The position numbers and the translations under genes are program-made. A stretch of DNA of 64,000 nucleotides from Actinomycetes bacterium (lineage in GTDB: Bacteria; Actinomycetota; Thermoleophilia; Solirubrobacterales; JACPNS01): positions 5,457 through 69,456 of the forward strand of contig JAEYBE010000026.1 of NCBI GenBank assembly GCA_023404495.1, read 5' to 3'. Below are positions 1 to 64,000 of the stretch, in pieces (positions within the stretch are counted from its first letter, which is position 1; each line of letters begins with the position of its first letter). The notes beneath the pieces are model-generated. The model saw nothing but the letters and a program-made list of their open reading frames with translations. It was not told the origin of the DNA and did no database searches.

Positions 1-907
1 GCCGGCGCTCAACGACTTGCTCGATCAGCGCCTGCGCTTCCTCGTCCTGCGCGAGCTCGGCATCGAGTTCGCGCCGCAGTGAGATCGTCGCCAGCTCCAT
101 CACTTCGTTTCTGAGGTTGCGACGCCGGCGCTCAGCGAGCGTGCCGCGCTCCTCAATGTGCGCGCGGTGCGCGTCGATCGCCTCGATCAGTTCGTCCACG
201 CCGATGTCGCTCGCCGCCTGCGTGCGGATCACCCGCGTGCGCCATCCGTCATCCGGTGTTCCCAGCGCGAGCACGCTGTTGATCTCCCGCACCAGCGTGT
301 CAGTCATCGGGTGGTCGGCTTTGTTGACGACGATGACGTCCGGGATCTCCATCACGCCGGCCTTCAGAGCTTGAACGGAGTCCCCGCTCCCCGGCATCAG
401 CGCGAGCACGATTGTGTCTGCGTGGTCGATCACGTCGACCTCCGCCTGGCCGACGCCGACAGTTTCGATCAGCACGTTGTCGCGCCCCGCCGCGTCCATC
501 AGCAGCGCAGCCTGCAGCGTCGCCTCAGAGAGTCCCCCCAGCGCGCCACGGTTGGCCATCGAGCGGATGAAGACACCAGGATCGAGGAAGTGATCGGTCA
601 AGCGGATCCGGTCGCCCAGCAGGGCACCGTGGGTGAACGGGCTTGAGGGGTCGATCGAGAGCACGGCGACGGTTTCGTCGCGCGCGCGCAGGTGCTTGGC
701 GATCGCGCCGATCAACGTCGATTTGCCAACCCCCGGCGGGCCGGTGAGTCCGACCATTTTCGCCTGACCGGTGCGCGGATAGACCTCGCGCACCAGCTCC
801 CAGCCGGCGGGATCGTTGTTCTCGACCAGCGTGATCGCGCGCGCGAGTGCGCGCTTGTCGCCGGTGACAAGTTTCTCAGCGATCTGATGTGCGCTTGCGG
901 CGGGCAT
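1..907 (-). CDS. meaB: MeaB/ArgK-type G3E GTPase (methylmalonyl-CoA mutase-associated); 3' end runs off the left window edge
   Basis: Absent from the ORF track because no stop lies in the window. Hand translation of the minus strand from ATG 907-905 gives MPAASAHQIAEKLVTGDKRALARAITLVEN...GLTGPPGVGKSTLI (Walker A)...LGDRIR...ETVGVGQAEV...VVNKAD (NKxD). Confidence 0.85.
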   Translation of the reverse strand, partial: MPAASAHQIAEKLVTGDKRALARAITLVENNDPAGWELVREVYPRTGQAKMVGLTGPPGVGKSTLIGAIAKHLRARDETVAVLSIDPSSPFTHGALLGDRIRLTDHFLDPGVFIRSMANRGALGGLSEATLQAALLMDAAGRDNVLIETVGVGQAEVDVIDHADTIVLALMPGSGDSVQALKAGVMEIPDVIVVNKADHPMTDTLVREINSVLALGTPDDGWRTRVIRTQAASDIGVDELIEAIDAHRAHIEERGTLAERRRRNLRNEVMELATISLRRELDAELAQDEEAQALIEQVVERR

Positions 908-971
908 CGGACGAGGATGGTAGGCGCAGCGCCGGAGGGCCGGCTCGCACCCCGTATCGTTCCCACCAGCA

Positions 972-1667
972 ATGACGCCAGATCAAGCCCAGCAGATCGT
1001 GATGAAGCCCCCCGCACCGCGCCACGGTGGCCCGCTGACGCTGCTGCGATTCATGATCAAGAATCGGCTTTTTCGCAGGCGCTACCTCGCGAGCTACGCG
1101 CGGATGTTCAACCACAAGGTGATCCACCGCCGCGCCTACGGCCGCAAGATCCACACCGACGGGCTCTGCTTCATCGGCAACAAGGTGAAGATCGAGGTCG
1201 GTCCCTTCGCACACGTGTTTTTGGACCGCTGGAGTTGGGTCGGCAACCGGACCAAGCTGCGCGCCCACGGCGGCTTCATTCGGATCGGCAGCAAGTCGGT
1301 GCTCGGCGAGGAGATCACGTTCTCTTGTTACGAAGAGATCTCGATCGGACGCGAGTGCGTGGTCGCCGACCGGGCGATGTTTATCGACTTCGACCACATC
1401 GTCGCCGACCCCGAGCAGGCGATCCGCAAGCAGGGCCTCTACAGCAAGCCGGTGCGCGTCGGCAACAACGTCTGGATCGGCTACGGGGCGTGCATCCTGC
1501 GCGGCGTGACGGTTGGCGACGGGGCGGTGATCGGCACGAACGCCGTCGTCACAAAGGACGTGCCGGCGAATGCGATCGTCGGCGGAGTGCCGGCGAAGGT
1601 GCTGCGGATGCGGGAGGAGCCGGAGCTGCTGACCTGGGAAGCCGATCCGCGGCCAGAAGGAATCTGA
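972..1667 (+). CDS. Hexapeptide-repeat (left-handed beta-helix) O-acetyltransferase
   Basis: 231-aa ORF. The C-terminal hexapeptide repeats VGNNVWIGYGACILRGVTVGDGAVIGTNAVVTKDVPANAIVGGVPAKV are typical of maltose/galactoside-type acetyltransferases. The start may be a downstream Met (1002 or 1053). Confidence 0.8.
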   Translation: MTPDQAQQIVMKPPAPRHGGPLTLLRFMIKNRLFRRRYLASYARMFNHKVIHRRAYGRKIHTDGLCFIGNKVKIEVGPFAHVFLDRWSWVGNRTKLRAHGGFIRIGSKSVLGEEITFSCYEEISIGRECVVADRAMFIDFDHIVADPEQAIRKQGLYSKPVRVGNNVWIGYGACILRGVTVGDGAVIGTNAVVTKDVPANAIVGGVPAKVLRMREEPELLTWEADPRPEGI

Positions 1668-1670
1668 GGA

Positions 1671-2858
1671 TCAGGCGCGCGTCGCGTGCGCGGACAACGC
1701 GTCCTCGTAGCGCCCGAGTGTCTGCCGCGCGATGTCCAGCCAGTCGAACGTGAGCACATGTTCTGACGCTTCCGCGATCAACCGATCGCGCAGCGCGTCG
1801 TCGGTCAGGACGTTGGAAGCCATCTCGGCGAGCTCGCCCGAATCGCGCGACGTGAAGCGCAAGCCGACCCGTTCGTTGGGCACCACTTCGCGCAGGCCGC
1901 CGACGTCCGCGACGATGCAGGGGCAGCCGCTGGCCATCGCCTCAAGCGCCACCAGTCCGAAGGGCTCGTAGATCGACGGCACGATCGTCAAATCTGCGAT
2001 CCGGTAGAGCGAGTGCAGCACGTCGTCGCCGATCCAGCCGACAAACGTGCCGTGCTGCATGAGTCCGAGCTCCTGCGCCTGGTCCTTGAGCTCCTGTTCA
2101 TGCGTACCCGAGCCGGCGATCAGGAAGCGCAGCTTGCCGACCTCCTCGATCATCTGCGGCAGGGCTTCCAGCGCGACCTGGAAGCCCTTTTCGTAAACGA
2201 GCCTGCCGACCAGCAGCACGAGCTTCTCGTCCGACGCGGCAAATGAAGCTCGCAGCTCGTCAAGGTCTGCGACCGGCTGCAGGTCGTGTGGGTCGATTCC
2301 GTTCGGGATCACGGCGACCGCGCTCTCTTCGATCGCGTAGATGTCGGCAATGTGTTCGCGCATGTACGACGAGCAGGCGATCACCACGTCGGCGCGGTTG
2401 ACAATCCACTTTTCGACGCCGTGAATGTGGCTCTGCGGGTGCTTGTCGACCCAGCCCTGGTGGCGGCCGTACTCAGTCGCGTGGATCGTCATCACCAGCG
2501 GGACGTCAAAGCGCCGCGCGAGGTGGTCGCCAGCCGTCGCCACCAGCCAGTCGTGGCCGTGGACGACGTCGAAGTCGTACTCGTCGGCGAGCGCCACGCC
2601 CGCCCCGAGCATGTCGGTGTTCATGTGCTCGATCCAGGTGACGAACTCTCCGAGGTCTCGCGGGCGCTCGGGCTCGCGGACGCGGTGCACATGTACGCCA
2701 TTGAGGACGCCTTCGTCCGGTGCCGACCCGTCGCCCCGCGTGAGCACGTGGACCTCCACGCCGAGCTCGACGAGGTTCTCGGAGAGCTTGCGCACGTGAC
2801 GCGCGAGTCCGCCTTCGATGAGCGGCGGATACTCCCAGGAGAGGATCAGAATTCGCAA
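1671..2858 (-). CDS. GT4-family (GT-B) alpha-glucosyltransferase, glycogen-synthase-like
   Basis: 395-aa ORF. The N-terminus MRILILSWEYPPLIEGGLARHV and the C-terminal SIYEPFGLVALEAMASGCPCI region are GT4 hallmarks. It is the last gene of a co-directional MT-GH57-GT4 string. Confidence 0.85.
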   Translation of the reverse strand: MRILILSWEYPPLIEGGLARHVRKLSENLVELGVEVHVLTRGDGSAPDEGVLNGVHVHRVREPERPRDLGEFVTWIEHMNTDMLGAGVALADEYDFDVVHGHDWLVATAGDHLARRFDVPLVMTIHATEYGRHQGWVDKHPQSHIHGVEKWIVNRADVVIACSSYMREHIADIYAIEESAVAVIPNGIDPHDLQPVADLDELRASFAASDEKLVLLVGRLVYEKGFQVALEALPQMIEEVGKLRFLIAGSGTHEQELKDQAQELGLMQHGTFVGWIGDDVLHSLYRIADLTIVPSIYEPFGLVALEAMASGCPCIVADVGGLREVVPNERVGLRFTSRDSGELAEMASNVLTDDALRDRLIAEASEHVLTFDWLDIARQTLGRYEDALSAHATRA

Positions 2859-2906
2859 ATCATGTACCGGTCGGGGGAAAACAGCCGGCAGGAGTTTGGC
2901 AGGCGA

Positions 2907-4280
2907 TCAGCCGTTGACCTGCGATTGGGCGCGCTCGAAGGCCGCCAGATGCTCGGCAAAGCGATGCGCGCCGTAGTCGCCGGTGCGTCCGCCGCTCTCC
3001 ATGAATGCCCAGTCGCTGGCTTGCAGAGCGAGCAGTTCGCGCTCCGCGCCGGCGGTGGCTTGGGAGCGCGCTGCTCTCTCGTCGAGCGCGAGTTCGGCGC
3101 GCCGCTGATTCCAGACCATGTCGGCAACGCGCGGCGAATCCCAGGTCTCGAGCGTCTTGTTCTTGCCCCAGCTCGAGCGCGCCAGATGCCGGTCCACAGG
3201 CTCCGCGTCGCGCGCTGCCGCGCCGAGCGTGACGAGCTCGATGCCGTAGTCGGCTGCGCGCTGCGTCACGGCCTCGAGCCACCACGGCCCTTCGTACCAC
3301 CAGTGGCCAAACAGCTCGGTATCGGCTGCGAAGACGCTCGTTCCGGGCCGCCCACGCTCGTTCGCAAACACCTCGAGCCGCGCAGCGAGCGCGCGCAAGA
3401 AGGCGTCGGCGTGCGCCTCGGCCTGGGCGTGGGCCGCCGCGGGATTCCAGCCGCGGTCGTCGTTGTCGTATGGCAACAGATCGTGGATCGTGCGCGCGAA
3501 GGTGGATCGATAGGCCCCTGCCGAGGGGTAGCCGTCCTCGCGCCACACCTGGGCGACCGTGTGCCAGTCGATCGGCAGCGCGAGCGGTCCGGCCGGCGTC
3601 GCAATCGGCTCGAGGTTCTCGAGCGCCGCCTCGCCAAGCGCGGCGGACTGGTCGACGCAGAAATACTCGACGCCGTTACGGGCAAGCGCCACATCGAGCC
3701 CACGATCCCAAGCGCACTCAGGCAGCCAGATGCCCGATGCAGCTCCGAGACGCCGGGCGTGCGACCGCATGCCCGTGGCAAGCTGGAGGTCGAGCCCATA
3801 GTCGGTCGCAAGCAGCGGAAGCACCGGGTGTGTCGCCGGACCGGCGAGCAGCTCGGCACCGCCTGCGGCGAGACTCGCGAACACCCGATTGAGGTCGCGC
3901 GCGAACTCACCTTCAAATCGGTCGATCGCTGAGCGGTAGTCGAGGAGCTGCGGCTCAAGTGCATCGGTCAGCTCTGGTCGGCCGACCTTCGGGAACGCCG
4001 CCATGTCCTCGCCGAAGACGTACTCGCGCGAATCGTTGACCCAGGCTACGAAGCGGTCTCCCGGTGCGCCCTGCATCTCCTCAAGCTGGTCGGCCAGAAC
4101 CGGCGTCACGCCGATCGTCACCGGGCGGCCACGCACGGCGTCGTGCACGCGCAGGTACGAACCGGCGATGACCTCCCAGAGCCACTGCTCGCCAAACGGC
4201 CACACGCCGTGACCAAGGACATACGGCATATGCGTGTGCAGGACGATCGCCAGGCGGCCGATCGTCGGGCGCGGGTTCAT
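2907..4280 (-). CDS. GH57-family glycoside hydrolase / alpha-glucan branching-enzyme-like protein (DUF1957 type)
   Basis: ORF track 2907..4448 trimmed to ATG 4280 (MNPRPTIGRLAIVLHTHMPYVLGHGVWPFGEQWLWE...), which lies 5 nt after the upstream stop. The N-terminal HTHMPY motif and the length fit GH57. Confidence 0.8.
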   Translation of the reverse strand: MNPRPTIGRLAIVLHTHMPYVLGHGVWPFGEQWLWEVIAGSYLRVHDAVRGRPVTIGVTPVLADQLEEMQGAPGDRFVAWVNDSREYVFGEDMAAFPKVGRPELTDALEPQLLDYRSAIDRFEGEFARDLNRVFASLAAGGAELLAGPATHPVLPLLATDYGLDLQLATGMRSHARRLGAASGIWLPECAWDRGLDVALARNGVEYFCVDQSAALGEAALENLEPIATPAGPLALPIDWHTVAQVWREDGYPSAGAYRSTFARTIHDLLPYDNDDRGWNPAAAHAQAEAHADAFLRALAARLEVFANERGRPGTSVFAADTELFGHWWYEGPWWLEAVTQRAADYGIELVTLGAAARDAEPVDRHLARSSWGKNKTLETWDSPRVADMVWNQRRAELALDERAARSQATAGAERELLALQASDWAFMESGGRTGDYGAHRFAEHLAAFERAQSQVNG

Positions 4281-4285
4281 CGGCT

Positions 4286-5086
4286 CTAGGCCCGCGGGCC
4301 GCCGCAGACGGCGACGAAGTCGAGCGCCTTGGTCAGCGACTCGTCGGTCTCGCCGCGCCGCAGCGCGAAATCTCTGGCGCTGATCGACGGCGTGAACCGG
4401 TCGTAGAACAACTTGCTGATGCGCAGACCTTTGTGCAGATCGTCCCACCGGGCGTGCCTGAGCGCCAGCTCATGCAGGCGCAGCTTGCGCGCATGAAAGA
4501 CGCCGTAGATCGTCACCTCGGTGAAGACCTCCTGACAGAGCTCGCGAAACTCGCTCGGGCGGTACTCCTTGACATGCCACGGATTTCCCGACTTCTCTGC
4601 CCCCTCTGGCGCCAGTGTGAGCAGATTTGGAGTCGAGACGAAGACCTGGCCGCCGGGCGTCAGCAGCGACGCGAAGTGCCGCAGCACGGCCGCCGGGTCC
4701 TGGACGTGCTCGATCGTCTGCAGGAAGCTGACGACGTCGACCTTCTCTGCCGGCCGGTAAGTCTCGATCAGGTCGCGGACGATAGAGATCTTCTCGCTGC
4801 CGTACTTCGCTTTGGCGTGCTCGTAGGCCTCGGGGTTTGCGTCCACGCCGATCACGCTGGCGGCCCGGCGTGCAAGCACCTCGGTGCCGTAGCCCTCTCC
4901 GCAGGCCATGTCGACCACGCTCTTGCCGGCCACGCGCTCGGCGATCCATTCGTAGACCACGAGGTGGCGGCGGTACCAGTAGTTCTCCTCGGGCAGATCT
5001 GGCAGTGTTCGCTCGCCGGTCAGCTCCAGCGGCGGCACGCCGTCGGGCTGGTTTAGCTGAATGAACTTTTCGGCGACTTCGGGCAT
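4286..5086 (-). CDS. Class I SAM-dependent methyltransferase
   Basis: ORF track 4286..5269 trimmed to ATG 5086 (MPEVAEKFIQL...). SAM motif I is VVDMACGEGYG, followed by VIGVDAN. The longer version would overlap the divergent gene. Confidence 0.75.
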   Translation of the reverse strand: MPEVAEKFIQLNQPDGVPPLELTGERTLPDLPEENYWYRRHLVVYEWIAERVAGKSVVDMACGEGYGTEVLARRAASVIGVDANPEAYEHAKAKYGSEKISIVRDLIETYRPAEKVDVVSFLQTIEHVQDPAAVLRHFASLLTPGGQVFVSTPNLLTLAPEGAEKSGNPWHVKEYRPSEFRELCQEVFTEVTIYGVFHARKLRLHELALRHARWDDLHKGLRISKLFYDRFTPSISARDFALRRGETDESLTKALDFVAVCGGPRA

Positions 5087-5095
5087 CGGCGCCGC

Positions 5096-5103
5096 ACTAT
5101 AGT
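5096..5103. promoter_or_regulatory. Palindromic -10-like element ACTATAGT in a 27-bp divergent intergenic gap (candidate bidirectional promoter core)
   Basis: TATAGT reads on both strands. It lies 10 nt upstream of ATG 5114 (+) and 9 nt upstream of ATG 5086 (-). No room remains for a conventional leader or SD. Confidence 0.3.
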
Positions 5104-5113
5104 TGCGCCCCCT

Positions 5114-6049
5114 ATGGCCCTCACCGCACAAGAGATCAAAGACTTCAACATCTCCTACCACGACGCCGCCGCCGAGGAGTACGACGCCAAGTGGGGCATC
5201 GACTACGGCGAGATCGGACAGTCGCAGGTACGAATCAAGACCGCCAAGGTGCTCGGTAAAGACGCGCACTTTGAGCGGGCGCTGGAGATCGGCTCAGGCA
5301 CCGGCTACCTCTCACTGAACATGATGCTCGCGGGGATGATCGACGAGGTCGTCTGCACCGACATCTCAGAGGGCATGCTCAGCGTCGTCGAGAACTCCGC
5401 CGAACGCCTCGGCCTTGGCGACCGGGTGACGACCGTTCACACCGAGGCCGAGGGCCTGCCGTTCCCCGATGAGTCGTTTGACCTTGTGTTCGGCCACGCG
5501 ATCATCCACCACCTACCCGACCTGCAGGAATCGTTCAACGAGTTCTTCCGCGTTTTGAAGCCCGGCGGCACGGTGTTCTTCGCCGGTGAGCCCTCCGAGC
5601 GTGGCGACAAGATCGCCCGCCTGCCAAAACAGGTCGGCCACCGCCTCTCCCCGGTCTGGAGAAAAGCGCTCGGCGTCGGTCAGCTCTCGAAGCAGGAGGC
5701 CGCGAAGGTCGCCGCCGGCGAGCGCTCGAAGGAGCACATCGAGGGCCACGCCGTCGAGCACCTGGTCGACATCCACGCCTTCCGTCCCGGTGATCTTTCG
5801 CGCTACGCCAAGAATGCTGGCTTTGGCGACGTCCGGGTGATCGGCGAAGAACTCTCGGCCAATTGGTTCGGCTGGTTCAACCGCGCGCTCGAAGCGGATG
5901 GCATCCCCGAGGACATCCCCTGGGGCTGGCGCCAGTACGCCTACCGCGGCTACCTCGGCTTCCAGTGGTTTGACCGCACCGCGCTGGAGGGCCGCCTGCC
6001 GGCGAGCATCTTCTACAACCTGATGATCGGGGCGGTCAAGCCCGAGTAG
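5114..6049 (+). CDS. Class I SAM-dependent methyltransferase
   Basis: 311-aa ORF with SAM motif I ALEIGSGTGYL, acidic loop CTDISEGM, and FDLVFGHAIIHHL. Confidence 0.8.
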   Translation: MALTAQEIKDFNISYHDAAAEEYDAKWGIDYGEIGQSQVRIKTAKVLGKDAHFERALEIGSGTGYLSLNMMLAGMIDEVVCTDISEGMLSVVENSAERLGLGDRVTTVHTEAEGLPFPDESFDLVFGHAIIHHLPDLQESFNEFFRVLKPGGTVFFAGEPSERGDKIARLPKQVGHRLSPVWRKALGVGQLSKQEAAKVAAGERSKEHIEGHAVEHLVDIHAFRPGDLSRYAKNAGFGDVRVIGEELSANWFGWFNRALEADGIPEDIPWGWRQYAYRGYLGFQWFDRTALEGRLPASIFYNLMIGAVKPE

Positions 6050-6055
6050 CCCGCG

Positions 6056-6382
6056 CTACGCGCTGGGCGGGCCGACTTGGATCGGGAAGCCGCGCGAGGC
6101 CCAGGCGGTGATCCCGCCGTCGAGGTTGTACGCGGTCGAGCCTGGATGCTGCTGCTCGTAGATTGCCGAGGCGACCTGAGAGCGCTGTCCCGTGGCGCAT
6201 TGGAAGATCACCTTCTCGTGCTGATCGACCAGCGAGGGGTCGCCCTCGTAGTCGGTCAAGGGGACCAGCCGCGCGCCTTCGATGCGCATCTCCTCCCACT
6301 CGTACTCCTCGCGGCAGTCGATCATCACCGCGTGTTCGTCTTCGACAAGCCTGTGGGCTTCCTGAGCAGAAACGTTTTCCAT
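6056..6382 (-). CDS. Single-domain rhodanese (sulfurtransferase)
   Basis: ORF track 6056..6460 trimmed to ATG 6382 (MENVSAQEAHRLVEDEHAVMIDCREEYEW...). Active-site loop is QCATGQRS. Confidence 0.75.
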   Translation of the reverse strand: MENVSAQEAHRLVEDEHAVMIDCREEYEWEEMRIEGARLVPLTDYEGDPSLVDQHEKVIFQCATGQRSQVASAIYEQQHPGSTAYNLDGGITAWASRGFPIQVGPPSA

Positions 6383-6392
6383 GCGCGCGAGA

Positions 6393-7499
6393 TTAGGCGG
6401 TGGTCTCGGACAGCCGGTCGATCGCAGCGCCGAAGAATGCGTTCTCCTCGTCGCTCCCACAGGTCACGCGAAACGCGCCAGGTGCGCCAAAGCCCGAGAG
6501 CTCGCGCACCGCAACCCCCAGCCGCAGCAGCCGCTTCTCGACATCCTTGCCGCTCCCTCCGGCGGCCTCGGCGAAGACGAAGTTCGTGCGCGAAGCGATC
6601 GGCTTGTGGCCGGCCAGCGAGAGGTACTTGAAGATCTGCGTGCGTGCCTCTTTGACGTGGTCGACGCGCCGCCAGACCTCGGCCTGATCCGAGAGCGCAG
6701 CCAGCGCAGCTCGCTGGGCCAGAGCGTTGACGTTGAAAATGCTGCGCATGCGATCGACCGCAGAAACCACTTCCGGCGATCCCAGCCCGTAGCCGATACG
6801 CAGCCCCGCAAGCCCGTAGACCTTGCTGAATGTGCGAAGCACAAGCAGGTTCGGCACGCCCTCGCGCACGAGCTGCGCGCCCTCGGGCTCCTCGTCGCCC
6901 GAGGCAAATTCCGCGTAGGCCTCATCAAGTACGCAAAGCACGTGTTCGGGAAGGCTCGCGAGAAACTCGCGAATCTGCGCCCGCGTGGCCAGCTTGCCGG
7001 TGGGATTGTTGGGGTTGCAGACGTAGACGATCCGCGTGGTCGGGAAGATCGCAGCGCGCATCGCTGCAAAGTCGATCTCCCAGTCGCTGGTCAGCTCGAC
7101 GGGCCGGGCCTCAGCACCGGTCGTTGCGCAGGCGGCGACATATGTCGGAAACGACGGCCAGGGGAAGATCCCGTTGTCGCCCGTCTCCAGAACCGTCATC
7201 GCCGCCAGGCGAATCAGCTCGTCGGCGCCGTTGCCGAGCACGACATTCTCCGGCCCCAGCCCGAGCAGCGCGCCGATCCCAGATTTCAGCTCCGGCGCTG
7301 CCGAGTCCGGATAGCGCCGCAGTTCATCGGGGTCGTACTCGTCGAAGATCGCCGCTCGCGCTGCCGGAGTCGGGCCGAACGCCCCTTCGTTGGACGCGAG
7401 TTTGTAGATCTTCTCGATGCCGAGCTCGGCCTGAAGGCGCTCGACCGGCGGCTGCGCGACGTACGGTCGAAGCTCGCCGACATGTCGCTTGAACGGCAA
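6393..7499 (-). CDS. hisC: Histidinol-phosphate / aromatic aminotransferase (class II)
   Basis: 368-aa ORF with LASNEGAFGP, VYVCNPNNPTG, LDEAYAEF and the PLP-lysine motif RTFSKVYGLAGLRIGY. Confidence 0.8.
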   Translation of the reverse strand: MPFKRHVGELRPYVAQPPVERLQAELGIEKIYKLASNEGAFGPTPAARAAIFDEYDPDELRRYPDSAAPELKSGIGALLGLGPENVVLGNGADELIRLAAMTVLETGDNGIFPWPSFPTYVAACATTGAEARPVELTSDWEIDFAAMRAAIFPTTRIVYVCNPNNPTGKLATRAQIREFLASLPEHVLCVLDEAYAEFASGDEEPEGAQLVREGVPNLLVLRTFSKVYGLAGLRIGYGLGSPEVVSAVDRMRSIFNVNALAQRAALAALSDQAEVWRRVDHVKEARTQIFKYLSLAGHKPIASRTNFVFAEAAGGSGKDVEKRLLRLGVAVRELSGFGAPGAFRVTCGSDEENAFFGAAIDRLSETTA

Positions 7500-7509
7500 T
7501 TGCCCGCCT

Positions 7510-8274
7510 CTAACGGGACCCGGCGCGTTTGAACGCCCAGCCCGTGGTTGGCACAGCTACCGCGAGGATCGCCACACACCAGATCAGCGCCGCGATGATC
7601 GCGTTCCCGGCCGGGATCCCAGTCGTCAGAGCGCGAGTCGCATCGATCACCTGGGTGACGGGCTGGTTCTCGGCGAAGGCCTGAAGCCCAGCCGGCATCG
7701 TGCTCGGCTCGACGAAAGCTGAACTCGCGAACGTCAGCGGCAGAATGATGATGAAAGAGATCTGTTGCAGGGCCTCGACGTTCGGCACGAATATCGCCAA
7801 GAGGGCGCCGATCCACGAAATTGCGAAGCTGAAGACGATCAGAATGCCGATCGCCGCCGCCCAGTCGACGGCCCCTCCAGTCGGCCGATAACCAACAAGA
7901 AGGCCCACCAGAACCATCACGAAGAGGGTGAAGATCGCACGCAAGGCGTCGGCGATCGTGCGGCCGATGATGATCGCCGGGCGCGACATCGGCAGGGTGA
8001 AGAACCGCTCGACGATCCCCTTGTCGAGGTCGTACGCCAGCGAGATCGCCGTCGTCAGGCCGCCGAATGCGATCGTCTGGACGAAGATCCCGGCCATCAG
8101 GAAGTTCACGTAGCTCGTTCCGCCGACGTCAATTGCGCCGCCGAAGACGTAGCGAAACAACAGCACGAACATGATCGGCGAGACGGTTACTCCGACGAGG
8201 ATCTCCGGACTTCGGAAGGTGTGCTTCACCGACCTGCGGAAGAGCAGCAATGTGTCGCTGACGAGATTGCTCAT
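7510..8274 (-). CDS. ABC-2 type exporter permease (DrrB-like)
   Basis: 254-aa ORF, hydrophobic throughout (about 6 TM helices). It overlaps the upstream ATPase gene by 4 nt. Confidence 0.75.
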   Translation of the reverse strand: MSNLVSDTLLLFRRSVKHTFRSPEILVGVTVSPIMFVLLFRYVFGGAIDVGGTSYVNFLMAGIFVQTIAFGGLTTAISLAYDLDKGIVERFFTLPMSRPAIIIGRTIADALRAIFTLFVMVLVGLLVGYRPTGGAVDWAAAIGILIVFSFAISWIGALLAIFVPNVEALQQISFIIILPLTFASSAFVEPSTMPAGLQAFAENQPVTQVIDATRALTTGIPAGNAIIAALIWCVAILAVAVPTTGWAFKRAGSR

Positions 8275-9263
8275 GCGTCGCCCGCCTCATCCTGTTCGTC
8301 GACGACGTGCTCGCCGGTGAGGGTCAGGAACACGTCATCGAGCGTCGGTCGGTGGACCAGCACCTCGTCGAGTGTCACTCCACCGGTGTCGAGCAGATCG
8401 ATCAGGCGAGCCACCTGTGTGGGTCCGTCGGTCAAGGCCACGGTGATACGGCCCTCACGATCTTCGCTGTCGACAACCTCGACCGCTTTGCCCTCGAGTA
8501 GTTGCCTCGCCCTCGCGAGCGCCCCGTCCCCAGAGACCTTGAACTCAAGTCGTTGGCCGCCGACCTCGTCCTTCAACTCGTCCGACGTGCCGCGCGCGAT
8601 CACCGTCCCGTGATCGATCACGACGATCTCGTCGGCGAGTTGGTCGGCCTCGTCGAGGTACTGGGTCGTGAGCAGAACCGTCGTGCCGCGATCGACCAGT
8701 TTCTGAATCTGCTCCCACATGCCGATGCGGCTGCGCGGATCGAGGCCGGTCGTCGGCTCGTCGAGAAAGAGAATTTCGGGGTCCGCGATCATGCCCGCCG
8801 CCAAATCCAGCCGTCGTCGCATTCCGCCCGAATAGGTGCCAGCGTTTCGATCGGCCGCGTCCACCAGGTCAAATTGCGACAGCAGGTTCTCCGCACGCTG
8901 CTGCGCGTCGCTCTTGGTCAGCCGCGCGAGCCGGCCGATCATCACAAGGTTTTCGCGACCCGTCAGGAGTTCGTCAACCGCCGTGTCCTGACCGGTCAGG
9001 CCGATCTTGCGGCGCACGCCATTGGGATCGTCCGCGACATCCACCCCGCCGACACTGGCGCTGCCGCCGTCGATCGAGAGGAGCGTCGTGAGCATGCGCA
9101 CGGCGGTCGTCTTGCCAGCGCCATTTGGACCGAGCAGTGCGGTCACCGTCCCGCGCGGCACCTCAAGATCAACGCCGGCGACCGCCTTCGTCTCGCCGAA
9201 GCTCTTGGTCAGTCCCTGCGCGCTGATGGCGATCTCGTTGGCGATATTTCCTGCGTCCTGCAT
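8271..9263 (-). CDS. ABC transporter ATP-binding protein (DrrA-like)
   Basis: ORF track 8271..9518 trimmed to ATG 9263 (MQDAGNIANEIAISAQGLTKSFG...). Walker A GPNGAGKTT, signature YSGGMRRRL, Walker B ILFLDEPTTGLD. Confidence 0.85.
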   Translation of the reverse strand: MQDAGNIANEIAISAQGLTKSFGETKAVAGVDLEVPRGTVTALLGPNGAGKTTAVRMLTTLLSIDGGSASVGGVDVADDPNGVRRKIGLTGQDTAVDELLTGRENLVMIGRLARLTKSDAQQRAENLLSQFDLVDAADRNAGTYSGGMRRRLDLAAGMIADPEILFLDEPTTGLDPRSRIGMWEQIQKLVDRGTTVLLTTQYLDEADQLADEIVVIDHGTVIARGTSDELKDEVGGQRLEFKVSGDGALARARQLLEGKAVEVVDSEDREGRITVALTDGPTQVARLIDLLDTGGVTLDEVLVHRPTLDDVFLTLTGEHVVDEQDEAGDA

Positions 9264-9300
9264 CGGAGACCGATCATAGGGAGCGGTTCGGAAACACCGG

Positions 9301-10836
9301 TCAGGCCAGTACGAACGCGCCCCCGCGCCGCGGATCGCCGCCGCCGGCGAGCTCACCACCGGGATCGCGCCCGACGGCCTGGCAGCCGCCGAAGAAGAGA
9401 TTGGCCCGGTCCCATTGAGCCACCGGCGTGCCGGCGAGCTGGATCGCCTCAAGAGCGAGTTCATCGATCCCGGGCTCTGCCTGAACCATCCCGTCCTCGA
9501 AGTGGACGCGCGGCGCACGCACCGCCTGGTCGATCTGCATACCGTGATCGATCACGTTGACGATCGTCTGCAGAACCGCCGAGCGAATGCGATTGGAGCC
9601 AGCCGAGCCGAGCACGATGCGCGGCGCGCCATCCTCGAGCACGACAGTCGGCGCCATCATCGAGGTCACGCGCTCACCGCCGCGATTGTTCTCTGCACCG
9701 AGCGGATTGAGATCCATCTCGCCGAGCATGTTGTTGAGCGAGATGCCGGTGCCGGGCACGATCACGCCGCTGCACGATCCGTTTGAACAGGTGCAAGAGA
9801 CCGCAAGCCCGTCGGCGTCAAGCACTGACACGTGGGTGGTCGATCCGAGCATGCTGGTCGGCAGCGCGCCGCCCCCGCTGATTCTGTCGTGCTCGCCGGT
9901 CAGCCACGAGCGTCCGGAGTCGAGGAACTCGTCCCAGAATCCCTCGCGCGCAAGACCCTCGACGAACTCACGGTCGCGTCCGCGGTTGGCGAAATCCATC
10001 GCATCGACCAGCTCTCGCGCCGACACGCGCTCGCCCTGGGCGAGGTGCACGAGGCTGTCGGCGATCAGCAGACCGCCAGACGACGGCGGCGGGTTCGTGA
10101 TCACGCGGCGACCGCGGTACTCGGTGGTGCCGGGGGTGCGGTCGATCACTTCGTAGGCCGCAAGATCTTCCGGGGTGATCGTTCCGCCGTTCTCGCAGAC
10201 GAACTCAGCCACCTTCTGCGCGACCTCGCCGCGATAGAACGGCTCCGGGCCGTCCTGTGCGAGCCGGTCGATCGCATCGCCGAACTCGGGAAGCAGCAGG
10301 AGCTCGCCGATCTGCGGCATGTTGCCGTCCGGCGCGTAGACTGCGCGCCCCTCAGGCCAGGCGGTGAGGATCGGCGTGAGGATCCGGTAGAGGAAGGCGT
10401 GGACCTCGCTCGTCGGCACACCCTTGCGGCTGAGCTCGATCGCGGGCTTTGCAAGCTCGGTCATCGGCATTGTGCCGAAGCGATCGAGCGCGCTCCAGAG
10501 ACCTGCCGCCGTGCCATAGACGCCGCAGGTGGCGGCGCCGCCGTTGAATTGCTGCAGCGCGCCGTCGAAATCGACCATGAACTCGACCTGTTCGGCCTCG
10601 GGCGCAACGCTCGCCGGCGAGCTGACGAAGAAGTCGAGCAGGTGGGACTCGCCCGCAGGCGTGTGGATCAGCATGAAGCCGCCGGCGCCGATGCCGGTCA
10701 GCGGCGATTCGGCGATGAATGAGGTGAGCACCGCGGCAATTGCGGCGTCGACGGCGTTGCCGCCTTCTCGCAAAGCGCGTGCGCCTGCCTCCGCGGTCAA
10801 TGTGTGACCGGCAGCGATAGCGCCCCGCGAAGTCAT
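9301..10836 (-). CDS. ggt: Gamma-glutamyltransferase family protein
   Basis: 511-aa ORF. GGT-type N-terminus (AIAAGHTLTAEAGARALREGGNAVDAAIA), GAGGFML, and the autoprocessing Thr in GSTTHVSVLD. I see no signal peptide. Confidence 0.85.
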   Translation of the reverse strand: MTSRGAIAAGHTLTAEAGARALREGGNAVDAAIAAVLTSFIAESPLTGIGAGGFMLIHTPAGESHLLDFFVSSPASVAPEAEQVEFMVDFDGALQQFNGGAATCGVYGTAAGLWSALDRFGTMPMTELAKPAIELSRKGVPTSEVHAFLYRILTPILTAWPEGRAVYAPDGNMPQIGELLLLPEFGDAIDRLAQDGPEPFYRGEVAQKVAEFVCENGGTITPEDLAAYEVIDRTPGTTEYRGRRVITNPPPSSGGLLIADSLVHLAQGERVSARELVDAMDFANRGRDREFVEGLAREGFWDEFLDSGRSWLTGEHDRISGGGALPTSMLGSTTHVSVLDADGLAVSCTCSNGSCSGVIVPGTGISLNNMLGEMDLNPLGAENNRGGERVTSMMAPTVVLEDGAPRIVLGSAGSNRIRSAVLQTIVNVIDHGMQIDQAVRAPRVHFEDGMVQAEPGIDELALEAIQLAGTPVAQWDRANLFFGGCQAVGRDPGGELAGGGDPRRGGAFVLA

Positions 10837-11258
10837 GCGAGGTCGAACCCGGGTGCCTCGACCGGGATGCCGATCGAGCTTGCGGATTCGATAAGCCGGC
10901 GGTCGTAGCTGACCAGCGAAGCCGCCCCAACCATCGTCGCGGTCGCGCAGTGGATGGCGTCGAGAGTGCGCAGAGATTCGCCACCGATTCGCCTTGCGAC
11001 CGCGATCGTCTCATACGAGATCGGGTATCCGGACACCCCTGCGAGTGCGTCGGACTCGGCGTCGCCCGGATACTCCACGTCCCCGACGGCGAGGCGCCGG
11101 CGCAGTGTGCGAGACACCTCAACCCACCCCAGCGTCGAAGTCACCAGTTCGTTCGCGCCAGTCGCAAGTTCAGCCAACCGCCGGCGCAGGGGCTCGGACT
11201 CGGGCTCGCTGAGAACCCGCTTCACGATCGCGCTCGAATCGAGATACACGATCCGCAC
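10833..11258 (-). CDS. vapC: PIN-domain ribonuclease toxin VapC
   Basis: 141-aa ORF with PIN acidic positions (IVYLDSSAIV, TLDAIH, SYDRRL). Its stop overlaps the ggt start as ATGA. Confidence 0.8.
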   Translation of the reverse strand: MRIVYLDSSAIVKRVLSEPESEPLRRRLAELATGANELVTSTLGWVEVSRTLRRRLAVGDVEYPGDAESDALAGVSGYPISYETIAVARRIGGESLRTLDAIHCATATMVGAASLVSYDRRLIESASSIGIPVEAPGFDLA

Positions 11259-11265
11259 GAGCCGG

Positions 11266-11526
11266 TCAGATCCGATCGTCGCGATCGAGCAGATCCAGCG
11301 AAGTCATTCCCTCGGGCATCGGAATGAGCTGTTCTTCCGGCACAGTCTCGAACGGCCGCTCAGGAGGAATCAGGCTGTCACGCCAATGCTCGCTGCGCTT
11401 CTCCTGCGGAGTCAGATACGCATCGACGGCAGCACGGATCACATCTTGCTGAGAACGACCGCTGCGCTCGGCCTCGGCCTTCACCGCCGCAGCCGCCTGC
11501 TGGCTGAGTCTCAGATTCGTGGCCAT
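11266..11526 (-). CDS. vapB: Ribbon-helix-helix antitoxin (VapB/CopG-like)
   Basis: ORF track 11266..11553 trimmed to ATG 11526 (MATNLRLSQQAAAAVKAEAERSGRSQQDVIRAAVDAYL). It ends 7 nt before vapC. Confidence 0.65.
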   Translation of the reverse strand: MATNLRLSQQAAAAVKAEAERSGRSQQDVIRAAVDAYLTPQEKRSEHWRDSLIPPERPFETVPEEQLIPMPEGMTSLDLLDRDDRI

Positions 11527-11563
11527 CCGGCAATGGTACCGATTTGGTACCAATCCTGCGGCG

Positions 11564-13102
11564 TCAGCCCCTGGGAACGAATTCCGGCACGTCCATGTCG
11601 GACAACGCCATCGATCCCGAGTCGCCCGAGCGTGAGACGCGTGGCTCGCGGTCGGCGCGAGTGGCCTCGATCAGCGCGCTCTGGCGCACGCCGCCCGCGA
11701 CCTGCTGGCCGCCGCCGCGCACCGTCTTCTGACGATGGTCGCCGTAGCGGGTCGCGATCACCGTCACCCACACCTGGTCGGTGAGGTTCGGGTCGACCAT
11801 CGCGCCGAAGATGATGTTGGCCTCCGGGTGCGCAGCCTCCTGGACGATCTTGGCGGCCTCGTTGACCTCCCAGAGGGAGAGATCCGGACCGCCGGTGATC
11901 GAAAGCAGAATCGCGCGCGCGCCCTCGATGCTGGTCTCAAGCAGCGGTGAGCTGACAGCCTGGTTGGCCGCCTCGACGCTTCGCACATCGGGGCTGCCGG
12001 CGCCCATACCGATGCCCAGCAGCGCCTGTCCGGCGTCGGACATGATCGTGCGCACGTCTGCGAAGTCAATGTTGATCAGGCCCGCGAGGGTGACGAGGTC
12101 GGAGATGCCCTGCACGCCCTGGCGCAAGACGTCGTCGGCGACGCCGAAGGCCTCGACCATCGAAGTGTTCTTGTCGAGGATCGCCAGCAGGCGGTCGTTC
12201 GGGACGACGATCAGCGTGTCGACCTCGTCGGCCAGCGCCTCGACGCCGAGCTGCGCGGCGCCCTTGCGGCGTGTGCCCTCGAATCCGAACGGCGTGGTCA
12301 CGATGCCGACGGTCAGCGCGTCGACTTCACGCGCGATCCGCGCAACGATCGGGGCCGCGCCCGTACCGGTGCCACCGCCGGCGCCGGCGGTGATGAAGAT
12401 CATGTCGCTGCCCTTGAGCACGCGCTTGATTGCGTCGTAGTCGGCGACCGCGGCGCGCGCGCCCTGCTCGGGGTCTGCGCCGGCACCGAGCCCACGTGTG
12501 ATGTCTGCGCCGATGTGCAGCTTGATGTCAGCCGCGCTGCCCTGGAGCGACTGCATGTCGGTGTTGATCGCGACGAACTCGACACCGGTAACACCAGCCT
12601 CGATCATCCTGTCAACCGCGTTGACGCCAGCCCCGCCGACGCCGACGACGCGCAGCTTGGGCGTGACAACGCCCTGGGGAGTTGCACTGAAAGCGGCTGC
12701 GCCGGGGTCGGGGATATTGCGCCCGTAGTGGGCGGCCGGAGGCTCGTCGGTGCTTCCGTCGATCACCTCTGCCGAGCCACGAGCCATGTCAAAGACCTTC
12801 TTCAGGCGCTCTTTGGCCGGCACGTCGCTGGCGACGGTGTTTGCCTCGCGCTCGGCCGCAGGTGTGCGAGGAGCCGGCGCTTCGAACGCCGGCTCGGGCT
12901 CTGAGGGCTGAGATTCTTGGATCGGCTGGGCCTGCGCGGCGGGCTCGGGCTCGGTCGCAGGGGCCGCTGCTTCGGCCTCGGGTGCCGCCGGCTGCTCCGC
13001 CTCGGGCTCGGTCTTGCGGAAGAGCGCGGCGAGTGGTCCTTCGCGCATGCTGGCCCGCTTGTTCACTACAGGCTTGCCCTGCTCTTCATTGTCACGTGCC
13101 AT
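11564..13102 (-). CDS. ftsZ: Cell-division GTPase FtsZ with an unusual ~148-aa N-terminal extension
   Basis: [20 protein letters not shown] signature [16 protein letters not shown]7 loop NIDFADV, and a conserved C-terminal peptide [11 protein letters not shown]. Start taken at ATG 13102 ([10 protein letters not shown]...); the ORF-track start 13162 lies inside parA. GC3 stays high through the extension. Confidence 0.9.
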
Positions 13103-13877
13103 GGGCGATGACCTCCTGGGCCAGATCTCTGTAGGACTGCGCGGCGACGCCGTCGGGGTCATATTTGAGGACAGACATTCCCTTCACGGGAGCCTCGGCG
13201 AAACGGATCGTCTTCTTGATGCGAGAAGCGAACACGCGGTCTCCGAAGTTCTCCTCCAGCAGCTCGATCGCTTCCTTGGCGTGAAGCGTGCGCGAATCGA
13301 CGAGGGTCGGAAGGATTCCCTCGATGTCGACATCCGGATTCAGGTTCTCGCGGATCATCTCCAAGGTGTTCTGCAGCTGGATGAGGCCTCTCATCGAGAG
13401 GTACTCACACTGTACGGGCACAATAACTTTGTCAGCGGCGGTGAGAGCGTTGATCGTCAGCAGCCCGAGGCTCGGCGGGGTGTCGATGCAGATGAAGTCG
13501 TACTGGTCGCGCACCTCATCGAGCGCCTTGTCGAGCGCGCGCTCGCGGCCGATCTGCGTCGAAAGCGCCATCTCCGCGCCGGCGAGGTCGATCGAGGCTA
13601 CGGCGACGTCGATCTCCCGGTGGACGATGATCTGGCTGATCGGCACCTTGTTGACGAGCACGTCGTAGATCGACGTCTCGACCGTGTCCGGGTCCACGCC
13701 CTGCGACATCGTCAGGTTGCCCTGCGGGTCCATGTCGATGCAGAGGACCTTGTGGCCCTCTTCTGCGAACGCCGCAGACAGGTTGAGGGTCGTCGTCGTC
13801 TTGGCAACGCCGCCCTTCTGGTTGGCGAATGCGATGACCTTGGCCTTCTTGGTCTTCTTCTGCGGGGTGTCAGTCAT
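13092..13877 (-). CDS. ParA/Soj-family deviant Walker-A ATPase (orphan, no parB nearby)
   Basis: ORF track 13092..13946 trimmed to ATG 13877 ([37 protein letters not shown]...). Contains KGGxx[11 protein letters not shown] and [10 protein letters not shown]. The stop overlaps the ftsZ ATG by 11 nt. Confidence 0.85.
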
Positions 13878-14057
13878 GGTGCGGCGATGCTCCTGGTGCG
13901 GAGGGCGTTGAAAAGTCGGATTGGAGACCCGGGAGGGGGTCTCCATGGGGGCCTTTTCGTAGCGAGCAGGTGTATTCCTGCACGAACGTCATGCTGGATT
14001 TCCGCTCTGAGAGCGGGATCGCAGGGTGATGATCTGATTCGGAGTAGCCTGCGCCGC

Positions 14058-15038
14058 ATGCCAGGACCGGCAACGCCAGCCCCAGCCAAGGATCTCTTCG
14101 AGCATCGATTGCTCTTCGTGACCGGCAAGGGCGGTGTCGGCAAGACCACGGTCGCTGCGGCGCTCGGGCTCGCCGCAGCGCGCCACGGACTGCGCACGAT
14201 CGTGTGCGAGCTCGACGCGCGTGAGCGCCTGCACAGCCTCTTCAACGTCTCAACGCGGGGATTCGAGGAGGTCGAGCTTGTGCCCGATCTCCACGCAATT
14301 GCGATCGATCCGCAGCACGCGATCGAGGAGTACCTGCTGCTGCAGATCAAGGTTCGGCCGGTCTACGACATGCTCTTCAAGAACCGCGTCTTCGACTACT
14401 TCGCAGCCGCCACGCCCGGGCTCGCGGAGCTGGTCACGATCGGCAAAGTCTGGGAGCTCGCCCAACCGGACCGCCTGAAGAAGAAGTCAGAGCCCTACGA
14501 CCTGGTGATCGTCGACGCACCGGCGACCGGCCACGCGCTGGCGATGCTCGAGGCACCGGAGACGTTCAAGAAGATCGCGCGCGTAGGCCCGATCCACCGT
14601 CAGGCGGGATACATCCAGTCGTTCCTGCACGATCCGGCGACCACCGCGATCATCGCCGTGGCGACAGCCGAAGAGATGCCAGTCAACGAGACCCTTGACC
14701 TGCGCGCCGAGCTTCGAGAACGTGTCGGTCTCGACATCTCACTAGCCGTGGTCAACGCGCTCGAGCCGGAGTTCTTCTCGGCCAAAGAGATCGCGCAGCT
14801 CAAGCAGCTCGACCACCTTGCCCCGCTTGACGCCGCGATCCTGCAGTCCGAGCGCCAGGTTCGCCAGGCAGGCCAGCACGCGCGGCTCGCCAAGGGGCTC
14901 GAACGGCCACTGGTTGATCTGCCGTTCCTCTACGAGAAGGCAATCGGCCGCGCCGAACTCAACACGCTGGCGGACAAGCTGACCGAGGACCTCGCAGAGC
15001 AGTTCGCCGGCATCGCGAAGCAGAAGGACGAGAGCTGA
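14058..15038 (+). CDS. ArsA/Get3-family P-loop ATPase (first of a pair)
   Basis: Only the C-terminal 326 codons of ORF 13014..15038 are credible (MPGPATPAPAKDLFEHRLLFVTGKGGVGKTTVAAALG...VIVDAPATGHAL). The upstream part is antisense to parA. Confidence 0.8.
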   Translation: MPGPATPAPAKDLFEHRLLFVTGKGGVGKTTVAAALGLAAARHGLRTIVCELDARERLHSLFNVSTRGFEEVELVPDLHAIAIDPQHAIEEYLLLQIKVRPVYDMLFKNRVFDYFAAATPGLAELVTIGKVWELAQPDRLKKKSEPYDLVIVDAPATGHALAMLEAPETFKKIARVGPIHRQAGYIQSFLHDPATTAIIAVATAEEMPVNETLDLRAELRERVGLDISLAVVNALEPEFFSAKEIAQLKQLDHLAPLDAAILQSERQVRQAGQHARLAKGLERPLVDLPFLYEKAIGRAELNTLADKLTEDLAEQFAGIAKQKDES

Positions 15039-16126
15039 TGGATCTCGCCTCGCAACTTCAGAATGTCGAGGTGGTCGTGTGCGCCGGGTCGGGCGGAGTC
15101 GGCAAGACGACCACGAGCGCCTCGATCGCGATCGGCATGGCGGCCCGTGGCTACAAAGTCGCCGTCCTCACGATCGACCCCGCAAAACGCCTGGCCGACT
15201 CGCTCGGCTTGTCGGAGCTTGGCACCGAGTTGCGCCAGGTAGACGCGAAACTCTTCAATCCGCAAGGCCTCGAACTGACCGGTGAACTCCACGCTGCGAT
15301 GCTCGACCCCAAGCGCACCTTCGACGAGCTGATCCTGCGCTACGCGCCAGACCGCGAGACCTACGAGAACATTCTCTCCAACCGGATCTACCAGGAGCTT
15401 TCAAACGCAATCGCCGGCTCCCAGGAGTACATGGCGATGGAGAAGTTGCTCGAGCTACATGAGAGCGGCGAGTTCGATCTGCTTGTGCTCGACACACCGC
15501 CCTCGCGCAACGCACTTGAGTTCCTCGACGCGCCAAAGCGCCTCGCGCGCTTCGTCGACGGGAGGGCACTGCGGGTCTTCCTGGCCCCCGGGCGCTTCGG
15601 CCTGAGGATCGCCGGGCGCGGCGGCAGCATGCTGTTCTCAGCCCTGACCAAGATCACCGGCGTCGACCTGCTCAACGACCTCTCCGAGTTCTTTGCCAAC
15701 TTCGCCGATATGGCATCCGGGTTCTCTGAGCGCGCCCAACGGGTGGACGCGCTGCTGCGCAGCGACCGATCAACCTTTCTCTTGATCTGCTCGCCCGAAA
15801 ACGAGCCGGTCGATGAGGCGATCTTCTTCCGCCGGCTGCTCAAGGAGCAGAAGCTCCCGTTCTGCGGCGCGATCGTCAACAAGGTGCGGCCGGATTACTA
15901 CCGCGCGAAGAAACAGCTACCGGATTCGATCGACCCCGAGCTCGCAGCGCGCATCATGGAGAACTACGACCGCCAACGCCTGCTCGGCGCGCGCGACGCC
16001 GAAAACATCGCGCGGCTTGAGAAGTCACTCTCGACCAACAACCTGATCGAAGTCCCGCTCTTCTCCGACGACATCCACGGCGTCGACGGGCTGGTGCACA
16101 TGGTGCGTCAGGTGTTTGGCAACTGA
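15038..16126 (+). CDS. ArsA/Get3-family P-loop ATPase (second of a pair)
   Basis: 362-aa ORF with VVVCAGSGGVGKTTTSASIA, LTIDPAKRL and LVLDTPPSRNALEFL. The start overlaps the upstream stop (TGATG). Confidence 0.8.
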   Translation: MDLASQLQNVEVVVCAGSGGVGKTTTSASIAIGMAARGYKVAVLTIDPAKRLADSLGLSELGTELRQVDAKLFNPQGLELTGELHAAMLDPKRTFDELILRYAPDRETYENILSNRIYQELSNAIAGSQEYMAMEKLLELHESGEFDLLVLDTPPSRNALEFLDAPKRLARFVDGRALRVFLAPGRFGLRIAGRGGSMLFSALTKITGVDLLNDLSEFFANFADMASGFSERAQRVDALLRSDRSTFLLICSPENEPVDEAIFFRRLLKEQKLPFCGAIVNKVRPDYYRAKKQLPDSIDPELAARIMENYDRQRLLGARDAENIARLEKSLSTNNLIEVPLFSDDIHGVDGLVHMVRQVFGN

Positions 16127-16620
16127 GCTTCCAGCGCGTCGCACCAGCGCCGGACCGTCTCGTGTTGGGCGCTCCATGCGACCCAGACGTTTTCCGCCCA
16201 GCGCCGCGCCAGCGCTACGTGCTCCTCAAAAGTCTCCCCGGCCAGCACATCCTGCGCGGTCATCGTGCCGATCGGTGTCGTCGGTTCAAACCAGGGAATG
16301 TGCAGTCCGCCGTGGGTCGAGCGCTCCATCACGGCGGTCGCGTAACGCTGCGGCGCATTGCGCTCAAGCATCATGCAGAGGCGGATCAGGTGCACGCCGA
16401 CCGACTGGCGTGCGCGCGGCACGTTCTCGCCGGGATGCTGGGCGGCGTAGGCGTCGACAATGAACTTGTGCTCCTCCGGCATCCCGAATTCGCCGTAGTC
16501 CTTCGCCAGCACGCGACCATAGACCGCCCAGCAGGCTGCGCTCGCACCGATGTACTCGTGCGTCGGACCGTCGTACTCGGGCAGGACGATTCCGCAGCCT
16601 GGGCAGGCGCTCTCAGACAC
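16108..16620 (-). CDS. Conserved hypothetical protein with an N-terminal CPGCG zinc-ribbon-like motif (DUF5946-like; family name from memory)
   Basis: 170-aa ORF with a GTG start (MSESACPGCGIVLPEYDGPTHEYIGASAACWAVYGRVLAKDYGE...VDAYAAQHPG). It overlaps the upstream gene's stop by 8 nt. Confidence 0.5.
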   Translation of the reverse strand: MSESACPGCGIVLPEYDGPTHEYIGASAACWAVYGRVLAKDYGEFGMPEEHKFIVDAYAAQHPGENVPRARQSVGVHLIRLCMMLERNAPQRYATAVMERSTHGGLHIPWFEPTTPIGTMTAQDVLAGETFEEHVALARRWAENVWVAWSAQHETVRRWCDALEAQLPNT

Positions 16621-19027
16621 CGCCGCAGAAGTCGTCCGGGTCGTCCGGATCGCTTTCGATGACCGGACGAAACTCGATCGTCGCGGGGCCGATGCGGTGG
16701 TTGCGATCGGCTTCGCTCGTGTGATTCTCGGGCTCCACCGCTTCGACCGGCTCGGGAAACTTTGCGACTACGAGGTCCGGAACAGGGCGAAGCGGTTGCG
16801 GCTCAACGGCCTCGGGCGCCTCGGCCGGCTCTGCGCGCTGCTCTGGTTCAGGAGCATCCTCGCGGCGCAGGAACTGACGACTCCAGGCAAGCTGGGCGGC
16901 CTCTTCGGCGGAGGTCTCGGCGCCGGGCACGTCGTACTCGACGGTCATCTGCGGGTCGAGCGGGATCAGCGGCCGATCCGCCGCATCCGGGCGGACGATC
17001 CGCAGTGCCGCGGCCTCAGCTTGAGAATCCTTGGCCGATTCGACAGCAGACAGGTGCGAACGAACGTCGCGCGCGATCGGCGTACTCGCCGCCTCGTCGC
17101 TCGGCCGCTCGGGGTGGAGAAAGTTCTCGTCCATGATCTCGCGGAAGTTCTCGCGCTGCTCGTCGGCTCCGACCTCATCGTCGCTGCGGCGCACAGCCGG
17201 GCCGCGGCCGGTCGGGACTCCGAACTCTGGGATCGGGAACGCGGGATCGACTTCGTCGACAGCTGTCGCAGGCGGGGTGATCTGTTCAACGACGGGAGGT
17301 GCCGCCGGCACCGCCGGCGCGTCGGCGACCGGCGAGAAGTCGAACGTGAAGCCGCTCTCCCCATGGGCGTCGCTCAGCGCGGGTCGTTCGGCGACCGGCC
17401 GGCGCTCAGGAGCGGCGTCCCACTCGGGCGCCTCGAGCGCGGGCGGCTCGAGTTCGGACTCAGGCTGGACGGCGGACTCAGGCTCGGGGCTGACCCGCGG
17501 CGCCGGCGCGAGGTCCTCTGCCGGGTGGAGCGTCCAGACGTTGTCATCTGGCTCTGCGGGTTCGGCGAGCGCCTCGGCGTCCTCACGGGTGTCGATCGCC
17601 TTGATCTCGGCGGTGTCGTCAAAAACCGAGTCGAACTCCACGGTCTGCGTCGGGTCGACCGGTGCCGGTGCGCCGGGGTCTGGCACCGGCTCCAGGTAGA
17701 CGGGGTCCTCGGCGACGATCTCGTCGCCGGACGGTTCGCCATCGGCCGCCAGGATCTCGTCGGCGAGGCTCTTCAGGTCGGTCGAGAGATAGCCACACAC
17801 GAGGTCATGGAGCAGCGCGCGCAGGTGACGCTCAGCGCCGGCGATCACATCCAGCGGTGCGAACTTCTCCAAGCGCTTGCGATCGGCGCGCCCGACGCTG
17901 CCGTTCACAGCCAGGCGTTCGAGTGCAAAGGCCGCCTCGATCTGGTCGCGCACGTCCTGGCGCTCGTGGTCCTGCGCGCACAGCGCGGAGATCCGGGCCG
18001 GAAGCGCAGCCTTGCCACGATCGTCTTCGGCTTCAAGCAGCGCGCGCAGCGCCAGCAAAAAGTCAGTCAAGCCGTCGGCCGGCACGGTGCGCTCGAGACC
18101 GGTCTCGAATCGCTTGAGCGACCAGGCGATCCGCGTGCGGCGCTCAACCCGGCGCACGGCGTTGACGAATTGACGCAGTTCTTCCTCATCGCTCGGGCGC
18201 AGTTGCCAGGCGTCTTCGCGTGAGCGGCCCGAGAATGGCATCGAGACCTGGTGCCAAGAGCCCGCGATATCGGCCTGGGCGGTCATGCCCAGCGCAACGC
18301 TGCCCGGGCGAAACAGCCGCAGAGCGGTCAGCAGGGCGCGCGCGGACAGGCGCACTGCAGGCATCGGCGTGGGAGCATCGGACGGCGCCGTGACCGAAAT
18401 CGAGCAGTAGCTGTCGGCGCCGGCCGAGCTGTCGGAGAAGCGCTCGGCGCAGGTCGGGTCAAGCTCTTCGGCCGCGATCATCTCGACGCCCGCGCCGAGG
18501 TTGATCGAGCCCTCGCTCAAAGCGACGCCATGCACCGGGATGAAGACCGTGGTCACGAGCCGTTCGGCCAGAGCGACTGACTCAAGCTCGACATAGGCGC
18601 GCTCGAAGCGCTCATCCCAATACTCAAAGCGCTCGGCGCTCTCCCAGACCGCGGAGAGAAACGCCAACACGCCTAGCCGCGCGTGCGTCAGCTCTCCGAC
18701 GTCGAGCACCGGCTCGTTGCGCACGCGCAAGTAGGCGATCACGCCACGCGTTCGTGCGAGGTTCTGGGCGGCGTTCTCAAACGTCGCGAGCCGGCGAAGC
18801 TGGTCTGCGTGCGAGGCGACGAACTCGGCGGTGAGCGGCCGGTAGGCGAACATCGTGACCGGCCCGCGTGCACCCGGGGCCTCGCCACCGGGTCCAGACT
18901 CCCCGACCTCAAACGGAATCTCGGCGCCGCTCGCAAGCAGGTCTTCGAGCAGCCGGGAAGCGTCCTCTGTGAGCACGCGCAGGGAGTCATGGAGCATTCG
19001 ATCGCGCATGCAGGACGGTTTCTGCAC
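16613..19027 (-). CDS. Hypothetical protein: ~440-aa structured N-terminal domain plus ~360-aa acidic Pro/Glu/Ala-rich disordered tail
   Basis: 804-aa ORF with consistent GC3 bias. I recognised no motif. The start may be Met7 or Met11 (19009/18997). Confidence 0.6.
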   Translation of the reverse strand: MQKPSCMRDRMLHDSLRVLTEDASRLLEDLLASGAEIPFEVGESGPGGEAPGARGPVTMFAYRPLTAEFVASHADQLRRLATFENAAQNLARTRGVIAYLRVRNEPVLDVGELTHARLGVLAFLSAVWESAERFEYWDERFERAYVELESVALAERLVTTVFIPVHGVALSEGSINLGAGVEMIAAEELDPTCAERFSDSSAGADSYCSISVTAPSDAPTPMPAVRLSARALLTALRLFRPGSVALGMTAQADIAGSWHQVSMPFSGRSREDAWQLRPSDEEELRQFVNAVRRVERRTRIAWSLKRFETGLERTVPADGLTDFLLALRALLEAEDDRGKAALPARISALCAQDHERQDVRDQIEAAFALERLAVNGSVGRADRKRLEKFAPLDVIAGAERHLRALLHDLVCGYLSTDLKSLADEILAADGEPSGDEIVAEDPVYLEPVPDPGAPAPVDPTQTVEFDSVFDDTAEIKAIDTREDAEALAEPAEPDDNVWTLHPAEDLAPAPRVSPEPESAVQPESELEPPALEAPEWDAAPERRPVAERPALSDAHGESGFTFDFSPVADAPAVPAAPPVVEQITPPATAVDEVDPAFPIPEFGVPTGRGPAVRRSDDEVGADEQRENFREIMDENFLHPERPSDEAASTPIARDVRSHLSAVESAKDSQAEAAALRIVRPDAADRPLIPLDPQMTVEYDVPGAETSAEEAAQLAWSRQFLRREDAPEPEQRAEPAEAPEAVEPQPLRPVPDLVVAKFPEPVEAVEPENHTSEADRNHRIGPATIEFRPVIESDPDDPDDFCGGV

Positions 19028-19084
19028 GGCGAGTCGGCATCCTTCCGGACGCCAGCACGAAGGACTCGGCGCGGTGCTTGCGCG

Positions 19085-19480
19085 CTAAGCGGCGACGGCT
19101 TGCTTGGCGCGTGCCCGAGCTGCCTCGCGACCCTCACGGCCGCAGAGCTCGCCGAGCCACTGCTCGCCATAGCCGCGCATCGCATCGACGATCGGGATCA
19201 GCGCCCGGCCCTTCTCGGTCAGCGCGTATTCAACGCGCGGGGGAACCTCGGCATAGGTGCGACGCTCGACAATCGCGTTGCTCTCAAGCTCGCGCAGCCG
19301 GAGGCTGAGGGTTCGCGGACTGATCCCGTCAAGCGACCGCTCGAGCTCGCAGAATCGCGAGTCGTGCTCGGCGAGATCGCGGACGATGATCGCCGTCCAC
19401 TTGCTGCAGAGGATCTCGGCCGTGGCGCAGACGCCGCAGGTGCTGTTGTCGACAGCGGCGTTGTCGGTCTTTTTGGCCAT
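19085..19480 (-). CDS. HxlR-family winged-helix transcriptional regulator
   Basis: ORF track trimmed to ATG 19480 (MAKKTDNAAVD...). Contains the HxlR signature ILCSKWTAIIVRDL...RFCELERSLDGISPRTLSLRLRELESNAIVERRTYAEVPPRVEYALTEKG. Confidence 0.8.
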   Translation of the reverse strand: MAKKTDNAAVDNSTCGVCATAEILCSKWTAIIVRDLAEHDSRFCELERSLDGISPRTLSLRLRELESNAIVERRTYAEVPPRVEYALTEKGRALIPIVDAMRGYGEQWLGELCGREGREAARARAKQAVAA

Positions 19481-19494
19481 ATACAAAGGATAGC

Positions 19495-19520
19495 GCTGAT
19501 ACTTCACTTAGTGAAGCAGC
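19495..19520. promoter_or_regulatory. Perfect 15-bp palindrome CTTCACT-T-AGTGAAG (flanked by GCTG/CAGC); candidate HxlR operator or weak pilT terminator
   Basis: Read directly. It lies 21 nt upstream of the hxlR ATG and 9 nt downstream of the pilT stop. Confidence 0.35.
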
Positions 19521-19528
19521 GCAACGTG

Positions 19529-20767
19529 TCAGGAGCCTGGTGGCTGCGGGACCGCGCCGCCGCCGTGCACGCCGGCACCGTGCATCGCGTGCGACTGGCC
19601 TGGCGCGGTGCTGTTCTCGGCCTCGGCGGCCGCCTTGGCTTCTTCGCGGGCGCGATCGGCCGCGGCCATCACCTTGTCCATCGATTCGTCGGCGCCGCCG
19701 GCGGCGACGGAGAGCTTGAAGTCATTCGGGCTGGTGGCTGCCCGCATCGCGACGTCCATCGTGATGTTGCCTGCGCGCAGGTGCTTGAGCAGCGCCTGGT
19801 CGAAGGTCTGCATCCCGTAGTACTCACCCTCGCCGATCGCCTCTTCGATCTTCCCGGTCTGCTCTGGGTCCTCGATCATGTCCTTGATACGGCTGGTCGC
19901 GACCATCACCTCGACGATCGGCACACGGCCCTTGCCGTCGACCGTCGGGACGAGGCGCTGGGAGACGATACCCCGGAGCGTTCCGGCGAGCATCGCGCGC
20001 ACCTGCTTGTTCTGGTGCAGCGGGAAGAAGTCGATGATGCGGTTGATCGTCTCGGTTGCGTTCAAGGTGTGCAAGGTTGAGAAGACGAGGTGTCCGGTCT
20101 CGGCCGAGCTCAGCGCAGTGCGGACGGTCTCCTCGTCGCGCATTTCGCCGATCAGAATCAGGTCCGGGTCCTGACGCAGGATCCGGCGCAGTGCTGAGCC
20201 GAAGGAATCTGTGTCGGAGCCGATCTCGCGCTGCTGGATGATCGACTTGTTGTCGCGGTGAAGAAACTCGATCGGGTCTTCGAGCGTGATGATGTGCTTG
20301 TGCTCGGTGTCGTTTATCTGCTTGATCATCGCTGCGAGCGTCGTTGACTTACCGGAGCCGGTGGTGCCGGTCACGAGCACGACTCCTCGCTCTTCCTGGG
20401 CAAGCGCCGTGACGGCCGGCGGAAGCATCAGCTCCTGCACGCTCTTGATCTCCATGCCGATCGCACGCATCACGATCGAGCACGATCCGCGTTGCGTGAA
20501 GGCGTTGACGCGGAAGCGCGCCACACCGGGCAGCGGATAGGCGAAGTCGACCTCGGCGTTCTGCTCGAACTCCTTGAACTTCTCCGGCATGTCGCGCGTG
20601 ATGTGGCGCAGGACCTCAAGCGAGTCCTCCGGCATCACCTTTTCGCTGTCCGGGATCGCCGTCAGAACGCCGTTGAGGCGCATCATCGGCGGGGCCGGCA
20701 CCTTGATGTGCAGGTCCGAACCACCGACTTCGAACATGTGCCTGAGCGCTGCGTCTACATCGACCAT
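19529..20767 (-). CDS. pilT: Type IV pilus retraction ATPase PilT-like, with a ~50-aa Ala/Gly/His-rich C-terminal tail
   Basis: ORF track 19529..21151 trimmed to ATG 20767 (MVDVDAALRHMFEVGGSDLHIKV...). Walker A GTTGSGKSTT, Walker B LILIGEMRD, His box GHLVFSTLHT. Confidence 0.85.
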   Translation of the reverse strand: MVDVDAALRHMFEVGGSDLHIKVPAPPMMRLNGVLTAIPDSEKVMPEDSLEVLRHITRDMPEKFKEFEQNAEVDFAYPLPGVARFRVNAFTQRGSCSIVMRAIGMEIKSVQELMLPPAVTALAQEERGVVLVTGTTGSGKSTTLAAMIKQINDTEHKHIITLEDPIEFLHRDNKSIIQQREIGSDTDSFGSALRRILRQDPDLILIGEMRDEETVRTALSSAETGHLVFSTLHTLNATETINRIIDFFPLHQNKQVRAMLAGTLRGIVSQRLVPTVDGKGRVPIVEVMVATSRIKDMIEDPEQTGKIEEAIGEGEYYGMQTFDQALLKHLRAGNITMDVAMRAATSPNDFKLSVAAGGADESMDKVMAAADRAREEAKAAAEAENSTAPGQSHAMHGAGVHGGGAVPQPPGS

Positions 20768-20852
20768 ACGTTCAATCGCTATCGGCACCCTGGACGCGCG
20801 CTTTAGCGCATGAAAGGCGTCCAGAACGGCTATGTCGGCGCAAACGCGGTCG

Positions 20853-21974
20853 CTAAGCGACTTCGCGCAGGCCCTGCGACCAGCTGAGCTTGCGCAGTTT
20901 GCGCAGCGAATGGGTCTCGATGTGCCGCACGCGCTCGCGCGTGATGTTGAACACCTTGCCCACCTCGTCCAAGGTCTTTGGCACTTCACCACCGATTCCA
21001 AACCGCAGTTCGAGGACGCGGCGTTCGCGGTACGAGAGGTTGGCGAGCGCGCTGTGGAGGTTCTGCGTGCGCAGCGAGTCGGCCGCCGCGTCGAACGGGT
21101 CCGGAGCGTTCTCGTCGGCCACGAATTGTCCGAACTCCGACTCCTCCTCATCGCCGACAGGCTTCTCCAGCGAGATCGGTGTCTGCGCTAGACGGCGGAT
21201 GTGCTCGACCTCCTCGACCTTGAGCTCTGTGGCGCGTGCGATCTCCTCGACGGTCGGTTCGCGACCGAACTCGCTGAGCAACTGGCGCTCGGCGCGCGTG
21301 ATCTTGTTCAGGCGCTCGACGACGTGCACGGGTATGCGCACGGTGCGGCCCTTGTCGGCCAGAGCACGCGCGATCGCCTGCCGAATCCACCAGGTCGCGT
21401 AGGTGCTGAACTTGAAGCCCTTGCGGTAGTCGAACTTCTCCGAAGCACGCACCAGTCCGAGCGTGCCCTCCTGGATCAGGTCGAGGAAGCTCAGCCCTTG
21501 GTTGCGATAGTTCTTGGCGATCGAGACGACCAGCCGCAGGTTGGCCTCGACCATCTTGTCCTTGGCGTCCATGTCACCGCGCTCGATGCGCTTGGCCAAC
21601 TGGACTTCTTCGGCGGCAGTCAGCAGATTGACGCGGCCGATCTCCTTGAGAAAGAGCTGCAGCGAGTCGGTCGTGGTCGACTCGGCGGCGGGGCTCTCGG
21701 CAAGGCGACGCTTGCCTGAGCGCCGAGCGATTGCGGCCGTCCAACCAGCCTCGCCGCTGTGCGCCTCATCCATCTCATCGAGCACTTCGATGTCGGCGGC
21801 CTCGAGCCAGCCACGGAGGATTTCAGGCTCGACGTTCTCGACGCCACCGTCGGCCGCGAGCGCCATGGCCTCGCCGAGTGTTGCGACGTTCTTTTGCCGG
21901 CAGGTCTCGATCAGCAGTCGGACTTCATCGGACGTCTCGAGAGCGTCGTCGCCGTGGATTTCAATCACCGACAT
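20853..21974 (-). CDS. sigA: Principal-type sigma-70 factor (RpoD/SigA)
   Basis: ORF track 20853..22364 trimmed to ATG 21974 ([10 protein letters not shown]...). Region 2 [56 protein letters not shown]. Region 4 [28 protein letters not shown]. Confidence 0.9.
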
Positions 21975-22242
21975 AGGAGCACTTCCTGACCGTTTGTACA
22001 AACCGCCTGCGGACGCGGTATTGGTTGTTCTTCCCCCCAGAGCCAGCTTGCAAAACGTGCCGGCACCAGACTGCTGCTTGCCGGCCGGCGGTCCTATCGC
22101 GTGAACCGCCCGCCTGAAATCCATTCTAAGCAGATCTGGGTGATCGGTGGGGGTGATTTTTGAAACTTTGGACGGAAGTACAGCGGTAACTGGACCGCTG
22201 TCCAGTTTTGGTTGCCGACCACGCGGTAGTCTGCCCTCTCGG

Positions 22243-23907
22243 ATGAACGATGGGGTCACATCCGCGGCGCCGCCGGTCAGCGCCGAACACGGGGGCAAGC
22301 TTGTCGCACGGCGGCTCGAATCGGCCGGCGTCACGAAGCTCTTCACGCTCTCAGGCGGGCACATCTTCTCCGTCTACGACGGCTGCCGCGAGCGCGGTAT
22401 CGACATCGTCGACGTCCGCCACGAGCAAACCGCGGCGTTCGCCGCCGAGGGCTGGGCGAAGGCGACGCGCACCCCCGGCGTTTGCGCCCTGACCGCCGGT
22501 CCGGGAGTGACCAACGGTATGAGCGCGATCACCGGCGCGTTTGAGAACGAGTCGCCGATGCTTGTGCTTGGCGGCCGCGCACCGTCGTTCCGCTGGGGCC
22601 AGGGCTCATTGCAAGAGATCGACCACGTGCCGTTTATGAAGCCGGTCACGCGCTTTGCCGAGACGCCGCAGAGCACCGACGCGATCCCAGGGACGATCGA
22701 CCGCGCGCTGATGGCCGCGTGCGGGACGCCGGGCGGTCCGGCGTTCGTAGACCTGCCGATGGATCACGTGTTCATGGAGGGCGCCGTATCCGAGGACGAA
22801 CTCGCGCTCCCCGATCCGCTGGCAGCGTCGGCCGCCGACGGCAACCTGATTGATCGCGCGGCCGCTCTGCTCGCCTCGGCCAAGCGGCCGGTGATCATGG
22901 CCGGCACCGGCCTGTACTGGGGCCGCGGTGAGGACGAGCTGCGCGCGAGCTCGGAGCAACTTGGGATCCCTGTTTTCTTGAACGGTCTCGGCCGCGGCTG
23001 CCTGCCCGCCGACCACGAGCACTTCTTCAGCCGCGCGCGCGGCACCGCGTTGAAGGGCGCCGACGTCGCGTTGGTGATTGGGGCGCAGCTCGATTTCCGC
23101 CTTGGATTTGGCGGTTCGTTCGGCGAAGAGACGGAGCTGATCGTGCTCAACTCCGCGCCGCCGAGCAAGCGCACCGAGCGCGAGATCGCTGTCGAACTGA
23201 TCGGCGGCATCGCCGCTTCGCTTGCCGCGCTGCGCTCGGGCGGCGGCGAGTTCACTGATGCCCGCCGCGAGTGGATCGCACAGCTGGCCGCGGTCGAAAC
23301 GGAGAAGCGCTCTGGCGAAGCCGAGCTGCTGGCGGACTCGCGCGCGCCGCTCCACCCCGTGCGCGTCTACGCGGAACTCGCACCGATGCTCGACCGTGAC
23401 GCGACGATCGTCTGCGACGGCGGCGACTTCGTCTCGTATGCCGGCAAGTACATCGACACCTACGAGCCCGGGCGCTGGATGGATCCCGGCCCGTACGGTT
23501 GCCTGGGCACCGGTCCCGGCTACGCGATGGCAGCCGCGCTTGCCCGGCCGGGCAAGCAGGTCGTGATGATGATGGGCGACGGGGCCTTCGGTTTTGCGGG
23601 GATGGACTTCGACTCGCTCGTGCGCCACAACATCCCGGCAGTCGCCGTGATCGGCAACAACGGAATCTGGGCGCTGGAGAAGCACCCGATGGAGTTCCTC
23701 TACGGATATTCGGTTGCCGCCGAGCTCACGCCCGGAACGCGCTACGACGAGATCGCGCGCATCCTTGGCGGACACGGCGAACTCGTCGAAAAGCCGGAAG
23801 ACCTTCGCCCGGCGATGGAGCGGGCGCTTGCCTCAGGCAAGCCGGCGGTGGTCAACGTGCTAACAGACCCCGAAGTGGTCTACCCGCGCAGCGCGAATCT
23901 GGCCTAG
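22243..23907 (+). CDS. Thiamine-pyrophosphate enzyme (acetolactate synthase large subunit / oxalyl-CoA decarboxylase-like)
   Basis: ORF track trimmed to ATG 22243 ([30 protein letters not shown]...). TPP motif MMGDGAFGF...VIGNNGIW. N-terminal PYR domain [14 protein letters not shown]. Confidence 0.85.
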
Positions 23908-23909
23908 TT

Positions 23910-24521
23910 CTACCGCGCCTCTTCTGCCGCTTTTTGGCGGCAGTAGCGGTCGAAATACTCGACGTACTCAGCCGCACCACCGAAAGCGCGCAGACCGCGC
24001 TCGACATCGACGAAGGTTGATAGGTCGGACGCCAGATACTGCGGATGACTCGTGTATCTGAGGATCAGATCGGGCTTCTTTGGGTTTCGGTGCACGTACG
24101 CAATTCCCCGCCGAAGAGCGGCTCGATCCGGCAGTCGTCTCAAATCAAACGGGCGGACAAATACGGGTCCTCGGTGCCCAGTCAAATGGTTGTACCGCAA
24201 CGCGTACGCCCTTAGGCAATTGCCGAAGAAGCGGCTGATGGCCTTGGGATCCTCGCCCTGGCCGATCGTCATGTGCGGGTGATTGTGCATCGTCGCGAAA
24301 GAGGTAATCGAGAGGTCGTGAAAGATTTCCGGCCCGGTTTTGCTCACTGGTGCGCCGGGCAGTCGGCGCCTGACGGTGTCGAGCCAGGCGGCCTTCAGCT
24401 CATCCGTCGCGAACGGAGCAAGGCCTTCGACCGCATGCGAAAACACGTGGTAGTCGGCACTCGGACGAAGTTGCCTCAGTTCAGCGAGAGTCGCTCGTCG
24501 CGGGAGGAATCGTTTGCTCAC
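23910..24521 (-). mobile_element. REP-associated tyrosine transposase-like protein (IS200/Y1 HUH superfamily, COG1943 type)
   Basis: 203-aa ORF with a GTG start. HUH-like block FATMHNHPHMTI, then TGHRGPVFVRPFDLRRL, then the catalytic-Tyr block IAYVHRNPKK. A palindromic unit array lies immediately upstream. Confidence 0.65.
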
Positions 24522-24587
24522 ACCCCGTTAATGGTTGAACCCCGCTCCGTTTACCCCCCAACGAAGAAATATTTCTGCCCGGAGCGG

Positions 24588-24712
24588 GCTTCCTCAGAGA
24601 AAACGTGAGGAAGCCACCCACTTCCTCATCGCCGCACTGAGGAACCCCCGGGCTTCCTCAGCGGATCCTTGAGGAAGCCCATGAGTTCCTCGTGAAAATA
24701 TTGAGGAAGCCC
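24588..24712. repeat. Array of four tandem REP-like palindromic units, consensus (gg)CTTCCTCA-N9-TGAGGAAG(cc), period 32-33 bp
   Basis: Units read directly: 24588-24614 (9-bp stem), 24621-24644 (7 bp), 24650-24680 (11 bp), 24686-24712 (6-7 bp). Stems are conserved and loops differ. A further hairpin CCCGCTCCG/CGGAGCGGG lies at 24541-24588. Confidence 0.7.
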
Positions 24713-24723
24713 GTTGGCGGGTC

Positions 24724-25104
24724 TCAGAACTCGTCGTCGTTGGTCAGCAGGGCGAAGATCACCGCGAAGTTCAGCACCATCACCGTGATCGACCAGATCG
24801 GGTATGCGCCGATCGAGACGAAATGCGTGATGCCTGAGAGCGAGGCGAAGGTGATGCCCAGGATCAAGCCGCGCGCCTTGCGCTGGTAGATCTCGTTGGC
24901 CGCGTAGATCTGCAGTAGGCCGACGATCACGTAGGCGATGCCCCATCCGGTCAGCGATTCGAAGAGCAGCTTCGAGGCGTCAAAGCGCGAGTCGCCGGCG
25001 AGCGCCGCGCCGCCTTCGATCAGGTTGAGGATTCCCGCGAGCAGCAGGACCACAGAGGCGAAGCCAAGCGGGCCGGATGCGAACTTCTTTGTTTGATCGG
25101 TCAT
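24724..25104 (-). CDS. Small integral membrane protein (4 predicted TM helices), function unknown
   Basis: ORF track 24724..25278 trimmed to ATG 25104 (MTDQTKKFASGPLGFASVVLLLAGILNLIEGG...). Hydrophobic periodicity is evident. Confidence 0.55.
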   Translation of the reverse strand: MTDQTKKFASGPLGFASVVLLLAGILNLIEGGAALAGDSRFDASKLLFESLTGWGIAYVIVGLLQIYAANEIYQRKARGLILGITFASLSGITHFVSIGAYPIWSITVMVLNFAVIFALLTNDDEF

Positions 25105-25135
25105 GGGCCGGGATTCTAGGATCGACGCCGGAGCG

Positions 25136-26056
25136 ATGCGCATCGGAGCGGTTGACATAGGGAGCAATTCGACGCGTCTGCTGCTCGCGGACGTCGTGGA
25201 CGGCGCGATCACGGAGATCTCCCGTGAGTCGATCGTGACGCGACTTGGCGATGGTGTCGACGGTTCTGGGCGGCTCAATCAGGCGGCGATCGATCGCGTT
25301 CGCGGCGCGCTCTCGGAGTATTCGGCACAGATCGCGCGCGCTGGGTGCGAGCGTGTCGGCGGGGTTGCGACGAGCGCTGTGCGCGACTCTTCCAACGGGG
25401 TTGAGTTCGCGGCGGCGGTCAGCGGCGAGTTCGGGATTCCGATCGATGTGATCGGCGGGGATCGTGAGGCCGAGCTGACGTTTATCGGGGCGGGCTCGGG
25501 ATCGGCGCTCGCGGGCGAGGGCCGATCGCTGGTGGTGGACATCGGCGGCGGGTCGACGGAGTTCATCGTCGGCGAGGAGGGGCGGTTGCTCTTTCACTGC
25601 TCGACGCGGCTTGGTGCGGTGAGGCAGAGCGAGCGGCATCTTGCGTCCGATCCGCCTTCAGGCGGTGAACTCTCGGCGCTACTTGAGGAGGCCGGCGCGA
25701 TTGTCTCCGAGGCGGTGCCCGCAGAGTTTCGGAGTGACATCGCGCGGGGGATCGGTGTTGCCGGCACGCCGACGGTGCTCGCGGCGATCGACCAAGCGCT
25801 GGTGGAGTTTGATCCCTGGAAGGTGCACGATTATGCGATCACGCTGGAGGCCTGCTCGGCGATGCTCGCGCGGCTGGCCGCCTTGCCGCTGGCCGAGCGG
25901 CGCGAGGTCGTGGGCCTGCACCCCGACCGCGCGCCGACGATCGTCGCCGGGGCGGCGATCCTGCTGGCGACGATGCAGGCGTTCGGGCTGCCTGAGGTTG
26001 TCGTGAGCGAGCACGACATCCTTTATGGCATTGCGCTTGACCTTGCTGCGGCCTGA
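25136..26056 (+). CDS. ppx: Ppx/GppA-family phosphatase (exopolyphosphatase-like, short form)
   Basis: ORF track trimmed to ATG 25136 (MRIGAVDIGSNSTRLLLADV...). ASKHA motifs DIGSNS, VATSAVR, DIGGGSTEF. Confidence 0.8.
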   Translation: MRIGAVDIGSNSTRLLLADVVDGAITEISRESIVTRLGDGVDGSGRLNQAAIDRVRGALSEYSAQIARAGCERVGGVATSAVRDSSNGVEFAAAVSGEFGIPIDVIGGDREAELTFIGAGSGSALAGEGRSLVVDIGGGSTEFIVGEEGRLLFHCSTRLGAVRQSERHLASDPPSGGELSALLEEAGAIVSEAVPAEFRSDIARGIGVAGTPTVLAAIDQALVEFDPWKVHDYAITLEACSAMLARLAALPLAERREVVGLHPDRAPTIVAGAAILLATMQAFGLPEVVVSEHDILYGIALDLAAA

Positions 26057-26077
26057 GGCGGCGGTAGTCAGGAAGGA

Positions 26078-27226
26078 TCAATCCGAGGCGACGTCGGGGT
26101 CCAGGCGCGCGTCGAGGATCGGATTGGCCGTCGGGACTCCGCCCTCGGCGCGCCAGCGGCGGATCTGCCCCAGCGCACCCGAGACCGTCGCCACAAGGGG
26201 CACGGCGAGGATTCCTCCGATCACCCCGGCGATGACGGTGCCGGCAAGCACCGTGGTGAGCGTCACCACCGGCACCAGCGCGACGCGGTCGCCGACGATC
26301 CGCGGGCGCAGGAAGATGCTGTTGATCTGCGAGAGGATCACGAGCACCAGCAACATGCCGATCATCGTCCAGATTCCGCCGGAGACAAACGCCATTGCCG
26401 CCACCAAAGCGCCGGACATCCAGGCGCCGATGATCGGCAAGAAGGCGAGCACAAACACGACGAGCCCGACGATTCCGGCGAGCTTGATCCCGAAGAGCAG
26501 CCCGAAGAGCGCCACTCCGCCGCCATAGATCGCGGCCATGATCGCGGTACCGCGAAGGTATCCGGCGAGCTTTGCATAGGCGGAGACGCCCAGTTCATTT
26601 AGTCCGGGGCGGTTGACCGGCGCGAAGAAGCCGAGCAGCCACTGCCAGTAACGGTCTCCCCCGGCCAACAAATAACCGGTCAACACGATTGTCAGGCCGA
26701 CGATCGCAGCCACTTGGGCGATCAACGGGGCGGCCGCCTTGACACCTTGCACGAGTGCGTCCTTGAGGTCTGGCACCGAATCCTTCACGTTGCTCTCGAG
26801 CGTGACGATCTGATCGTGCGAGAAGTTGAACGGCGGTCCGGCGAGCCAGTCGTAGAACTCGTCGCCGGTGTTGTCGAACGCTGCTTTGAAGGTGTCGATG
26901 TTCTTCAGGAACGGCGGGATCGCCAGCAATGCGAGCCCGGCGATCACGCCGAGCGCGACCATCACAGTCAGCGTCGCCGCAAAGCCCCGGGAGATCCCTT
27001 TGCGTTCAAACCAACCGGTCAACGGCGCAAGCACGGACGAGACGAGCAGCGCAAGCAGCAGCGGGATGACCACGAACTTCAGCTCGACGAGGATCATCAC
27101 GACGACCGCCAGTGCGACAAGGCTCACGAGGAATCGCCAGGACCAGCCCGCCGTCGTGCCCAGCACACCCCAGTCGTGACCGTCCAACGGGGGCGTCGGA
27201 TCGAACATCGATCGATCGCCGCTCAT
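26078..27226 (-). CDS. AI-2E family transporter (PerM/UPF0118)
   Basis: 382-aa polytopic membrane ORF with the length and topology typical of AI-2E. It overlaps the upstream gene by 4 nt (ATGA). Confidence 0.7.
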   Translation of the reverse strand: MSGDRSMFDPTPPLDGHDWGVLGTTAGWSWRFLVSLVALAVVVMILVELKFVVIPLLLALLVSSVLAPLTGWFERKGISRGFAATLTVMVALGVIAGLALLAIPPFLKNIDTFKAAFDNTGDEFYDWLAGPPFNFSHDQIVTLESNVKDSVPDLKDALVQGVKAAAPLIAQVAAIVGLTIVLTGYLLAGGDRYWQWLLGFFAPVNRPGLNELGVSAYAKLAGYLRGTAIMAAIYGGGVALFGLLFGIKLAGIVGLVVFVLAFLPIIGAWMSGALVAAMAFVSGGIWTMIGMLLVLVILSQINSIFLRPRIVGDRVALVPVVTLTTVLAGTVIAGVIGGILAVPLVATVSGALGQIRRWRAEGGVPTANPILDARLDPDVASD

Positions 27227-29310
27227 TCGTCTATTTGAACGTCAGCACCGGCGGCCGGGCGCACGCCAACCTCGGCGAGCCATTCGACCAGCTGCAGATA
27301 CATCTCCCGCGCCCCGATCAACTCGTCGGCTTCGCGTGACCACTCTGACGGCACGAGCGCAAACGGCTGGGTCTGGGTGCCGCCCAGCCCGCCGTGCGAA
27401 CCGACGAGCTCCTCGAACGCAGCGACCTCCCCGGACTCGGGGTCATACATGCTGACGACGTAGATATCGGGCGCGTTGGAGAAGCCGTTGTTGCGCGCGA
27501 GGTGCCGCGCGGCGTGCTTGCCGAAGTGCGCCAGCGGATCGCGGCCCTCGACCTCTCCGCTGTCAAGGTGATTCACGCCGTCTGCACCGATCGCCACCGG
27601 CCCGTCGGACGAATTGACCATCACAAATCCGACGCCAGGGTGCGTTGCGAGCGTCGTGATCAGCCCCGGGAACTCGCTCTCGATCGATGCGCGATCCAAA
27701 CGCTCAGAGAACTCAGGGAAGTAGACGAGCCCCAAATTGCCCGAAGCCAGCACGATCGCGTCCGGCTTCTCCTCGCCGCCTTCGATCGAGTCTTCGACGC
27801 GGTCGATCTCGGCCTCCGGACCAAGCCGTGCCTCGCCCGCCTCCGGCTGGCGCCGCTCGACGCTGCGCCGGACCATCGTCGCGGTTGCCCCGTCGGCATT
27901 GGCGATCTGTGTAACGGCGCCTCCGATGTTGCCCCAGGCCTCGTCCGCCGACTCGATCGCCGCGAGTTCCTTGCCCTCACCAATCGAGCGCTTGACCACG
28001 TCTTCGAGCGTCTCATCGAAGCGCTGCTTGAACGTCGCGCCCTGGGACTGGCCGTGGTCCGAGAGCACTACGAACTTGTACGGCCGTGGGGCGAACTCCG
28101 CGATCCGCTCGAGCCGCGCGAACTGCTGGTCAAGCCGCCGCAGCACGTCAAGCGCGTCGCGGCGCTCGATGCCGGAGTGGTGGGCCACCTCGTCGTAACC
28201 GACGAACGTCGCGTAGCTCACCGGCACGCCCTCGAACATGTCGCCGACCAGCGAGAAGATGTTGAAATCGCGCATCACCACCGTCATGCCCATGCGCAGG
28301 ATCGGATAGATGCCGCCGCGCGAGACGCGCGGCTGGATGTCCAGCTGACGCTGACGGCGCGCCTCGATCTTTTCCGTGATCACGTCCCAGATGCCGAGCG
28401 AGATCGTGCGGGACGGGTTGTAGGGGTCGGCGAAGTAGGCGTAGAAGTCGCGCGAGTAGAGCTTCTGCTTCACGCGACTCAGCGTCAGCAACGAGCGCGG
28501 CGCGTCGCCGGAAATCAGGTTGCCGCGGCTCGTGCCGCCGTAAGCAAGCAGGCCCTCGCCGGTCGAAAGCCGTTCCTCCACCATCGCGACGTCGCTGGCG
28601 CTGCTCGATGTGACGAGCTTGCCGGTCTCGCGCTCGTACCAGCGAAACGCTGGAATGTCGTCGTTGCGTCCCAGCAGCAGGCCGGCCTGGGATGCACTCG
28701 TTTGCGACGAGAGGTCGCACTCCCAGCTGACGATCCGGTGGCTCCCCTCCTGCATCCAGCGCGCCATCGTCGGTGCGTGTCCGTTGACGATCGCGCGGCG
28801 AAGCACCGGCTCGGCGAGGCCGTCGATCTCAAGAAAGAAGACGCCCGGCACGTCTGAGTGCTGGATCTCGCGCCCCTGGCGCCGAACCTGACGCCGCATT
28901 GCGCGCAGTACGACGCGCTCGTAGTACCAGTCGCGCTCACCGATTCCAAAGAGCGTCGAGAGCAGGATGTTCGCGACGGTGAGGACGATCACGATCACGA
29001 CGGCCGAGCTGGTCGTCACGTCGATTCCGTCCGCGAACTCGGCGGCCAGACTGATCACCACGGCGGCCAGGAAGATCGAGCCGAGGCCCATCGTGAAGAC
29101 CGCGAAGCGCAGCGCGAAAGAAATCACCAGCGGCCAGAGCAGCGCGTTGAAGAGCATGATCGTCGCGGCAACCAGGCACGCGATCCAGAAGTTCGGCAAC
29201 TCGAAGCCGCTCATCACGTTCGAGAGGATCCAGAGCACCTCGCCGTTGAACGCGACCAGCGCAAGCGCGCGCAGGATCGTTCCGAGAATCGCCCGCGCGC
29301 GGCCGGTCAT
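27223..29310 (-). CDS. Membrane-anchored alkaline-phosphatase-superfamily protein (nucleotide pyrophosphatase/phosphodiesterase-like) with a holin-like 4-TM N-terminus
   Basis: 695-aa ORF. The N-terminal ~120 aa are hydrophobic. AP-superfamily motifs FFLEIDGL, VAHHSG, VVLSDHGQSQG. Confidence 0.7.
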   Translation of the reverse strand: MTGRARAILGTILRALALVAFNGEVLWILSNVMSGFELPNFWIACLVAATIMLFNALLWPLVISFALRFAVFTMGLGSIFLAAVVISLAAEFADGIDVTTSSAVVIVIVLTVANILLSTLFGIGERDWYYERVVLRAMRRQVRRQGREIQHSDVPGVFFLEIDGLAEPVLRRAIVNGHAPTMARWMQEGSHRIVSWECDLSSQTSASQAGLLLGRNDDIPAFRWYERETGKLVTSSSASDVAMVEERLSTGEGLLAYGGTSRGNLISGDAPRSLLTLSRVKQKLYSRDFYAYFADPYNPSRTISLGIWDVITEKIEARRQRQLDIQPRVSRGGIYPILRMGMTVVMRDFNIFSLVGDMFEGVPVSYATFVGYDEVAHHSGIERRDALDVLRRLDQQFARLERIAEFAPRPYKFVVLSDHGQSQGATFKQRFDETLEDVVKRSIGEGKELAAIESADEAWGNIGGAVTQIANADGATATMVRRSVERRQPEAGEARLGPEAEIDRVEDSIEGGEEKPDAIVLASGNLGLVYFPEFSERLDRASIESEFPGLITTLATHPGVGFVMVNSSDGPVAIGADGVNHLDSGEVEGRDPLAHFGKHAARHLARNNGFSNAPDIYVVSMYDPESGEVAAFEELVGSHGGLGGTQTQPFALVPSEWSREADELIGAREMYLQLVEWLAEVGVRPAAGADVQIDE

Positions 29311-30074
29311 GCTGCGGCCCCAGCCGGCGGGATCGACAGTTCGCTGCCGGGCTCGATCAACTCGGCACGCGTCCCCGGCAGATCAGCCTCTTCGACCAGC
29401 GCACAAAAGCGCCGCGGCGGATCGACCAGCAGTTCGGGGCGTCGAGAGGACATGCCTGCCGGAAGGTACCCGCCCCAGTGGACCGGAACCGCGACGCGCG
29501 GCCGAATCATCGCCGTCGCCTGCGCCGCGCGCACCGGGTCCAGGTGGCCGGCGCCGAGCTTTGGACCCCATCCCCACACCGGCATCAGCGCGAGGTCGAG
29601 GTTCGGGTGCAGCTCGGACATCGCGTCGAAGATGTCGGTGTCGCCGGCGTAGTAGAAGCTCTGCGAACCGTCGACAACAAACCCGAGCGTCTCGGCCTCG
29701 CGGTTCCACGGCATCCGGCTGCCGGCGTGATCGGCATGCACGGCGCATATCGCAAGACCGGCCGCTTCAAGCTCGTCGCCTGCGCTGACACCTACGACAT
29801 CGGAGAACCCCTGCGAGCGCAGAATCTTCACGCTGTCGCTCGGGACGATCGCCCGCGCGGACTTGTCGACGAGCTTGAGCGAACGTTTGTCCAGGTGATC
29901 CATGTGGCTGTGTGAGATCAGCAGCACGTCTGGCGATCCGTATCGATCAAGGTCCACCAGCGGTGCCTGTCGCTGCAGGTGCAGCAATGCGCTGCGAAAG
30001 AGCGGATCCATCAGAACGCGCACGCCGTCGAGCTCGACGAGGATCGTCGAGTGTCCGGCGAAAGCTACGTTCAT
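29307..30074 (-). CDS. MBL-fold metallo-hydrolase
   Basis: ORF track trimmed to ATG 30074 (MNVAFAGHSTILVELDG...). HxHxDH motif LISHSHMDHLD. ATGA overlap with the downstream gene. Confidence 0.8.
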   Translation of the reverse strand: MNVAFAGHSTILVELDGVRVLMDPLFRSALLHLQRQAPLVDLDRYGSPDVLLISHSHMDHLDKRSLKLVDKSARAIVPSDSVKILRSQGFSDVVGVSAGDELEAAGLAICAVHADHAGSRMPWNREAETLGFVVDGSQSFYYAGDTDIFDAMSELHPNLDLALMPVWGWGPKLGAGHLDPVRAAQATAMIRPRVAVPVHWGGYLPAGMSSRRPELLVDPPRRFCALVEEADLPGTRAELIEPGSELSIPPAGAAA

Positions 30075-30127
30075 TTCGCGTTGCGACAAAGCCCCATGAT
30101 TGTGACGTATGCCGTAGGATTGCCGCC

Positions 30128-31531
30128 ATGAGCGAAGCACCCGATGCGCCTGAGACGCAAGAGACGACCGAAGAAAACGTCGACCGTCCGGGGTACTCCC
30201 CGTATCGCCTCGGTTTAGGTGTCGGGCTGGTTCTGACGCTCGCGTCGCTTCTGCTCTTCCTCTCGTTCTTGGCGATCTGGGCGGACCGCCAAATCTTCGA
30301 TTCCAAGCAGTGGACCGACACCTCCACGCAGGTGATCGAGCAGCCCGCCGTGCAGGACGCGCTGGCCAACTACCTGGTCGACGAGATCTACAACAACGTC
30401 GACGTTGAGCAGGAGATCAAGAGCCAGCTGCCGTCGGACTGGCAGGTACTCGCCTCACCCGCGGCCAGCGGCCTGCGCACGCTGATGCTCAGCGGATCCA
30501 AGAAGGTGCTCGAGCTTCCCGTCACCCAACAGGCGTGGGCCTCAGCCAACATGGTGGCCCACCAGGCGCTGATGACGACGCTGGAGGGCGGCGACAAGGG
30601 CAACGTCTCAACTCAGAACGGCACGGTGACGGTCGATGCTCGGTCGATCCTGATCGAAGCTGCCAACAAACTCGGCCTCAGCGGCAAGCTGGTGAACAAG
30701 ATTCCGGCCTCGGCCGGCACGTTCGTGATCTACCAGTCCGAGGATCTCTCGACGATCCAGAACGTCTACAAGGTCTTCAACGACCTCAAGTGGATCTTCG
30801 CGATCTTGACGATCCTGCTCTACATCGCGGCGATCGCGCTGGCCAAGGGCCGGCGTCGCCGCGCGGTCATCTGGATGGGCGCCTCGTTCGTCGTCGTCGG
30901 GCTGCTCGTTCTGATCGCCCAGTCGCTCGGACGCGCGCCGGTTGTGGGCTCGCTGGCCAAGACAAGCTCGCTCGAACCGGCAGTCGGCGACATCTACGAC
31001 ATCGGCACCGATCTGCTGACACGGATGGCCGACTCGATCATCTTCACCGGGATTGCCGTGCTGATCGGAGCCCTGTTTGCCGGCCCATACGGCTGGGCCG
31101 TCTCGGCGCGCCGATTCCTTGCGCCGTACCTGCGCGACTACCTCGCACTCTCGGCCGGCGTCGCCGTCCTGGCCTTCCTGATCCTGCTCTGGATCGCACC
31201 GGTCGCCGGATTCCGCACGTCTGTCGGACTGCTGATCAACACCGCGCTGGCGATCGCCGGTTTCGTAGCGCTCGTTTCGATCACCAAGCGAGAATTCCCG
31301 GACGCCGAGCCTGCCGATTTCGGCGCGATGGGCGACTGGTTCTCCGAGCGCTGGGGCGACGTCCGCGACGCGGTCAGCCCGAGCGAGAAGACGACGGTCG
31401 TCAGCAAGGTCGCCGTTCCGGATGCGAGCGACGACCTCGCTGAGCTCGAACGCTTGCAGAGGCTGCATGCCGAGGGCGCGCTCGACGACGCCGAGTTCGC
31501 AGCGGCCAAGAAGAAGCTGCTCGGCCAGTAG
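30128..31531 (+). CDS. Polytopic membrane protein with a C-terminal SHOCT domain
   Basis: ORF track 29912..31531 trimmed to ATG 30128 (MSEAPDAPETQETTEE...). Several TM segments. SHOCT tail LAELERLQRLHAEGALDDAEFAAAKKKLLGQ. Confidence 0.65.
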   Translation: MSEAPDAPETQETTEENVDRPGYSPYRLGLGVGLVLTLASLLLFLSFLAIWADRQIFDSKQWTDTSTQVIEQPAVQDALANYLVDEIYNNVDVEQEIKSQLPSDWQVLASPAASGLRTLMLSGSKKVLELPVTQQAWASANMVAHQALMTTLEGGDKGNVSTQNGTVTVDARSILIEAANKLGLSGKLVNKIPASAGTFVIYQSEDLSTIQNVYKVFNDLKWIFAILTILLYIAAIALAKGRRRRAVIWMGASFVVVGLLVLIAQSLGRAPVVGSLAKTSSLEPAVGDIYDIGTDLLTRMADSIIFTGIAVLIGALFAGPYGWAVSARRFLAPYLRDYLALSAGVAVLAFLILLWIAPVAGFRTSVGLLINTALAIAGFVALVSITKREFPDAEPADFGAMGDWFSERWGDVRDAVSPSEKTTVVSKVAVPDASDDLAELERLQRLHAEGALDDAEFAAAKKKLLGQ

Positions 31532-31537
31532 CTCGCC

Positions 31538-33439
31538 TCAGTCCGGCTGGACCGGACCCGAGGCGAGCACCTTGCGCACTTTGGCGGTCAGCGTCTCGAT
31601 GTCGTAGGCGCCCTCGTGGCGGCGGCCGTTGATGAAGAAGCTCGGCGTCCCGGTCACAAGAGCGGCGTCGGCACTCTCGACGTCATCGGCCACGCGCTCG
31701 GCAAAGCTGCGCGAGCGCAGGTCGTCCCAGAAGCGATCCACATCCAGGCCGATCTGCTGGGCGTAGTCGCGCAGATCCGAGAGCTCGATGTCGTGCTGAT
31801 GATCGATCATCAAGTCGTGCATCTCCCAGAACTTGCCTTGCGCGGCGGCGGCCTCAGCGGCCTCTGATGCGAGCTGCGCGCGCGGGTGCACATCTTGCAG
31901 CGGGAGGTGGCGCCAGACGTATGTGAGTTCGTCGTCGAAGCGTTCGAGCAGCGTGCGAACCGTGTCTTCGGCGCGGCCGCAGTATGGGCACTCGTAGTCG
32001 CCGTACTCGAGCAGCGTCACGCGAGCGCCGGCGGGGCCGCGGACGTGATCGCGTTCGTGATCGACCGGGACCGCGAGGTCTTCGATCAGCGCGGCGGGCG
32101 TCACGGATCCGCTTTTGCCGCGGGCGCTCATACGCGACGTAACGGAGATCAGCACGGCACCGAGCAGCGTCGATACGAGCGCCGCCACCAGCACGCCGAG
32201 CTTTGCCTCCTCAAGCGACTGTCCCTCGAACGCGATCTCAGCGATGAACAGCGAGAGCGTGAAGCCGATGCCGCAAAGGGCCGCTGCCCCAAAGACCGGT
32301 GGGATCTCAACCGGCAATGGCAGGCGACCAAGGCGCGGGTGCGCGGCGACAAGCGTCGTGATTCCGATACCGAACAGCTTGCCGAAGACCAACGCACAGA
32401 CGATTCCGATCGTCAGCGGCGAGGTCGCGGCGTCGCTGAGCAGCTCAGGCGTGATCACGATCCCGGCGTTGGCCAGGGCAAAGACCGGCACGATCAAGAA
32501 GCTCGTCCACGGGTGGAGTCCGAACTGCAGCCGCTCGTTCTCTGAGACCGCGTTCTGCACGTAGAGGCGCGCGCTGCGCGCAAGCTCGGCGGTCGGCTGC
32601 TCGCGGAAGAGCCGCGTGATCGCCGTCGCGCGCTCAAGGTCCTGGCGGGCCGGCGGCTTGGCCGAGATCGCCAGACCGATGAGAACGCCGGCAATCGTTG
32701 GGTGCACGCCCGACTGCGACATCGCGATCCAGATCGCGACGCCGATCAGCTCGTACGGCCGCTTGGAGAGCGGACCCCACCAGCGCACGAGCAGTGCGAG
32801 CGCCGCCAGCGCCCCGGCGGTAGCCAGCGCCCCCAGCGAGACGCTGGAGCTGTAGGCGAAAGCAATCACCAGCAGCGTGCCGACATCATCGGCGATCACC
32901 AGCGTCAGCATGAAGACGCGAAGGCGCGGCGGCAGACGCCGGCCGAAGATCGCCAGCAGGCCCAGCGCGAAGGCGGTGTCGGTCGGCATCACGACACCCC
33001 AACCGTGGGCATCGGAGCCGCCGGCGTTGAAGGCCAGGTAGATCGCGATTGGGAGCGTCATCCCTCCGAGCGCTGCCAGCACGGGGACCGCGACGCGCCG
33101 GCGTTCGCGCAGCTCGCCCATGTCGAACTCTCGACGCACCTCGAGGCCGACGACCAGGAAGAAGAAGGTCATAAGCCCGTCGTTGACCCAGTAATGCAGG
33201 TCGCCGCCGAGCGTGTGGCTGCCCAGCGCAATCGAGAAGTCAGTCGACCAGAACGATTCGTAGCCGTGCGGCCAGATGTTCGCCCAGAGCAGCGCCACCG
33301 CCGATGCGGCGAGCAGAACGATCGCGCCGGAGGTCTCGGTCTCGAGGTAGTTGCGCAGCGGCGCGGCGATGTTTCGTGTCCAGGCGGTGTGCCCGGAGAG
33401 ACTCCGGACCGCGTCGCCTGGTGTCGCCGCCTGATTCAT
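31538..33439 (-). CDS. nhaA: Na+/H+ antiporter NhaA fused to a C-terminal DsbA-like thioredoxin domain
   Basis: 633-aa ORF. NhaA core (LLWANIW..., WVNDGLMTFFFLVVGLEVRRE). The C-terminal ~190 aa carry CPYC in LLEYGDYECPYCGRAE and GTPSFFINGRRHEG. Confidence 0.85.
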   Translation of the reverse strand: MNQAATPGDAVRSLSGHTAWTRNIAAPLRNYLETETSGAIVLLAASAVALLWANIWPHGYESFWSTDFSIALGSHTLGGDLHYWVNDGLMTFFFLVVGLEVRREFDMGELRERRRVAVPVLAALGGMTLPIAIYLAFNAGGSDAHGWGVVMPTDTAFALGLLAIFGRRLPPRLRVFMLTLVIADDVGTLLVIAFAYSSSVSLGALATAGALAALALLVRWWGPLSKRPYELIGVAIWIAMSQSGVHPTIAGVLIGLAISAKPPARQDLERATAITRLFREQPTAELARSARLYVQNAVSENERLQFGLHPWTSFLIVPVFALANAGIVITPELLSDAATSPLTIGIVCALVFGKLFGIGITTLVAAHPRLGRLPLPVEIPPVFGAAALCGIGFTLSLFIAEIAFEGQSLEEAKLGVLVAALVSTLLGAVLISVTSRMSARGKSGSVTPAALIEDLAVPVDHERDHVRGPAGARVTLLEYGDYECPYCGRAEDTVRTLLERFDDELTYVWRHLPLQDVHPRAQLASEAAEAAAAQGKFWEMHDLMIDHQHDIELSDLRDYAQQIGLDVDRFWDDLRSRSFAERVADDVESADAALVTGTPSFFINGRRHEGAYDIETLTAKVRKVLASGPVQPD

Positions 33440-33481
33440 CGGCGAATTATGACCGCGCGCGACGCGCGGCAGTGTCGCGAG

Positions 33482-34807
33482 CTATTTGCCCGCGACCGAG
33501 GAGACATACTTGGCGATCGCCGCGATCTCTTCTTCTGAGAGCGTCGACTTGAAGGCCGGCATCGCTCCGCCGCCGTTGGTCACCTGCTTGACGACAAGCG
33601 CTTCGCCCGGCTTGAGGGAATCAAGATCAGGCCCGGATGTTCCATTCGTGCCGGCGTCGGCGAGCTTGTGGCAGCCCGCGCAGTTGGCGATGAAGAGTGC
33701 CTTGCCGTCAGGACCGGCAGCTTCGCCGCCGGTCTGCTCGCCGGCAGACTTCTCGGCAGTCACAGCCTCAGCCTGCTGCTTGATCTTCGGGGCGGCGGGA
33801 CCGCCGATCGAGCCGAGGCCGCCAATCGTGAAGGCGACGACCTGGGCCTTCTGGCCGCGCTTGTAGACGAGACCCGCAGGGACGATGAGCGTGCCGTTGT
33901 AGGCGGCAATCGGCGCGACCGCGCCGGCCGGCAGCGGCGAGGTCCAGACCTGGTCCCCGCTGTCGGCGTCAAAGCCGTAGACATTGCCATCGAGCGTGCT
34001 GGTGAAGACGATGTCGTTCACGACCGTCGCTGCGCCCAGCGGAACCGACGCAAGCTTCTTTGTCCAAGCAACCTTGCCGTCGCTGCTGTTGAGCGCGACC
34101 AGCTGACCGTTGTTCTTGTCGTCTGCAGTGAGCTCTTTGACCACGTCGGGCAGGTTGTCGGCCGTGACATCAGTCGGGACGTTGGCCACGGGGACGTAGA
34201 TCTTTCCGTGGGCAGCAGCCATGTTCGAAATGATCCGGGCGCGCGTGCCGCTTTTGGCCTTGATCTCGCTGTTCCAAGATTTCGCGCCGTCCTCGGCCGC
34301 AAGGGCCACGACGCGGCTCCCTGCCGCGCCAACCGCGATCGGCTTCTCGTCATCGCCGACCGTCAGGATCGGCGAGATCGACGAGGCGAGCGTACGCAGT
34401 TTGCCGTTGCCGCGGCTCAGCACCCAAGAGGGCAGACGAGTGGCGATTCGCGGGCTCTTGACGCCGGCCGAGAGCACGCCGCTCTGCAAGTTGAATCCAA
34501 CGAAGTTGCCGGCCGGCGCCTGCACGAAAACGTTGTTCGCGGTGATCAGCGGACTCGGCGCCTCGCTGCCAAAGCCGGCCTTGGTGCGCTGATTCGCCGT
34601 CCAGCCGACCGCGAGGTTGTTGACCGTGCTCGTCGAGATGCGACCGCCCGTGTAACGGGTGTTCAGCGAGTTCTGGTTGGGCTGGACCCAGGTGTCGGCG
34701 GCGGTCTGCTCGGAGCAGGCGCTGACGGCGAACGCCGAGAGCACTACGAGCGCGAGAACCGCGAGCGAGATCAGAACGTTGGCAGGACGGCGGGTGTGCG
34801 AGTGCAT
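33482..34807 (-). CDS. Lipoprotein: PQQ/BamB-like beta-propeller repeats fused to a C-terminal class I cytochrome c domain
   Basis: 441-aa ORF. Signal peptide with lipobox-like AVSAC. Repeats ALAAEDGAKSWN, ALNSSDGKVAWT, GFDADSGDQVWT. Haem site CAGCH with distal GGGAMPAF. Confidence 0.7.
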   Translation of the reverse strand: MHSHTRRPANVLISLAVLALVVLSAFAVSACSEQTAADTWVQPNQNSLNTRYTGGRISTSTVNNLAVGWTANQRTKAGFGSEAPSPLITANNVFVQAPAGNFVGFNLQSGVLSAGVKSPRIATRLPSWVLSRGNGKLRTLASSISPILTVGDDEKPIAVGAAGSRVVALAAEDGAKSWNSEIKAKSGTRARIISNMAAAHGKIYVPVANVPTDVTADNLPDVVKELTADDKNNGQLVALNSSDGKVAWTKKLASVPLGAATVVNDIVFTSTLDGNVYGFDADSGDQVWTSPLPAGAVAPIAAYNGTLIVPAGLVYKRGQKAQVVAFTIGGLGSIGGPAAPKIKQQAEAVTAEKSAGEQTGGEAAGPDGKALFIANCAGCHKLADAGTNGTSGPDLDSLKPGEALVVKQVTNGGGAMPAFKSTLSEEEIAAIAKYVSSVAGK

Positions 34808-34903
34808 CAGGCTGAAACTCTTTGGTGGTCGGGGGTCAGATTCGCGGCTAAATCTATCCGACCGGCAGGCTTGACCGCTCTCGCGGAGCCGGCTCTCCCG
34901 CAG

Positions 34904-35431
34904 TCAGTCGATGTGGCCTGCGTGACGCAGGCTGCGCGACAGCGCCGCACCAGCGATCTCGCCGAGCCGGCTGAGGTACGTCAGATCTTCCTCGCTCGGC
35001 GGCCGTGGACCTTCGTCGCCGAAAGTGCCGGTACCGATCGAGCCGAACCGCTCGCCATCGAGCACGATCGGGACGTTGATCACGGTGCGATTTCCGAGCT
35101 GTTCGACAATCTCCCGGTTGACTTCGTCGGAAACCTGGGCGTCGTCGATCACCTGTGGCGTATTTGACTCGATCAGCCGTGAGACGTACGGATCGCCGTC
35201 GATCGGGATCGGCTCCGATGAGTCCCAGAGATCGTCGCCGCCGGCGAGCTCGGCTGCAAGCACCCGGTACTCCCCGGTCGCAGCTGAATAGACGCCAAGC
35301 CAAGTCGTGCGATACCCGAGGGTGTTGCGAAGTTCTGCCGCGACAAGTTCGACCAGTTCGCGCTGCGAGTCGACCGACTCGAGCTGCTTCTCGAGTCTGC
35401 GCAAGAACACCTCGCGGTCCGCAGAACCCAT
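34904..35431 (-). CDS. Stand-alone GAF-domain protein
   Basis: 175-aa ORF with a GAF-like pattern (LVELVAAELRNTLGYRTTWLGVYS...VINVPIVLDGERFGSIG). Confidence 0.7.
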   Translation of the reverse strand: MGSADREVFLRRLEKQLESVDSQRELVELVAAELRNTLGYRTTWLGVYSAATGEYRVLAAELAGGDDLWDSSEPIPIDGDPYVSRLIESNTPQVIDDAQVSDEVNREIVEQLGNRTVINVPIVLDGERFGSIGTGTFGDEGPRPPSEEDLTYLSRLGEIAGAALSRSLRHAGHID

Positions 35432-35470
35432 CCCCGCAACCTACACCCGAGTGCGGCGTGCCGGTAACAG

Positions 35471-35500
35471 AAACGCCCCGGCCGTATGGCCGGGGCGTTT
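35471..35500 (-). terminator. Rho-independent terminator downstream of collagen-like gene 1
   Basis: 13-bp perfect stem AAACGCCCCGGCC / GGCCGGGGCGTTT with loop GTAT. On the minus strand it is followed by TTTCTGTT. Confidence 0.6.
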
Positions 35501-35547
35501 CGAGTTCCAACTGCGCCGCAAGCTAGGTGCGGCTATTCAACCGTGGA

Positions 35548-36435
35548 TTAGTCGCCGTACGTCACCGAAATGAACGCAGACGTCAGGTTCGACGGCGCAC
35601 TCGTCGGCACGATGCCGAACGAGAGCAGGTCGCCGGCCGCGAATGACACCGTGTTGGTCATGTCGTGGCAACCGAGGCTTCCGACCGCCATCGTGCAGGT
35701 CACGCCTGGGTTCGCGCCGTTCTTGCGAACGGTGATCGTGTAGGTGGCACCCACACCGCCGGCGACTGCCGTCGGGGTGTTGATGCGCAGATTCCCGACC
35801 GTGCCGTCGACCGGCATCGCTGCCTGTCGTGCGGACTCGGTCGCACTCTCATCGTGGCGGTAGATGCCTGCGTAGCGAGCAGACGTGCCATTGAATCCTG
35901 CTTCGGTGCCGAGAATCGCGGCTGCCGTTGCATCGGCTCCTGGCTCGCCCTGCGGACCCTGGTCACCCTGCGGACCCTGGTCACCCTGCGGACCGGGGTC
36001 GCCCTGCGGGCCCTGGAGGCCCTGGACGCCCTGGTCACCCTGGACGCCCTGGTCACCTTGGACGCCCTGGTCACCTTGGACGCCCTGGTCACCCTGGTCA
36101 CCCTTGTCACCTTGGTCACCCTTGTCGCCCTGCGGACCCTGCGGGCCTGCCGGACCTGCCGCGCCGGCTGGACCAGCGACACCCTGGACGCCCTGAGCGC
36201 CTTGCGCACCCTGCGGGCCGGCCGGGCCGGGGTTGTTGACGATCGTGCGGACACGCTTGCCGCCGCAGCGAACAACGCCGGTCACGACGCGCACCTTGTT
36301 TCCGTTCGGATTCGCGCAGATAGTTGACTGCGTTGCAGCAGACGCGGTTCCAGCTGCGCCCAGCACGACGGCGAATGTGAGCGCCGCTGCCGTAAGCACC
36401 AGGAGGAGTCTGCCTGTGGACTTCATTGAAGTCAT
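35548..36435 (-). CDS. Secreted collagen-like triple-helix-repeat protein (paralog 1)
   Basis: Start taken at ATG 36435 ([33 protein letters not shown]), with GAAAGGA 8 nt upstream. A Cys-containing N-terminal module ([22 protein letters not shown]), then ~32 uninterrupted G-X-Y triplets, then a ~125-aa C-terminal globular domain. Confidence 0.8.
35938..36228. repeat. Tandem 9/18-bp coding repeats of the G-X-Y region of collagen-like gene 1
   Basis: For example, CTGGTCACCCTGGACGCC-type units are repeated back to back (GDQGVQ x4 on the coding strand). Confidence 0.85.
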
Positions 36436-36531
36436 TGGTCTAGTCCTTTCGACTACTTCCATCGTTCATTGCACTTGATTCCCCCAACGATTCCGTGCCG
36501 TGAGCAACGTCCTCGCCTACTGCTTCGATCT

Positions 36532-36566
36532 GGCGGCGGGTCTTGTACGGACCGCAACCCGCCGCC
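36532..36566 (-). terminator. Candidate terminator hairpin between the two collagen-like genes
   Basis: 10-bp GC-rich stem GGCGGCGGGT / ACCCGCCGCC with a 15-nt loop, 37 nt after the stop of gene 2. No T-tract. Confidence 0.4.
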
Positions 36567-36602
36567 ATATCCGAAGTTGATTCGTTTGGTGCCTCCCCGC
36601 CG

Positions 36603-37628
36603 TTAGTCGCCCATCAGCATCGTGAACGTGCCGTTCGGATTACCGGTCGCGGTGTTCGGCGTTGCCGCCAGCGAAACCAGGTCACCGGCAGCAAACGCCA
36701 CGCTGTGAGTGGTGTCCGAGCAAGTCGTGCTGGGGTTGGCGACGGTGCACGTAACGGCGGTGTCTACGCCGTTCTTGCGGATCGTGAACGTGTACGACCC
36801 CGTAGTCGGCGTTGTTTCGAGGCGGATGTAGAGCTTGCTGATATTGAGCGCCGCCGGAATAGCAGCCTGCCTCAGCGACTCGGTGGCGTTACCGCCACTA
36901 CGACCGAGCGAGCTGTACCGCACGCCTCCGCTGTTGGCCTGGATGTCTCCAAAGCCGATCGCGGCGTTCGGGCCGGCCGGACCGGTGTCACCCTGGGCGC
37001 CTGGCGTTCCCGGATCACCCTGGTCACCCTTCTCGCCTTGGAGACCTTGCTCACCCTGGAGACCTTGCTCGCCCTGGAGGCCCTGCTCTCCCTGGAGACC
37101 TTGCTCGCCCTGGAGGCCCTGGTCGCCCTGGTCGCCCTTGTCACCCTGGTCGCCCTTGGGACCCTCTGGACCGGTGGGGCCTTCGGCACCCGGCGGGCCG
37201 GCTTCACCCTGGAGACCCTGTTCACCCTGGAGGCCCTGCTCGCCCTGGAGACCTTGCTCGCCCTGGAGACCTTGCTCTCCTTGGAGGCCCTGCTCACCCT
37301 GGAGACCTTGTTCGCCCTGGAGACCCTGGTCGCCCTGGTCGCCCTTCTCACCCTGAAGCCCCTGCGGACCCTGAGCACCCTGCGGACCCTGCGATCCCGT
37401 CGCGCCGGGAACACCCTGCGCGCCCTGGGGACCCTGGGCTCCAACAGTCTCAATTGTGATCTTTCGTGTGCCGCTCTTGCAGCTCTTGTTGCCCTTGCGA
37501 ACCGTGACGCTCGAGCCCTTCTTGTTCGTACAGATCGTGACGGTTTCTGCGCTGGCGATCGACGGCAGCGCCGCGATCACTGCCGTGATGGCGACTGCCA
37601 CGACGACTAGCAATGACATCTTCTTCAT
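36603..37628 (-). CDS. Secreted collagen-like triple-helix-repeat protein (paralog 2)
   Basis: ORF track 36603..37691 trimmed to ATG 37628 (MKKMSLLVVVAVAITAVIAALPSIASA). N-terminal module TICTNKKGSSVTVRKGNKSCKSG, then ~52 G-X-Y triplets including (GLQGEQ)n blocks. The C-terminal domain is alignable to paralog 1 (ATESLRQAAIP.., YTFTIRKNGVDTAVTCT.., AFAAGDLVS.., ..MGD). Confidence 0.8.
   Translation of the reverse strand: MKKMSLLVVVAVAITAVIAALPSIASAETVTICTNKKGSSVTVRKGNKSCKSGTRKITIETVGAQGPQGAQGVPGATGSQGPQGAQGPQGLQGEKGDQGDQGLQGEQGLQGEQGLQGEQGLQGEQGLQGEQGLQGEQGLQGEAGPPGAEGPTGPEGPKGDQGDKGDQGDQGLQGEQGLQGEQGLQGEQGLQGEQGLQGEKGDQGDPGTPGAQGDTGPAGPNAAIGFGDIQANSGGVRYSSLGRSGGNATESLRQAAIPAALNISKLYIRLETTPTTGSYTFTIRKNGVDTAVTCTVANPSTTCSDTTHSVAFAAGDLVSLAATPNTATGNPNGTFTMLMGD
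36969..37442. repeat. Tandem 18-bp coding repeats of the G-X-Y region of collagen-like gene 2
   Basis: CTGGAGACCTTGCTCGCC-type units: two blocks of about 6 and 4.5 copies separated by a non-repetitive GEAGPPGAEGPTGPEGPK segment. Confidence 0.85.
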
Positions 37629-37916
37629 TCCGGTGTGCACGGTTTCTAACCTTCCGTTGCTGGTGTGGGGGATTTTTCCTTGCTCATGCACTGAGCGGCT
37701 TAGGGAAAAGATCGACTACTAGAGCCGGTCCTTGAGCAAAAACTGAGTAGTGGTGGAACAATTGTCCGGTCCTCCACCTACTCAAACTTGTTCACCATCT
37801 TTGCGCCCACACCCGACGGATATATTGCCCACTCGCGGTATGTCGGCGCAGTCAACGGCGAACCACGACTGTTCTTCGACATCATCCGACCGATTCAGCC
37901 CGCAGAATTTCATTTA

Positions 37917-38465
37917 ATGCATAACTTGAACTCAAAGCAACGTCGTGCCGGTCGAACCCGATGGCTTCCAACATTCGTTTGTGTTTCCGCGCTGGTGCTG
38001 GTCGCCGCCCTGCTCGCGTCAGGGTGTGGCGACGACGAGAAACTCACTCCGGGCTCCCGAATCGTCACCGCGAGCCAGTTGCAGGCCGAGGCGAAGTCGA
38101 TCGGCTACCCGATCTACTGGCTGGGTGAGATCGACGGCAAACAGCTCGAGTTCACCGATCGGGCAGATGGGCGCGTTTACGTCCGCTATATCCCGGACGG
38201 CGCGAAGGCCGGAACACAGGACAAGTACCTGACCGTGGGAACGTACCCGATGGAGAATGCCTACGGCGTCGTGACCGCGATTTCAAAGAAGGACGGCGCG
38301 AAGTCGCCGCCGGTCAAGGGTGGCATCGCGGCAGTCGCGCCGGCCAAGCCGGACAGCGTTTTCGTTGCCTTCAAGGACCAGGATCTGCAGATCGAGGTGT
38401 ACGACCCCAACCCGAGCGCCGCGCTCGAAGCAGCCACCTCGGGCAACCTCCAGCAAGTCAAGTAG
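37917..38465 (+). CDS. Putative lipoprotein, function unknown
   Basis: ORF track 37788..38465 trimmed to ATG 37917 (MHNLNSKQRRAGRTRWLPTFVCVSALVLVAALLASGCGDDEK). Lipobox is LLASGC. Confidence 0.6.
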   Translation: MHNLNSKQRRAGRTRWLPTFVCVSALVLVAALLASGCGDDEKLTPGSRIVTASQLQAEAKSIGYPIYWLGEIDGKQLEFTDRADGRVYVRYIPDGAKAGTQDKYLTVGTYPMENAYGVVTAISKKDGAKSPPVKGGIAAVAPAKPDSVFVAFKDQDLQIEVYDPNPSAALEAATSGNLQQVK

Positions 38466-38518
38466 ATCCCGCTCGCTGAGCGGCCGCACAGCCGGAATTT
38501 GCTAAGTTGAAGGGACGC

Positions 38519-38592
<74 letters not shown>

Positions 38593-38599
38593 TTCGTGG

Positions 38600-38630
38600 A
38601 AACGCCCTCTGATGAGGGCGTTTTTTGTTT
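38600..38630 (+). terminator. Rho-independent terminator after tRNA-fMet
   Basis: Stem AAACGCCCTC / GAGGGCGTTT, loop TGAT, followed by TTTTTTGTTT. Confidence 0.8.
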
Positions 38631-38679
38631 GTCCAGCTGCGGTTGCGCCGACGACCGTGGCCCCCGACGTCAACCGCCG

Positions 38680-40335
38680 CTATTTCGTAAGCGTCAGCGC
38701 TTTCCTTGTCGGAATCTCCTGCCGTCCCGCAGCCCCGGTTGCCCGCAGATAGAGCGTGTACTTCCCCGCCGGGAGCGTCTTCCTCAGCTTGTAACTCCAG
38801 CGCGTGGTGCCTTCGACGGTCAGCCACCTACTCGGCAGACACTTCCTGTTGGTCGCCTTCGTTCTCGCGAAGTTCGACTTGCTGTTCGAGAGCTGCAGGC
38901 ATCGCTTCTTCCTTTTCAAGAGCTTCGCGTCGGTCTTGACGAGGGCGAGTTCAACTTTGGTGATTCCGTCGCCAGTCGCCGTGCCGGAGAAGCGCTTGAA
39001 CTTCCTGGCCTTGAGCTTCTTCGTGCTGGGATGGCTGATTGACGCGGTCGCTGGCGTCTTGCCGAGGATCCGTGCGACAGCGAGGACGGCTGGTCCGCCG
39101 GGTGCGACATGCCCGACCACGCTGATTTTCCCGTCTGCGGCAACCGAGACGTCGCGGGCTTCGCCCTGAACATTTCCGAAGACGTTCAACACGTGACCGC
39201 CGTTGCCAAACTCCGTGTCGGCCGTTCCATTCGAATTGAAGCGAGCGACAAGCGGTGCGTACCCGGATACGCCGTACGCCAGGCTGTTTCCGACCGCAAC
39301 GATCTTGCCGTCAGGCGCCACTGCGACACGGTTGAAATAGTCCTCCTCCCGGAATCGTGCAAGTACCGCGCCGCCGGTCCCGAAGCTCTGGTCGGGTAAA
39401 CCGTCTGCTGTGAAGCGAAGAAGCACAGCGCGGTACTTTCCGCCCGAATAGCCGCTCCCGGCGAGGATGATCTTGCCGTCAGGTTGGACCGCCATGTCTT
39501 TGACGCCGGAGTCGTCACCGGGAAGTGTCGTCGTGAACTTCCCGGCGGAGCCAAACGTTGTGTCAAATCCGGTGCCGGTGGCTGCGAGTCGCGCGATACG
39601 GAATGCCTCGCCTCCATCGAGCACCTTCCCGGCGACGACGAAACGACCGTCGGGGAGGCCATGGAGCGTGCTCATGTAGCCGCTACCAGCCGCCCCGTGG
39701 CCACCGGCGGAAAAGCCCGCGTCGTACGAACCGTTGCTCGTCAGTCGGTACACGACGGAGTTCCCGGCAAAGATCGACGAGGCAATCACGAGAACGTTTC
39801 CGTCGGGCAGCGGCGACATGTCCGAGCACTCGTCAGGGTTGCCCGGGAGTCCGTCGAGGCCGGTGAAACCGGACACTCCCCAGCCGTTGTCGTCCTTGCC
39901 GCCCGACGTCAGGCCCCATACGGCGCAGAACGCTTCAGTGCTGCCGTCCGGATCGTTGCTGCCGCTGACCAGAATTCGTCCGGTCGGAGATATCTCCATC
40001 GACGTGAGCGTGCACCCCTCACTGTTGCCAGTTTTGAGCGCGTGCGTTCCGTTCTCACCGAAGCTCGAATCGATCGATCCCCCGGGCAGGAAGCGCGCAA
40101 CGATGCACGAGTCATACGGCGACGAGTCGAGATACCCGGCCACGACGTACTTCCCGTCTGGCTGTATCGCGCCGACCCGGCCAAAGAGGTTGTCTGTCGT
40201 TGCCAGCCAGTTAAAGCCATCGCTTGAGAAGGTCGGGTCAAGGTCGCCTGCCTTCGCGCCAGCTGAGGGGACAAGAACGGCCAGCAGACAGATCGCCAGG
40301 AGAATCGGCGCGAGTTTGTTGAATCGGCGGATCAT
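38680..40335 (-). CDS. Secreted delta-60-repeat (seven-repeat beta-propeller) protein with a basic Ig-like C-terminal domain
   Basis: ORF track 38680..40572 trimmed to ATG 40335 (MIRRFNKLAPILLAICLLAVLVPSAGA). Seven units of the pattern G..D..FG..G ... .PDGK..V.G (e.g. DLDPTFSSDG..QPDGKYVVAG; GLPDQSFGTGG..APDGKIVAVG). Confidence 0.75.
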   Translation of the reverse strand: MIRRFNKLAPILLAICLLAVLVPSAGAKAGDLDPTFSSDGFNWLATTDNLFGRVGAIQPDGKYVVAGYLDSSPYDSCIVARFLPGGSIDSSFGENGTHALKTGNSEGCTLTSMEISPTGRILVSGSNDPDGSTEAFCAVWGLTSGGKDDNGWGVSGFTGLDGLPGNPDECSDMSPLPDGNVLVIASSIFAGNSVVYRLTSNGSYDAGFSAGGHGAAGSGYMSTLHGLPDGRFVVAGKVLDGGEAFRIARLAATGTGFDTTFGSAGKFTTTLPGDDSGVKDMAVQPDGKIILAGSGYSGGKYRAVLLRFTADGLPDQSFGTGGAVLARFREEDYFNRVAVAPDGKIVAVGNSLAYGVSGYAPLVARFNSNGTADTEFGNGGHVLNVFGNVQGEARDVSVAADGKISVVGHVAPGGPAVLAVARILGKTPATASISHPSTKKLKARKFKRFSGTATGDGITKVELALVKTDAKLLKRKKRCLQLSNSKSNFARTKATNRKCLPSRWLTVEGTTRWSYKLRKTLPAGKYTLYLRATGAAGRQEIPTRKALTLTK

Positions 40336-40988
40336 GCAGCAACCGGCGCCGCGATCTGCGTTTCGTCTCCGTGGGCGGACTGCCTGCGCACGAGCAGGAC
40401 AGCCATCGCCACAAACCAGATCGGCTGGACGACGAACACCGCGATACCGCCAGGCGTGAAACAGAGCACACCCATTACGACGCTCGACCACGCAATCCAT
40501 TTCGGCAGCGTCGCGGTCTTCAGGCCGCCGATTCCGACGGCGAGGAAGAGAGACGCGCCGCCGATCATCCAAGGCAAAAACGTGTACGAGGAGAGCAGTG
40601 CTAGGGCCAGCGTGGCGGCCTCATAACCCTTGTCTCCGGCCGAGAATGCAGCCACGGCGACCATCCCGGCGATTGACATCGAGATTGCCAGCGCGATCCC
40701 GCCGGCGAACGCGAGTGACGAGTAGATCGACTCCCCGGCCTCACCCGAGCGCAGCGTCGCGCGAATTTCAGTGGCAAAGAACAACGCGAACACCGCGAAG
40801 AGGTTCGCGAAGATGAAGTTGGCGATCATTCCGGCGGTCTGGTTGTCAGGTCCGTAGTAGTCGAGAAACTTCTCAGTGGAGGAAGTGTCGGTCGGGGTGT
40901 TGCCAGCGATCACCATGTAGGCGATGAGCGAGATCGCGCAGATAATCCCGGTGTAGGGCAGAAAGCGCCGGAATCCATCGATTTGCAT
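40332..40988 (-). CDS. Integral membrane protein (about 6 TM helices), function unknown
   Basis: ORF track 40332..41189 trimmed to ATG 40988 (MQIDGFRRFLPYTGIICAISLIAYMV...), with AAGGAG 7 nt upstream. ATGA overlap with the delta-60 gene. Confidence 0.6.
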   Translation of the reverse strand: MQIDGFRRFLPYTGIICAISLIAYMVIAGNTPTDTSSTEKFLDYYGPDNQTAGMIANFIFANLFAVFALFFATEIRATLRSGEAGESIYSSLAFAGGIALAISMSIAGMVAVAAFSAGDKGYEAATLALALLSSYTFLPWMIGGASLFLAVGIGGLKTATLPKWIAWSSVVMGVLCFTPGGIAVFVVQPIWFVAMAVLLVRRQSAHGDETQIAAPVAA

Positions 40989-41130
40989 TGCTGAGCTCCT
41001 TGGGTCAGGTTTGAATTTCGTCAACCATGCCCGCCCCGGCGTCCCGGCCACAAGGGGCACGGTTCCCGACTTGACCGGGAAATGCTTGGGACAGCGCGCA
41101 GTTGGCGGATTTAGCCGCCAGAATGATCCG

Positions 41131-43188
41131 ATGGAATCCTCGACCTCCGCTATCGGACCGGCGACGCAGTCGCTCGCTGCGGACGTCAAGCCCGGCTTCG
41201 GCGCTCAGGCGTGGGCGGCGAGTGTCTTGACTTTCCTTGTCGTAGCTCTCGCGGTGTTCACCGCGGCCATTACGTCTTTCTCGACGCGCGGCGACTGGAT
41301 ATTCGATCTCGGCGCGGCGGTGCTGGCGCTCTTCTCCGCAGGATTCGGCTGGCTGATCATTCGTTTTCGTCCGGGCAACGCAGTGGGCTGGCTGTTGCTG
41401 CTGCAGGCGCTCGCCGTGGCGCTGCTCGGCGCGAGCGAGGCCTACTCGATCCGAATGATCGACGCGGGCGAGCCGTACTCGCTAACCACCCGCCTGATCG
41501 CGGTCTACTCAAACGCGACTTGGCCGCTGCTGTTCGCGGGCTTTGCCGGCGTGGCGTACGTTTTTCCCGACGGTCGGTTCTTTTCCAGGCGATACCGGCG
41601 GTGGGGGCAGTTCACGGCGATCAGCGTGGCCGTGGTCCTGATCGGCACGTTCTTCTCGAACGAACCATTGAGCGGTGCGTTGGAACCGATCGACAGTCCG
41701 CTCCCGACGCTGCCGTCCGCCCTTGAGGCGCTTTCGTTCTTCTTGGTCTTCGGGATGCTGTTCGGCCTGATCGCCGCCGCCTTCTCGGTTCGTGCGCGAC
41801 TTCGCGCGTCAACCGGCGACACCCGTCTCCAGGTCCTCTGGCTGGCTTACGCGGCGCTGTGGATCCCGCTGACGCTCGCGCTCTGTTTTGTGGACGGCCT
41901 GCTGCTGGGCAAGTCAGGCGGCCCATTGACCGTGATCGGCCTCGCCGTGATGTTCGTGATGATGCCGCTGGCAATCGCGATCGGCATCCTTCGCTATCGC
42001 CTTATGGACATCGAACTGGTGATCAACCGGACACTCGTCTACGGAGCGTTGACCGGAGTGGTCGCGACTGTCTACATCGGCGTGGTCGCCGGCTTCGACG
42101 CGATCATCGGCAACCGCGGGCTGGCAGGACTGCTGGCCGTCGGGGTTGTTGCTGTGATCATCCAGCCGTTGCACGCGCGCCTCCAAGCGCGCGTTGATCG
42201 TTGGATCTACGGCGATCGTGCCAATCCATACGCGGCTCTGCAGCGACTTGACGCGAGACTTCGCGAAACGCTCACGCCATCCGAAGTCGTGCAGACGGTC
42301 GTCGAGTCCGTGGCCGAGGCGCTGCGGCTCCCCTACGCCGCGGTGGAATTCGCGCGCGGCGTCGACTCGCAGGTGGTCGCTTCATACGGTGTCGTTGGTC
42401 GCGGGGCGATTGAGCGTCGCGACCTCTCCTACCGCGGAAAGGAAGTCGGGATGCTGGTGGTCGAAGTACCGCCAGGTCGCTCTCTGGCATCTGCCGATGA
42501 GCGGCTGCTGGACGACCTTGCAAGCCACGTCGGCGTCGCCGTGCAATCGGTCAAGCTCACGGCCGAACTGCAGCAGTCGAGAAAGGACCTCGTGACCGCG
42601 CGTGAAGAAGAAAGACGTCGATTGCGCCGCGATCTGCACGACGGCGTCGGTCCGACGCTCGCAGCGATGTCGATGAAACTCGGGGTGCTTGACGATCGCG
42701 TCGACGATAAAGATCGACCACTCGTCACCCAGCTTGGCGAAGAAGTCCAGGCGACGATCACAGACATCCGCCGCCTGGTCTACGAGCTCCGCCCGCCCGC
42801 TCTGGACGAGTACGGGCTCGTCCCTGCATTGACTGAACAAGCGACACATCTCTCCGCCTCCGGCACGAGCTTCGCGGTCAGTGGCCCAAGCGAGATGCCG
42901 CTGCTGCCCGCGGCAGTTGAAGTTGCGACTTACAGGATCGCGCTCGAGGCGATGACAAACGTCTCCAAGCACGCCGGGGCGACAAAATGCGCGGTGGAGT
43001 TGTCGATCAACGGCGAAATCCAGCTGAAGGTCTCTGACGATGGCACGGGATTCTCGCCGAGCGCACGACACGGTGTCGGGATGAGCTCGATGCGCGAGCG
43101 CGCCGCCGAGATTGGCGGCGAACTAACCGTCGAGACGGGTGGTGGCGGAACGGTCGTCAGCGCGATCCTTCCGCTGGAGGGCGAATGA
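41131..43188 (+). CDS. Sensor histidine kinase (HisKA_3 / NarL-partner type) with a large polytopic N-terminal membrane domain
   Basis: ORF track trimmed to ATG 41131 (MESSTSAIGP...). H-box RRLRRDLHDGVGPTLAA. HATPase motifs NVSKHAGAT, DDGTGF, GVGMSSMRERAAEIGGEL. Confidence 0.85.
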   Translation: MESSTSAIGPATQSLAADVKPGFGAQAWAASVLTFLVVALAVFTAAITSFSTRGDWIFDLGAAVLALFSAGFGWLIIRFRPGNAVGWLLLLQALAVALLGASEAYSIRMIDAGEPYSLTTRLIAVYSNATWPLLFAGFAGVAYVFPDGRFFSRRYRRWGQFTAISVAVVLIGTFFSNEPLSGALEPIDSPLPTLPSALEALSFFLVFGMLFGLIAAAFSVRARLRASTGDTRLQVLWLAYAALWIPLTLALCFVDGLLLGKSGGPLTVIGLAVMFVMMPLAIAIGILRYRLMDIELVINRTLVYGALTGVVATVYIGVVAGFDAIIGNRGLAGLLAVGVVAVIIQPLHARLQARVDRWIYGDRANPYAALQRLDARLRETLTPSEVVQTVVESVAEALRLPYAAVEFARGVDSQVVASYGVVGRGAIERRDLSYRGKEVGMLVVEVPPGRSLASADERLLDDLASHVGVAVQSVKLTAELQQSRKDLVTAREEERRRLRRDLHDGVGPTLAAMSMKLGVLDDRVDDKDRPLVTQLGEEVQATITDIRRLVYELRPPALDEYGLVPALTEQATHLSASGTSFAVSGPSEMPLLPAAVEVATYRIALEAMTNVSKHAGATKCAVELSINGEIQLKVSDDGTGFSPSARHGVGMSSMRERAAEIGGELTVETGGGGTVVSAILPLEGE

Positions 43189-43835
43189 CTCGACAGGTCA
43201 TGCGCGTGTTGATCGCCGACGATCACCCCGCCTTCCGCGACGGGCTCCGGTTGATGCTTGATGCGGCCGATGACATCGAAGTCGTCGGCGAAGCCACCAC
43301 CGGTGCTGAAGCTGTGAGCGCAGCTGCCCAGCTCGCGCCAGATGCGATTCTGATGGATCTTCAGATGCCCGAATTGAACGGCATCGAAGCCACGCGCTCG
43401 ATAACTGGCAACAACCCGGATATCGGCGTGATCGTGATCACGATGTTCGAGGATGACGACTCCGTCTTCGCGGCGATGCGCGCCGGCGCGCGTGGATATC
43501 TCTTGAAGGGAGCACAGCGTGACGACATCCTGCGCGCCGTCCGCGCTATCGGCAGCGGGGAGGCGATTTTCGGTCCGTCGATTGCCGCTCGGCTGATCGA
43601 CTATTTCAATGCGACGCCGCGCACGCTCTTCCCGGAACTGACTGACCGCGAACGCGAGGTCCTCGACCTGATCGCCGCCGGCAAGAGCAACTCCGCGATC
43701 GCCGAGCACCTCTTCCTGAGCCTGAAGACCGTGCGCAACCACGTGAGCAACATCTTCAACAAGCTCCAGGTGGCTGACCGCGCCAGCGCGATCGAAAAAG
43801 CGCGGGGAGCCGGTATGGGAGTGCGGCCGCAGTAG
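43185..43835 (+). CDS. NarL/LuxR-family response regulator
   Basis: 216-aa ORF. Receiver domain (VLIADDHPAFR...ILMDLQMPELNG). LuxR HTH LTDREREVLDLIAAGKSNSAIAEHLFLSLKTVRNHVSNIFNKL. ATGA overlap with the kinase. Confidence 0.9.
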   Translation: MTRQVMRVLIADDHPAFRDGLRLMLDAADDIEVVGEATTGAEAVSAAAQLAPDAILMDLQMPELNGIEATRSITGNNPDIGVIVITMFEDDDSVFAAMRAGARGYLLKGAQRDDILRAVRAIGSGEAIFGPSIAARLIDYFNATPRTLFPELTDREREVLDLIAAGKSNSAIAEHLFLSLKTVRNHVSNIFNKLQVADRASAIEKARGAGMGVRPQ

Positions 43836-43837
43836 AG

Positions 43838-43868
43838 ATTCGTTGATCTGTCGCTCGAGATTCAACGA
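43838..43868. terminator. Weak hairpin between convergent genes
   Basis: 8-bp inverted repeat TTCGTTGA / TCAACGAA with a 15-nt loop. No clear T-tract. Confidence 0.3.
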
Positions 43869-43881
43869 AGCCTGCGCGCGC

Positions 43882-44244
43882 TCACAAATCCACGATCGTC
43901 TCAAACCCTCCGTAGATCATCCGCGACGGATCGAATATCCGATCGGTCTCCTGCATCATCTTCAGCATCCGCGGGTCGGTCATGATCTGCTCGTTGATCT
44001 CGTCGCGCTGCGCGCGCGACTTATAAGTGATCCACGCAAAGATCACCGTCTCGTTGTTCTTGCGCTCGACGCTGCGCGGGAACGAGGTGACCTTGCCGTA
44101 TGGCACGTCGTCCGCGACGCACTCGCGGTACTCGATCGCGCCGAGTTCGCGCCAGAGCTTTCCTGCTTTGCGCGCAAGCTTGCGGTAATCCTCGACGTTC
44201 TTCTTTGGCACTGCCAGAACAAACCCATCGACGTACTTGGCCAT
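43882..44244 (-). CDS. DUF1428-family protein (YbaA-like; family name from memory)
   Basis: 120-aa ORF MAKYVDGFVLAVPKKNVEDYRKLARKAGKLWRELGAIEYRECVADD...MIYGGFETIVDL. Confidence 0.7.
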   Translation of the reverse strand: MAKYVDGFVLAVPKKNVEDYRKLARKAGKLWRELGAIEYRECVADDVPYGKVTSFPRSVERKNNETVIFAWITYKSRAQRDEINEQIMTDPRMLKMMQETDRIFDPSRMIYGGFETIVDL

Positions 44245-44333
44245 CTCGGTCCTCGCTGTTTCTCGGAGTCAGGAATCTCAGCTTTGCATGTCGACCGCAG
44301 GCCTGGCTCAGAGAAACTGCCACCAGCCACGAC

Positions 44334-44360
44334 AAAGGCCGCCCGGGATAGGCGGCCTTT
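44334..44360 (-). terminator. Terminator hairpin downstream of the PhoX-like gene
   Basis: Perfect 10-bp stem AAAGGCCGCC / GGCGGCCTTT with a 7-nt loop, 25 nt after the stop at 44386. Confidence 0.6.
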
Positions 44361-44385
44361 GAAGCTTGCACGGTGTCGCGCACTG

Positions 44386-45891
44386 CTAGCGCTTGCGCAT
44401 CAACAGCAACTGACCGTCCTCGACAGTGCCGGCTGCCGGAGCGGCAGTCGGCGAGTGTGCCTGCACGTCGAAGAGCCAGCTTTCGGGTCCGAACTCATTG
44501 CTTGTCTCGATGATTCCGCTCGTCTCCCAGATGCCTGGTCCGACGGCGACCCCGTCCCGGCCCGGCGGCGAGAGCTGCGCGACGCGCGTGGCCGCGTAGT
44601 TGTTCTTCAGGTCGTAACGCCAGATGCTGCCGTCTCGACCCTTCGAAGCCATCACCGGACGTGACTCACCGGTGCCATCCTCATTGATCATCAGGTAGCG
44701 GCCATTGACGTCGATGTTGTCAGGCGAGATCGCTGTGTCTCCGCCGCCGGCGATCACCTGGTCTGCGTTGTACACCACGGTGAGCTTCGCCGCGGATGTC
44801 GGGTTCGCCGTGTTCAGGTTGATCCGGTACAGCCGCCCGAGCTTGTTGTACGGATTCACTGACGGGAAGTTCGCGCCAGTCGTGACGAAGTGGAACTGAC
44901 CTGGTGACTGAACGTTGCCGGCACCGTCCTCGATGCGGACGAATCCCATCGCACCTGCCGCGTCGGCTGCCGCTTCGAGCTGCGTCTCCGTGAGCGTGTC
45001 GGCGTTCGGGATCTGGGTCCAGCTTCCAGTCGTGGAACCGCCCGGCAGGTCGCCTTCGTGCGCGACACCCGCACCGCCGACAAACACATAGAGCTTTCCG
45101 TTGTCCAGGCCGTTGCGCCGGAGCACCGATCGCGAGTGGGGCACCTTCGTGCCGACGTACATGTACAGCTGCGAGTCTGGACTGGCGGGCCCATCCTCGA
45201 GCACCATGATTACCGTCTTCAGTCCGGTGTGCGGGAGTACGACCTGGTTCTCCTTGGCAAAGTGACCGAACTTTGGCAGCGTGTGCAGCCGATCGTCGAA
45301 GATCGCGACCGATAGCCCGCCATTGCCGTCAAACGTCTGCGCGCCGCCGGACTCCTCGCCCGTCAGGTAGACCGGTTCACTGAATCCCACCGTCGCATCG
45401 GCGAGAAATCCCGAGCAGAAGCGCGAGAAGGCCGACGTCGCATTGGCCGTGGTCGCGATCGGGCCGACGTAGCTGTTCTCGGAATAGATCGAGCTGTAGG
45501 CGAGGTCTCCCGACTTCACCGAGCCATCGCGGCGGAGCCGCCAGGTGCTGACGAACGCGCCGCGCGTCTGCGGCTGCCCAATCACCGGCTCAGACGTGAC
45601 GGTCTGCCCGAGTTCCTGGTTCATGAAGACGGTCCGGCGACCGCGCTGACGGGTGATTCCAAGCCCGTCGGGGATGCCGACCATTTGCACGCTTTGCGAT
45701 TTGTTCGATGTGCGGGGAACCCGGTCGCCGACCGAAAGCAGCGGCTTGACCGAGTAGCTACCGCCGACCGGAGTGGCGTAGGGCTTGACTGACGTGAAGA
45801 ATCCAAAAGCGGCATGGGCCGTCGCAACAGCGCCCGCTACAACGAGCGCGCTGAGGACCGATGCCGCGAGCATCTTCTGTGCTCGGGACAT
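44386..45891 (-). CDS. Secreted protein, tentatively a DUF839/PhoX-like beta-propeller phosphatase
   Basis: 501-aa ORF with Sec signal MSRAQKMLAASVLSALVVAGAVATAHA. It is clearly coding, but the family call is from overall resemblance only (PDGLG, FGHFAKEN, ISPDNIDV). Confidence 0.55.
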   Translation of the reverse strand: MSRAQKMLAASVLSALVVAGAVATAHAAFGFFTSVKPYATPVGGSYSVKPLLSVGDRVPRTSNKSQSVQMVGIPDGLGITRQRGRRTVFMNQELGQTVTSEPVIGQPQTRGAFVSTWRLRRDGSVKSGDLAYSSIYSENSYVGPIATTANATSAFSRFCSGFLADATVGFSEPVYLTGEESGGAQTFDGNGGLSVAIFDDRLHTLPKFGHFAKENQVVLPHTGLKTVIMVLEDGPASPDSQLYMYVGTKVPHSRSVLRRNGLDNGKLYVFVGGAGVAHEGDLPGGSTTGSWTQIPNADTLTETQLEAAADAAGAMGFVRIEDGAGNVQSPGQFHFVTTGANFPSVNPYNKLGRLYRINLNTANPTSAAKLTVVYNADQVIAGGGDTAISPDNIDVNGRYLMINEDGTGESRPVMASKGRDGSIWRYDLKNNYAATRVAQLSPPGRDGVAVGPGIWETSGIIETSNEFGPESWLFDVQAHSPTAAPAAGTVEDGQLLLMRKR

Positions 45892-46063
45892 TGCGTTCTC
45901 CTGTGTATTCGATGATGGCCCGCGGGAGGGACGAGCGCCGCGGGTCGGGCCGATTTATGACCTTTCGATACTGCGAGCCGAAAACTAGTGCCGCGTGCCG
46001 GTGATGCCGTTAAGAACTGGTCGCCGAACGGTTACAAGGTTGAGACACCTGCCGTCGGCGAGA

Positions 46064-46291
46064 TCAGTCGGCCGACTGTTCGAGCAGTTCGCGCGCCGCT
46101 TCGAGGTCTCTGGCGCGAACAAGGATCTCCTGCGGACCCCACGTACCAAGCCCGTCGCCGATCCCGGCCGCGCGATTGGTCATCCGCGAAATGCAGTCGA
46201 TGCCCGAGTCTCGCAGCACCGAGAGCAGCAGCTCGGCCTCACTCTGCGAAGGGGCGACATGCGCAACCACGAGTTCGTCTGAATCACTCAT
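46064..46291 (-). CDS. Small DUF2007-like protein
   Basis: ORF track 46064..46483 trimmed to ATG 46291 (MSDSDELVVAHVAPSQSEAELLLSVLRDSGIDCISR...ILVRARDLEAARELLEQ). The longer form would overlap the esterase gene. Confidence 0.5.
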   Translation of the reverse strand: MSDSDELVVAHVAPSQSEAELLLSVLRDSGIDCISRMTNRAAGIGDGLGTWGPQEILVRARDLEAARELLEQSAD

Positions 46292-46425
46292 TCCTGCTCG
46301 CACCCTAGTGACCCGCAAAGCGGCGCGCTGCGCGGCGGTCGCCCGACTCGCATGTCCGCCATTCTGACGAACAGGGAGCCGGTCGCGATCCCGCGCTTCA
46401 AGCAACTTGGATACGGAGGGTCTGC

Positions 46426-47367
46426 TCAACCCCCAATCGCCGACATCAACTGCGGCCATGCCACGCGCATTTCGCGCTTCCACTCGGACCAGCTGTGGCT
46501 GGCGTTGTAATAGTGCGTCGTCACCGGGATGCCGAGTGAGCCCAGCTTGGTCGCAAGGCCCTTGGTTTCCTTGTCAACCTGGGCCTCGACCGGGTCACTC
46601 GTTCCGCCAGAGGACAAGAACAGCGACTTGCCGGCGAGGCTCGCCGCCTGATTCCACGGGTCGTTGCGCTGCCAGATCAGCCGCTGGGCGGGGACTGCCG
46701 GGTCGCCCCAGACGCGCTTCCAATCGGCGCCGCAGGCCAAGCCGGGCGTCGTGACACCGGTGCCACCGGCGTACTGGTGCAGCGGATCGACGTCGCCGCT
46801 GAAGGCCGCGGCCGCCTTGAAGAGCTCGGGACGATTGGCGGCGAACTTCATTGCGCCCAGGCCACCCATCGAGTTGCCGGCGACAGCGCGGTTGGTGCCC
46901 GCCCGATAGCCGCGCTCGAGAATCTGGCGCACCTCTGTGAGCACGAACGTCTCCCACTTGGGCTTCCCGCCGGAGCCGTAGTTCCACCAGTCGCTGTAGG
47001 CGCTGCACCAACTCGTATCCGGCATCGCAACGATCGCGCCGCTGGTGGCCGCAAGGGACTTGATGTCGGTCTTGCTTGTCCAGGAGGTGTAGTCGTCAAA
47101 TCCGCCATGCAGGACGAAGAGCACGGGCCATGTCCGCGTCGCCGTGGGCGACCAGCCGCTCGGCAGCAGCAGGCGCACATTGCGCGTGCTCTGCTCCGTC
47201 GATGGTGACTTGATCGTGACGTCGAGGGTCTGCGAGTCGATTCTGCGCTCTGCGGAGACCGTCGCCCCCGTATCTGCCGTAACCGCTGCGCTTCCAGTCG
47301 AGGCCACGATGGCCAGAGACGCGAGCGCGATCGTCGTCGCGCTCGTGATGATCTGTCGAGTACTCAT
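46426..47367 (-). CDS. Secreted alpha/beta-hydrolase esterase (esterase D / antigen-85-fold family)
   Basis: ORF track trimmed to ATG 47367 (MSTRQIITSATTIALASLAIVAS...). WPVLFVLHG and nucleophile elbow AVAGNSMGG. Confidence 0.75.
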   Translation of the reverse strand: MSTRQIITSATTIALASLAIVASTGSAAVTADTGATVSAERRIDSQTLDVTIKSPSTEQSTRNVRLLLPSGWSPTATRTWPVLFVLHGGFDDYTSWTSKTDIKSLAATSGAIVAMPDTSWCSAYSDWWNYGSGGKPKWETFVLTEVRQILERGYRAGTNRAVAGNSMGGLGAMKFAANRPELFKAAAAFSGDVDPLHQYAGGTGVTTPGLACGADWKRVWGDPAVPAQRLIWQRNDPWNQAASLAGKSLFLSSGGTSDPVEAQVDKETKGLATKLGSLGIPVTTHYYNASHSWSEWKREMRVAWPQLMSAIGG

Positions 47368-47438
47368 ATTCACTCCCCAGTGAGGTTGCATTGCATTGCG
47401 CCGGCCGATGCCGGCCTGAGCTACTGCTTGCCGCTCCG

Positions 47439-49652
47439 TCAGCCGGCCGGCGTGACGTCCGCCCTAAGGCGAATGTCACGCGACGAGCTGCCGACGGCGA
47501 TCCGGTAGATGCCGGAAGCCTTGTTCCAGTCATTGCGGCGCACGTCCCAGTAGCGGAACGAACGCGCGTCGAGCCTGAGCGTCACTTCCGAGGCCTCGCC
47601 CGGGGAGAGCGTCAGTTTCGTGAACTGGCGCAGAACCCGCGGCGGCTGCGTCACCGACGAGGACGGGTCCGGCAGCTCGGCGTAGACCTGCGGCACTTCC
47701 GCTGCGCGGCGCGTACCGACGTTTCGGACGCGGAAGCTGACACTCGCTCCGCCGTCGGAAGTCGCCGAGACGGAGAGGTTCGAATAGTTGAAGTCGCCGC
47801 CATATGAAAGCCCGTACCCAAACGGGAAGAGCGGCGCGATCGATCGCTCGTCGTACCAGCGGTAGCCCACGAAAACGCCTTCGCGGTACTCGATCTTGTC
47901 CTTCACGCCCGGCCACTGATTCGGCGAACCGGCGGTCGGCAGGTCGGCCTCGCTTGCCGGGAAGGTCACCGGCAGGCGGCCCGACGGGTTCACGTCGCCA
48001 AACAGCAAGCGGGCGATCGCTTTGCCGGCGCTTTCACCTGGGTACCAGGCCTCGAGCACTGCTGGGACGCTGCCGAGCCACGGCATCGTCACCGGTCCGC
48101 CGGTCTCAAGGACCACGATCGTGCGCGGATTTGCCGCAGCAACCGCGGCGATCAGGGCGTCGGCACCGTCGTCGAGCGTGAGATTCGCTCGGTCGCCACC
48201 CTCCGCCTGCGTGTCGCGCGCAAAGACGACCGCGACCTGGCTGCGCGCGGCGAGTGCCGCCGCCTGCTGCGGGATGGTCCCGCTGTCGTATTCGACGCTC
48301 GCACTTGGGATGCGCGCGGCGATCCCGGCGAGCGGCGCAGTGGTGCGCGCCGGCCAGACCAGCGAGGAACCACCACCAGATGGGTAGCCGGTTCCCTTGC
48401 GCTGCGGCAGGGGCTCCGGGTTCGGGAACACCGATGTGGTCGGACGACCGTCCGAGCTGCCATCGGCATTTGCCCCGATCACGGCGACGGAGCTGGTCGA
48501 TGCGGGATCGAGCGGCAAGATGTCGCCGCTGTTCTTCAGCAGCACGGCCGAACGCTCGGCGATCTCCTGCGCGTCGCGCTCGCCGGCCGCGACATCGATT
48601 CCGCGGACGCGCGGCGGGTCATCGACGATCCCGAACTCGAACATGCCGAGCAGGATTCGATAAGCCATGTCGTCCAGGCGCGATTGCCGGACCAGGCCGA
48701 ACGTCACCGCAAGTGCCAGCGGCGCGCCGAAGAAGAAGCCCGCCGGCTGCTCCTGGTCGAGACCATTGTTGGCCGAATCGATCGTGCTGCTGGTGCCGAG
48801 GATCCAGTCGCTCATCACCCATCCGTCAAAGCCCCAAGAGTTCTTCAGGATGTTCTTGAGCAGGTGGGCGTTCTCGCAGGCGTGAACCGCGTTGACCTTG
48901 TTGTAAGCACACATGACCGCGCCGATCCGCGTGCTCTTGACCGCGGTCTCAAACGCCGGCAGATAGATCTCGCGCAGCGTGCGCTCGTCGAGATTGGAGC
49001 TGCTGGTGAAGCGCGTGGCGTCGTTGTTGTTGGCGGCAAAGTGCTTGAGGCCATTGACCACCTTGGCCGCGCCCACAGCAACCTGCTCGCTCGTGACCAT
49101 GCGCCCGCTGAGGTACGGGTCTTCGCCGAGCGTTTCGAACGCACGGCCGTAGCGCGGATCGCGCACGATGTTGGCCATCCCTGAGAGCGAGACGTTGAAG
49201 CCCATCGCTCGCGTCTCGCGGCCGATCACCTCACCGGCCTGCGCGCTGACCGCCGGATCCCAACTTGCGGCGCGCGCGACCGGGGCGGGCAGCTCGGTTG
49301 CTTCTGCGGGGGGTAGCCACGGCGCGAGAACTCGCATTGCCTGTCGGCTGCAGACGTTCGTCACGCCGGCGTCACCACCGACGATCGACATTGCCGGCAG
49401 TCCGAGGCGATCATTGGCACGCACCCATCCGTCGCCGGCACTTCCTCCGCAGGGGAAGTCGCCGTGGACGATCGCCAGCTTCTCGGCCTGAGTCATCGCT
49501 GCCAGGGCAAGCCTCGCGCGATCCTGCGGCGAGCGCGACGGATCAAGCCACGCGCGCGCGGCGTCGGCGGTGGGCACGAGCAAAAGCAAACTGATTGCCG
49601 CAGCCGCGACAGCGACAACAGCTCGGACGGATGAAACCCGGCCAGCAGACAT
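47439..49652 (-). CDS. Secreted glycoside hydrolase family 3 (beta-glucosidase-like)
   Basis: ORF track trimmed to ATG 49652 (MSAGRVSSVRAVVAVAAAAISLLLLVPTADA). GH3 motifs KHFAANN and GFDGWVMSDW (nucleophile Asp). C-terminal fibronectin-III-like domain. Confidence 0.85.
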   Translation of the reverse strand: MSAGRVSSVRAVVAVAAAAISLLLLVPTADAARAWLDPSRSPQDRARLALAAMTQAEKLAIVHGDFPCGGSAGDGWVRANDRLGLPAMSIVGGDAGVTNVCSRQAMRVLAPWLPPAEATELPAPVARAASWDPAVSAQAGEVIGRETRAMGFNVSLSGMANIVRDPRYGRAFETLGEDPYLSGRMVTSEQVAVGAAKVVNGLKHFAANNNDATRFTSSSNLDERTLREIYLPAFETAVKSTRIGAVMCAYNKVNAVHACENAHLLKNILKNSWGFDGWVMSDWILGTSSTIDSANNGLDQEQPAGFFFGAPLALAVTFGLVRQSRLDDMAYRILLGMFEFGIVDDPPRVRGIDVAAGERDAQEIAERSAVLLKNSGDILPLDPASTSSVAVIGANADGSSDGRPTTSVFPNPEPLPQRKGTGYPSGGGSSLVWPARTTAPLAGIAARIPSASVEYDSGTIPQQAAALAARSQVAVVFARDTQAEGGDRANLTLDDGADALIAAVAAANPRTIVVLETGGPVTMPWLGSVPAVLEAWYPGESAGKAIARLLFGDVNPSGRLPVTFPASEADLPTAGSPNQWPGVKDKIEYREGVFVGYRWYDERSIAPLFPFGYGLSYGGDFNYSNLSVSATSDGGASVSFRVRNVGTRRAAEVPQVYAELPDPSSSVTQPPRVLRQFTKLTLSPGEASEVTLRLDARSFRYWDVRRNDWNKASGIYRIAVGSSSRDIRLRADVTPAG

Positions 49653-49773
49653 ATGACGATCTCCCCAGATCAGACTTTTGGTTCCGAATAGCGCGACAGT
49701 GTATTGCGTACAGCCGTGTTCGTCAAGTGCACACGGCGGCAAAAGCGACCGCGCCGCCGATTACGGTCTGCGC

Positions 49774-50037
49774 ATGAGCGAAGTAGACGACCAGGTCATT
49801 GCCAAGCTGAAGGCGCTCCATCACGAGAGCTTCGAGCACACCGAAGGCTTCACGTGCTTCAGGCAGTTCACCCTGGAGACGAGCGGACTCGATCCGGAAC
49901 TGCTCGAGAACTGGATCGCCGACCATGGCGGTCACTTGAAGCACATCCGCATACCTGCCGATGAGAACATCGGCCGCAGCATTCCGCAGCCAGACAGCGA
50001 ACCTGTCTACTTCGTGCCGAGCGAGCTGCTCACCTGA
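49774..50037 (+). CDS. Hypothetical small protein
   Basis: ORF track 49678..50037 trimmed to ATG 49774 (MSEVDDQVIAKLKALHHESFEHTEGF...). Codon bias is coding-like. No motif recognised. Confidence 0.4.
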   Translation: MSEVDDQVIAKLKALHHESFEHTEGFTCFRQFTLETSGLDPELLENWIADHGGHLKHIRIPADENIGRSIPQPDSEPVYFVPSELLT

Positions 50038-50063
50038 CAAACCGACCAGGAGATCCGACCCAA

Positions 50064-51761
50064 ATGCGAACAAGGACGTTCCGACTGCTTGCGGCTACCG
50101 CAATCGCCTGCGCGACCTGCGCCCTGACAACTTCCGCCGCCACGGCGCGCACCCTCTTCGTCGGCAACCAAACACCCGGCAGCATCAGCGCCTTCAGCTT
50201 CTCCACTGCCGGGCAACTCTCGGCAGTCCCGGGCTCGCCGTTCGCATCTACCCAACAGCCGAGAGGCCTCTTCTCCTCGATTGACGGGCAGCGCCTCTAC
50301 TCAGGGCACCGAGACGCCAACGTGATCAGTCAGCACGTGGTCGGACCGACCGGCGCCCTCTCGGCGCTGACCACTGACCTCGCGTTCACGCCGGGCGCCC
50401 CCGGATCTAGCGCAGTCTCACCAGACGGTCGGTTCGTGTACATCGCAAGCTTGGTCAACAACGCGGGATTCCAGAAGTTCGCAATCGCCGAGAACGGCGC
50501 GCTCACCGCTGCGGAGGTCAGCGCAGTTGCCGGCAACACGAACGGCGTCGCGATCACCCCAGATGGAAGATTCATCTACGCCTGCACGAGTACCCAAGGG
50601 CTGTTCATGTTTTCGCGCTCCGCCGATGGCTCTGCGAGTGCCTTGGCCGGCTCGCCACTTCTCAACAACAGCTGCAGCGCTCTCGCGGTGACGCCCGACG
50701 GGAAATTCCTCGTCACGGCCTCCACGAATCCGGGCGTTCGCACCTACACGATCAACTCCGACGGAACGCTCACCTTGATCGACGATGGCGGGATCACCGG
50801 TCCGCTGGCGAGCGCGATCGAACTTGGCCCAGATGGTCGCTCCGCCTACGTCCTGAACATCGGATCCGCGATGGTCGGCGGCAACGTCGCGCGGTTCTCG
50901 ATCACAGGCGATGGGATCGTGGAACCGCAGGGCACCCCGGTCACCGTGTCAGACCCGAATGCCTACGCGGTTGGCATGGCGATATCGCCGGACGGCCGGT
51001 TCGTGGTCGTAGGAGTCCCCAGCGCGTCTTCGAACGTGCGCGTCTTTTCCACTGCAGCGGGTGCACTCTCCGAGGTGGCAGGCTCGCCGGTTTCCTCGGG
51101 GGCGAACATGGCCGGACTCTCGCCAACGCTTGAGATCGCATTCCAAACCAACAACGGCCCCAGCGTCAGCAAGCTCACCGTCGGCGGGAAGGACCGCAAG
51201 CGCAAGCTCACGGCCAGCGGCGGAAGCGACCCCGATGGCGCCGTGGCGGAATATCGCTGGGACTTCGGCGATGGCAAGACTGCGACCAGCAGCGCGTCCA
51301 CGATCTCACACACCTACTCCAAGGCCGGCAACTACAACGCAACCGTCACCCTCGTCGACGATGAGGGATGCGGCGCAACCGACATCTACGACGGTCGCAA
51401 GTACCTCTGCAACTCGAGCGGAAGCGCCAGCGCGTCGGCCACAGTCGATGCCAGGCCGCCCTCGTTCTCAAAGCTCAAGCTGGCAAAACGCAGCGTGGCC
51501 CGCGGCGGCAAGATCAAGCTGAGCTACAAGCTCTCCGAAGCGGCGACCGTCAAGGTCGTGTTTCAGACGCGAAGCGGGAAGAAGTTCCGCACCCGCGGGA
51601 CGATTAGCTTCAAGAGCAAGTCAGGAAAGCGCAGCAAAACGCTGACACTGAAGATCAGGCGTCGTGCCCTGGCAAAGGGAAGCTACCGGCTGCTGGTCAC
51701 TGGCACGGACAGTCGCGCCAACACCTCCTCCGCCAAGAAGCTGAGTCTGAAGATCCGTTGA
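50064..51761 (+). CDS. Secreted lactonase-like seven-bladed beta-propeller protein with a PKD domain and a basic Ig-like C-terminal tail
   Basis: 565-aa ORF with a signal peptide. Repeated SPDGRFVY/TPDGRFIY/TPDGKFLV/GPDGRSAY/SPDGRFVV blades. PKD signature YRWDFGDGKTATS...HTYSKAGNYNATVTLVDDEG. Confidence 0.7.
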   Translation: MRTRTFRLLAATAIACATCALTTSAATARTLFVGNQTPGSISAFSFSTAGQLSAVPGSPFASTQQPRGLFSSIDGQRLYSGHRDANVISQHVVGPTGALSALTTDLAFTPGAPGSSAVSPDGRFVYIASLVNNAGFQKFAIAENGALTAAEVSAVAGNTNGVAITPDGRFIYACTSTQGLFMFSRSADGSASALAGSPLLNNSCSALAVTPDGKFLVTASTNPGVRTYTINSDGTLTLIDDGGITGPLASAIELGPDGRSAYVLNIGSAMVGGNVARFSITGDGIVEPQGTPVTVSDPNAYAVGMAISPDGRFVVVGVPSASSNVRVFSTAAGALSEVAGSPVSSGANMAGLSPTLEIAFQTNNGPSVSKLTVGGKDRKRKLTASGGSDPDGAVAEYRWDFGDGKTATSSASTISHTYSKAGNYNATVTLVDDEGCGATDIYDGRKYLCNSSGSASASATVDARPPSFSKLKLAKRSVARGGKIKLSYKLSEAATVKVVFQTRSGKKFRTRGTISFKSKSGKRSKTLTLKIRRRALAKGSYRLLVTGTDSRANTSSAKKLSLKIR

Positions 51762-51786
51762 TCGCGCCGGGCTGCGCGCGGCCTGC

Positions 51787-52206
51787 TTGACTGACGCCGT
51801 GGGACACGTTCCAGCCCAGCGCCACCTGCTCCGCGCCCGCGACTTCGCCGACGCCAATTTCGCTGACCCGATCGGCGTCGAGGAGATGGCTGGTGCGGCA
51901 GGACTCTCCCGCGCCCACTTCTCACGAGAGTTCAAGAAGACCTTTGGCGAGTCGCCCAACGAGTACCTGCTCACGCGCCGGCTCGAACGCGCAGCGACGA
52001 TGCTTCGCGACACCGATTGGCCCGTCAATGAGATCTGCCTCAGCGTCGGACTGCGCAGCGTCGGCACATTTACGAGCGCCTTCACCCGGACCTATGGAAT
52101 CTCGCCCACCGGCTACCGGGCGAAGCTGCCGCCCGCGGCGCGCAACGCCCGGGTCCCGGCTTGCTTGCTGCGCTCGAATCTGCGGCCCAAAGCCGTTCCC
52201 AAGTAG
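51787..52206 (+). CDS. AraC-family transcriptional regulator (HTH domain only)
   Basis: 139-aa ORF with VEEMAGAAGLSRAHFSREFKKTFGESPNEYLLTRRLERAATMLRDTDWPVNEICLSVGLRSVGTFTSAFTRTYGISP. Confidence 0.8.
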   Translation: MTDAVGHVPAQRHLLRARDFADANFADPIGVEEMAGAAGLSRAHFSREFKKTFGESPNEYLLTRRLERAATMLRDTDWPVNEICLSVGLRSVGTFTSAFTRTYGISPTGYRAKLPPAARNARVPACLLRSNLRPKAVPK

Positions 52207-52296
52207 CGCACAAGAGAAGAAGGCCGCCGCGCGGTGCCGCCGTAGTTTGGCCGCATGTGGTACTTCACAGACCGCGACAACGAAAAGGAGACTTGC

Positions 52297-52713
52297 ATGA
52301 AAATCGACAGCGCACAGCTCTGGGTGCACGATCAGGACGCTGCTCTGGCCTTCTACACCGAGAAGGTCGGACTCGAGGTCAAGCAGGACGTCACGCTCGC
52401 TGAACTCGGCGGATTCCGCTGGCTCAAGGTAGGTCCGCCGGGCCAGGACATGGGATTCGTTTTGATGGCGATTCCCGGCGAGCCGGTCATGGACGAGTCG
52501 ACCAAGGGCGAAGTTGAGCAACTGATGGCCAAGGGCTTTGCCGGCACGATCTTCCTCTCGACCGACGACGTCGACCGCGACTACGCCGAGCTCAAAGCAC
52601 GCGGGGTCGAGTTCAGCCAGGAGCCGACCGACACGCCCTACGGTCGCGACACCGGCTTTCGTGACCCTTCCGGAAACAGCCTTCGGCTGACCCAGGTGAA
52701 CCCGGACATGTAA
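52297..52713 (+). CDS. VOC-family (glyoxalase/bleomycin-resistance fold) protein
   Basis: ORF track trimmed to ATG 52297, with AAGGAG 7 nt upstream (MKIDSAQLWVHDQDAALAFYTEKVGLEV...FRDPSGNSLRLTQ). Confidence 0.8.
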   Translation: MKIDSAQLWVHDQDAALAFYTEKVGLEVKQDVTLAELGGFRWLKVGPPGQDMGFVLMAIPGEPVMDESTKGEVEQLMAKGFAGTIFLSTDDVDRDYAELKARGVEFSQEPTDTPYGRDTGFRDPSGNSLRLTQVNPDM

Positions 52714-52737
52714 GTCGCTTCGCCGCGGGTGCCCTGC

Positions 52738-53388
52738 TCAGGCAGGGTGCCCGGTGGCGATCAGCGTGACGATCTCCACCAGTTCGTCGCGCAGTGCGTC
52801 CGGTTCCAGCGTGGCCCCGTGGCGCAAATCGGCTGAGATCGCCTCGCTGATCGCGCCGACTATCGCGCTCGCGCGAGTTTGCGAGAGCGGAGGAATTGAG
52901 GCGTCGCGAGCACGGGTTTCTTCACGTAGCGACACGTAGAAGGCTGCGAGCAGATCGTTACCCGCCCCGATGCGGTCCAATGCTTCGCGGCCGGCCGCAG
53001 GGCCCTCGACGAAGATGATCTGCGCACGGCTGCGATCCTCGCGGACCAATTCGACGAGGGCGGTCATCCCCTGCCAAATGCGTTCTTCGACTGTTCCCGC
53101 AGGGTCGAGCCGTTTGGCGATACCGCCGGTAAGTTCGGCGAAGTGCAGGTCGATCAGCGCGAGAAAACAGCCGGCCTTGGATTCGAACAGCTCGTAGAAA
53201 CGAGGTTTGGCCACTCCGGCGCGCGCGACGATGTCGGTCACTCGCATATCGGAGAATCCCGACTCGACGACGAGACTCTTCGTCGCCTCGAGCAGCCGGC
53301 AGCGCTGGTCGGCCGCCACCAGTTCCGGGTCGAGCGCATTGCGGCCGCGGGGCAGGGTGCGGCGCGAGGACTCGGTCAGTTCGGCCAT
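52738..53388 (-). CDS. TetR-family transcriptional regulator
   Basis: 216-aa ORF with N-terminal HTH GFSDMRVTDIVARAGVAKPRFYELFESK. Confidence 0.8.
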   Translation of the reverse strand: MAELTESSRRTLPRGRNALDPELVAADQRCRLLEATKSLVVESGFSDMRVTDIVARAGVAKPRFYELFESKAGCFLALIDLHFAELTGGIAKRLDPAGTVEERIWQGMTALVELVREDRSRAQIIFVEGPAAGREALDRIGAGNDLLAAFYVSLREETRARDASIPPLSQTRASAIVGAISEAISADLRHGATLEPDALRDELVEIVTLIATGHPA

Positions 53389-53482
53389 TCGGCGAGCCTA
53401 TTTGGCGCCCCAGCGACGGACCCACGGCGGGGTCCGGCCATCGCCGAACACGATGGCCGGACCGCACCAGCAGGCAAGCGTC

Positions 53483-54814
53483 CTAGGGCTGGTAGACCAG
53501 CGGAGCAATCGAGTTGCCCGGCGCGATCTTCGAGCAGTTGTTGGGCAGCGTCCAAGAGCTGAATGCGCCGAATCGGTCGTTGACCCAGCTGATCGCCTGG
53601 GGCAGCCAGGAGAGCGCGCTGGTGACGTGGCTTCCTGCGTACTCGTTGTACTGGACCTTCACGCCCTGTGAGCAGTACTTGCGCAGCAGCGAGCGGACGT
53701 CGCCGGCGATCATCACGCCGTCGCCCTTGCCGATGCCCGGCTTGTTGCCGGGCGTGCCCTCAAGCTCGCCACCGGTTCCCTGGCCGACAAACAGCGGGAC
53801 CTTCGGCGTGCCACCGGTGCCCATGATCACCTTGTTTGCCGCTGTGACGAAATCAAGGATGCTGTTGGGACGTGAGTACTCGGGCTTCACCATGTCGGTC
53901 CACTTGAGACCGGGGTAGGCGCCGAGCACGTTGATGATCGAAGCCTTGTCGAGCTTGGCGAGCAACTCTGCGCCCTGCTCGTTGACGTACGGCGACATGT
54001 CGATGCCGTAGGAACGGGCGACGCCGATGATCGCCATCGGAGCCACGCCGGCCCAGATCGGTGTGCCTTCGACGTACGGCAGGTTGTTCGCCGGGTGCAC
54101 GAGCACACCACCGAATGCGGCGCCGATCAGGTTGTTCTCAAGCTCGGGCGCGTAGGTCGGCGCGAGTTCCGCCGCCCACTCGGTGGCGATCGCGCCGCCG
54201 GAGTAGCCGATCATCGCAACCTTGGCCTTCGATGAGAGATCCACCGCAGGGGACTTGATCGCGGCGCGGATCGAGTCGAGCGTGTTGGTTCCGTACTCCG
54301 GGCCTGCGGCGAAGTCTGCGGTCTGGCCCTGCGTGTCGGAGGTGATCACCGTGTATCCCTGGAGCAGATAGGGCGAGAAGAGCAGCGTCTCGATCTGCGG
54401 GATCAGTCCGCCCAGGCCGAGTCCTCCGGCGATCTGAACCGAGGGCTGATCGTCAGGGTTCAGTGAGTCATAGAACGACTGATAGGAAATGACCTTGTCG
54501 CGGTTGAGGCAGAGCAGGCAGCTCGGCTGGATCACGGTCGTCGCATTGACGGTCGCTTCGCCGCGCGCGTTGGTGGCGCGGTAGAGCAGCTGCGTCGCCT
54601 TCAGCGGTGTCGCGAGCCCAACGATGTGGTACGGCACCGTTCGCGTCTTGACGACGGTTCCCGGAGACAGGCTCGAGAGCGGCGTGCTCCCGGTGTACTG
54701 GTAGAAGTCGTCACTCGCGGAGGCGGCAGACGACGCGCTCGGTGCCATCAGCGCCGCGATCATCGCGGCAAGGCAGACGAGCAGCAGGTGTCTTACGGAC
54801 AGACGGATACGCAT
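53483..54814 (-). CDS. Secretory lipase (LIP family)
   Basis: ORF track trimmed to ATG 54814 (MRIRLSVRHLLLVCLAAMIAALMAPSASSAA). Nucleophile elbow VAMIGYSGGA. Length and pattern fit the LIP family. Confidence 0.75.
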   Translation of the reverse strand: MRIRLSVRHLLLVCLAAMIAALMAPSASSAASASDDFYQYTGSTPLSSLSPGTVVKTRTVPYHIVGLATPLKATQLLYRATNARGEATVNATTVIQPSCLLCLNRDKVISYQSFYDSLNPDDQPSVQIAGGLGLGGLIPQIETLLFSPYLLQGYTVITSDTQGQTADFAAGPEYGTNTLDSIRAAIKSPAVDLSSKAKVAMIGYSGGAIATEWAAELAPTYAPELENNLIGAAFGGVLVHPANNLPYVEGTPIWAGVAPMAIIGVARSYGIDMSPYVNEQGAELLAKLDKASIINVLGAYPGLKWTDMVKPEYSRPNSILDFVTAANKVIMGTGGTPKVPLFVGQGTGGELEGTPGNKPGIGKGDGVMIAGDVRSLLRKYCSQGVKVQYNEYAGSHVTSALSWLPQAISWVNDRFGAFSSWTLPNNCSKIAPGNSIAPLVYQP

Positions 54815-54908
54815 GAGACTTTCGATTCCCCCCAATTGGCTTTTTCTATGCGAACCTCCCCGGGTCGCATAGGCGCTCCGGCCACGATACCCGAACGCGC
54901 GGTGGCTG

Positions 54909-55547
54909 TCAAGCAGCGGATTCGTCGATCGTCTCGCGAGCGACCGTGATCAGGCCGGAGAGACTCCGCAGGTAGAGCTCGCGGAGCTCTTCTGGCGGAA
55001 CGATCGGGTCGTTGGCCCAGCGCATCACGGTTACGTAGATGAACGCGGTCCAACCCTTGATCGCGTGGCGCATCTCGGGGGTCGCGTGGAAGTCGTCAAC
55101 GCCCAGCTCCCGGCTCGTCTCGAGCATGCCGGCGAGCATCATGTCCGTCTGTCGCTCCTGCGCCGCAGCGAACACTTCGCGCGCGATCCGGTCGGAACCC
55201 GCGCCGCCGTACGGGGCAAGCGCACCGTAGGCCTTGTGGTCCTGGGCCCAGGCAATCACCTCGTCGAGCACGGCGGCCGTCCGCTCGAGCGGCGGGAGTT
55301 CGCGATTGGGTTCGGTGCGAATCGCCAACTCCTCGCCAAGCATGCTGATCACCGCCGTGTAGAGCCCTCGCTTGTTCTCGAAGTAGTAGTAGACAAGCCC
55401 TTTGGCGACACCCGCGGCTTCGGCGATGTCTTCAACGTGGACGTCTCCATACGGGCGCTCGGCAAACTTCACCTCGGCCGCGTCGAGGATCTGTCCGCGC
55501 AGGTCTGGCCTGGGGTTGGTGCGAATCGTCGGCTTCGACTGCGCCAT
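54909..55547 (-). CDS. TetR-family transcriptional regulator (paralog A)
   Basis: 212-aa ORF with FAERPYGDVHVEDIAEAAGVAKGLVYYYFENKRGLYTAVI. Divergent from the lipase gene. Confidence 0.8.
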   Translation of the reverse strand: MAQSKPTIRTNPRPDLRGQILDAAEVKFAERPYGDVHVEDIAEAAGVAKGLVYYYFENKRGLYTAVISMLGEELAIRTEPNRELPPLERTAAVLDEVIAWAQDHKAYGALAPYGGAGSDRIAREVFAAAQERQTDMMLAGMLETSRELGVDDFHATPEMRHAIKGWTAFIYVTVMRWANDPIVPPEELRELYLRSLSGLITVARETIDESAA

Positions 55548-55593
55548 CGGTCAGAGCGTATTCGCGCCCGCGCCGCACCGCCAGAAACTGAAC

Positions 55594-55635
55594 GCAATCC
55601 GATTGCTTGACTTTCGTTCAAATTCTTGGTAGCGT
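55594..55635 (+). promoter_or_regulatory. Candidate sigma70-type promoter of the lipase gene, with an abutting 13-bp palindrome (possible TetR operator)
   Basis: -35 TTGACT (55607-55612), 17-bp spacer, -10 TAGCGT (55630-55635). Palindrome GCAATC-C-GATTGC at 55594-55606. RBS GGGAGAGGGG precedes ATG 55708. Confidence 0.45.
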
Positions 55636-55707
55636 GGCGTTTGCCGGCCGCCGATAGTCCGCTTTGATCGGCCGGCTGCAGAATCTTGAACTTGGGAGAG
55701 GGGAACC

Positions 55708-56376
55708 ATGAACCGACTGGCACGCGCCTGCCTGGTCACAGTCGTATTGATCGCCGCGCTTGCAGCACCCGGTGCCGCCAACGCTTCGAGCAACGATCCG
55801 ATCGTCTTCGTCCACGGTTACGGCGGCAATTCATCGGGCTGGGACACGTTCAAGTCCTGGCTGATTGCGGATGGATATGACTCGAGCGACTTCGCAGTCG
55901 TCGACTATGGGATCACCGAGTCGAACGTCGGAATCGCCCAAAAGGTCAAGCAGGCGAGCGACCAGCTGCGTACTTCGACCGGTGCCGCGAAGGTCGACAT
56001 CGTGACACACTCGATGGGCGGCCTCTCTTCGCGCTACTACGTCAAGAACCTCGGCGGCGCGAGCTACGTCAACCAGTTCGTCTCGATCGCCGGTCCAAAC
56101 CACGGAACCACACTCGCGCTCGCGTGCACGTTGTTCCTTGAACCGTGCCGCGAGATGACGCCAGGTGGATCCTTCTTGAAAGCACTCAACGCCGTCGACG
56201 AGACCCCGGGACCCGTCGACTATCTGACAATCCGGTCGATCTGTGACGAGATCGTCGTTCCGTTCACCAGCACCCCGCTGAGCGGCGCGACAAATGTCAG
56301 TGCCGGCTGCAAGGAGCACATCTTGATGAACCGCGACGCGGATGTCTACGCGAGCGTCAAGTCGTTCATCCAATAA
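55708..56376 (+). CDS. Secreted small lipase (class 2 / Bacillus LipA-like alpha/beta hydrolase)
   Basis: 222-aa ORF. Signal peptide ends AANA. PIVFVHGYGG oxyanion region and nucleophile elbow VTHSMGG. Confidence 0.8.
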   Translation: MNRLARACLVTVVLIAALAAPGAANASSNDPIVFVHGYGGNSSGWDTFKSWLIADGYDSSDFAVVDYGITESNVGIAQKVKQASDQLRTSTGAAKVDIVTHSMGGLSSRYYVKNLGGASYVNQFVSIAGPNHGTTLALACTLFLEPCREMTPGGSFLKALNAVDETPGPVDYLTIRSICDEIVVPFTSTPLSGATNVSAGCKEHILMNRDADVYASVKSFIQ

Positions 56377-56437
56377 CTCTCAGTTCCCCCCAAAGGCACT
56401 GCGAGGATCTGGAAGCGACCGCCCGAGCCAGGCAAAT

Positions 56438-57091
56438 TCAGCCGGCAGGGCGGTCGCCTTCGGACCGCTTCGCCCCAGCGGCCAGTGTCGAGGCGATCGT
56501 CACGCCCAGGGCGCGAACAAACAGCTCCCTGAGCGCGGTCGGCGTCATGTCGCGCCGCTCAAGCCAGTCATCGGTGACGGTCCAGACGAACGAAAGCCAG
56601 CCGAGCACCGCACCCCGCATCATCGGCAGCTTGGTCGGGTCTTCGAGACCGAGCTCCTCGGCGTAGTCGCGCATTCCGTCGAGCGCGACTTCGGTCATCG
56701 CCCCGAACGCACGTCTGTAGAGCCCGCGGATCACCGGATCAGATCCGGGCGCCCCAGCAACCGCGAGCTTGAAGACCTGCACTTCGGTCGCCCACTGAAT
56801 GAAGGAGTCGGTGACCGCCTTCGTGCGTTCAGTCGGCGGGAGCGAACGATCGGGCGTTGTGCGCACGATCATGTCCTCGACGAGGCCTTCGATCACCGCC
56901 GCATAGAGCCCGCGCTTGTTCTCGAAGTGATAGCCGATCAACCCCTTTGCCACATTGGCGTCCGCGGCGATCTCCTCGACCCGGACCGATTCGTACGGAC
57001 GCTCCGCGAAGAGCCGCTCCGCGGAGAGCAGCAGCGCCGCGCGCGAGTCAGGGCGCGGGCTGTTCGGGGTCGGATTCGCCAGTGCGGTCAC
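56438..57091 (-). CDS. TetR-family transcriptional regulator (paralog B)
   Basis: 217-aa ORF with FAERPYESVRVEEIAADANVAKGLIGYHFENKRGLYAAVI, closely matching paralog A. It starts 10 nt after the PPOX gene. Confidence 0.8.
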   Translation of the reverse strand: MTALANPTPNSPRPDSRAALLLSAERLFAERPYESVRVEEIAADANVAKGLIGYHFENKRGLYAAVIEGLVEDMIVRTTPDRSLPPTERTKAVTDSFIQWATEVQVFKLAVAGAPGSDPVIRGLYRRAFGAMTEVALDGMRDYAEELGLEDPTKLPMMRGAVLGWLSFVWTVTDDWLERRDMTPTALRELFVRALGVTIASTLAAGAKRSEGDRPAG

Positions 57092-57101
57092 TGACTCGAG
57101 G

Positions 57102-57611
57102 CTACTCCCGCGGCAGCCCGGCGGCGGGAACCAGCTCTATGTAGACAACCTCCGTGAGGCGTCTGGATGACCGCTCGAAAAGCCGCCTGAATATCCCCCA
57201 CCCCGACAGGATCACGCGCTTGGCCTGGGCACGTTCGTCGTCGCCTTCAAGGATTCGGCCGCGCGCCGCGATCGGTGCACCGAGCGGCTCGCCGCGCGGT
57301 CCGCACGGCGCCACTAGGGCGTTCGGGTTGTTGCGCAGGCGCTTGGCCTTGTAGGCGTTCTCCTCAGTCCAGACATAGAGGCGATCCCCGTCGCGCCCGA
57401 ACCAGACCGGCATCGGGACGCCCTCGCCGTTCTTCTTGTAGGTGACGAGCAGCATGTACTTGTGGCCTTTGAGCGAGCCGAAGCCCTCGTGCAGCGGCTC
57501 GACGGAGAGCACTTCGAGTGCACGCGGTGAACGCGTGCGATCGAGCATCGACTTGTTGCGGAAGATAAGTCGCGCGATCGGTCCGCGCTCGTGTGTGGAG
57601 GGGTTGGCCAT
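57102..57611 (-). CDS. Pyridoxamine-5'-phosphate-oxidase-fold (PPOX class, probably F420-dependent) protein
   Basis: 169-aa ORF with KYMLLVTYKKNGEGVPMPVWFGRDGDRLYVWTEENAYKAKRLRNNPNALVAPC, typical of the split-barrel family. Confidence 0.65.
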   Translation of the reverse strand: MANPSTHERGPIARLIFRNKSMLDRTRSPRALEVLSVEPLHEGFGSLKGHKYMLLVTYKKNGEGVPMPVWFGRDGDRLYVWTEENAYKAKRLRNNPNALVAPCGPRGEPLGAPIAARGRILEGDDERAQAKRVILSGWGIFRRLFERSSRRLTEVVYIELVPAAGLPRE

Positions 57612-57744
57612 CGGGCTCCTGAGGTTCAGATGATTGGAGTTTCCTTTGTACAGGATCGCGCGTTACCGAATTGGTGCAGACGTGTTGCTGAATTGTTTGA
57701 TTTCGGTCTTGAATCGTTACTCGCGAATCTCTTGACTGCAGTGC

Positions 57745-58071
57745 ATGAGCAAGAAAAAGCGACCCAAGAATCCCAACAATCCCGCGATCGACGAACTCGG
57801 GCTTGACCCCGACTTCTATGACGCCCTCGGAAACCCGATCTCATGGACCGATCCCGTCAGCGGCGCCCTGATGGGCGGCGACCCGATGGCCTTCGCTGCG
57901 GCTGGCGACGCGGTGCAGATCGTCGGCACCCCTGCCCAGCTCGCGAGCGGCAAGGAGCCGACCCTGCGCGCGATGACACTCGATGACATCGAAGACGACT
58001 GTCCGGTCTGCCAGGTCAACCGAGACCGCATCCTCGCGGGCGACGCGCCGATGATCTACGCGTTCGACTGA
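57745..58071 (+). CDS. Hypothetical protein
   Basis: 108-aa ORF (MSKKKRPKNPNNPAIDELGLDPDFYD...DDCPVCQVNRDRIL). Coding-like bias. No motif recognised. Confidence 0.4.
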   Translation: MSKKKRPKNPNNPAIDELGLDPDFYDALGNPISWTDPVSGALMGGDPMAFAAAGDAVQIVGTPAQLASGKEPTLRAMTLDDIEDDCPVCQVNRDRILAGDAPMIYAFD

Positions 58072-58107
58072 CGCGCGGCGTCCGGAGGCGCACATAGCTT
58101 TCTGCAT

Positions 58108-59484
58108 GTGGCAAGGCCGGTGACCAAGTGGCTCGTCCTGGTGGGTGCGGTGATCTCGACCGCAGGTGTGCTCTTTGGCTACGACCAAGGTGTCATTTCA
58201 GGTGCCCTCAGCGGCATCGAGCACGACTTCGACACGAGTACGACGACGCTGGAGATCATCACCAGCTGGGTGACACTCGGGGCGCTGGTCGGCGCGCTGA
58301 TTGCCGGTGTCACGGCAGACCGCTTTGGGCGACGTACGACCGTCATCGCGGCCGGTGTGCTGTTCATTGGCGGCGCGCTGGTCGAGGCGGTCGCACCCGG
58401 CTCGGCGGTGTTGGTGGTCGGCCGGCTGATCGTCGGATTTGCGGTCGGTATCGCCTCGGTCGCAGCGCCGCTGTATGCCGCGGAGATGGCGCCGACGCAT
58501 CTGCGCGGCCGATTCGTCTCCGGGTACCAGCTCGGCATCACCTTCGGAATCTTCATCGCCTACCTGGTCGATGAGCTGCTCGACGCCGGCGATTGGCGGG
58601 TGATGCTCGGCGCGTCGGCCGTGGTCGGCGTCGTGCTGATCGTGCTGATCCTCCCCCTCCCTGACACGCCGCGCTGGTATCTGAAGGCCGGACGCCGCGA
58701 CGACGCAAGGGCCGCGTTGGTGAAAGTGGCCGGCGACCCAGACCCCGACGCGACGATCGCAGAGCAGGTGGCAGCCGAGGACGGCGAGAGTGAGGCCAGC
58801 TGGGGCGTCGCGTTCTCGCGGCGTTGGCGTACTCCGCTGATGGTTGGTGTCGGTCTCGCGGTCTTCCAGCAGATCACCGGCATCAACGCGATCATCTACT
58901 ACGCAGACAAGATCTTCGATGCGGCCGGCTTCGAGACCGTCGCCCAGCAGACTGCCGCGACGACCTGGGCCGTCGGCGCGGTGAACGTATTGGCGACGCT
59001 GATCGCCGTGGCATTCGTCGACAAGCTCGGACGCAAGCCGCTGCTGCTGGCCGGCCTGATCGGCATGGGCGTCAGCCTCGCGGCCGTCGGATTCTCCTTC
59101 CTCGAGCTCGGCGATGTGTCGCTCGCCGGCTCTTCGCAGAAGGTCTCGACCGCCGGCACGCTGACGCTCGTGGCGCTGGTCGTCTACATCGCCTCGTTCG
59201 CGTTCTCGATGGGTCCGGTGGTCTGGACGATCATCAACGAGATCTACCCACGCGAAGTTCGTGGGCGCATGGTCTCGATCGCCACGGCGGTCAACTGGTT
59301 CTCTGCGTGGCTCGTGAGCCAGTTCTTCCTCTCGCTGGTGAACGCGATCGGCGAGCCGGCGACCTTCTGGCTCTTCGCGTCGCTCTGCGGTGTCGCCTTT
59401 CTCTGGATCTGGCGCAAGGTGCCAGAGACCAAGGGCCGCTCGCTCGAGGAGATCGAGCAGATGTGGTCCGGCGCGAGCAGGTAG
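58108..59484 (+). CDS. MFS sugar porter (sugar:H+ symporter family)
   Basis: 458-aa ORF with a GTG start. FGYDQGVISGAL, DRFGRR, LPDTPRWYL, PETKGRSLEEIE. Confidence 0.85.
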   Translation: MARPVTKWLVLVGAVISTAGVLFGYDQGVISGALSGIEHDFDTSTTTLEIITSWVTLGALVGALIAGVTADRFGRRTTVIAAGVLFIGGALVEAVAPGSAVLVVGRLIVGFAVGIASVAAPLYAAEMAPTHLRGRFVSGYQLGITFGIFIAYLVDELLDAGDWRVMLGASAVVGVVLIVLILPLPDTPRWYLKAGRRDDARAALVKVAGDPDPDATIAEQVAAEDGESEASWGVAFSRRWRTPLMVGVGLAVFQQITGINAIIYYADKIFDAAGFETVAQQTAATTWAVGAVNVLATLIAVAFVDKLGRKPLLLAGLIGMGVSLAAVGFSFLELGDVSLAGSSQKVSTAGTLTLVALVVYIASFAFSMGPVVWTIINEIYPREVRGRMVSIATAVNWFSAWLVSQFFLSLVNAIGEPATFWLFASLCGVAFLWIWRKVPETKGRSLEEIEQMWSGASR

Positions 59485-59520
59485 CCAGGTCCAACTGGAC
59501 CTCCGGCTGACCCGGCACAT

Positions 59521-61170
59521 ATGCTCCCCAGCGTGAAACGCTGGACGGTGCTGATCATCATGTGCGCGGCGCAGTTCATCATGGTGCTCGACACCACGGT
59601 GATGAACGTGTCGGTTTCAAACGTCGTTGAAGACCTCGACACCTCGCTCACGACGGTCCAGCTCGCGATCACGCTCTACACCCTGGTGATGGGATCGTTC
59701 ATGTTGCTCGGCGGGCGCCTGGGCGACATCTTCGGCCGCAAGAAGATCTTCGGCATCGGACTGATCGTCTACGGGGTCGGTTCGATGACCACCGCGCTCA
59801 GCCCCAACGCCGGCTGGCTGCTCTTTGGCTGGTCATTCGTCGAAGGTGCCGGCGCCGTGATGGTGATGCCGGCGATCATCTCCCTGACGGCTTCCAACTA
59901 CTCGGGACGCGATCGCGCAACCGCATACGGCGCACTCGGTGGCATTGCGGCGGCTGGCGCGGCCGCCGGTCCGCTGATCGGCGGCTGGGTGACGGAGGCA
60001 TTGACATGGCGCGTGGTCTTTGCCGCGGAGACGCTCGTCTGCATCGTGATCGTGTTGCTCATGAGCCGGATCGCGGACGCCAAAAGCGAGGCCCGCGGTC
60101 GAATCGACTGGCCCGGCGTTGCCTTCTCGTCCCTGGGCCTCGGGCTCGTGGTGCTGGCGATGCTGCAGGCCGGAAGCTGGGGCCTCTTCCGCCCGACCGG
60201 CGCGCTGACGATCGCCGGGCATGAAATCACACCATTCGGATACTCGGTGGTTCCGTTCATGGTGCTCGCAGGCCTGCTCGTGCTCTATGGATTCTTCGCC
60301 TGGGAGCGCCGCGTGATCGATCGCGGCGGCAGCCCATTGATGCACCCTGCCCTGCTGCGCAAGCTGCAACTGCGAAACGGCCTGGTGATGCTGATGGCTC
60401 AGCAGACCGTGATCGGCGGAATGTTCTTCGTGATTCCGATCTACCTGCAGTACGTGCTGCTCAAAGACGCCTTCGAGACCGGAGTAAAACTCGCGCCGAT
60501 GTCAATCGCGATGCTGATCGCGGCTTTCAGCGGGCCGAAGCTCGCCGAGACCCGCTCGCCCCGCTGGATCGTCACGGTCGGCCTGGCACTCGTCGCCGCC
60601 GGCTCGGTGTTGCTGATCTCGACGATCAATCCCGAGCTCAACGACACGCTGTTCGCGGTCGGCATGGCGATCTTCGGCGCTGGATTCGGACTTGTCGCCT
60701 CCCAATTGGGCAACGTGATCATGTCCTCGGTCGGCGACTCCGACCGCGGCGAGGCGGGCGGCCTCCAGGGCACAGCACAGAACATCGGCACCTCGCTCGG
60801 CGTCGCGATGATCGGCGCGATGCTTGTCGCAAGCTTGAGCACCGGCCTCGACGAGCGCGCGCAGCAGGACCCCGCGATCTCGCAGTCAACCAAGGCTGCA
60901 ATCAGCGAGGTCTCCGCCAAGGGCGTCGATGTCGTGACCAGCGCGGAGGTGAGCAAGGCGCTGGCAAACGCCGGGGTCTCTGGCGCGGAGGCCGACGCGG
61001 TGGTCGCCGCCTACGAGTCGGCTCAGATCGACGCGATCAAGGACGCGATCTTGCTCTCAGCGATCCTCGCCCTGATCGGGCTGCTGATCGCTCAGCGGCT
61101 ACCGCGGGTGCCGGGCGTCGAGCTCGGTGCGGAGGACGATCGCGCGCCCCCCGCACCGGCAAACGCTTAG
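59521..61170 (+). CDS. MFS drug:H+ antiporter, DHA2 (14-TMS, EmrB/QacA-like)
   Basis: 549-aa ORF with AAQFIMVLDTTVMNVS, GRLGDIFGRKK, and about 14 hydrophobic segments. Confidence 0.8.
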   Translation: MLPSVKRWTVLIIMCAAQFIMVLDTTVMNVSVSNVVEDLDTSLTTVQLAITLYTLVMGSFMLLGGRLGDIFGRKKIFGIGLIVYGVGSMTTALSPNAGWLLFGWSFVEGAGAVMVMPAIISLTASNYSGRDRATAYGALGGIAAAGAAAGPLIGGWVTEALTWRVVFAAETLVCIVIVLLMSRIADAKSEARGRIDWPGVAFSSLGLGLVVLAMLQAGSWGLFRPTGALTIAGHEITPFGYSVVPFMVLAGLLVLYGFFAWERRVIDRGGSPLMHPALLRKLQLRNGLVMLMAQQTVIGGMFFVIPIYLQYVLLKDAFETGVKLAPMSIAMLIAAFSGPKLAETRSPRWIVTVGLALVAAGSVLLISTINPELNDTLFAVGMAIFGAGFGLVASQLGNVIMSSVGDSDRGEAGGLQGTAQNIGTSLGVAMIGAMLVASLSTGLDERAQQDPAISQSTKAAISEVSAKGVDVVTSAEVSKALANAGVSGAEADAVVAAYESAQIDAIKDAILLSAILALIGLLIAQRLPRVPGVELGAEDDRAPPAPANA

Positions 61171-61464
61171 CTAGCCGAGCAGCTTCGCCTTCTGTGCGGC
61201 GAACTCCTCGTCGGTGAGGATGCCCTGTTCGTGCAGCTGGCCGAGTTCCTTGAGCTTGGCGATCTGCGGGTCCTCGGCCGGCGCGGCCGGGGCGGCGGGG
61301 GCGTACTGCTGCTGGGGCGGGGCGACCGGCGCCATGTACCCGGGCTGAGCCTCGTTCTGCTCGGCCCAGCGGTTTGCCTGGCGGCGGGAGACGTTGTTGC
61401 TGACTGCCGTCGCCGTACCGGCGACGACTGCGGTGCGGGCGACCCCGCGGAGTAGACCTGGCAT
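61171..61464 (-). CDS. SHOCT-domain protein
   Basis: 97-aa ORF with C-terminal IAKLKELGQLHEQGILTDEEFAAQKAKLLG. Confidence 0.7.
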   Translation of the reverse strand: MPGLLRGVARTAVVAGTATAVSNNVSRRQANRWAEQNEAQPGYMAPVAPPQQQYAPAAPAAPAEDPQIAKLKELGQLHEQGILTDEEFAAQKAKLLG

Positions 61465-61505
61465 GTTGAATCTCGCTTTCTGAGTTAGAAGAGTCGGGTG
61501 ACGGT

Positions 61506-61934
61506 TCAGGCGCCTGCGGCCTCGAGCGTTTCGATCAGCGCGTCGATCGGTACAGCACCGCGCGCGACGACCTGAGCGCCGTTTCCGCGCAGGGCGCCCG
61601 CAAGCGGCGCCGCCCAGAGGTTCTCCCAGATCAGTACGGCGGCGGAGGTTCCCGGCTCGATCGCCGATGCCGCTTCGCCAATGTCGCCTTCGTCGAGCAG
61701 GCCGCTCGCCGCACCGTCAAAGACGGCGAACTCGGCGGACAACTCGTTGACGTCCAGGGTTGCCACGGTGCCGTCGTCAGCTTTGGTGATGAAGGCCAAG
61801 TCGATGATTCGGACGAGACCGCGATCGACCAGGTCGATCAGATGCGGCAGCGCCTCGCCGTTGGGCTGTTGGTCAGGCCACTCGACCACGAGATAGTCGA
61901 TCGGGCCGATGGCGTCGAGAGATTCGTCAGACAT
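61506..61934 (-). CDS. DUF6325-like protein (family name from memory)
   Basis: ORF track 61506..62108 trimmed to ATG 61934 (MSDESLDAIGPIDYLVVEWPDQQPNGEALPHLIDLVDRGLVRIIDLAF...). Confidence 0.55.
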   Translation of the reverse strand: MSDESLDAIGPIDYLVVEWPDQQPNGEALPHLIDLVDRGLVRIIDLAFITKADDGTVATLDVNELSAEFAVFDGAASGLLDEGDIGEAASAIEPGTSAAVLIWENLWAAPLAGALRGNGAQVVARGAVPIDALIETLEAAGA

Positions 61935-62013
61935 TCGCGCAAATACCCCTGTGAGTTCGCGTGTTGGAAAATCGGACCTCGGCGCTCGCCTTGCGGTCCG
62001 GATACCGGCGATC

Positions 62014-63612
62014 CTATTGCGCTGGGACCGGCTCGTCGCCGGTGTCTTCCGCCGCATAGCCGGCCAGCGTGCGCTTCTCTTCATCGCGCTTGGGGAACAT
62101 CGTCGCAACCAACGCAGCCCCCAGCAACACCGCGACGATGCCGGCCATGTACGCCCAGTCCTGACCGTCGAGGAACGACTGCTTGGCGCCGGCGATGATT
62201 TGGCTTGCGTACTGCGGATACTGCTCTGCGGTATTCGCCGCGCTGCCGAACGACTTGGTCAGCTCTGACTGCACCGAGTCGGTGACCTTGCTCGCATTCG
62301 GCGACGCCGCGATCGCCGAATTCACCGCAGAGGCGTATCCGGCGGTGAGCAGCGCTCCCAGCAGTGACTGCATGATCGCGCCGCCCAGATCGCGCTGTAG
62401 GTCGGCCGTCGCCGAGGCCATGCCGGCGCGGCGTACAGGTACCGAGCCGGTCAGCGAGTGCGACGCCGGCGTGCCGGCGAATCCGACGCCGATGCCCATC
62501 AGCGCATAGCCAAGGCCGACCTTCCAATACGGGATGCCCTCGTTCCAGAGCAAAAGCATCGTGAGGAAGCCGAGCAGGCAGAAGAAGTACCCGATGAGCA
62601 GGGTGAAGCGGGCGCCGCGCGATTCAACCAATGCTGCCGAGCGCGGGGCGACGATCACCATCAGGAACGCGGCCGGCAGGATCGCGGCCCCCGCCTCGAA
62701 GGAGCTGTAGGAGAGCACGTTCTGCAGGAACTGCTGGCCGATGAACATCGCCGCCATCAGCGAGCCGAAGACGATGATTCCTGCGGTGGCCGCAACCCAG
62801 AAGATCCGCCGCGACGCCACCTCCATGTCGTAGAGCGGAACGGAGATCCGGCGCTGCCGGATGACGAAGGCGGCCGTGGCGGCAAGACCGATCAGCAGCA
62901 TTCCGACGGCGAGCGCGCCCCGACCTGGGACCGGCGCGAAGTTGAGTCCGAGCACGATCGCCGCGACCAACAAGATCGACATCAGGCCCGAGAGGTTGTC
63001 GACCGGTTCGGTCGATTCGTTGACGTGACTCGGGACGAGACGGATCGCGAGCACCAGCGCGATCAGCGCGAGCGGCAGCGTGATCAAAAAGACCGAGCCC
63101 CAGTCGAAGTGTTCGAGCAGCGCGCCGGAGGTGATCGGTCCCAGCGCGGAGATCGCACCGCCGATGCTCGACCAGAGGGCAATCGCCTTCGTGCGCGGCG
63201 GTCCCGCCCAGAGCGCCGTGATCAGCGAAAGCGTCGTCGGGAACGCCATGCCGGCGGCCAGGCCGCCGAGCACGCGGGCGAAGAAGAGCATCTCGACGCT
63301 GGTGCTGAACGCGGCGATCAGCGAGGCCGGGATCGCAACCGACGTTCCGATCACGAGCAGCATCTTGCGTCCGTAGCGGTCGCCGATCGCGCCCAGGTAG
63401 AGCACCGACGCCGCCAGGCCCAGGGAGTAGCCAACGGCGACGAGGTTGAGGCCAGTCTGTGAGGCGTCGAGGTCCTTGCCGATATCCGGAAGCGCGACGT
63501 TGGCTACGGCGAGATTGAGGTTGGCGACCGCGGCGACGAGAATCAGCGCCGTCAGCACCAGCCCGGCGCGCTTGGGTACGACCGCATTCTGCTCGATCGG
63601 TGCTGCGTTCAC
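62014..63612 (-). CDS. MFS drug:H+ antiporter, DHA2 family
   Basis: 532-aa ORF with a GTG start. NLNLAVANVALPDIG, GDRYGRKM, and about 14 hydrophobic segments. Confidence 0.8.
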   Translation of the reverse strand: MNAAPIEQNAVVPKRAGLVLTALILVAAVANLNLAVANVALPDIGKDLDASQTGLNLVAVGYSLGLAASVLYLGAIGDRYGRKMLLVIGTSVAIPASLIAAFSTSVEMLFFARVLGGLAAGMAFPTTLSLITALWAGPPRTKAIALWSSIGGAISALGPITSGALLEHFDWGSVFLITLPLALIALVLAIRLVPSHVNESTEPVDNLSGLMSILLVAAIVLGLNFAPVPGRGALAVGMLLIGLAATAAFVIRQRRISVPLYDMEVASRRIFWVAATAGIIVFGSLMAAMFIGQQFLQNVLSYSSFEAGAAILPAAFLMVIVAPRSAALVESRGARFTLLIGYFFCLLGFLTMLLLWNEGIPYWKVGLGYALMGIGVGFAGTPASHSLTGSVPVRRAGMASATADLQRDLGGAIMQSLLGALLTAGYASAVNSAIAASPNASKVTDSVQSELTKSFGSAANTAEQYPQYASQIIAGAKQSFLDGQDWAYMAGIVAVLLGAALVATMFPKRDEEKRTLAGYAAEDTGDEPVPAQ

Positions 63613-63641
63613 CGGCCAGAGAATACGCCGCCTGGCGGAGG

Positions 63642-64000
63642 TCAGGCGGTCGCCGTGGAAACCGGTTCGCGCGCGAGGCGCTCGGCCCGCTGTTTGATGC
63701 CGATCAGCATCTTGCTCTCCATGATCAGCGATCCAGGCATCATCGGCGCCATCGCGATCCGCGCGGCGAGCGTTGGGAGGCGAAAGCTGTTGCGGCTGAT
63801 CAATCGCGTCGCGCCGTCGGCCTCGACGATGATGAAGGCCCAGACCCAGTTGCCAGAAGCCTCTCGCCAGACAATCGTCCGCTGATCCTCAAGCACGGCT
63901 ATCTCCATCGTGTTCGCGCCGAACGAGATCGAGTCTCCGAGCCGCGGATTCTGGAACTCCTCGAGCACATGGTCGGCGCTGTGCATGTTCAGTCCGAAGA
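63642..64000 (-). CDS. SRPBCC-fold-like protein (tentative); 5' end probably beyond the right window edge
   Basis: ORF 63642..63986 stays open upstream to position 64000 (..FGLNMHSADHVLEEF..). Family assignment is weak. Confidence 0.4.
   Translation of the reverse strand, partial: FGLNMHSADHVLEEFQNPRLGDSISFGANTMEIAVLEDQRTIVWREASGNWVWAFIIVEADGATRLISRNSFRLPTLAARIAMAPMMPGSLIMESKMLIGIKQRAERLAREPVSTATA

What the first reader, a model, noticed from the sequence alone, without database searches (positions are those of the whole stretch)
11564..13877. ftsZ lies outside any dcw context and is overlapped by an orphan parA-like gene
A ParA/Soj-type ATPase (KGGVAKTT deviant Walker A) ends at 13092. That is 11 nt inside the earliest plausible ftsZ start (ATG 13102), so the two genes look co-transcribed and possibly translationally coupled. 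In a normal parAB operon the gene in that position is parB. No parB, ftsQ, ftsA, sepF or mur genes occur anywhere in the 64 kb. The FtsZ has intact GTP-binding, T7-loop and C-terminal D-V-P-E-F motifs, so it looks functional. ParA/MinD-family positioning ATPases that act on FtsZ are known (MinD, MipZ, PomZ, PldP). To my knowledge a parA-ftsZ overlapping bicistron has not been described.
Basis: partly seen in the sequence, partly recalled or inferred. Interest (0 to 1): 0.75.

Follow-up and report, generated by a model that had tools for sequence, protein, structure and literature searches.

The report
Conserved parA–ftsZ division operon
In a whole order of soil actinobacteria the cell-division protein FtsZ is encoded outside the usual division gene cluster, overlapping a ParA-type positioning ATPase gene, and it carries a conserved N-terminal tail of the kind ParA partners use, which suggests (but does not yet show) that the ATPase positions FtsZ directly.

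Summary
On the minus strand a ParA-like gene (13946..13092) ends 11 nt inside ftsZ (13102..11564). A perfect AGGAGG lies 9 nt upstream of the ftsZ ATG.

The pair is not a one-off. ParA sits directly upstream of ftsZ in 79 of 79 related genomes that have upstream DNA (Solirubrobacterales and relatives). In 67 of the 78 scored loci the genes overlap by 8, 11 or 14 nt. No dcw, parB or sepF gene occurs in the 64 kb window or its flanks.

It holds two short helix-forming motifs that are invariant at protein level despite free synonymous change: [17 protein letters not shown] and P-x-P-x-ERL-R-x-x-F.

The ATPase groups with the actinobacterial orphan ParA-like proteins (PldP/Rv1708 and Rv3213c types). 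It keeps the partner-peptide hydrophobic pocket and the DNA-binding arginine. It has Ala where canonical ParA has an invariant Glu.

Best reading, inferred and not shown: FtsZ is itself the partner and cargo of this ParA. I found no prior description. The rest of the genome (second ftsZ, parAB, dcw) could not be checked.

The parts
13092..13946 (-). ParA-like deviant Walker A ATPase gene (284 aa; alternative start ATG 13877 gives 261 aa, the length of most homologs)
   Evidence: Pfam AAA_31 8e-64 and CbiA 5e-28. KGGVAKTT is present. The best solved relatives are M. smegmatis 4PFS (208 bits) and M. xanthus ParA 8RAY (201 bits). It is 73-95% identical across 79 loci.
13112..13117 (-). Shine-Dalgarno AGGAGG for ftsZ, inside the 3' end of parA, 9 nt upstream of the ATG
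   Evidence: Read from the sequence. An SD-like sequence is found upstream of the ftsZ ATG in 69/78 related loci.
13092..13102 (-). 11-nt overlap between the parA stop (TGA 13094-13092) and the ftsZ start (ATG 13102-13100)
   Evidence: Overlaps of 14, 11 or 8 nt occur in 67/78 loci.
11564..13102 (-). ftsZ (512 aa plus stop)
   Evidence: Pfam Tubulin and FtsZ_C. TIGR00065 scores 393.9 bits, above the 295 cut-off. The same start was called independently.
12656..13102 (-). N-terminal extension of FtsZ (aa 1-149): disordered and rich in P, A and E, holding two conserved motifs
   Evidence: Alignments A1 and A2. The extension is 120-215 aa in 103 homologs, with A 16%, P 16% and E 11%. AF2 gives pLDDT below 50 except for two short helices. 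No Pfam or PDB family matches.
13007..13063 (-). Motif 1, aa 14-32 [19 protein letters not shown] (invariant K15 R16 A17 S18 M19 R20 E21 G22 P23 L24 L27 F28 T31)
   Evidence: Invariant columns in A1 and A2. In 78 genomes each residue is kept while codons vary freely; for example Arg uses 6 codons and Ser uses both AGC and TCG. AF2 predicts a helix at 23-28.
12785..12820 (-). Motif 2, aa 95-106 [12 protein letters not shown] (consensus P-x-P-x-[ED]-R-L-[KR]-x-x-F; R99 L100 F104 invariant)
   Evidence: AF2 predicts a helix at 96-108.
12176..12655 (-). FtsZ GTPase domain (aa 150-309)
   Evidence: Pfam Tubulin matches residues 170-329 of the 532-aa ORF. AF2 pLDDT is 80-96.
11567..11599 (-). C-terminal conserved peptide [11 protein letters not shown]
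   Evidence: P506 E507 F508 P510 are invariant in A1.
13947..14057 (.). 111-bp divergent intergenic region between parA and the BagA-like ATPase gene; the presumed promoter region of the parA-ftsZ operon
   Evidence: Gene calls. No consensus sigma-70 site was found there, which says little for a genome with 65% G+C.

Best explanation
parA-ftsZ is a two-gene, translationally coupled operon that encodes a division-site positioning module.

Proposed mechanism. The ParA-like ATPase dimerises with ATP and binds the nucleoid non-specifically. FtsZ carries, at the tip of a long disordered N-terminal tether, a short basic and hydrophobic helix-forming peptide (motif 1, possibly helped by motif 2). This peptide plays the role that the N-terminal peptides of ParB, MinE, McdB or PomX play for their ATPases: it docks at the ParA dimer and triggers ATP hydrolysis and release. 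FtsZ polymers would present many such peptides, so they would behave as a multivalent cargo whose place relative to the nucleoid is set by the ParA gradient. Midcell placement in the manner of PomXYZ is my preferred variant. Exclusion from the nucleoid in the manner of MipZ is the alternative.

Shown: the gene arrangement, its conservation, the anatomy of the extension, protein-level selection on the motifs, and the ParA sequence features.

Inferred: co-transcription, the physical interaction, DNA binding, ATPase stimulation, and whether regulation is positive or negative.
For: 1. Gene order. The gene directly downstream of a ParA/MinD ATPase is normally its partner, as with parB, minE and mcdB (PMC10241942). 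Here that slot holds ftsZ in 79/79 genomes, usually with an 8-14 nt overlap and an internal SD.

2. Partner-like tail. Partner proteins interact through a positively charged, disordered N-terminus and may themselves be part of the cargo (PMC10241942). The FtsZ extension fits. Motif 1 begins about 5-25 residues from the N-terminus. It contains K15, R16, R20, R29 and K30 together with M19, L24, L27 and F28, and is followed by a 35-126 aa hypervariable linker. AF2 predicts disorder with helices exactly at the two motifs.

3. Selection. Motif 1 is invariant in 78 species-level genomes despite saturating synonymous change. The selection is therefore on the peptide, not on the DNA or RNA.

4. ParA pocket. 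ParA keeps the hydrophobic partner-peptide pocket mapped in M. xanthus ParA. V116, L150, L152, L155, L187 and L192 correspond here to M/I, L, L, I, M and L, all invariant or nearly so. It also keeps the DNA-binding Arg (MxParA R238) (PMC12462528; alignments).

5. Altered docking site. The site that receives ParB's arginine is changed. MxParA E117, described as invariant in an alignment of 3800 ParA homologs, is an invariant Ala here. This fits a partner other than ParB.

6. Relatives. The closest relatives are the actinobacterial orphan ParA-like proteins: Rv1708/PldP type at 229-231 bits and 4PFS at 204 bits. PldP localises over the nucleoid and at septa and affects septum placement. It is not stimulated by ParB, and its partner is unknown. 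Rv1708/MSMEG_3743 affects division.
Against: No interaction evidence exists.

Motif 1 shows no statistically detectable similarity to ParB, MinE or ScpA N-termini. Profile scores against real sequences were no better than against shuffles, and Pfam and PDB searches found nothing.

An AF2 model of ParA concatenated with FtsZ(1-149) was of low confidence and uninformative.

Both partners are invariant, so covariation cannot be used.

I could not examine outgroups. It is therefore unknown whether the extension and the adjacency arose together.

I could not check whole genomes for a second ftsZ, parAB or scpAB.

The motifs could equally serve membrane binding, another regulator, or phosphorylation.
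Confidence: 0.45

Rival explanations
1. The operon only couples expression. The ParA-like ATPase works in division or chromosome organisation through other partners. The FtsZ N-terminal motifs serve something else, for example a membrane-targeting amphipathic helix, a docking site for another divisome regulator, or Ser/Thr-kinase control through S18 or T31.
For: Motif 1 ([10 protein letters not shown]) has a hydrophobic moment of 0.44, in the range of membrane-binding helices. No family similarity to known ATPase-activating peptides was detected. Rv1708 was reported to interact with ScpA and ParB rather than FtsZ. Actinobacteria lack FtsA, so an extra anchor is plausible (my own knowledge).
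Against: This does not explain why ftsZ occupies the partner slot behind a ParA gene, with a conserved overlap, in every genome examined. It also does not explain why the motif sits at the extreme N-terminus on a long tether, as it does in ParA/MinD partners.
Confidence: 0.3
2. The ATPase is the ordinary chromosome-segregation ParA (Soj), with its parB located elsewhere. Adjacency to ftsZ merely co-ordinates segregation with division.
For: It is nearly as similar to M. xanthus ParA (8RAY, 201 bits) as to the mycobacterial orphan (208 bits). The hydrophobic ParB pocket and the DNA-binding Arg are conserved. JGI names it 'chromosome partitioning protein'.
Against: No parB lies within 64 kb here or within +/-10 kb in 80 genomes. 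It scores below the NCBIfam ParA_partition cut-off, 119 against 180. It has an invariant Ala at the position of the invariant Glu (MxParA E117) needed for ParB-dependent stimulation. It has SMRG in place of ALEG and KTIRF in place of RNVRL, as the actinobacterial orphan ParA-like proteins do. A review of 100 actinobacterial genomes, including Conexibacter, states that all have ParABS plus a second parA-like gene.
Confidence: 0.1
3. The linkage is a frozen accident. A rearrangement placed ftsZ behind parA in an ancestor, and the overlap has since made the pair hard to separate. There is no functional relation.
For: Wider synteny (big804, bagB, parA, ftsZ, ggt) is also conserved although those genes are probably unrelated in function. 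All sampled genomes belong to one order-level clade.
Against: Ten loci have replaced the overlap with 12-33 nt gaps yet keep the adjacency. A toxin-antitoxin pair has been inserted right after ftsZ in some genomes, which shows the region can be rearranged. ParA is unusually conserved at 73-95% identity. The lineage-specific FtsZ extension is under strong protein-level selection.
Confidence: 0.08
4. This FtsZ is a specialised paralog, and a canonical FtsZ sits in a dcw cluster elsewhere in the genome.
For: The rest of the 554-kb scaffold and of the genome could not be read. An N-terminal extension is atypical for FtsZ.
Against: It passes the FtsZ equivalog model. All GTPase and T7 residues and the C-terminal peptide are invariant. 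One such gene is present in each of 80 species genomes, and public sources annotate it as 'cell division protein FtsZ'.
Confidence: 0.07

Closest known systems
PldP (C. glutamicum Cg1610) / Rv1708-MSMEG_3743 'ParA2', and Rv3213c-MSMEG_1927 type: the orphan ParA-like ATPases of Actinobacteria
   Same: These are the closest sequence relatives among those compared: 44% identity and 229-231 bits to the Rv1708 type, 45% and 204 bits to 4PFS. They share derived residues: loss of the MxParA E117 Glu, S/A-x-R-G in place of A-L-E-G, and [KR]-T-[IV]-R-F in place of R-N-V-R-L. They have division phenotypes, and PldP localises to the nucleoid and septa. PldP is not stimulated by ParB and its partner is unknown.
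   Different: The Rv1708-type gene is followed by scpA (4-nt overlap) and scpB, not by ftsZ. FtsZ in those organisms has no N-terminal extension (my own knowledge). Orthology to one or the other orphan family is not resolved.
PomXYZ of Myxococcus xanthus
   Same: A nucleoid-bound ParA/MinD ATPase (PomZ) positions the Z ring positively at midcell. The N-terminal peptide of PomX activates the ATPase (abstracts listed).
   Different: It needs the adaptor and scaffold proteins PomX and PomY. FtsZ is recruited indirectly and has no activating peptide. The genes are not linked to ftsZ. I did not search for PomX or PomY homologs here.
MipZ-ParB of Caulobacter crescentus
   Same: It is a ParA-like ATPase that acts directly on FtsZ. 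The Pfam MipZ model gives a partial match here (49.6 bits, profile positions 2-136 of 262).
   Different: MipZ is an inhibitor whose gradient is organised by ParB. It is not encoded with ftsZ, and FtsZ carries no dedicated peptide. The MipZ match covers only the shared P-loop half.
MinCDE
   Same: It has an operon of an ATPase with a downstream activator. MinE carries an N-terminal membrane helix followed by a contact helix (AKERLQII). By eye these resemble FtsZ motif 1 and motif 2 (AKERLKKVF) in the same order.
   Different: The resemblance is recalled from memory and was not detected by Pfam. This ParA has no C-terminal membrane-targeting helix. TIGR01968 minD scores 61.7 against a cut-off of 212.9. 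No minC or minE is nearby.
ParABS chromosome and plasmid partition systems
   Same: The operon grammar is the same: a parA gene followed by a partner gene. An N-terminal basic and hydrophobic peptide sits on a disordered tether. The hydrophobic peptide pocket and the DNA-binding Arg in ParA are conserved.
   Different: The partner is a tubulin-like polymer rather than a CTP-dependent DNA clamp on parS. The site that docks the ParB arginine is altered (E117 to A). Motif 1 is not detectably homologous to ParB N-termini.
Cyanobacterial FtsZ with a conserved N-terminal peptide (Anabaena; recalled from my own knowledge, not checked here)
   Same: It is another bacterial FtsZ with a lineage-specific, conserved N-terminal extension needed for normal polymerisation and division.
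   Different: The sequence is unrelated. It has no upstream ParA gene and no proposed ATPase partner.

Membership tests
FtsZ (bona fide cell-division FtsZ) | Tubulin/FtsZ GTPase domain with GGGTGTG, together with the FtsZ C-terminal domain, scoring above the curated equivalog threshold | tested here: met
   Pfam Tubulin 153.7 bits and FtsZ_C 103.3 bits. TIGR00065 scores 393.9 bits against a cut-off of 295.2.
FtsZ (bona fide cell-division FtsZ) | T7 synergy loop and the conserved C-terminal peptide used by membrane anchors | tested here: met
   N344, D346, F347, A348 and D349 are invariant, as are P506, E507, F508 and P510 (D-V-P-E-F-x-P).
FtsZ (bona fide cell-division FtsZ) | It is the only ftsZ in the genome and is essential for division | not testable with these tools
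   Only the window, about 17 kb of extra flank, and +/-10 kb in 80 genomes could be read. Each locus holds a single FtsZ hit.
ParA/MinD (deviant Walker A) ATPases | Deviant Walker A KGGxxK[T/S] with the signature lysine, motif 2 (D-x-D-P-Q-G-N) and Walker B | tested here: met
   [17 protein letters not shown] and ICIDTPP were read from the sequence and are invariant in homologs. Pfam AAA_31 scores 215 bits.
Canonical ParB-partnered chromosomal ParA (Soj) | parB encoded immediately downstream | tested here: not met
   ftsZ is downstream in 79/79 loci. No ParB hit was found in the window or in 80 loci (Pfam).
Canonical ParB-partnered chromosomal ParA (Soj) | Conserved site that docks the central Arg/Lys of the ParB peptide (MxParA Y81, E82, D110, E117; Y81 and E117 described as invariant) | tested here: not met
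   The corresponding residues here are Y, D and D, but E117 is an invariant Ala (GAEMAL or GAEIAM).
Canonical ParB-partnered chromosomal ParA (Soj) | Curated NCBIfam ParA_partition equivalog score | tested here: not met
   NF041546 scores 119.4 bits against a cut-off of 180.
Canonical ParB-partnered chromosomal ParA (Soj) | Hydrophobic peptide-binding cleft and the non-specific DNA-binding arginine | tested here: met
   The equivalents of MxParA V116, L150, L152, L155, L187 and L192 are M/I, L, L, I, M and L. The R238 equivalent (in KTIRF) is conserved.
MinD | C-terminal amphipathic membrane-targeting helix, minC/minE neighbours, and the curated minD score | tested here: not met
   The protein ends ...[10 protein letters not shown] with no amphipathic tail. 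TIGR01968 scores 61.7 against 212.9. No Min genes are nearby.
PldP / Rv1708 (ParA2) family | Best reciprocal similarity and the family's signature residues | tested here: inconclusive
   It gave the highest BLASTP score among the five references (229-231 bits), but the margin over 4PFS (204 bits) and MxParA (179-202 bits) is small. The signature residues are shared with both orphan families.
PldP / Rv1708 (ParA2) family | Genomic context upstream of scpA-scpB | tested here: not met
   In M. decipiens the order is parA2-scpA-scpB. Here and in 79 loci the downstream gene is ftsZ.
Partner / ATPase-activating proteins of ParA/MinD ATPases | Encoded next to (downstream of) the ATPase gene | tested here: met
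   The general rule is stated in PMC10241942.
Partner / ATPase-activating proteins of ParA/MinD ATPases | Disordered, positively charged N-terminal peptide that contacts the ATPase | tested here: met
   This holds for the sequence properties only. Motif 1 lies at aa 14-32 with 5 basic residues. The flanks are disordered, and a helix is predicted at 23-28.
Partner / ATPase-activating proteins of ParA/MinD ATPases | Binds the ATPase dimer and stimulates ATP hydrolysis | not testable with these tools
   The concatenated AF2 model was of low confidence.
Partner / ATPase-activating proteins of ParA/MinD ATPases | Sequence homology of the peptide to the ParB, MinE or ScpA N-terminus | tested here: not met
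   There were no Pfam or PDB hits. Profile scores against real sequences equal those against shuffles.

The most novel reading that the evidence does not exclude
FtsZ itself is the ATPase-activating partner and the cargo of a nucleoid-bound ParA-like ATPase. This would be an adaptor-free, two-protein system in which the Z-ring precursor positions itself on the ParA gradient. It would also reveal the long-sought class of partner for the orphan actinobacterial ParA-like division ATPases (PldP / Rv1708 / Rv3213c). The tail may have been acquired when ftsZ was placed in the partner slot behind the parA-like gene. In mycobacteria that slot is occupied by scpA, whose hallmark N-terminal FEGPLDLLL resembles [10 protein letters not shown] by eye only.
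Probability: 0.35. Interest if true: 0.85.

Novelty: new variant of a known kind. Interest (0 to 1): 0.72.

Why it matters
How Actinobacteria choose the division site is an open problem. They lack MinCDE and Noc/SlmA. Their orphan ParA-like proteins (PldP, Rv1708) affect septum placement, but no partner has been identified for them.

A lineage in which such an ATPase is translationally coupled to ftsZ, and in which FtsZ has gained a strictly conserved partner-like N-terminal peptide, offers a concrete and cheap hypothesis to test: peptide plus ATPase assays, and point mutants.

If the hypothesis is true, it would be the first case of FtsZ being the direct cargo of a ParA-type positioning ATPase. 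It would be a minimal Z-ring positioning system, and a natural example of the N-terminal 'luggage tag' principle proposed for ParA/MinD systems.

There is also an annotation problem. Several public records start this FtsZ at internal Met codons, which hides both the extension and the overlap.

Tried and rejected
1. Extension derived from the ParB N-terminus. The A2 profile was run against four ParBs and 500 shuffles of each. It gave no signal. The idea is not supported.

2. Extension derived from, or mimicking, the ScpA N-terminus (FEGPLDLLL against REGPLAALF). The profile scored ScpA no better than 1000 shuffles. My rough estimate is that the 5-6 of 8 identity is not significant once offsets and multiple candidate motifs are allowed for. 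I keep it only as a lead.

3. MinE-like tail (membrane helix plus AKERL contact helix). Pfam found no MinE match, even at E <= 10.

4. Non-FtsZ carriers of the N-terminal motifs. A profile search of 1.84 billion representatives gave 996 hits. The top 150 were all FtsZ N-terminal fragments or frameshifted FtsZ, so the list was saturated and uninformative about other proteins.

MAFFT mis-aligned an unpaired version. The version with a ParA-only MSA ran but gave mean pLDDT 59 and low confidence for the peptide. It is uninformative.

6. The promoter and terminator scan found nothing between the genes, but it is a weak test at 65% G+C. No Rfam family occurs in 9-17 kb.

7. ParB and SepF were sought with tblastn in the window and in 80 loci. 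None was found. An E. coli MinE query in the same run also found nothing.

8. The genome-collection scan returns only the best 80 loci and can be run once. Outgroups (Rubrobacteria, other classes) and the rest of these genomes could not be examined.
Full report
**1. What is in the sequence**

On the minus strand a ParA-like ORF runs from 13946 to 13092. It is 284 aa; an alternative ATG at 13877 gives the 261 aa typical of homologs. It contains the deviant Walker [11 protein letters not shown]. Its TGA stop is at 13094-13092. The ftsZ ATG is at 13102-13100, so the two genes overlap by 11 nt. A perfect AGGAGG lies at 13117-13112, 9 nt upstream of the ATG and inside the parA coding sequence. An independent gene caller on the source record chose the same 512-aa FtsZ.

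The FtsZ is genuine. It scores Pfam Tubulin 9e-45 and FtsZ_C 9e-30 and 393.9 bits on NCBIfam TIGR00065 against a cut-off of 295. It has GGGTGTG, the T7 loop and the C-terminal [11 protein letters not shown].

The window is positions 5457-69456 of a 554,748-bp metagenome scaffold (ENA ERZ28597395) from a member of the Thermoleophilia/Solirubrobacterales.

**2. Surroundings**

Precomputed Pfam annotation and my own scans cover essentially all plausible ORFs of the 64 kb. About 17 kb of extra flank was read from a near-identical contig. None of this sequence holds a dcw, mur, fts, sepF, divIVA, min or parB gene.

Downstream of ftsZ lie an RHH/PIN toxin-antitoxin pair and a gamma-glutamyltranspeptidase gene. 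Upstream and divergent lies a BagA/BagB-like pair of Get3/ArsA ATPases. No promoter-like or terminator-like site separates parA from ftsZ on the coding strand. That scan is weak for a genome with 65% G+C.

**3. Conservation**

A scan of one genome per GTDB species returned 80 loci. They are labelled Solirubrobacterales, Solirubrobacteraceae, Thermoleophilaceae or Paraconexibacter, with one Gaiellaceae MAG and Ca. Solirubrobacter pratensis.

- In all 79 loci that contain DNA upstream of ftsZ, a ParA ortholog (73-95% identity) lies immediately upstream.
- Of 78 loci scored, the ftsZ ATG lies inside the parA 3' end by 14 nt in 55, by 11 nt in 9 and by 8 nt in 3.
- Ten loci have 12-33 nt gaps, and one has a parA read-through.
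- An SD-like sequence precedes the ATG in 69 loci.
- The wider order big804 - (DUF5946) - bagB (- bagA) <-> parA - ftsZ - ggt is also conserved.

ftsZ outside the dcw cluster and coupled to parA is therefore the ancestral state of this whole clade, not a peculiarity of one contig.

**4.

The GTPase domain of this FtsZ starts only at about residue 150. Alignment of 35 homologs at 63-91% identity (A1) and of 30 N-terminal regions (A2) shows the following.

- The extension is 120-215 aa long (median 136). Its composition is A 16%, P 16%, E 11%.
- It is hypervariable except for two short blocks.
- Motif 1 is [17 protein letters not shown] (window aa 15-31).
- Motif 2 is P-x-P-x-[ED]-R-L-[KR]-x-x-F (aa 95-104).
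- The two motifs are separated by a linker of 35-126 aa.

Across 78 genomes every motif-1 residue is kept while its codons vary freely. Arg uses six codons, and Ser uses both AGC and TCG. The constraint therefore acts on the peptide, and residues upstream of M19 are translated.

AF2 with this alignment predicts the extension as disordered (pLDDT below 50), with helices exactly at 23-28 and 96-108.

The extension matches no Pfam family and no PDB sequence. A profile search of 1.84 billion representative proteins returned only FtsZ N-terminal fragments or frameshifted FtsZ among the top 150 hits.

Several public annotations start the protein at M19 or even after motif 2, which hides both the extension and the overlap.

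**5. What kind of ParA this is**

The best solved relatives are the M. smegmatis ParA-like protein 4PFS/5IHP (208 bits) and M. xanthus ParA 8RAY (201 bits), ahead of T. thermophilus Soj (173 bits). No curated NCBIfam model is passed: ParA_partition scores 119 against 180, and minD scores 62 against 213.

BLASTP against real references gave these scores:

| Reference | Identity | Bits |
|---|---|---|
| Rv1708/PldP type | 44% | 229-231 |
| 4PFS | 45% | 204 |
| MxParA | 41% | 179-202 |
| Tth Soj | 43% | 182 |

The Rv1708-type reference was confirmed by its scpA-scpB context.

Three positions separate this protein, together with both mycobacterial orphan types, from canonical ParA:

- The Glu equivalent to MxParA E117 is Ala here. 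It is invariant in the family. It is Gln or Met in the mycobacterial orphans.
- A-L-E-G becomes S-M-R-G.
- R-N-V-R-L becomes K-T-I-R-F.

According to PMC12462528, E117 is invariant in an alignment of 3800 ParA homologs. It forms part of the site that receives the central Arg or Lys of the ParB peptide and is needed for ATPase stimulation.

The hydrophobic cleft that holds the peptide's aliphatic residues (V116, L150, L152, L155, L187, L192) is conserved here as M/I, L, L, I, M and L. The DNA-binding arginine (R238) is also conserved.

The protein therefore looks like a nucleoid-binding ParA that still accepts an amphipathic partner helix but is tuned to a partner other than ParB. In agreement, C. 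glutamicum PldP is not stimulated by ParB, sits over the nucleoid and at septa, affects septum placement, and has no known partner. Overexpressing Rv1708/MSMEG_3743 causes filamentation. A review of 100 actinobacterial genomes, including Conexibacter, states that all have ParABS plus a second parA-like gene. This makes it likely, though I did not verify it, that a canonical parAB exists elsewhere in these genomes.

**6. Most likely mechanism (inference)**

In ParA/MinD systems the partner is normally encoded directly downstream of the ATPase. It contacts the ATPase through a disordered, positively charged N-terminus, and it can itself be a component of the cargo (PMC10241942). Here the downstream, overlapping gene is ftsZ. 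FtsZ has gained exactly such an N-terminal element: it lies close to the N-terminus, has five basic and four large hydrophobic residues, is helix-prone, and sits on a long flexible tether.

I therefore propose that FtsZ is the direct partner and cargo of this ATPase. ParA-ATP dimers coat the nucleoid. The FtsZ tail binds at the dimer edge and stimulates hydrolysis. Multivalent FtsZ polymers are thereby positioned relative to the nucleoid. I prefer midcell placement as in PomXYZ but without adaptors; a MipZ-like inhibitory reading is equally compatible with the data.

I put the confidence in a direct interaction at about 0.45. I put the confidence that the pair forms a functionally meaningful, co-expressed unit at about 0.85.

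**7. What argues against it, and what failed**

There is no interaction evidence. The eye-level resemblances are: motif 1 to ParB's L-G-R-G-L-x-A-L-I, motif 1 to the ScpA hallmark F-E-G-P-L-D-L-L-L, and the motif 1 plus motif 2 pair to MinE's membrane helix plus A-K-E-R-L contact helix. None is statistically supported. Pfam and PDB found nothing, and profile scores against real ParB or ScpA sequences equal those against shuffles.

Both interfaces are invariant, so covariation is unavailable. I could not read outgroups or whole genomes.

The main rivals are:

- Co-expression only, with the tail serving membrane binding or another regulator (0.3).
- A canonical Soj whose parB lies elsewhere (0.1).
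- Frozen synteny with no functional link (0.08).
- A specialised FtsZ paralog (0.07).

**8. Comparison with what is known, and novelty**

ParA/MinD ATPases that control FtsZ are known: MinD through MinC, MipZ, PomZ through PomXY, and PldP. None is encoded in an overlapping operon with ftsZ, and in none does FtsZ carry the partner-type peptide. Full-text searches for such an arrangement, or for Thermoleophilia FtsZ, found nothing relevant.

I class this as a new variant of a known kind of system. Membership of FtsZ and of the ParA/MinD superfamily is met. Membership of canonical ParA and of MinD is not met. Membership of the PldP/Rv1708 family is inconclusive.

The finding matters because it turns the open question of what the orphan actinobacterial ParA-like division ATPases act on into a direct peptide-level experiment.

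Noticed in passing
window 10833-11553 (minus); loci L002, L004, L006: An RHH antitoxin / PIN toxin pair lies between ftsZ and ggt only in the window's closest relatives. In about 70 other genomes ggt follows ftsZ directly, so this is a recent toxin-antitoxin insertion just after the operon.
   Followed up: partly
window 16613-19027 (minus): An 804-aa protein has no Pfam or NCBIfam match. Its N-terminal ~440 aa are conserved at 30-37% identity in nearly all related loci, and its C-terminal half is rich in P, E and A. It is part of the conserved synteny upstream of parA-ftsZ. Its function is unknown.
   Followed up: partly
window 14058-16126 (plus): Two adjacent Get3/ArsA-type ATPase genes are transcribed divergently from parA. 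Their best matches are the mycobacterial BagA and BagB models, but below the cut-offs (158 against 400 and 314 against 521 bits). The BagB-like gene is kept in most related loci, while the BagA-like gene is kept in only some.
   Followed up: partly
proteins P0022, P0026, P0030, P0031, P0034, P0039, P0051 (public FtsZ annotations of related MAGs): Public annotations start this FtsZ at internal methionines: at M19 ('MREGPL'), after motif 2 ('MHVPS'), or just before the GTPase domain. The N-terminal extension and the overlap with parA are therefore invisible in those records.
   Followed up: yes
L083 5001-7511 (Mycobacterium decipiens): The Rv1708/PldP-type parA2 gene overlaps scpA by 4 nt and is followed by scpB. 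The ScpA N-terminus carries FEGPFDLLL, which resembles the FtsZ motif [10 protein letters not shown] by eye, but the similarity is not statistically supported.
   Followed up: partly
L029 about 9174-10163: In one related MAG the parA reading frame continues 175 nt into ftsZ. Either the stop is lost or there is an assembly frameshift.
   Followed up: no
proteins P0127, P0140, P0180, P0240, P0247, P0260, P0265: Many database 'proteins' that match the FtsZ N-terminal profile are frameshifted translations that turn Arg/Pro-rich after the motifs. These are probably long-read assembly errors, and they inflate the apparent number of distinct clusters.
   Followed up: partly
window 34000-46000: G+C drops to about 0.63 against 0.65-0.68 elsewhere. 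The stretch holds several ORFs with no Pfam match (L082 genes at 3820-9260). I did not examine it further.
   Followed up: no

Follow-up and report, generated by a model that had tools for sequence, protein, structure and literature searches.

A conserved N-terminal module on the FtsZ of Thermoleophilia and the ParA-like ATPase encoded beside it

The FtsZ proteins of the class Thermoleophilia, a group of soil actinobacteria, have acquired a class-wide N-terminal module, which consists of a near-invariant basic/hydrophobic peptide of 17 residues and a disordered, acidic tether rich in Pro, Glu and Ala. We consider this peptide most likely to be a docking or activating motif for the ParA-like ATPase that is encoded together with it, a reading to which we give about an even chance of being correct. 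The gene itself no longer lies in its usual cluster and is translationally coupled to that of the ATPase, and the Z ring of these bacteria may therefore be placed directly by a ParA-type ATPase.

The locus was studied in a stretch of 64,000 nucleotides from an Actinomycetes bacterium, which we call the window, and all positions below are counted from its first letter. The ftsZ gene and its parts are arranged as follows.

11564 to 13102, minus strand: ftsZ, 512 aa with its N-terminal extension; stop codon counted in the range
12656 to 13102, minus strand: N-terminal extension, aa 1-149, predicted to be disordered except for two short helices
13010 to 13060, minus strand: conserved N-terminal peptide K15-T31, 17 residues, the candidate ParA-docking/activating motif
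12818 to 13009, minus strand: Pro/Glu/Ala-rich linker, aa 32-95, hypervariable, with column entropies of 2-3 bits and many gaps
12791 to 12817, minus strand: second island, A-K-E-R-L-K-K-V-F, aa 96-104, with R99, L100 and F104 invariant in the alignment and a helix predicted at 96-108
12719 to 12727, minus strand: Y-G-R, which accompanies the second conserved island
11567 to 11599, minus strand: canonical FtsZ C-terminal peptide, retained, with P506, E507, F508 and P510 invariant in 79 homologues
13112 to 13117, minus strand: AGGAGG, a Shine-Dalgarno-like hexamer read from the sequence, 9 nt upstream of the ftsZ ATG and within the parA-like CDS

As read from the sequence, the ftsZ open reading frame runs from the ATG at 13102 to the stop codon at 11564-11566. 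Its product matches the Pfam tubulin/FtsZ GTPase domain over aa 150-309 (8.7e-45) and FtsZ_C over aa 358-451 (8.3e-30), scores 393.9 bits against the NCBIfam model TIGR00065 (ftsZ; cutoff 295), and displays the GGGTGTG-type loop that marks a member of the FtsZ family. The AF2 model of the core is confident (pLDDT >90). At the opposite end of the protein, the orthologues terminate in DVPEF(I/L)P or (E/L)PPSFLR, which places the conserved partner-binding peptide (D-[IV]-P-x-F-[LIM]) in this group as well. With both its GTPase core and its C-terminal peptide intact, the FtsZ of Thermoleophilia is a genuine FtsZ.

An earlier note on this DNA had described an extension of ~148 residues ahead of the FtsZ core (nt 12659-13102, aa 1-148). 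These coordinates are right, and ~149 residues precede the core strand. The stretch before the core is usually short, as the note had also said: among the 150 best cluster representatives, most have a core that begins at residue 10-15. More than 40 residues precede the core, or the peptide motif is present, in 37 of these 150, several of which resemble eukaryotic or organellar proteins or miscalled starts; the length of the extension alone is therefore not unique. The frame of the extension is free of stops, as had been claimed, while the other two frames hold 4 and 3. As for the further claim of a coding-like GC3, the GC3 of the extension is 0.75, as compared with 0.88 for the core, which is lower than had been implied and follows from the use of Ala, Pro and Glu codons.

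One might suppose that the extension is an artefact of annotation and that the true start is internal, for example at Met106, since some public annotations list shorter proteins of 377-404 aa. Met106 is present (12785-12787), yet we rejected an internal start there because the residue is not conserved among homologues (Ser is the commonest residue in the column, at 38%), whereas M1 is conserved in 97% of the aligned sequences. The open frame and the AGGAGG hexamer 9 nt before the ATG at 13102 argue against an artefact as well, and so does the pattern of substitution in 122 orthologous DNAs, in which amino acids are kept while synonymous positions vary freely. The earlier note had named translation from Met106 as grounds for abandoning its proposal; a sole start at that position is effectively excluded by the protein-level purifying selection upstream of it. 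Judged by these patterns, the extension is translated, and the idea of an artefact, whose chance of being correct we regard as negligible, is already effectively refuted. Several public annotations truncate this ftsZ, so that the motif is lost from them. A scan of 11200-14300 for promoters and terminators returned nothing informative.

The strongest conservation is found in the peptide itself, for which the earlier note gave 16 residues at nt 13013-13060, the position at which we also find it. That note proposed aligning orthologues to see whether the extension and its R-x-G-x-L-A-A-L-F block are conserved, and they are: among 79 full-length homologues (60-91% overall identity), R16, A17, S18, M19, R20, E21, G22, P23, L24, L27, F28 and T31 are all invariant. 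In 122 unique orthologous DNAs the block R-A-S-M-R-E-G-P-L-x-x-L-F-R-x-T is constant at the amino-acid level with free choice of codons, and the invariance extends to columns that were not forced by the search pattern. All 120 of the 120 genome matches to the motif are FtsZ N-termini, and the motif begins 5-15 residues after Met1 in every orthologue. The taxa that bear it comprise Solirubrobacterales, Thermoleophilaceae, Gaiellales and Miltoncostaeaceae, and the extension is thus a feature that spans the class Thermoleophilia.

The composition of the peptide could point to an amphipathic membrane-targeting helix, by which FtsZ would anchor itself. Its basic residues (K15, R16, R20, R29 and K30) lie beside hydrophobic ones (M19, L24, L27 and F28), a short helix is predicted, and the whole is located at the extreme N-terminus. 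Noc, a relative of ParB, offers a precedent for membrane targeting through an N-terminal amphipathic helix. The predicted helix is just ~7 residues long, however, and it follows a proline. Moreover, membrane helices tolerate conservative substitution, yet A17, S18, E21, G22, P23 and T31 do not vary. Such invariance at small and polar positions indicates a specific protein interface, and we consider self-anchoring very unlikely.

The remainder of the extension includes the linker, whose 64 residues (A18 P14 E13) have pLDDT <50, and the second island, which occurs in Solirubrobacterales/Thermoleophilales-type loci and is absent from Gaiellales-type loci. Among orthologues the whole extension is 55 to 182 aa long, the linker behind the peptide covers 55-190 residues, and a Pfam search of the extension produced only noise. 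In the AF2 model computed from the 79-sequence alignment, 10-residue blocks have a mean pLDDT of 38-57 up to residue 140 and of 72 in residues 141-150, and helices are predicted at residues 23-29 and 96-108.

The extension contains two related L-x-x-Φ-F motifs, and it is conceivable that the peptide and the second island (ERLxxVF) together regulate the self-assembly of FtsZ by contacting the FtsZ core, either in cis or in trans. There is a parallel in filamentous cyanobacteria, where a conserved N-terminal peptide of FtsZ reportedly works like this: in Anabaena the peptide (aa 2-51) is required if FtsZ is to polymerise normally (PMC6175996). Against this, AF2 with the 79-sequence alignment docks neither helix confidently on the FtsZ core, both being left isolated with pLDDT ~56, which is weak evidence; and self-assembly leaves unexplained both the ParA operon and the exit of ftsZ from the dcw cluster, which are described below. 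This explanation seems to us quite improbable.

The earlier note had likened the peptide to the conserved N-terminal motif of ParB. One half of that resemblance stands, in that L-x-A-L-Φ-x-K-T aligns; the defining G-L-G-[RK]-G-L, in contrast, is absent and is replaced by M-R-E-G-P, and the FtsZ peptide does not match the consensus LG[RK]GLxALL (Φ-G-[RK]-G-L-x-A-L-Φ). In Myxococcus xanthus the ParB motif forms a short helix with four hydrophobic anchors (L11, L15, L18 and I19) and a central basic residue, R13. L24, L27 and F28 of FtsZ (and A26) match L15, L18 and I19 of ParB (and A17), and M19 and R20 are out of register with L11 and R13 by one and two positions, respectively. A PSSM of 74 real ParB N-termini gives the peptide negative log-odds (p versus shuffles 0.004-0.26), and hhalign aligns it with ParB over 9 columns (P = 0.064, probability 0.9%). 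Pairwise BLOSUM comparisons with shuffles give p = 0.07-0.4 for ParB and p = 0.006-0.03 for the ScpA N-terminus. Searches of PDB sequences with the single peptide and with its HMM returned no match at E <= 10, and the profile search found no ParB there. The similarity between the peptide and ParB N-termini is not statistically significant. Since the PSSM, hhalign and pairwise comparisons alike show only a weak likeness, restricted to the C-terminal half, we have not adopted a ParB-motif identity for the peptide. The earlier note had appealed to an Arg/Lys of this motif that stimulates the ATPase; Schnabel et al. 2025 (PMC12462528) contradict the view that this residue acts on catalysis as an arginine finger.

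The EGPLxxL core of the peptide is identical to the N-terminus of ScpA, FEGPLDLLL (PDB 3ZGX, 3W6J, 4I98), which by these alignments resembles the peptide at least as well as ParB does. It follows that resemblance among such short motifs cannot identify the partner. The ScpA match outscores the similarity to ParB, and it would suit a peptide that docks elsewhere, for example on a membrane anchor, a SepF-like protein, a kinase or phosphatase, or on SMC/ScpAB-related factors. In that case the ParA-like gene would be co-expressed with ftsZ, but its product would make no contact with the peptide. The invariant S18 and T31 (K-R-A-S context) are possible phosphosites and would suit this explanation too. 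The evidence that bears on it further comes from the arrangement of the genes, where the second feature of the locus is needed.

13092 to 13877, minus strand: ParA/Soj-type ATPase, 261 aa, from the ATG at 13877 (alternative ATG at 13946); its stop overlaps the ftsZ start

In 121 of 123 loci the ParA-like gene is the immediate upstream neighbour of ftsZ, and the remaining two have no upstream DNA; the earlier note, which had an ATPase encoded just upstream of the extended ftsZ, was right on this point. In the window, the ftsZ ATG is overlapped by the end of the ParA-like gene (TGA at 13092-13094). We scored this overlap heuristically in the 110 loci that have 900 nt or more of upstream DNA: in ~95 of them, deeply diverged ones included, an upstream Walker-A ORF runs 4-29 nt past the ftsZ start, so that stop and start overlap in most loci that can be scored. 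An overlapping ParA-like gene is likewise found upstream of the divergent peptide variants SSMREGPLSELFRPT and HSMRDGPLAALFKAT. When ATPase and FtsZ core are compared in paired loci, the identity of the ATPase is the higher of the two in 81 of 81 (medians 77.6% versus 66.1%). Both the adjacency and the overlap fit a partner relationship between the two products.

In the window and in 120 or more loci, parA-ftsZ-(TA pair)-ggt is flanked by bagB-bagA in divergent orientation. The typical actinobacterial context, ftsQ-ftsZ-yfiH-ylmE-sepF, is not present at the window ftsZ, and the nearest non-extended FtsZ relatives (P0247, P0250) lie in murC-ftsQ-ftsZ-sepF-divIVA clusters with no ParA gene. The extended ftsZ lies outside the dcw cluster. 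These relatives are ordinary FtsZ genes and give no evidence that Thermoleophilia have a further FtsZ in a dcw cluster, which does not prove that such a paralogue is absent.

These linkages must be read with care. Unrelated neighbours are also syntenic, with ggt in at least 85 and bagB in at least 60 of the 123 loci, many of which are incomplete, and synteny alone is thus weak evidence. Furthermore, all loci probably derive from one ancestral rearrangement, and the perfect co-occurrence of the two genes therefore counts for little more than one evolutionary event. In 104 pairs, covariation between the columns of the peptide and those of ParA showed no enrichment of the pocket columns, and it is uninformative because clade structure dominates the signal. 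The synteny of neighbours such as ggt may be counted in favour of another partner and simple co-expression. But that explanation has to face the stop/start overlap in most scored loci, the deeply diverged ones among them, the stronger conservation of the ParA-like protein than of FtsZ, the conservation of its peptide pocket, and the continued presence of the C-terminal peptide that recruits known FtsZ partners. We regard it as unlikely.

The upstream ATPase belongs to the ParA/Soj type, with a deviant Walker A, the Motif 2 aspartates and the DNA-binding arginine. It matches Pfam AAA_31 (8e-64) and also CbiA, with a partial match to MipZ (4.5e-13), and its best PDB matches are 4PFS (1e-60), 8RAY (M. 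xanthus ParA; 2e-58) and Soj 1WCV (6e-50). Among the curated NCBIfam ParA/MinD equivalogs, every family falls below its cutoff, the best match being NF041546 ParA_partition at 119.9 bits (cutoff 180). Its Walker A, NQKGGVAKT, is a Gly-to-Ala variant that is invariant in 105 orthologues. By comparison with 8RAY, the equivalents of the catalytic D58, D60 and N64 are conserved, as is that of R238, which is R or K across the 105 orthologues; in M. xanthus ParA, the substitution R238E abolishes DNA binding. From its sequence, then, the ATPase looks competent. It has no membrane helix, and this together with the retained DNA-binding arginine suggests that its ATP-bound dimers are probably located on the nucleoid.

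The site at which M. xanthus ParA binds ParB is composed of a hydrophobic pocket (V116, L150, L152, L155, L187 and L192) and an arginine pocket (Y81, E82, D110 and E117). In the window ATPase the hydrophobic pocket reads M/L/L/I/M/L, in the same order. Y81, E82 and D110 of the arginine pocket correspond to Y, D and D, and in place of the otherwise invariant E117, 102 of 105 orthologues have Ala. These states are near-invariant among the 105, and the ParB-peptide pocket thus appears to be present in the window ATPase, though remodelled. When the ParB proteins of Thermus and Deinococcus were used as tblastn queries against the window and ~1 Mb of related loci, no adjacent parB came to light, and a motif scan found no ParB in the window.

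If the peptide does engage the co-encoded ATPase, as we think most likely, it would probably also activate it; M19 and R20 would stand in for L11 and R13 of ParB, within a remodelled basic-residue pocket that has Ala for Glu117 in this ATPase family. In one study, the binding of ParA by ParB needs two peptides brought side by side (PMC12462528). An FtsZ polymer, which would display many tethered peptides next to one another, would by analogy supply just this arrangement. Such polymers would act in the manner of a PomXY cluster or the partition complex of ParB: as a multivalent cargo, they would bind the ParA dimers, cause them to be released and come to be positioned relative to the nucleoid. 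FtsZ would then be both cargo and activator in a two-protein system for Z-ring positioning, whose outcome could be either positive placement (PomZ-like) or local inhibition (MipZ/Min-like).

Carried to its full extent, this proposal describes a minimal two-protein Z-ring positioning machine in Thermoleophilia, in which FtsZ would serve a nucleoid-bound ParA-type ATPase as its cargo and as its activator. Polymerisation would align the tethered peptides, as the closure of the clamp driven by CTP aligns those of ParB; only FtsZ polymers would then engage ParA dimers, and they would find their position on the nucleoid with no part played by Min, Noc, MipZ-ParB or PomXY adaptors. The module might have originated by a 5' gene fusion, in which ftsZ received the 5' end of a parB-like or scpA-like gene that followed a ParA gene. 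We offer the complete picture tentatively and hold it to be somewhat doubtful as a whole.

The same binding could have the opposite effect. The ATPase may bind the peptide but inhibit, with DNA-bound dimers capturing FtsZ N-terminal tails and blocking or sequestering polymers over the nucleoid or near the poles, which would amount to MipZ/MinCD-like nucleoid occlusion and not to the positioning of a cargo. The binding-side evidence (linkage, peptide and conservation of the pocket) is shared by inhibition and positioning, and the sequence holds nothing that separates them. Both the partial MipZ match of the ATPase and the conserved R238 equivalent agree with inhibition, and orphan actinobacterial ParAs give rise to minicells or filaments when deleted or over-expressed (PMC3989709; PMC10482377). 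MipZ itself, however, targets the FtsZ core and needs ParB, and no ParB gene is linked here. On balance, inhibition strikes us as unlikely.

The choice of the division site in actinobacteria is a long-standing gap. To our knowledge, these bacteria are without Min and Noc, and the orphan ParA-likes that have been implicated, PldP and Rv1708, are without a known divisome partner. The present locus yields a hypothesis that can be tested with peptides, in which a 17-residue FtsZ motif and an ATPase pocket would couple a ParA gradient directly to the Z ring. If true, no simpler ParA-based cargo system would be known, since here the cargo carries its own activator, and FtsZ itself would come under the rule by which activators work through a peptide at their N-terminus. 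In the literature on FtsZ in Thermoleophilia, Solirubrobacter, Gaiella and related genera, we found no description of such an arrangement.

It is useful, finally, to compare the locus with known systems. As in ParB, the FtsZ motif is located at the extreme N-terminus, is followed by an unstructured region and is encoded directly downstream of a Soj-type ATPase gene; the peptide is basic and aliphatic (LEALLPKT in ParB, LAALFRKT in FtsZ), and residues of the ATPase pocket are retained. The carrier, on the other hand, is FtsZ and not a CTP-dependent DNA clamp, there is no parS, and the G-L-G-[RK]-G core has become M-R-E-G-P, with the basic residue displaced by two positions. The ATPases differ in parallel, chromosomal ParAs having an invariant Glu117 where the FtsZ-linked ATPase has Ala, together with the Walker A KGGVAKT.

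MipZ of Caulobacter crescentus is likewise a ParA-like ATPase that acts directly on FtsZ, and the window ATPase has a partial match to the Pfam family MipZ. MipZ depends on ParB, however, and inhibits the FtsZ core; we know of no report that it is encoded together with ftsZ or that it recognises an N-terminal peptide of FtsZ.

Closer in phylogeny are the orphan ParA-likes of the same phylum, PldP of C. glutamicum, Rv1708/MSMEG_3743 and the Rv3213c type (4PFS), which are Soj-like and have no adjacent ParB. PldP and Rv1708 affect the placement of the division site (PMC3989709; PMC10482377), and Rv1708 binds ScpA, the product of its downstream gene. The best PDB match of the window ATPase, 4PFS, comes from a locus of the Rv3213c type and has KGGVAKT in common with it; the gene downstream of that locus encodes a PP2C-like protein without a similar N-terminal peptide. 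The orphan ParA-likes are only candidate orthologues of the window ATPase, and none of them is linked to ftsZ. Among FtsZ proteins, that of Anabaena and other heterocyst-forming cyanobacteria also has a conserved N-terminal extension that is specific to its lineage and has been shown to play a part in division; there the peptide is reported to act on polymerisation, and the abstract mentions no ParA linkage (PMC6175996).

A likeness in layout is seen with the PomXYZ system of M. xanthus, which uses a ParA-type ATPase, PomZ, for Z-ring placement and PomX as its activator. PomX has a conserved, positively charged N-terminal peptide, an unstructured region rich in Ala and Pro, and a filament-forming domain (PMC7993993), an arrangement that the extended FtsZ matches. 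The peptide sequences are unrelated, the lineage here is Actinomycetota, and the filament-forming domain would in this case be FtsZ itself, so that the adaptors PomX and PomY would be unneeded.

The ftsZ gene of the window starts at an ATG that is overlapped by the TGA of a gene for a ParA-like ATPase:

ATG at 13102 to stop at 11564-11566, minus strand: ftsZ, an open reading frame of 512 amino acids
9 nt ahead of the ftsZ ATG, minus strand: AGGAGG, read from the sequence
13092-13877, minus strand: ParA/MinD-family ATPase (Pfam AAA_31, 8e-64)

The FtsZ protein scores 393.9 bits against the NCBIfam ftsZ equivalog TIGR00065 (cutoff 295 bits). Pfam assigns residues 150-309 to the Tubulin/FtsZ GTPase domain and 358-451 to FtsZ_C. 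The protein and its orthologues still carry the canonical peptide at the C-terminus (DVPEF.P or PPSFLR). The long extension described in an earlier note is borne out: we count 149 residues ahead of the conserved core strand, the conserved peptide lies at nt 13013-13060 as that note had placed it, and the extension holds no in-frame stop, while the remaining two frames hold 4 and 3. The coding-like GC3 also claimed there stands only in part, since GC3 is 0.75 in the extension versus 0.88 in the FtsZ core, a difference due to Ala/Pro/Glu codon use.

In an alignment of 79 homologues, Met1 is kept in 97% of sequences, whereas Met106 is not conserved. An internal start at Met106 is therefore ruled out as the only start, and we give virtually no credence to the idea that the extension is an annotation artefact. 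Some public annotations do use internal starts, calling FtsZ as 377-404 amino acids (among them the representatives P0022, P0026, P0031 and P0039), and these strip the conserved N-terminal peptide of this FtsZ family from protein databases.

The homologues, found in Thermoleophilia MAGs at 57-90% identity, share one layout: M-x(2-20), a conserved 17-residue block, (E/D), a hypervariable Pro/Glu/Ala-rich stretch and the FtsZ core. A handful of N-terminally shortened entries depart from it. Ortholog conservation of the extension and its R-x-G-x-L-A-A-L-F block, proposed earlier as a check, is found in the alignment, where R16, A17, S18, M19, R20, E21, G22, P23, L24, L27, F28 and T31 of the peptide are invariant. 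The linker columns have an entropy of 2-3 bits and many gaps, and the extension varies from 55 to about 180 residues among orthologues. A degenerate DNA pattern for the peptide, scanned over one genome per species, returned at least 120 loci; among the matches listed, these span Solirubrobacterales, Thermoleophilaceae, Gaiellales and Miltoncostaeaceae, and all are ftsZ N-termini, with none on another protein. At the DNA level, 122 unique sequences encode the same amino acids of the peptide with free codon choice (Gly22 is GGC in 52, GGG in 34, GGA in 18 and GGT in 18); R16, R29 and T31, which the pattern left free, are also invariant or nearly so. Fixed residues with freely chosen codons indicate that the peptide is under purifying selection at the protein level.

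An AF2 model of FtsZ, built with the 79-sequence alignment, is confident in the core and has block-mean pLDDT below 60 across residues 1-140, with short isolated helices at 23-29 (PLAALFR) and 96-108, neither docked on the core. That the peptide is a membrane-targeting helix is a reading that we consider very improbable. The peptide might instead regulate FtsZ self-assembly, a role reported for the Anabaena FtsZ N-peptide (PMC6175996); here this seems quite improbable, if less so than membrane targeting. The linker itself contains two conserved islands:

12791-12817, minus strand: P-K-E-R-L-x-x-V-F, with R99, L100 and F104 invariant, overlapping the predicted helix 96-108
12719-12727 (residues 126-128), minus strand: Y-G-R, conserved in the linker

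Both occur in Solirubrobacterales/Thermoleophilales-type sequences and are missing from Gaiellales-type ones. The P-K-E-R-L-x-x-V-F island has the look of a degenerate repeat of the N-terminal motif ([R/E]-L-x-x-Φ-F), and the islands are a possible second docking site. FtsZ of this class, then, has at its N-terminus a translated peptide, class-wide and nearly invariant, that is joined to the core by a disordered tether.

Around parA-ftsZ the window has these neighbouring genes:

14001-15035 and 15038-16126, plus strand: two ArsA/Get3-type ATPase genes, divergent from parA-ftsZ
10833-11258 and 11266-11553, minus strand: PIN-domain toxin and ribbon-helix-helix antitoxin pair, between ftsZ and ggt
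9301-10836: gamma-glutamyltranspeptidase gene (ggt), beyond the toxin-antitoxin pair

The order bagB-bagA (divergent), parA-like, ftsZ, ggt was read from three long contigs and 120 pattern loci. In 121 of 123 loci the gene next to ftsZ on its upstream side is the ParA-like one; the other two loci have no upstream DNA. A heuristic scan covered the 110 loci that have 900 nt or more ahead of ftsZ: in about 95 of them an upstream Walker-A reading frame extends 4-29 nt beyond the ftsZ start, and the remainder appear to be frameshifted assemblies or cases in which the heuristic failed. In each of 81 pairs (81 of 81), the ParA-like protein shows higher conservation than the FtsZ core (medians 77.6% versus 66.1%). 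Two divergent FtsZ representatives with variant peptides, SSMREGPLSELFRPT (60-residue extension) and HSMRDGPLAALFKAT (77-residue extension), likewise have an overlapping ParA-like gene upstream, whereas the nearest extension-free representatives lie in the classical murG-murC-ftsQ-ftsZ-yfiH-ylmE-sepF-yggT-divIVA cluster. Thus, extension, peptide, exit from the dcw cluster and ParA linkage go together. The whole arrangement probably derives from one ancestral rearrangement, and unrelated neighbours (ggt, bagAB) are syntenic as well, so this co-occurrence does not amount to many independent observations. A covariation analysis of peptide against ParA-like columns gave no informative signal.

The ArsA/Get3-type pair matches NCBIfam BagA/BagB (M. 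tuberculosis Rv3679/Rv3680) with scores below cutoff. Roughly half of the related loci have one or both bag genes beside parA-ftsZ (bagB in 60 of 123), and the genes are missing from Gaiellales-type loci. Because ggt follows ftsZ with a small gap or none in the related loci inspected, the toxin-antitoxin pair looks like a local insertion. Near the locus, an 804-residue reading frame (16613-19027, minus strand) has long acidic Pro/Glu/Ala-rich stretches. A complete Thermoleophilia-type ggt-ftsZ-parA-bagA-bagB locus (L009; CAMCUD010000008.1, 58-5950), whose ParA is 83% identical to that of the window, sits on a contig of a MAG titled 'Bifidobacterium breve', and the contig is probably mis-binned. 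Three FtsZ representatives of 744-840 amino acids, unrelated to the Thermoleophilia family (P0241, P0245, P0246), have two matched stretches apiece, which may reflect tandem FtsZ proteins, some other fusion or an assembly artefact.

The ParA-like ATPase reaches the cutoff of no NCBIfam ParA/MinD equivalog, and its best PDB matches are as follows:

4PFS / 5IF9, M. smegmatis orphan ParA: 1e-60
8RAY, M. xanthus ParA: 2e-58
1WCV / 2BEK, T. thermophilus Soj: about 1e-49
6IUB, Soj ("SpoOJ regulator"): 4e-47
1G3Q, MinD: 1e-15

In M. xanthus, ParA receives the ParB peptide at a hydrophobic pocket and a pocket for its basic residue, the key ParB residues being L11, R13, L15, L18 and I19 (Schnabel et al. 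2025, PMC12462528). By alignment to 8RAY, the corresponding residues of the window ATPase are:

Hydrophobic pocket V116, L150, L152, L155, L187, L192: M, L, L, I, M, L
Basic-residue pocket Y81, E82, D110, E117: Y, D, D, A
Catalytic D58, D60, N64: kept
Non-specific DNA binding R238: kept (R238E abolishes this binding in M. xanthus ParA)

These residues hardly vary among 105 ftsZ-linked orthologues: L150, L152 and L192 are found in 103, Met187 and Ala117 each in 102, and the Walker A motif NQKGGVAKT in all. No MinD-like membrane helix was seen on inspection of the C-terminus. With these residues kept and no such helix, the protein would appear to be a competent Soj-type ATPase able to bind DNA. 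Its gene is highly conserved and has a stop that overlaps the ftsZ start, and the peptide pocket of the protein appears intact but remodelled.

The resemblance of the peptide to that of ParB, which the earlier note had suggested, was put to the test. ParB N-termini read SKKPSGLGRGLEALLPKT (T. thermophilus Spo0J, PDB 1VZ0; 74 distinct Deinococcota ParBs), and the best ungapped register over the 17-residue FtsZ block is KKPSGLGRGLEALLPKT. The flanks agree (K[KR]xS, then LxALΦxKT), but the defining GLG[RK]G core is not matched. Log-odds from a ParB PSSM are negative (p versus shuffles 0.004-0.26, depending on the orthologue), hhalign aligns 9 columns (P = 0.064, probability 0.9%), and the peptide HMM found nothing among PDB sequences. 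The EGPLxxL core (residues 21-26, 13025-13042, minus strand) recurs exactly in the N-terminus of ScpA, FEGPLDLLL (PDB 3ZGX, 3W6J, 4I98), and against shuffles ScpA does better (p = 0.006-0.03) than ParB (p = 0.07-0.4). On sequence grounds the peptide therefore does not belong to the ParB motif family; likeness between short motifs cannot identify origin. Fusion from the 5' end of an scpA-like gene is conceivable, and in other actinobacteria the orphan ParA Rv1708 is encoded directly upstream of scpA (PMC10482377). A partner other than the ParA-like ATPase is accordingly worth weighing, and we hold it to be unlikely. In physical layout the peptide does appear to agree with the ParA-binding N-terminus of ParB: L24, A26, L27 and F28 fall at the positions of ParB L15, A17, L18 and I19 in a predicted short helix, and shortly before them come hydrophobic M19 and basic R20, offset from L11 and R13 by one and two positions. 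The catalytic role once proposed for the Arg/Lys does not survive: Schnabel et al. (2025, PMC12462528) conclude that the basic residue of ParB binds the helix H4/H6/H7 region and does not serve as an arginine finger.

We give an even chance to a model in which the FtsZ peptide docks on the co-encoded ATPase. The ParA-like dimer, ATP-bound, would sit on the nucleoid, and docking would probably stimulate its ATPase. FtsZ polymers would display many peptides side by side, a multivalent cargo comparable to the ParB partition complex or the PomXY cluster. Polymerisation would thereby bring peptides together, as ParA binding by ParB is reported to require of two peptides (PMC12462528). That the peptide binds the ATPase but the ATPase works as an inhibitor we judge unlikely; positive placement and local inhibition cannot be told apart from sequence.

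Two orphan ParAs of actinobacteria, PldP and Rv1708/MSMEG_3743, affect where the division site is placed, and no divisome partner is known for either (PMC3989709, PMC10482377); Rv1708 binds ParB and also ScpA, the product of its downstream gene (PMC10482377). The closest solved relative of the window ATPase, 4PFS, is an Rv3213c-type orphan in the neighbourhood whiB ... gpm-like, parA, PP2C-like, DEAD-box helicase, and the gene downstream of its parA encodes no peptide similar to that of FtsZ. Full-text literature searches on FtsZ with Thermoleophilia or its genera gave no description of an FtsZ-peptide/ParA arrangement. The general scheme, a ParA/MinD ATPase with an N-terminal-peptide partner, is already known; what appears to be new is that the partner would be FtsZ itself. 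Its three-part layout is like that of PomX (PMC7993993), in which a peptide is followed by an Ala/Pro-rich unstructured region and a filament-forming domain.

Follow-up and report, generated by a model that had tools for sequence, protein, structure and literature searches.

Tandem genes for two secreted collagen-like proteins, probable cell-surface fibres with heads related to phage tail-fibre tips, in a member of the Thermoleophilia

Among bacteria, secreted proteins that combine collagen-like tracts with globular heads are familiar from a few pathogens and spore formers; to our knowledge such proteins have hardly been studied in environmental Actinomycetota. In BclA of the Bacillus anthracis/cereus exosporium, an N-terminal attachment region is followed by a variable collagen stalk and an outward-facing, C1q/TNF-like trimeric head, while Scl1 and Scl2 of Streptococcus pyogenes and Lcl of Legionella are secreted collagen-like adhesins with a non-collagen domain for trimerisation or binding. 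The animal proteins C1q, adiponectin and the collectins combine an N-terminal Cys region, collagen and a globular trimeric head, and the chains of C1q are encoded by tandem paralogous genes. Two further systems are relevant here. A set of virophage paralogues has one N-terminal anchoring domain, collagen-like stalks of 14 and 38 G-X-X and different beta-sandwich heads, and has been proposed to build fibres of unequal length on a single surface; the mosaic adhesive trimer (MAT) fibres of Bdellovibrio are cell-encoded, surface-displayed trimers with phage-like, interchangeable adhesive tips (PMC10769870).

The two genes described here, A and B, lie in tandem on the reverse strand of a 64,000-nucleotide stretch of DNA (the window, whose numbering is used throughout) and encode secreted collagen-like proteins. 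Gene A (35548..36435) encodes 295 amino acids from its likely start, the ATG at 36435 (AAAGGA 9 nt upstream), within an ORF spanning 35548..36462; gene B (36603..37628) encodes 341 amino acids counted from the ATG at 37628, and within its ORF (36603..37691) the likely start is either this ATG or a GTG at 37640 that has GGAAGG 9 nt upstream. The order of parts is identical in the two, and the ORFs, translations and triplet counts bear out the layout of the original prediction: a Sec signal peptide (36337-36435 in A and 37548-37628 in B), an N-module with two cysteines (36229-36336 and 37443-37547), a G-X-Y tract (35932-36228 and 36966-37442) and a C-terminal head (35551-35931 and 36606-36965), followed by the stop codon (35548-35550 and 36603-36605). 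The signal peptides, as read from the sequence, are typical and end in ASA; the N-module of A matches the module HMM with E = 1.6e-10, and the heads of A and B match the head HMM with E = 2e-42 and E = 4e-46 respectively. The proteins align from end to end (BLASTP, E = 3e-52), and their C-terminal domains (~120 aa) are 41% identical and contain the common motifs that had been quoted for them.

The closest relatives of A and B are in MAGs of Conexibacter and other Thermoleophilia, and A, B and their housekeeping flanks are syntenic in two related MAGs, L008 and L015, with orthologues of gene A in both and an orthologue of gene B in L008. Gene B is under purifying selection (dN/dS = 0.08-0.24), and this, together with the homology and the synteny in the two MAGs, argues that the reading frames of A and B are not products of chance. 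Two antisense ORFs across the collagen tracts (35665-36327 and 36543-37610, both on the forward strand) were considered and rejected as genes; their presence follows from the repeats and the high GC content of the coding strand.

A hairpin lies downstream of each gene, and both are probable terminators. The one 3' of gene A (35470..35501, reverse strand) has a perfect 14-bp stem and a 4-nt loop, then UUUCUGUU, and the 93-nt region folds as RNA at -50.7 kcal/mol (z = -5.2); the one between B and A (36527..36571, reverse strand), which would serve gene B, has a stem of 12-15 bp in an inverted repeat that is 93% complementary (z = -2.3). Neither is accompanied by a clear U-tract, and a simple U-tract terminator scan listed neither; the proposal that each gene has its own hairpin terminator is supported by the strong hairpins, and A and B look to be transcribed independently. 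Upstream, gene B is divergent from a lipoprotein gene, and the intergenic region between them (37629..37916), which is visibly AT-richer than its surroundings, is presumed from its sequence to be the promoter region. Its gene B-proximal part is 89-97% identical to a Conexibacter MAG, and a promoter scan found no sigma-70 consensus in the region. We note also that a tRNA-Met gene is located 0.9 kb from the locus.

The G-X-Y tracts are uninterrupted, as predicted, and number 33 triplets in A and 53 in B rather than the ~32 and ~52 first reported. Both proteins match the Pfam Collagen family PF01391 (A, E = 3.5e-17, 62.4 bits; B, E = 1.9e-28, 98.4 bits; cut-off 27.2) and have the long uninterrupted (Gly-X-Y)n tract by which bacterial collagen-like proteins are recognised; a Pfam search of A and B gave no other family at E <= 1 and no match to a C1q/TNF profile. 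The tracts are proline-poor, with proline at about 18% (A) and about 12% (B) of X+Y positions, and carry a net charge of about -11 (A) and about -20 (B) per chain, and because of the low proline and the strong negative charge the stability of a triple helix is uncertain. Orthologous tracts differ by indels in steps of 9 or 18 nt, so that the Gly period is kept. Since the two tracts are unequal by 20 triplets, the heterotrimer of A and B that had been entertained as one option is unlikely. Extreme acidity, richness in Gln, hexapeptide DNA repeats, and tract lengths of 33 to 172 triplets among head-bearing relatives would all suit a part of a matrix or other structure, such as a sheath, a scaffold for biofilm or a layer that binds cations or minerals, with the function residing in the acidic rod and the head serving only for folding, a reading that has to be weighed against the behaviour of the heads.

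The head of gene B is modelled by AlphaFold2 as a beta-sandwich (pLDDT 95.3, pTM 0.88), and the C1q/TNF-like jelly roll guessed for it is supported at the level of the fold only. The best fold matches in the PDB are obligate trimers (C1ql1, 4-1BBL, EDA, C1QL3, Cbln1 and ExsFA), and the matches also include a spike knob and a tail fibre of phages (E from 3e-4, TM 0.5-0.59); Foldseek gives probability 1.00 for C1ql1, C1QL3, Cbln1, EDA and 4-1BBL, with a TM of only 0.45-0.59 and rmsd 6-7 A. Identity to the C1q-family heads in the PDB is 11-16%, a likeness of fold only, and a head profile run against solved structures found no sequence relative, only chance matches to lipoyl domains. Heads from collagen-repeat proteins of giant viruses and phages are much closer (TM 0.82-0.86, 26-34% identity). 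Tandem copies of the domain, in threes, sixes or nines, occur in 149 of the best 150 head-family matches, and a three-copy member is modelled as one compact unit (pLDDT 92.5, pTM 0.90) whose domains align in order with engineered single-chain trimers of adiponectin, C1q and BAFF (E = 3e-8 to 1e-6). These tandem copies and the fold of obligate trimers suggest that the head trimerises. We had expected the three-copy model to share the quaternary geometry of C1q and have dropped this idea; the model superimposes poorly on single-chain C1q trimers (TM 0.24), and the geometry of the head trimer may thus differ from that of C1q.

With 18,134 cluster representatives, the family of the head is very large, yet it has neither a Pfam model nor a solved structure; the domain sits C-terminally in nearly all homologues. 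In IMG/VR loci the head HMM matches 89 ORFs, 80 of which have the domain at the C-terminus and only two of which contain collagen tracts; on viral contigs it either caps non-collagen tail fibres or is repeated three times in tandem within phage tail modules, and in bacterial genomes it mostly comes after collagen tracts. Both head cysteines are found in 31 of 36 bacterial collagen-bearing copies, as against 3 of 100 viral copies. The genome scan was made with a closer, 11-sequence head alignment, since the 38-sequence alignment was too divergent. A tblastn search of 50,697 deposited phage genomes with the head and with the three-copy relative returned no match, and the phage relatives are thus all uncultured. 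Homologues of 100-130 aa were considered as a free-standing small head protein and set aside, several being truncated calls from the ends of long collagen ORFs that frameshifts had interrupted. The A/B head is homologous to the C-terminal tip domains of phage tail fibres, and its sequence relationships suggest that it was drawn from the same pool as their receptor-binding tips.

Such homology is what would be seen if A and B were prophage remnants or tail-fibre genes (of a tailocin, for instance) that the cell had domesticated, with products assembled in the cytoplasm. Weak PHROG tail-fibre matches (phrog_7049, E = 1.8e-4), several viral contigs in which two adjacent genes end in the head domain, and the nearby tRNA-Met gene point in the same direction. 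However, A and B each carry a Sec signal peptide, no phage or integrase families are present among the ORFs scanned at ~22-55 kb (about 15 kb around the locus), in agreement with the earlier statement that there are no phage genes nearby, and the genes are syntenic with housekeeping flanks in the two relatives. The Cys pair and the N-module are, moreover, essentially missing from viral copies (the N-module HMM has no match among 5,117 viral ORFs), and collagen tracts are rare in viral head ORFs. We regard a phage origin of this kind as very improbable. A phage tail-fibre head within a degraded prophage had been named as an outcome that would speak against surface fibres; the homology is there, but the signal peptides, the chromosomal synteny and the Cys pair argue against the prophage.

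The N-module that is common to A and B is basic, ~35 aa long and contains two cysteines (in gene B it reads TICTNKKGSSVTVRKGNKSCKSGTRKITI), the distance between which varies from 16 to 27 residues among homologues. An alignment of the module found no match in a collection of 5.8 billion proteins, the module being too short for the search tool, and homologues were found instead by a local HMM on fetched loci. Recognised wall anchors (LPXTG, SLH or a C-terminal TM segment) are absent from both A and B. The gene divergent from gene B (37917..38465, forward strand), which was overlooked in the original prediction, encodes a lipoprotein of 182 aa with the lipobox LLASGC and an extracytoplasmic domain of ~140 aa that has no Pfam, NCBIfam or PDB relative. 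Its homologues adjoin collagen or head genes in the loci L008, L014, L017 and L040, and in a reverse test seeded with this partner a collagen or head ORF lies within 1 kb in 18 of 34 informative metagenomic loci, an estimate that comes from pattern-seeded loci, mostly on short metagenomic contigs. The collagen ORFs beside the partner homologues keep the Cys module and differ in their heads; seven loci of Thermoleophilia that do have the N-module (L023, L025, L026, L027, L035, L036 and L038) show no partner within 6 kb. The lipoprotein is thus a conserved neighbour of Cys-module collagen genes, and this gene neighbourhood raises the possibility that the N-module anchors a fibre, with the lipoprotein as candidate dock.

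The same features bear on the idea that A and B are released as soluble, lectin-like defence collagens, with the N-terminal cysteines cross-linking trimers into bouquets that agglutinate or coat other cells or particles. The order of an N-terminal Cys region, collagen and a C1q-like head is that of C1q and adiponectin, many secreted proteins are encoded near A and B, and the lack of a recognisable wall anchor fits with release; yet a membrane-anchored partner is conserved beside the genes, and the variable spacing of the cysteines is more in line with a hairpin within one chain than with a fixed knot between chains. We think this explanation unlikely.

A comparison of the window with L008 shows 61 of 62 residues identical in the N-module and 67% identity in the head. 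At the protein level the head changes faster than the foot, as we refer to the N-module, and it does so while still under purifying selection (dN/dS 0.24), a value on which positive selection on the head was rejected. Heads are also swapped among relatives that conserve the foot. The exchange of heads, their faster evolution under purifying selection and their homology to phage tips together suggest that the head carries specificity, and all three count against the structural or matrix role that the acidic tracts bring to mind, which we consider distinctly unlikely.

We favor the explanation that A and B are exported homotrimeric fibres, each built of a head, a stalk of collagen and an N-terminal foot, and put the chances of this being correct at about even; that they form cell-surface fibres is probable, given the conserved membrane-anchored partner gene beside them. 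The head would be a disulfide-stabilised C1q/TNF-like beta-sandwich that probably nucleates and registers the trimer and would act as ligand-binding tip, and the stalk a strongly acidic collagen triple helix that at 0.286 nm per residue would measure about 28 nm in A and about 45 nm in B. The foot would probably hold the fibre to the cell envelope at its base, with the lipoprotein encoded next door as the likeliest docking site, and the cell would display two fibre lengths and two different heads on one common foot. With a head from the pool of phage receptor-binding tips, the likely role would be adhesion to a polysaccharide or surface ligand.

More tentatively, these genes may belong to a two-part system of envelope fibres, so far undescribed, in soil Actinomycetota (Thermoleophilia and Acidimicrobiia), with relatives in low-GC freshwater organisms, in which a small docking protein anchored in the membrane is paired with collagen fibres that have a Cys-hairpin foot and swappable heads taken in part from the phage receptor-binding repertoire. 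The searched literature contained no collagen-like proteins together with Conexibacter, in keeping with the earlier suggestion that the structure is undescribed for such organisms. If the two-part system is real, the cell would own an adhesion kit resembling that of tail fibres, and its confirmation would provide a surface structure in a class of bacteria about which little is known and a case of cells and phages sharing binding heads. The head family connects bacterial collagens, giant-virus collagens and the tail-fibre tips of uncultured phages; its natural three-in-one-chain versions look useful for structural work, and the Cys pair is a simple marker that could separate exported heads from those assembled in the cytoplasm. 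The conserved partner and the shared Cys foot likewise offer a testable anchoring mechanism for fibres with no known wall anchor.

Comparison with the described systems shows which parts of this design are shared. The likeness to BclA and Scl that was initially drawn holds for the layout, but by sequence A and B fall outside the BclA, Scl and Lcl families. A and B have the part order of BclA, and their head matches the fold of ExsFA (7r5i; ExsFA/BxpB jelly rolls) with TM 0.53; however, there is no sequence match with BclA, the N-terminal modules are unrelated and the host of A and B is non-spore-forming. The BclA stalk is made of GPT triplets, whereas those of A and B are made of GDQ, GEQ, GLQ and GVQ, and in place of the exosporium basal layer there is a candidate membrane lipoprotein partner. 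Against NF038330, NF038329 (Scl1/Scl2) and NF046116 (Lcl), A and B score 66-113 bits, with cut-offs of 325-500, through the collagen tract only; Scl proteins have an N-terminal head and a C-terminal LPXTG anchor, and A and B have neither.

C1q, adiponectin and the collectins resemble A and B at the fold level only, and differ in that A and B are bacterial, their tracts are unequal and their head is phage-related. In Klosneuvirus A0A1V0SIY6 and A0A1V0SJL1 and Caudovirales A0A6J5ST55 the A/B head family itself is found C-terminal to collagen repeats (TM 0.82-0.86, 28-34% identity); the heads of these giant-virus and uncultured-phage collagen proteins are unstudied, and the homologues on viral contigs are largely without the Cys pair and without the N-module. 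The MAT fibres are likened to A and B by description alone, and their host is a Gram-negative predator. With the virophage paralogues A and B share a logic of design, but the anchors differ: in the virophage a beta-prism docks on capsomers, whereas that of A and B would be a Cys module with a membrane lipoprotein as its candidate dock.

The two tandem collagen-like genes, A and B, occupy minus-strand open reading frames at 35548–36462 and 36603–37691 respectively, with probable starts at the ATG at 36435 for gene A (AAAGGA lies 9 nt upstream) and, for gene B, at one of two codons, ATG at 37628 or GTG at 37640 (GGAAGG lies 9 nt upstream of the GTG). The parts of the two products follow one another in the same order: a Sec-type signal peptide, read from the sequence, whose basic n-region and hydrophobic core lead to an ASA cleavage motif; a two-cysteine basic module of some 35 residues (net charge about +6 for A and about +7 for B), which we call the foot; a Gly-X-Y tract without interruptions, 33 triplets long in A and 53 long in B; and a C-terminal domain of about 120 residues, the head. 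The only Pfam matches are to the collagen repeat (E = 3.5e-17 for A, 1.9e-28 for B), and those to the NCBIfam Scl and Lcl adhesin families cover the collagen part only and fall far under the family cut-offs. A and B align over their full length (E = 3e-52), with 41% identity between the heads, and the original prediction of two secreted collagen-like paralogues of common layout is thus borne out by the reading frames, the Pfam matches and the alignment.

Most triplets of both tracts are GDQ, GVQ, GEQ, GLQ or GPQ, and glutamine occupies the Y position in 23 of the 33 of A and 37 of the 53 of B; both tracts are proline-poor and strongly acidic, with a net charge per chain of about −11 in A and −20 in B. 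The DNA encoding them consists of degenerate 9-, 18- and 54-nt repeats, and plus-strand reading frames antisense to the tracts (35665–36327 and 36543–37610; 220 and 355 aa) arise as a side effect of the repetitive, GC-rich coding sequence and might wrongly be annotated as genes. A strong minus-strand hairpin follows each gene, as had been claimed, at 35470–35501 for A (z = −5.2) and 36527–36571 for B (z = −2.3). The sole classical intrinsic terminator found in the region is a 12-bp hairpin with a T-run (38598–38625) directly 3′ of a tRNA-Met (CAU) gene at 38519–38592 on the plus strand.

The setting is chromosomal. The GC content of the window is 63–68% along its entire length, and the neighbouring genes are ordinary chromosomal ones; among their products are an NhaA-DsbA fusion, a PQQ-propeller/cytochrome c protein, a GAF protein, a two-component system, a GH3 glycosidase, an esterase, a lipase and TetR regulators; a family scan of the reading frames between about 22 and 55 kb found no phage families, in agreement with the claim that phage genes are absent nearby. 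A 695-aa protein (27223–29310, minus strand) that joins a four-TM 'phage holin 4_2' domain (PF04020) to a type I phosphodiesterase domain is a cellular membrane enzyme and no sign of a prophage. The fusion at 31538–33439 (minus strand) is an NhaA Na+/H+ antiporter with a C-terminal DsbA-like thioredoxin domain, and lies near several exported cysteine-containing proteins.

A genome scan with the head places the closest relative in an uncultured Conexibacter MAG (L008), on a contig of 2.6 kb that matches the window collinearly with 85% nucleotide identity; besides the gene B orthologue, this contig includes the lipoprotein gene next to gene B and the beginning of an orthologue of gene A. In another MAG, which bears the label Thermoleophilaceae (L015), the gene A orthologue is followed downstream by GAF, PQQ/cytochrome c and NhaA genes as in the window, with 93–97% amino-acid identity. 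The tandem pair therefore predates the lineages of the window, L008 and L015, its position is stable, and the host is a member of the Thermoleophilia.

An AlphaFold2 model of the gene B head is an all-beta sandwich (pLDDT 95.3, pTM 0.88), and the solved structures that match it best are C1q/TNF-type obligate trimers (C1ql1, C1QL3, Cbln1, EDA, 4-1BBL, Eiger and the exosporium protein ExsFA), together with two phage proteins, the spike knob of phi812 and the tail fibre of phage 7-7-1. The guess of a C1q/TNF-like jelly roll is thus supported at the level of fold only (E-values from 3e-4, TM 0.45–0.59), and there is no sequence relative of the head among solved structures. Predicted viral structures are far closer (TM 0.82–0.86, 26–34% identity), mostly collagen-repeat proteins of Klosneuvirus, other giant viruses and uncultured Caudovirales.

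A search with an alignment of the two heads brought up 36 proteins, all unannotated and lacking Pfam domains. Several are apparently free-standing head proteins of 100–130 aa, which we reject as such because in their contigs they are the C-terminal ends of long, frameshifted collagen-like reading frames. Two Acidobacteriota MAGs (L001, 2876–8387; L003, 5771–8315) have very long reading frames with the same head at the end, in which Gly-X-Y tracts alternate with repeats of about 40 aa (LNWKGLW..YNGNSYVS); these are split by frameshifts in long-read assemblies, so that gene callers list only a small 'stand-alone' head protein. An exhaustive profile search enlarged the family to 18,134 cluster representatives at E ≤ 1e-3. 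Among the best 150 of these (P0037–P0186), 149 have three, six or nine tandem head copies and none has a Pfam family, a typical member being about 400 aa long with three copies. Two multi-copy proteins sit in phage tail modules (L146, 10001–11191; L147, 10001–11212), with a pectate-lyase beta-helix protein as neighbour in one and a tape-measure protein upstream in the other, and a further homologue lies just downstream of a capsid-containing gene block in a 46-kb phage contig. The model of a three-copy member is one compact unit (pLDDT 92.5, pTM 0.90) whose domains match, in order, those of engineered single-chain adiponectin, C1q and APRIL/BAFF trimers (E = 3e-8 to 1e-6). With a global TM of just 0.24, its packing may differ from theirs. 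Copy numbers in multiples of three, the modelled fold class and the attachment to collagen together suggest a trimeric head, and the three-copy proteins of uncultured phage tail modules, and those with six or nine copies, look like natural single-chain trimeric fibre tips.

The phyletic distribution of the head, which the original prediction had left to be determined, is thus broad and includes both cells and viruses. In 58 cellular loci from species-representative genomes the head is almost always at the C-terminus, and about 55% of copies are preceded by Gly-X-Y tracts. Most of the hosts are MAGs, from Thermoleophilia, Acidimicrobiia, Acidobacteriota, Myxococcota, Planctomycetota, CPR phyla and Dependentiae, with a few Bacillus-group genomes that have the head without collagen. 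Eighty viral contigs contain 89 head reading frames, with the head C-terminal in 80 and collagen tracts in two; several (L095, L096, L098, L108, L111, L116, L129, L139) have two adjacent head-ending genes, paralleling the tandem pair of the window. Both head cysteines (TC-T ... C-SD) are present in 31 of 36 bacterial collagen-bearing copies versus 3 of 100 viral ones, the pattern expected if the cellular copies were exported and disulfide-bonded and the viral ones folded in the cytoplasm. Sec-like leaders are found on those listed relatives from Thermoleophilia, Acidimicrobiia, Acidobacteriota and Myxococcota whose N-terminus is on the contig. Descent of the pair from a prophage is the weakest of the alternative explanations: homology of the head to phage tail proteins is evident from the tail-module members, but with no phage family found between about 22 and 55 kb the surroundings of A and B are not those of a degraded prophage.

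The foot is seen again at the start of mature collagen/head proteins from Thermoleophilia and Acidimicrobiia loci, as a hydrophobic-x-C followed by 16–27 residues rich in Lys, Arg and Gly and then C-K/R-x-G, and has no match among 5,117 viral reading frames. Compared with its L008 orthologue, gene B of the window is identical at 61 of 62 residues in its N-terminal part (dS = 0.09), as against dS = 0.81 in the collagen tract and 67% identity in the head (dS = 0.78, dN/dS = 0.24). The 5′ ends of both genes (36206–36505 and 37470–37670), comprising the upstream region, signal peptide and foot, have 97–99% DNA identity with L008 versus 62–89% in the rest of the locus, possibly through a recombination mosaic, gene conversion or RNA constraint. 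By these sequence comparisons the foot is therefore the constant part, and stalk and head are the variable parts.

Divergent from gene B is a gene for a 182-aa lipoprotein (37917–38465, plus strand), for which no known family was found; it has the motifs IYWAGE, VRYIP, TVGTYP and VEVYDP, and a lipobox or an N-terminal TM segment serves as the anchor in its homologues, which adjoin collagen/head genes in L008, L014 (Acidimicrobiia), L017 and L040. In the reverse test, a metagenome scan seeded with the lipoprotein, a collagen/head reading frame lies within 1 kb in 21 of 43 loci (L148–L190), and in 18 of the 34 informative ones with at least 700 nt of flank. The foot is present in these collagen proteins wherever the N-terminus is on the contig, while their heads differ, being the present head, a second cysteine-bearing head or a short C-terminal cysteine peptide. 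The second head has the pattern C..G..[VIL].[GL]GGG ... YAIC (L167, 8495–10708; L170, 787–2928; L153, 1892–2629), and in the low-GC contigs L179 (5082–7667), L184 (4023–7646) and L185 (2–1240) the collagen ends in a 30-aa peptide, TGEICAGSNGNLTWGACGSKGGTTIRILYQ, like the N-terminal module. The association is not obligatory from the side of the foot, since seven foot-bearing Thermoleophilia loci have no lipoprotein homologue within 6 kb. Some lipoprotein loci are of low GC content (34–40%) and, as read from the IMG sample series only, would be of freshwater origin; in that case the pair extends beyond high-GC Actinomycetota.

We propose that A and B are exported, that the head trimerises and sets the register of three chains, and that the acidic tract would then zip into a rod of about 28 nm in A and 45 nm in B (at the standard rise of 0.286 nm per residue), with the basic foot keeping the base of the fibre at the envelope, plausibly docked on the neighbouring lipoprotein. 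Either homo- or heterotrimers had been envisaged; given a 20-triplet difference between the tracts and a separate terminator for each gene, a homotrimer of each protein is likelier than a mixed A/B trimer. The head's relationship to the receptor-binding tips of phages suggests that it recognises a surface glycan or a comparable ligand. Two rivals to an envelope-held fibre are a released C1q-like lectin, with which the fold of the head agrees, and a matrix or cation-binding rod, with which the acidity of the tracts agrees; the recurrent foot and the adjoining lipoprotein favour the envelope-held fibre. A secreted DUF5122/delta-60-repeat propeller protein is encoded 1 kb from the pair (38680–40572, minus strand), and in two Dependentiae genomes (L054, 3670–6354; L056, 2956–6354) such a propeller, collagen and the same head form one polypeptide, which may hint at a functional link or be coincidence.

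Trimerising non-collagen domains are already well documented in collagen-like proteins of bacteria (review PMC8968730); the literature searched contained no paper connecting such proteins to Conexibacter. The head family as such, the cysteine foot and the conserved membrane partner appear to be undescribed. By sequence A and B are not members of the BclA, Scl or Lcl groups, and their heads are like C1q/TNF at the level of fold only. As a scheme, the proposed fibre would resemble the MAT fibres of Bdellovibrio, which are encoded by the cell and have phage-like tips.
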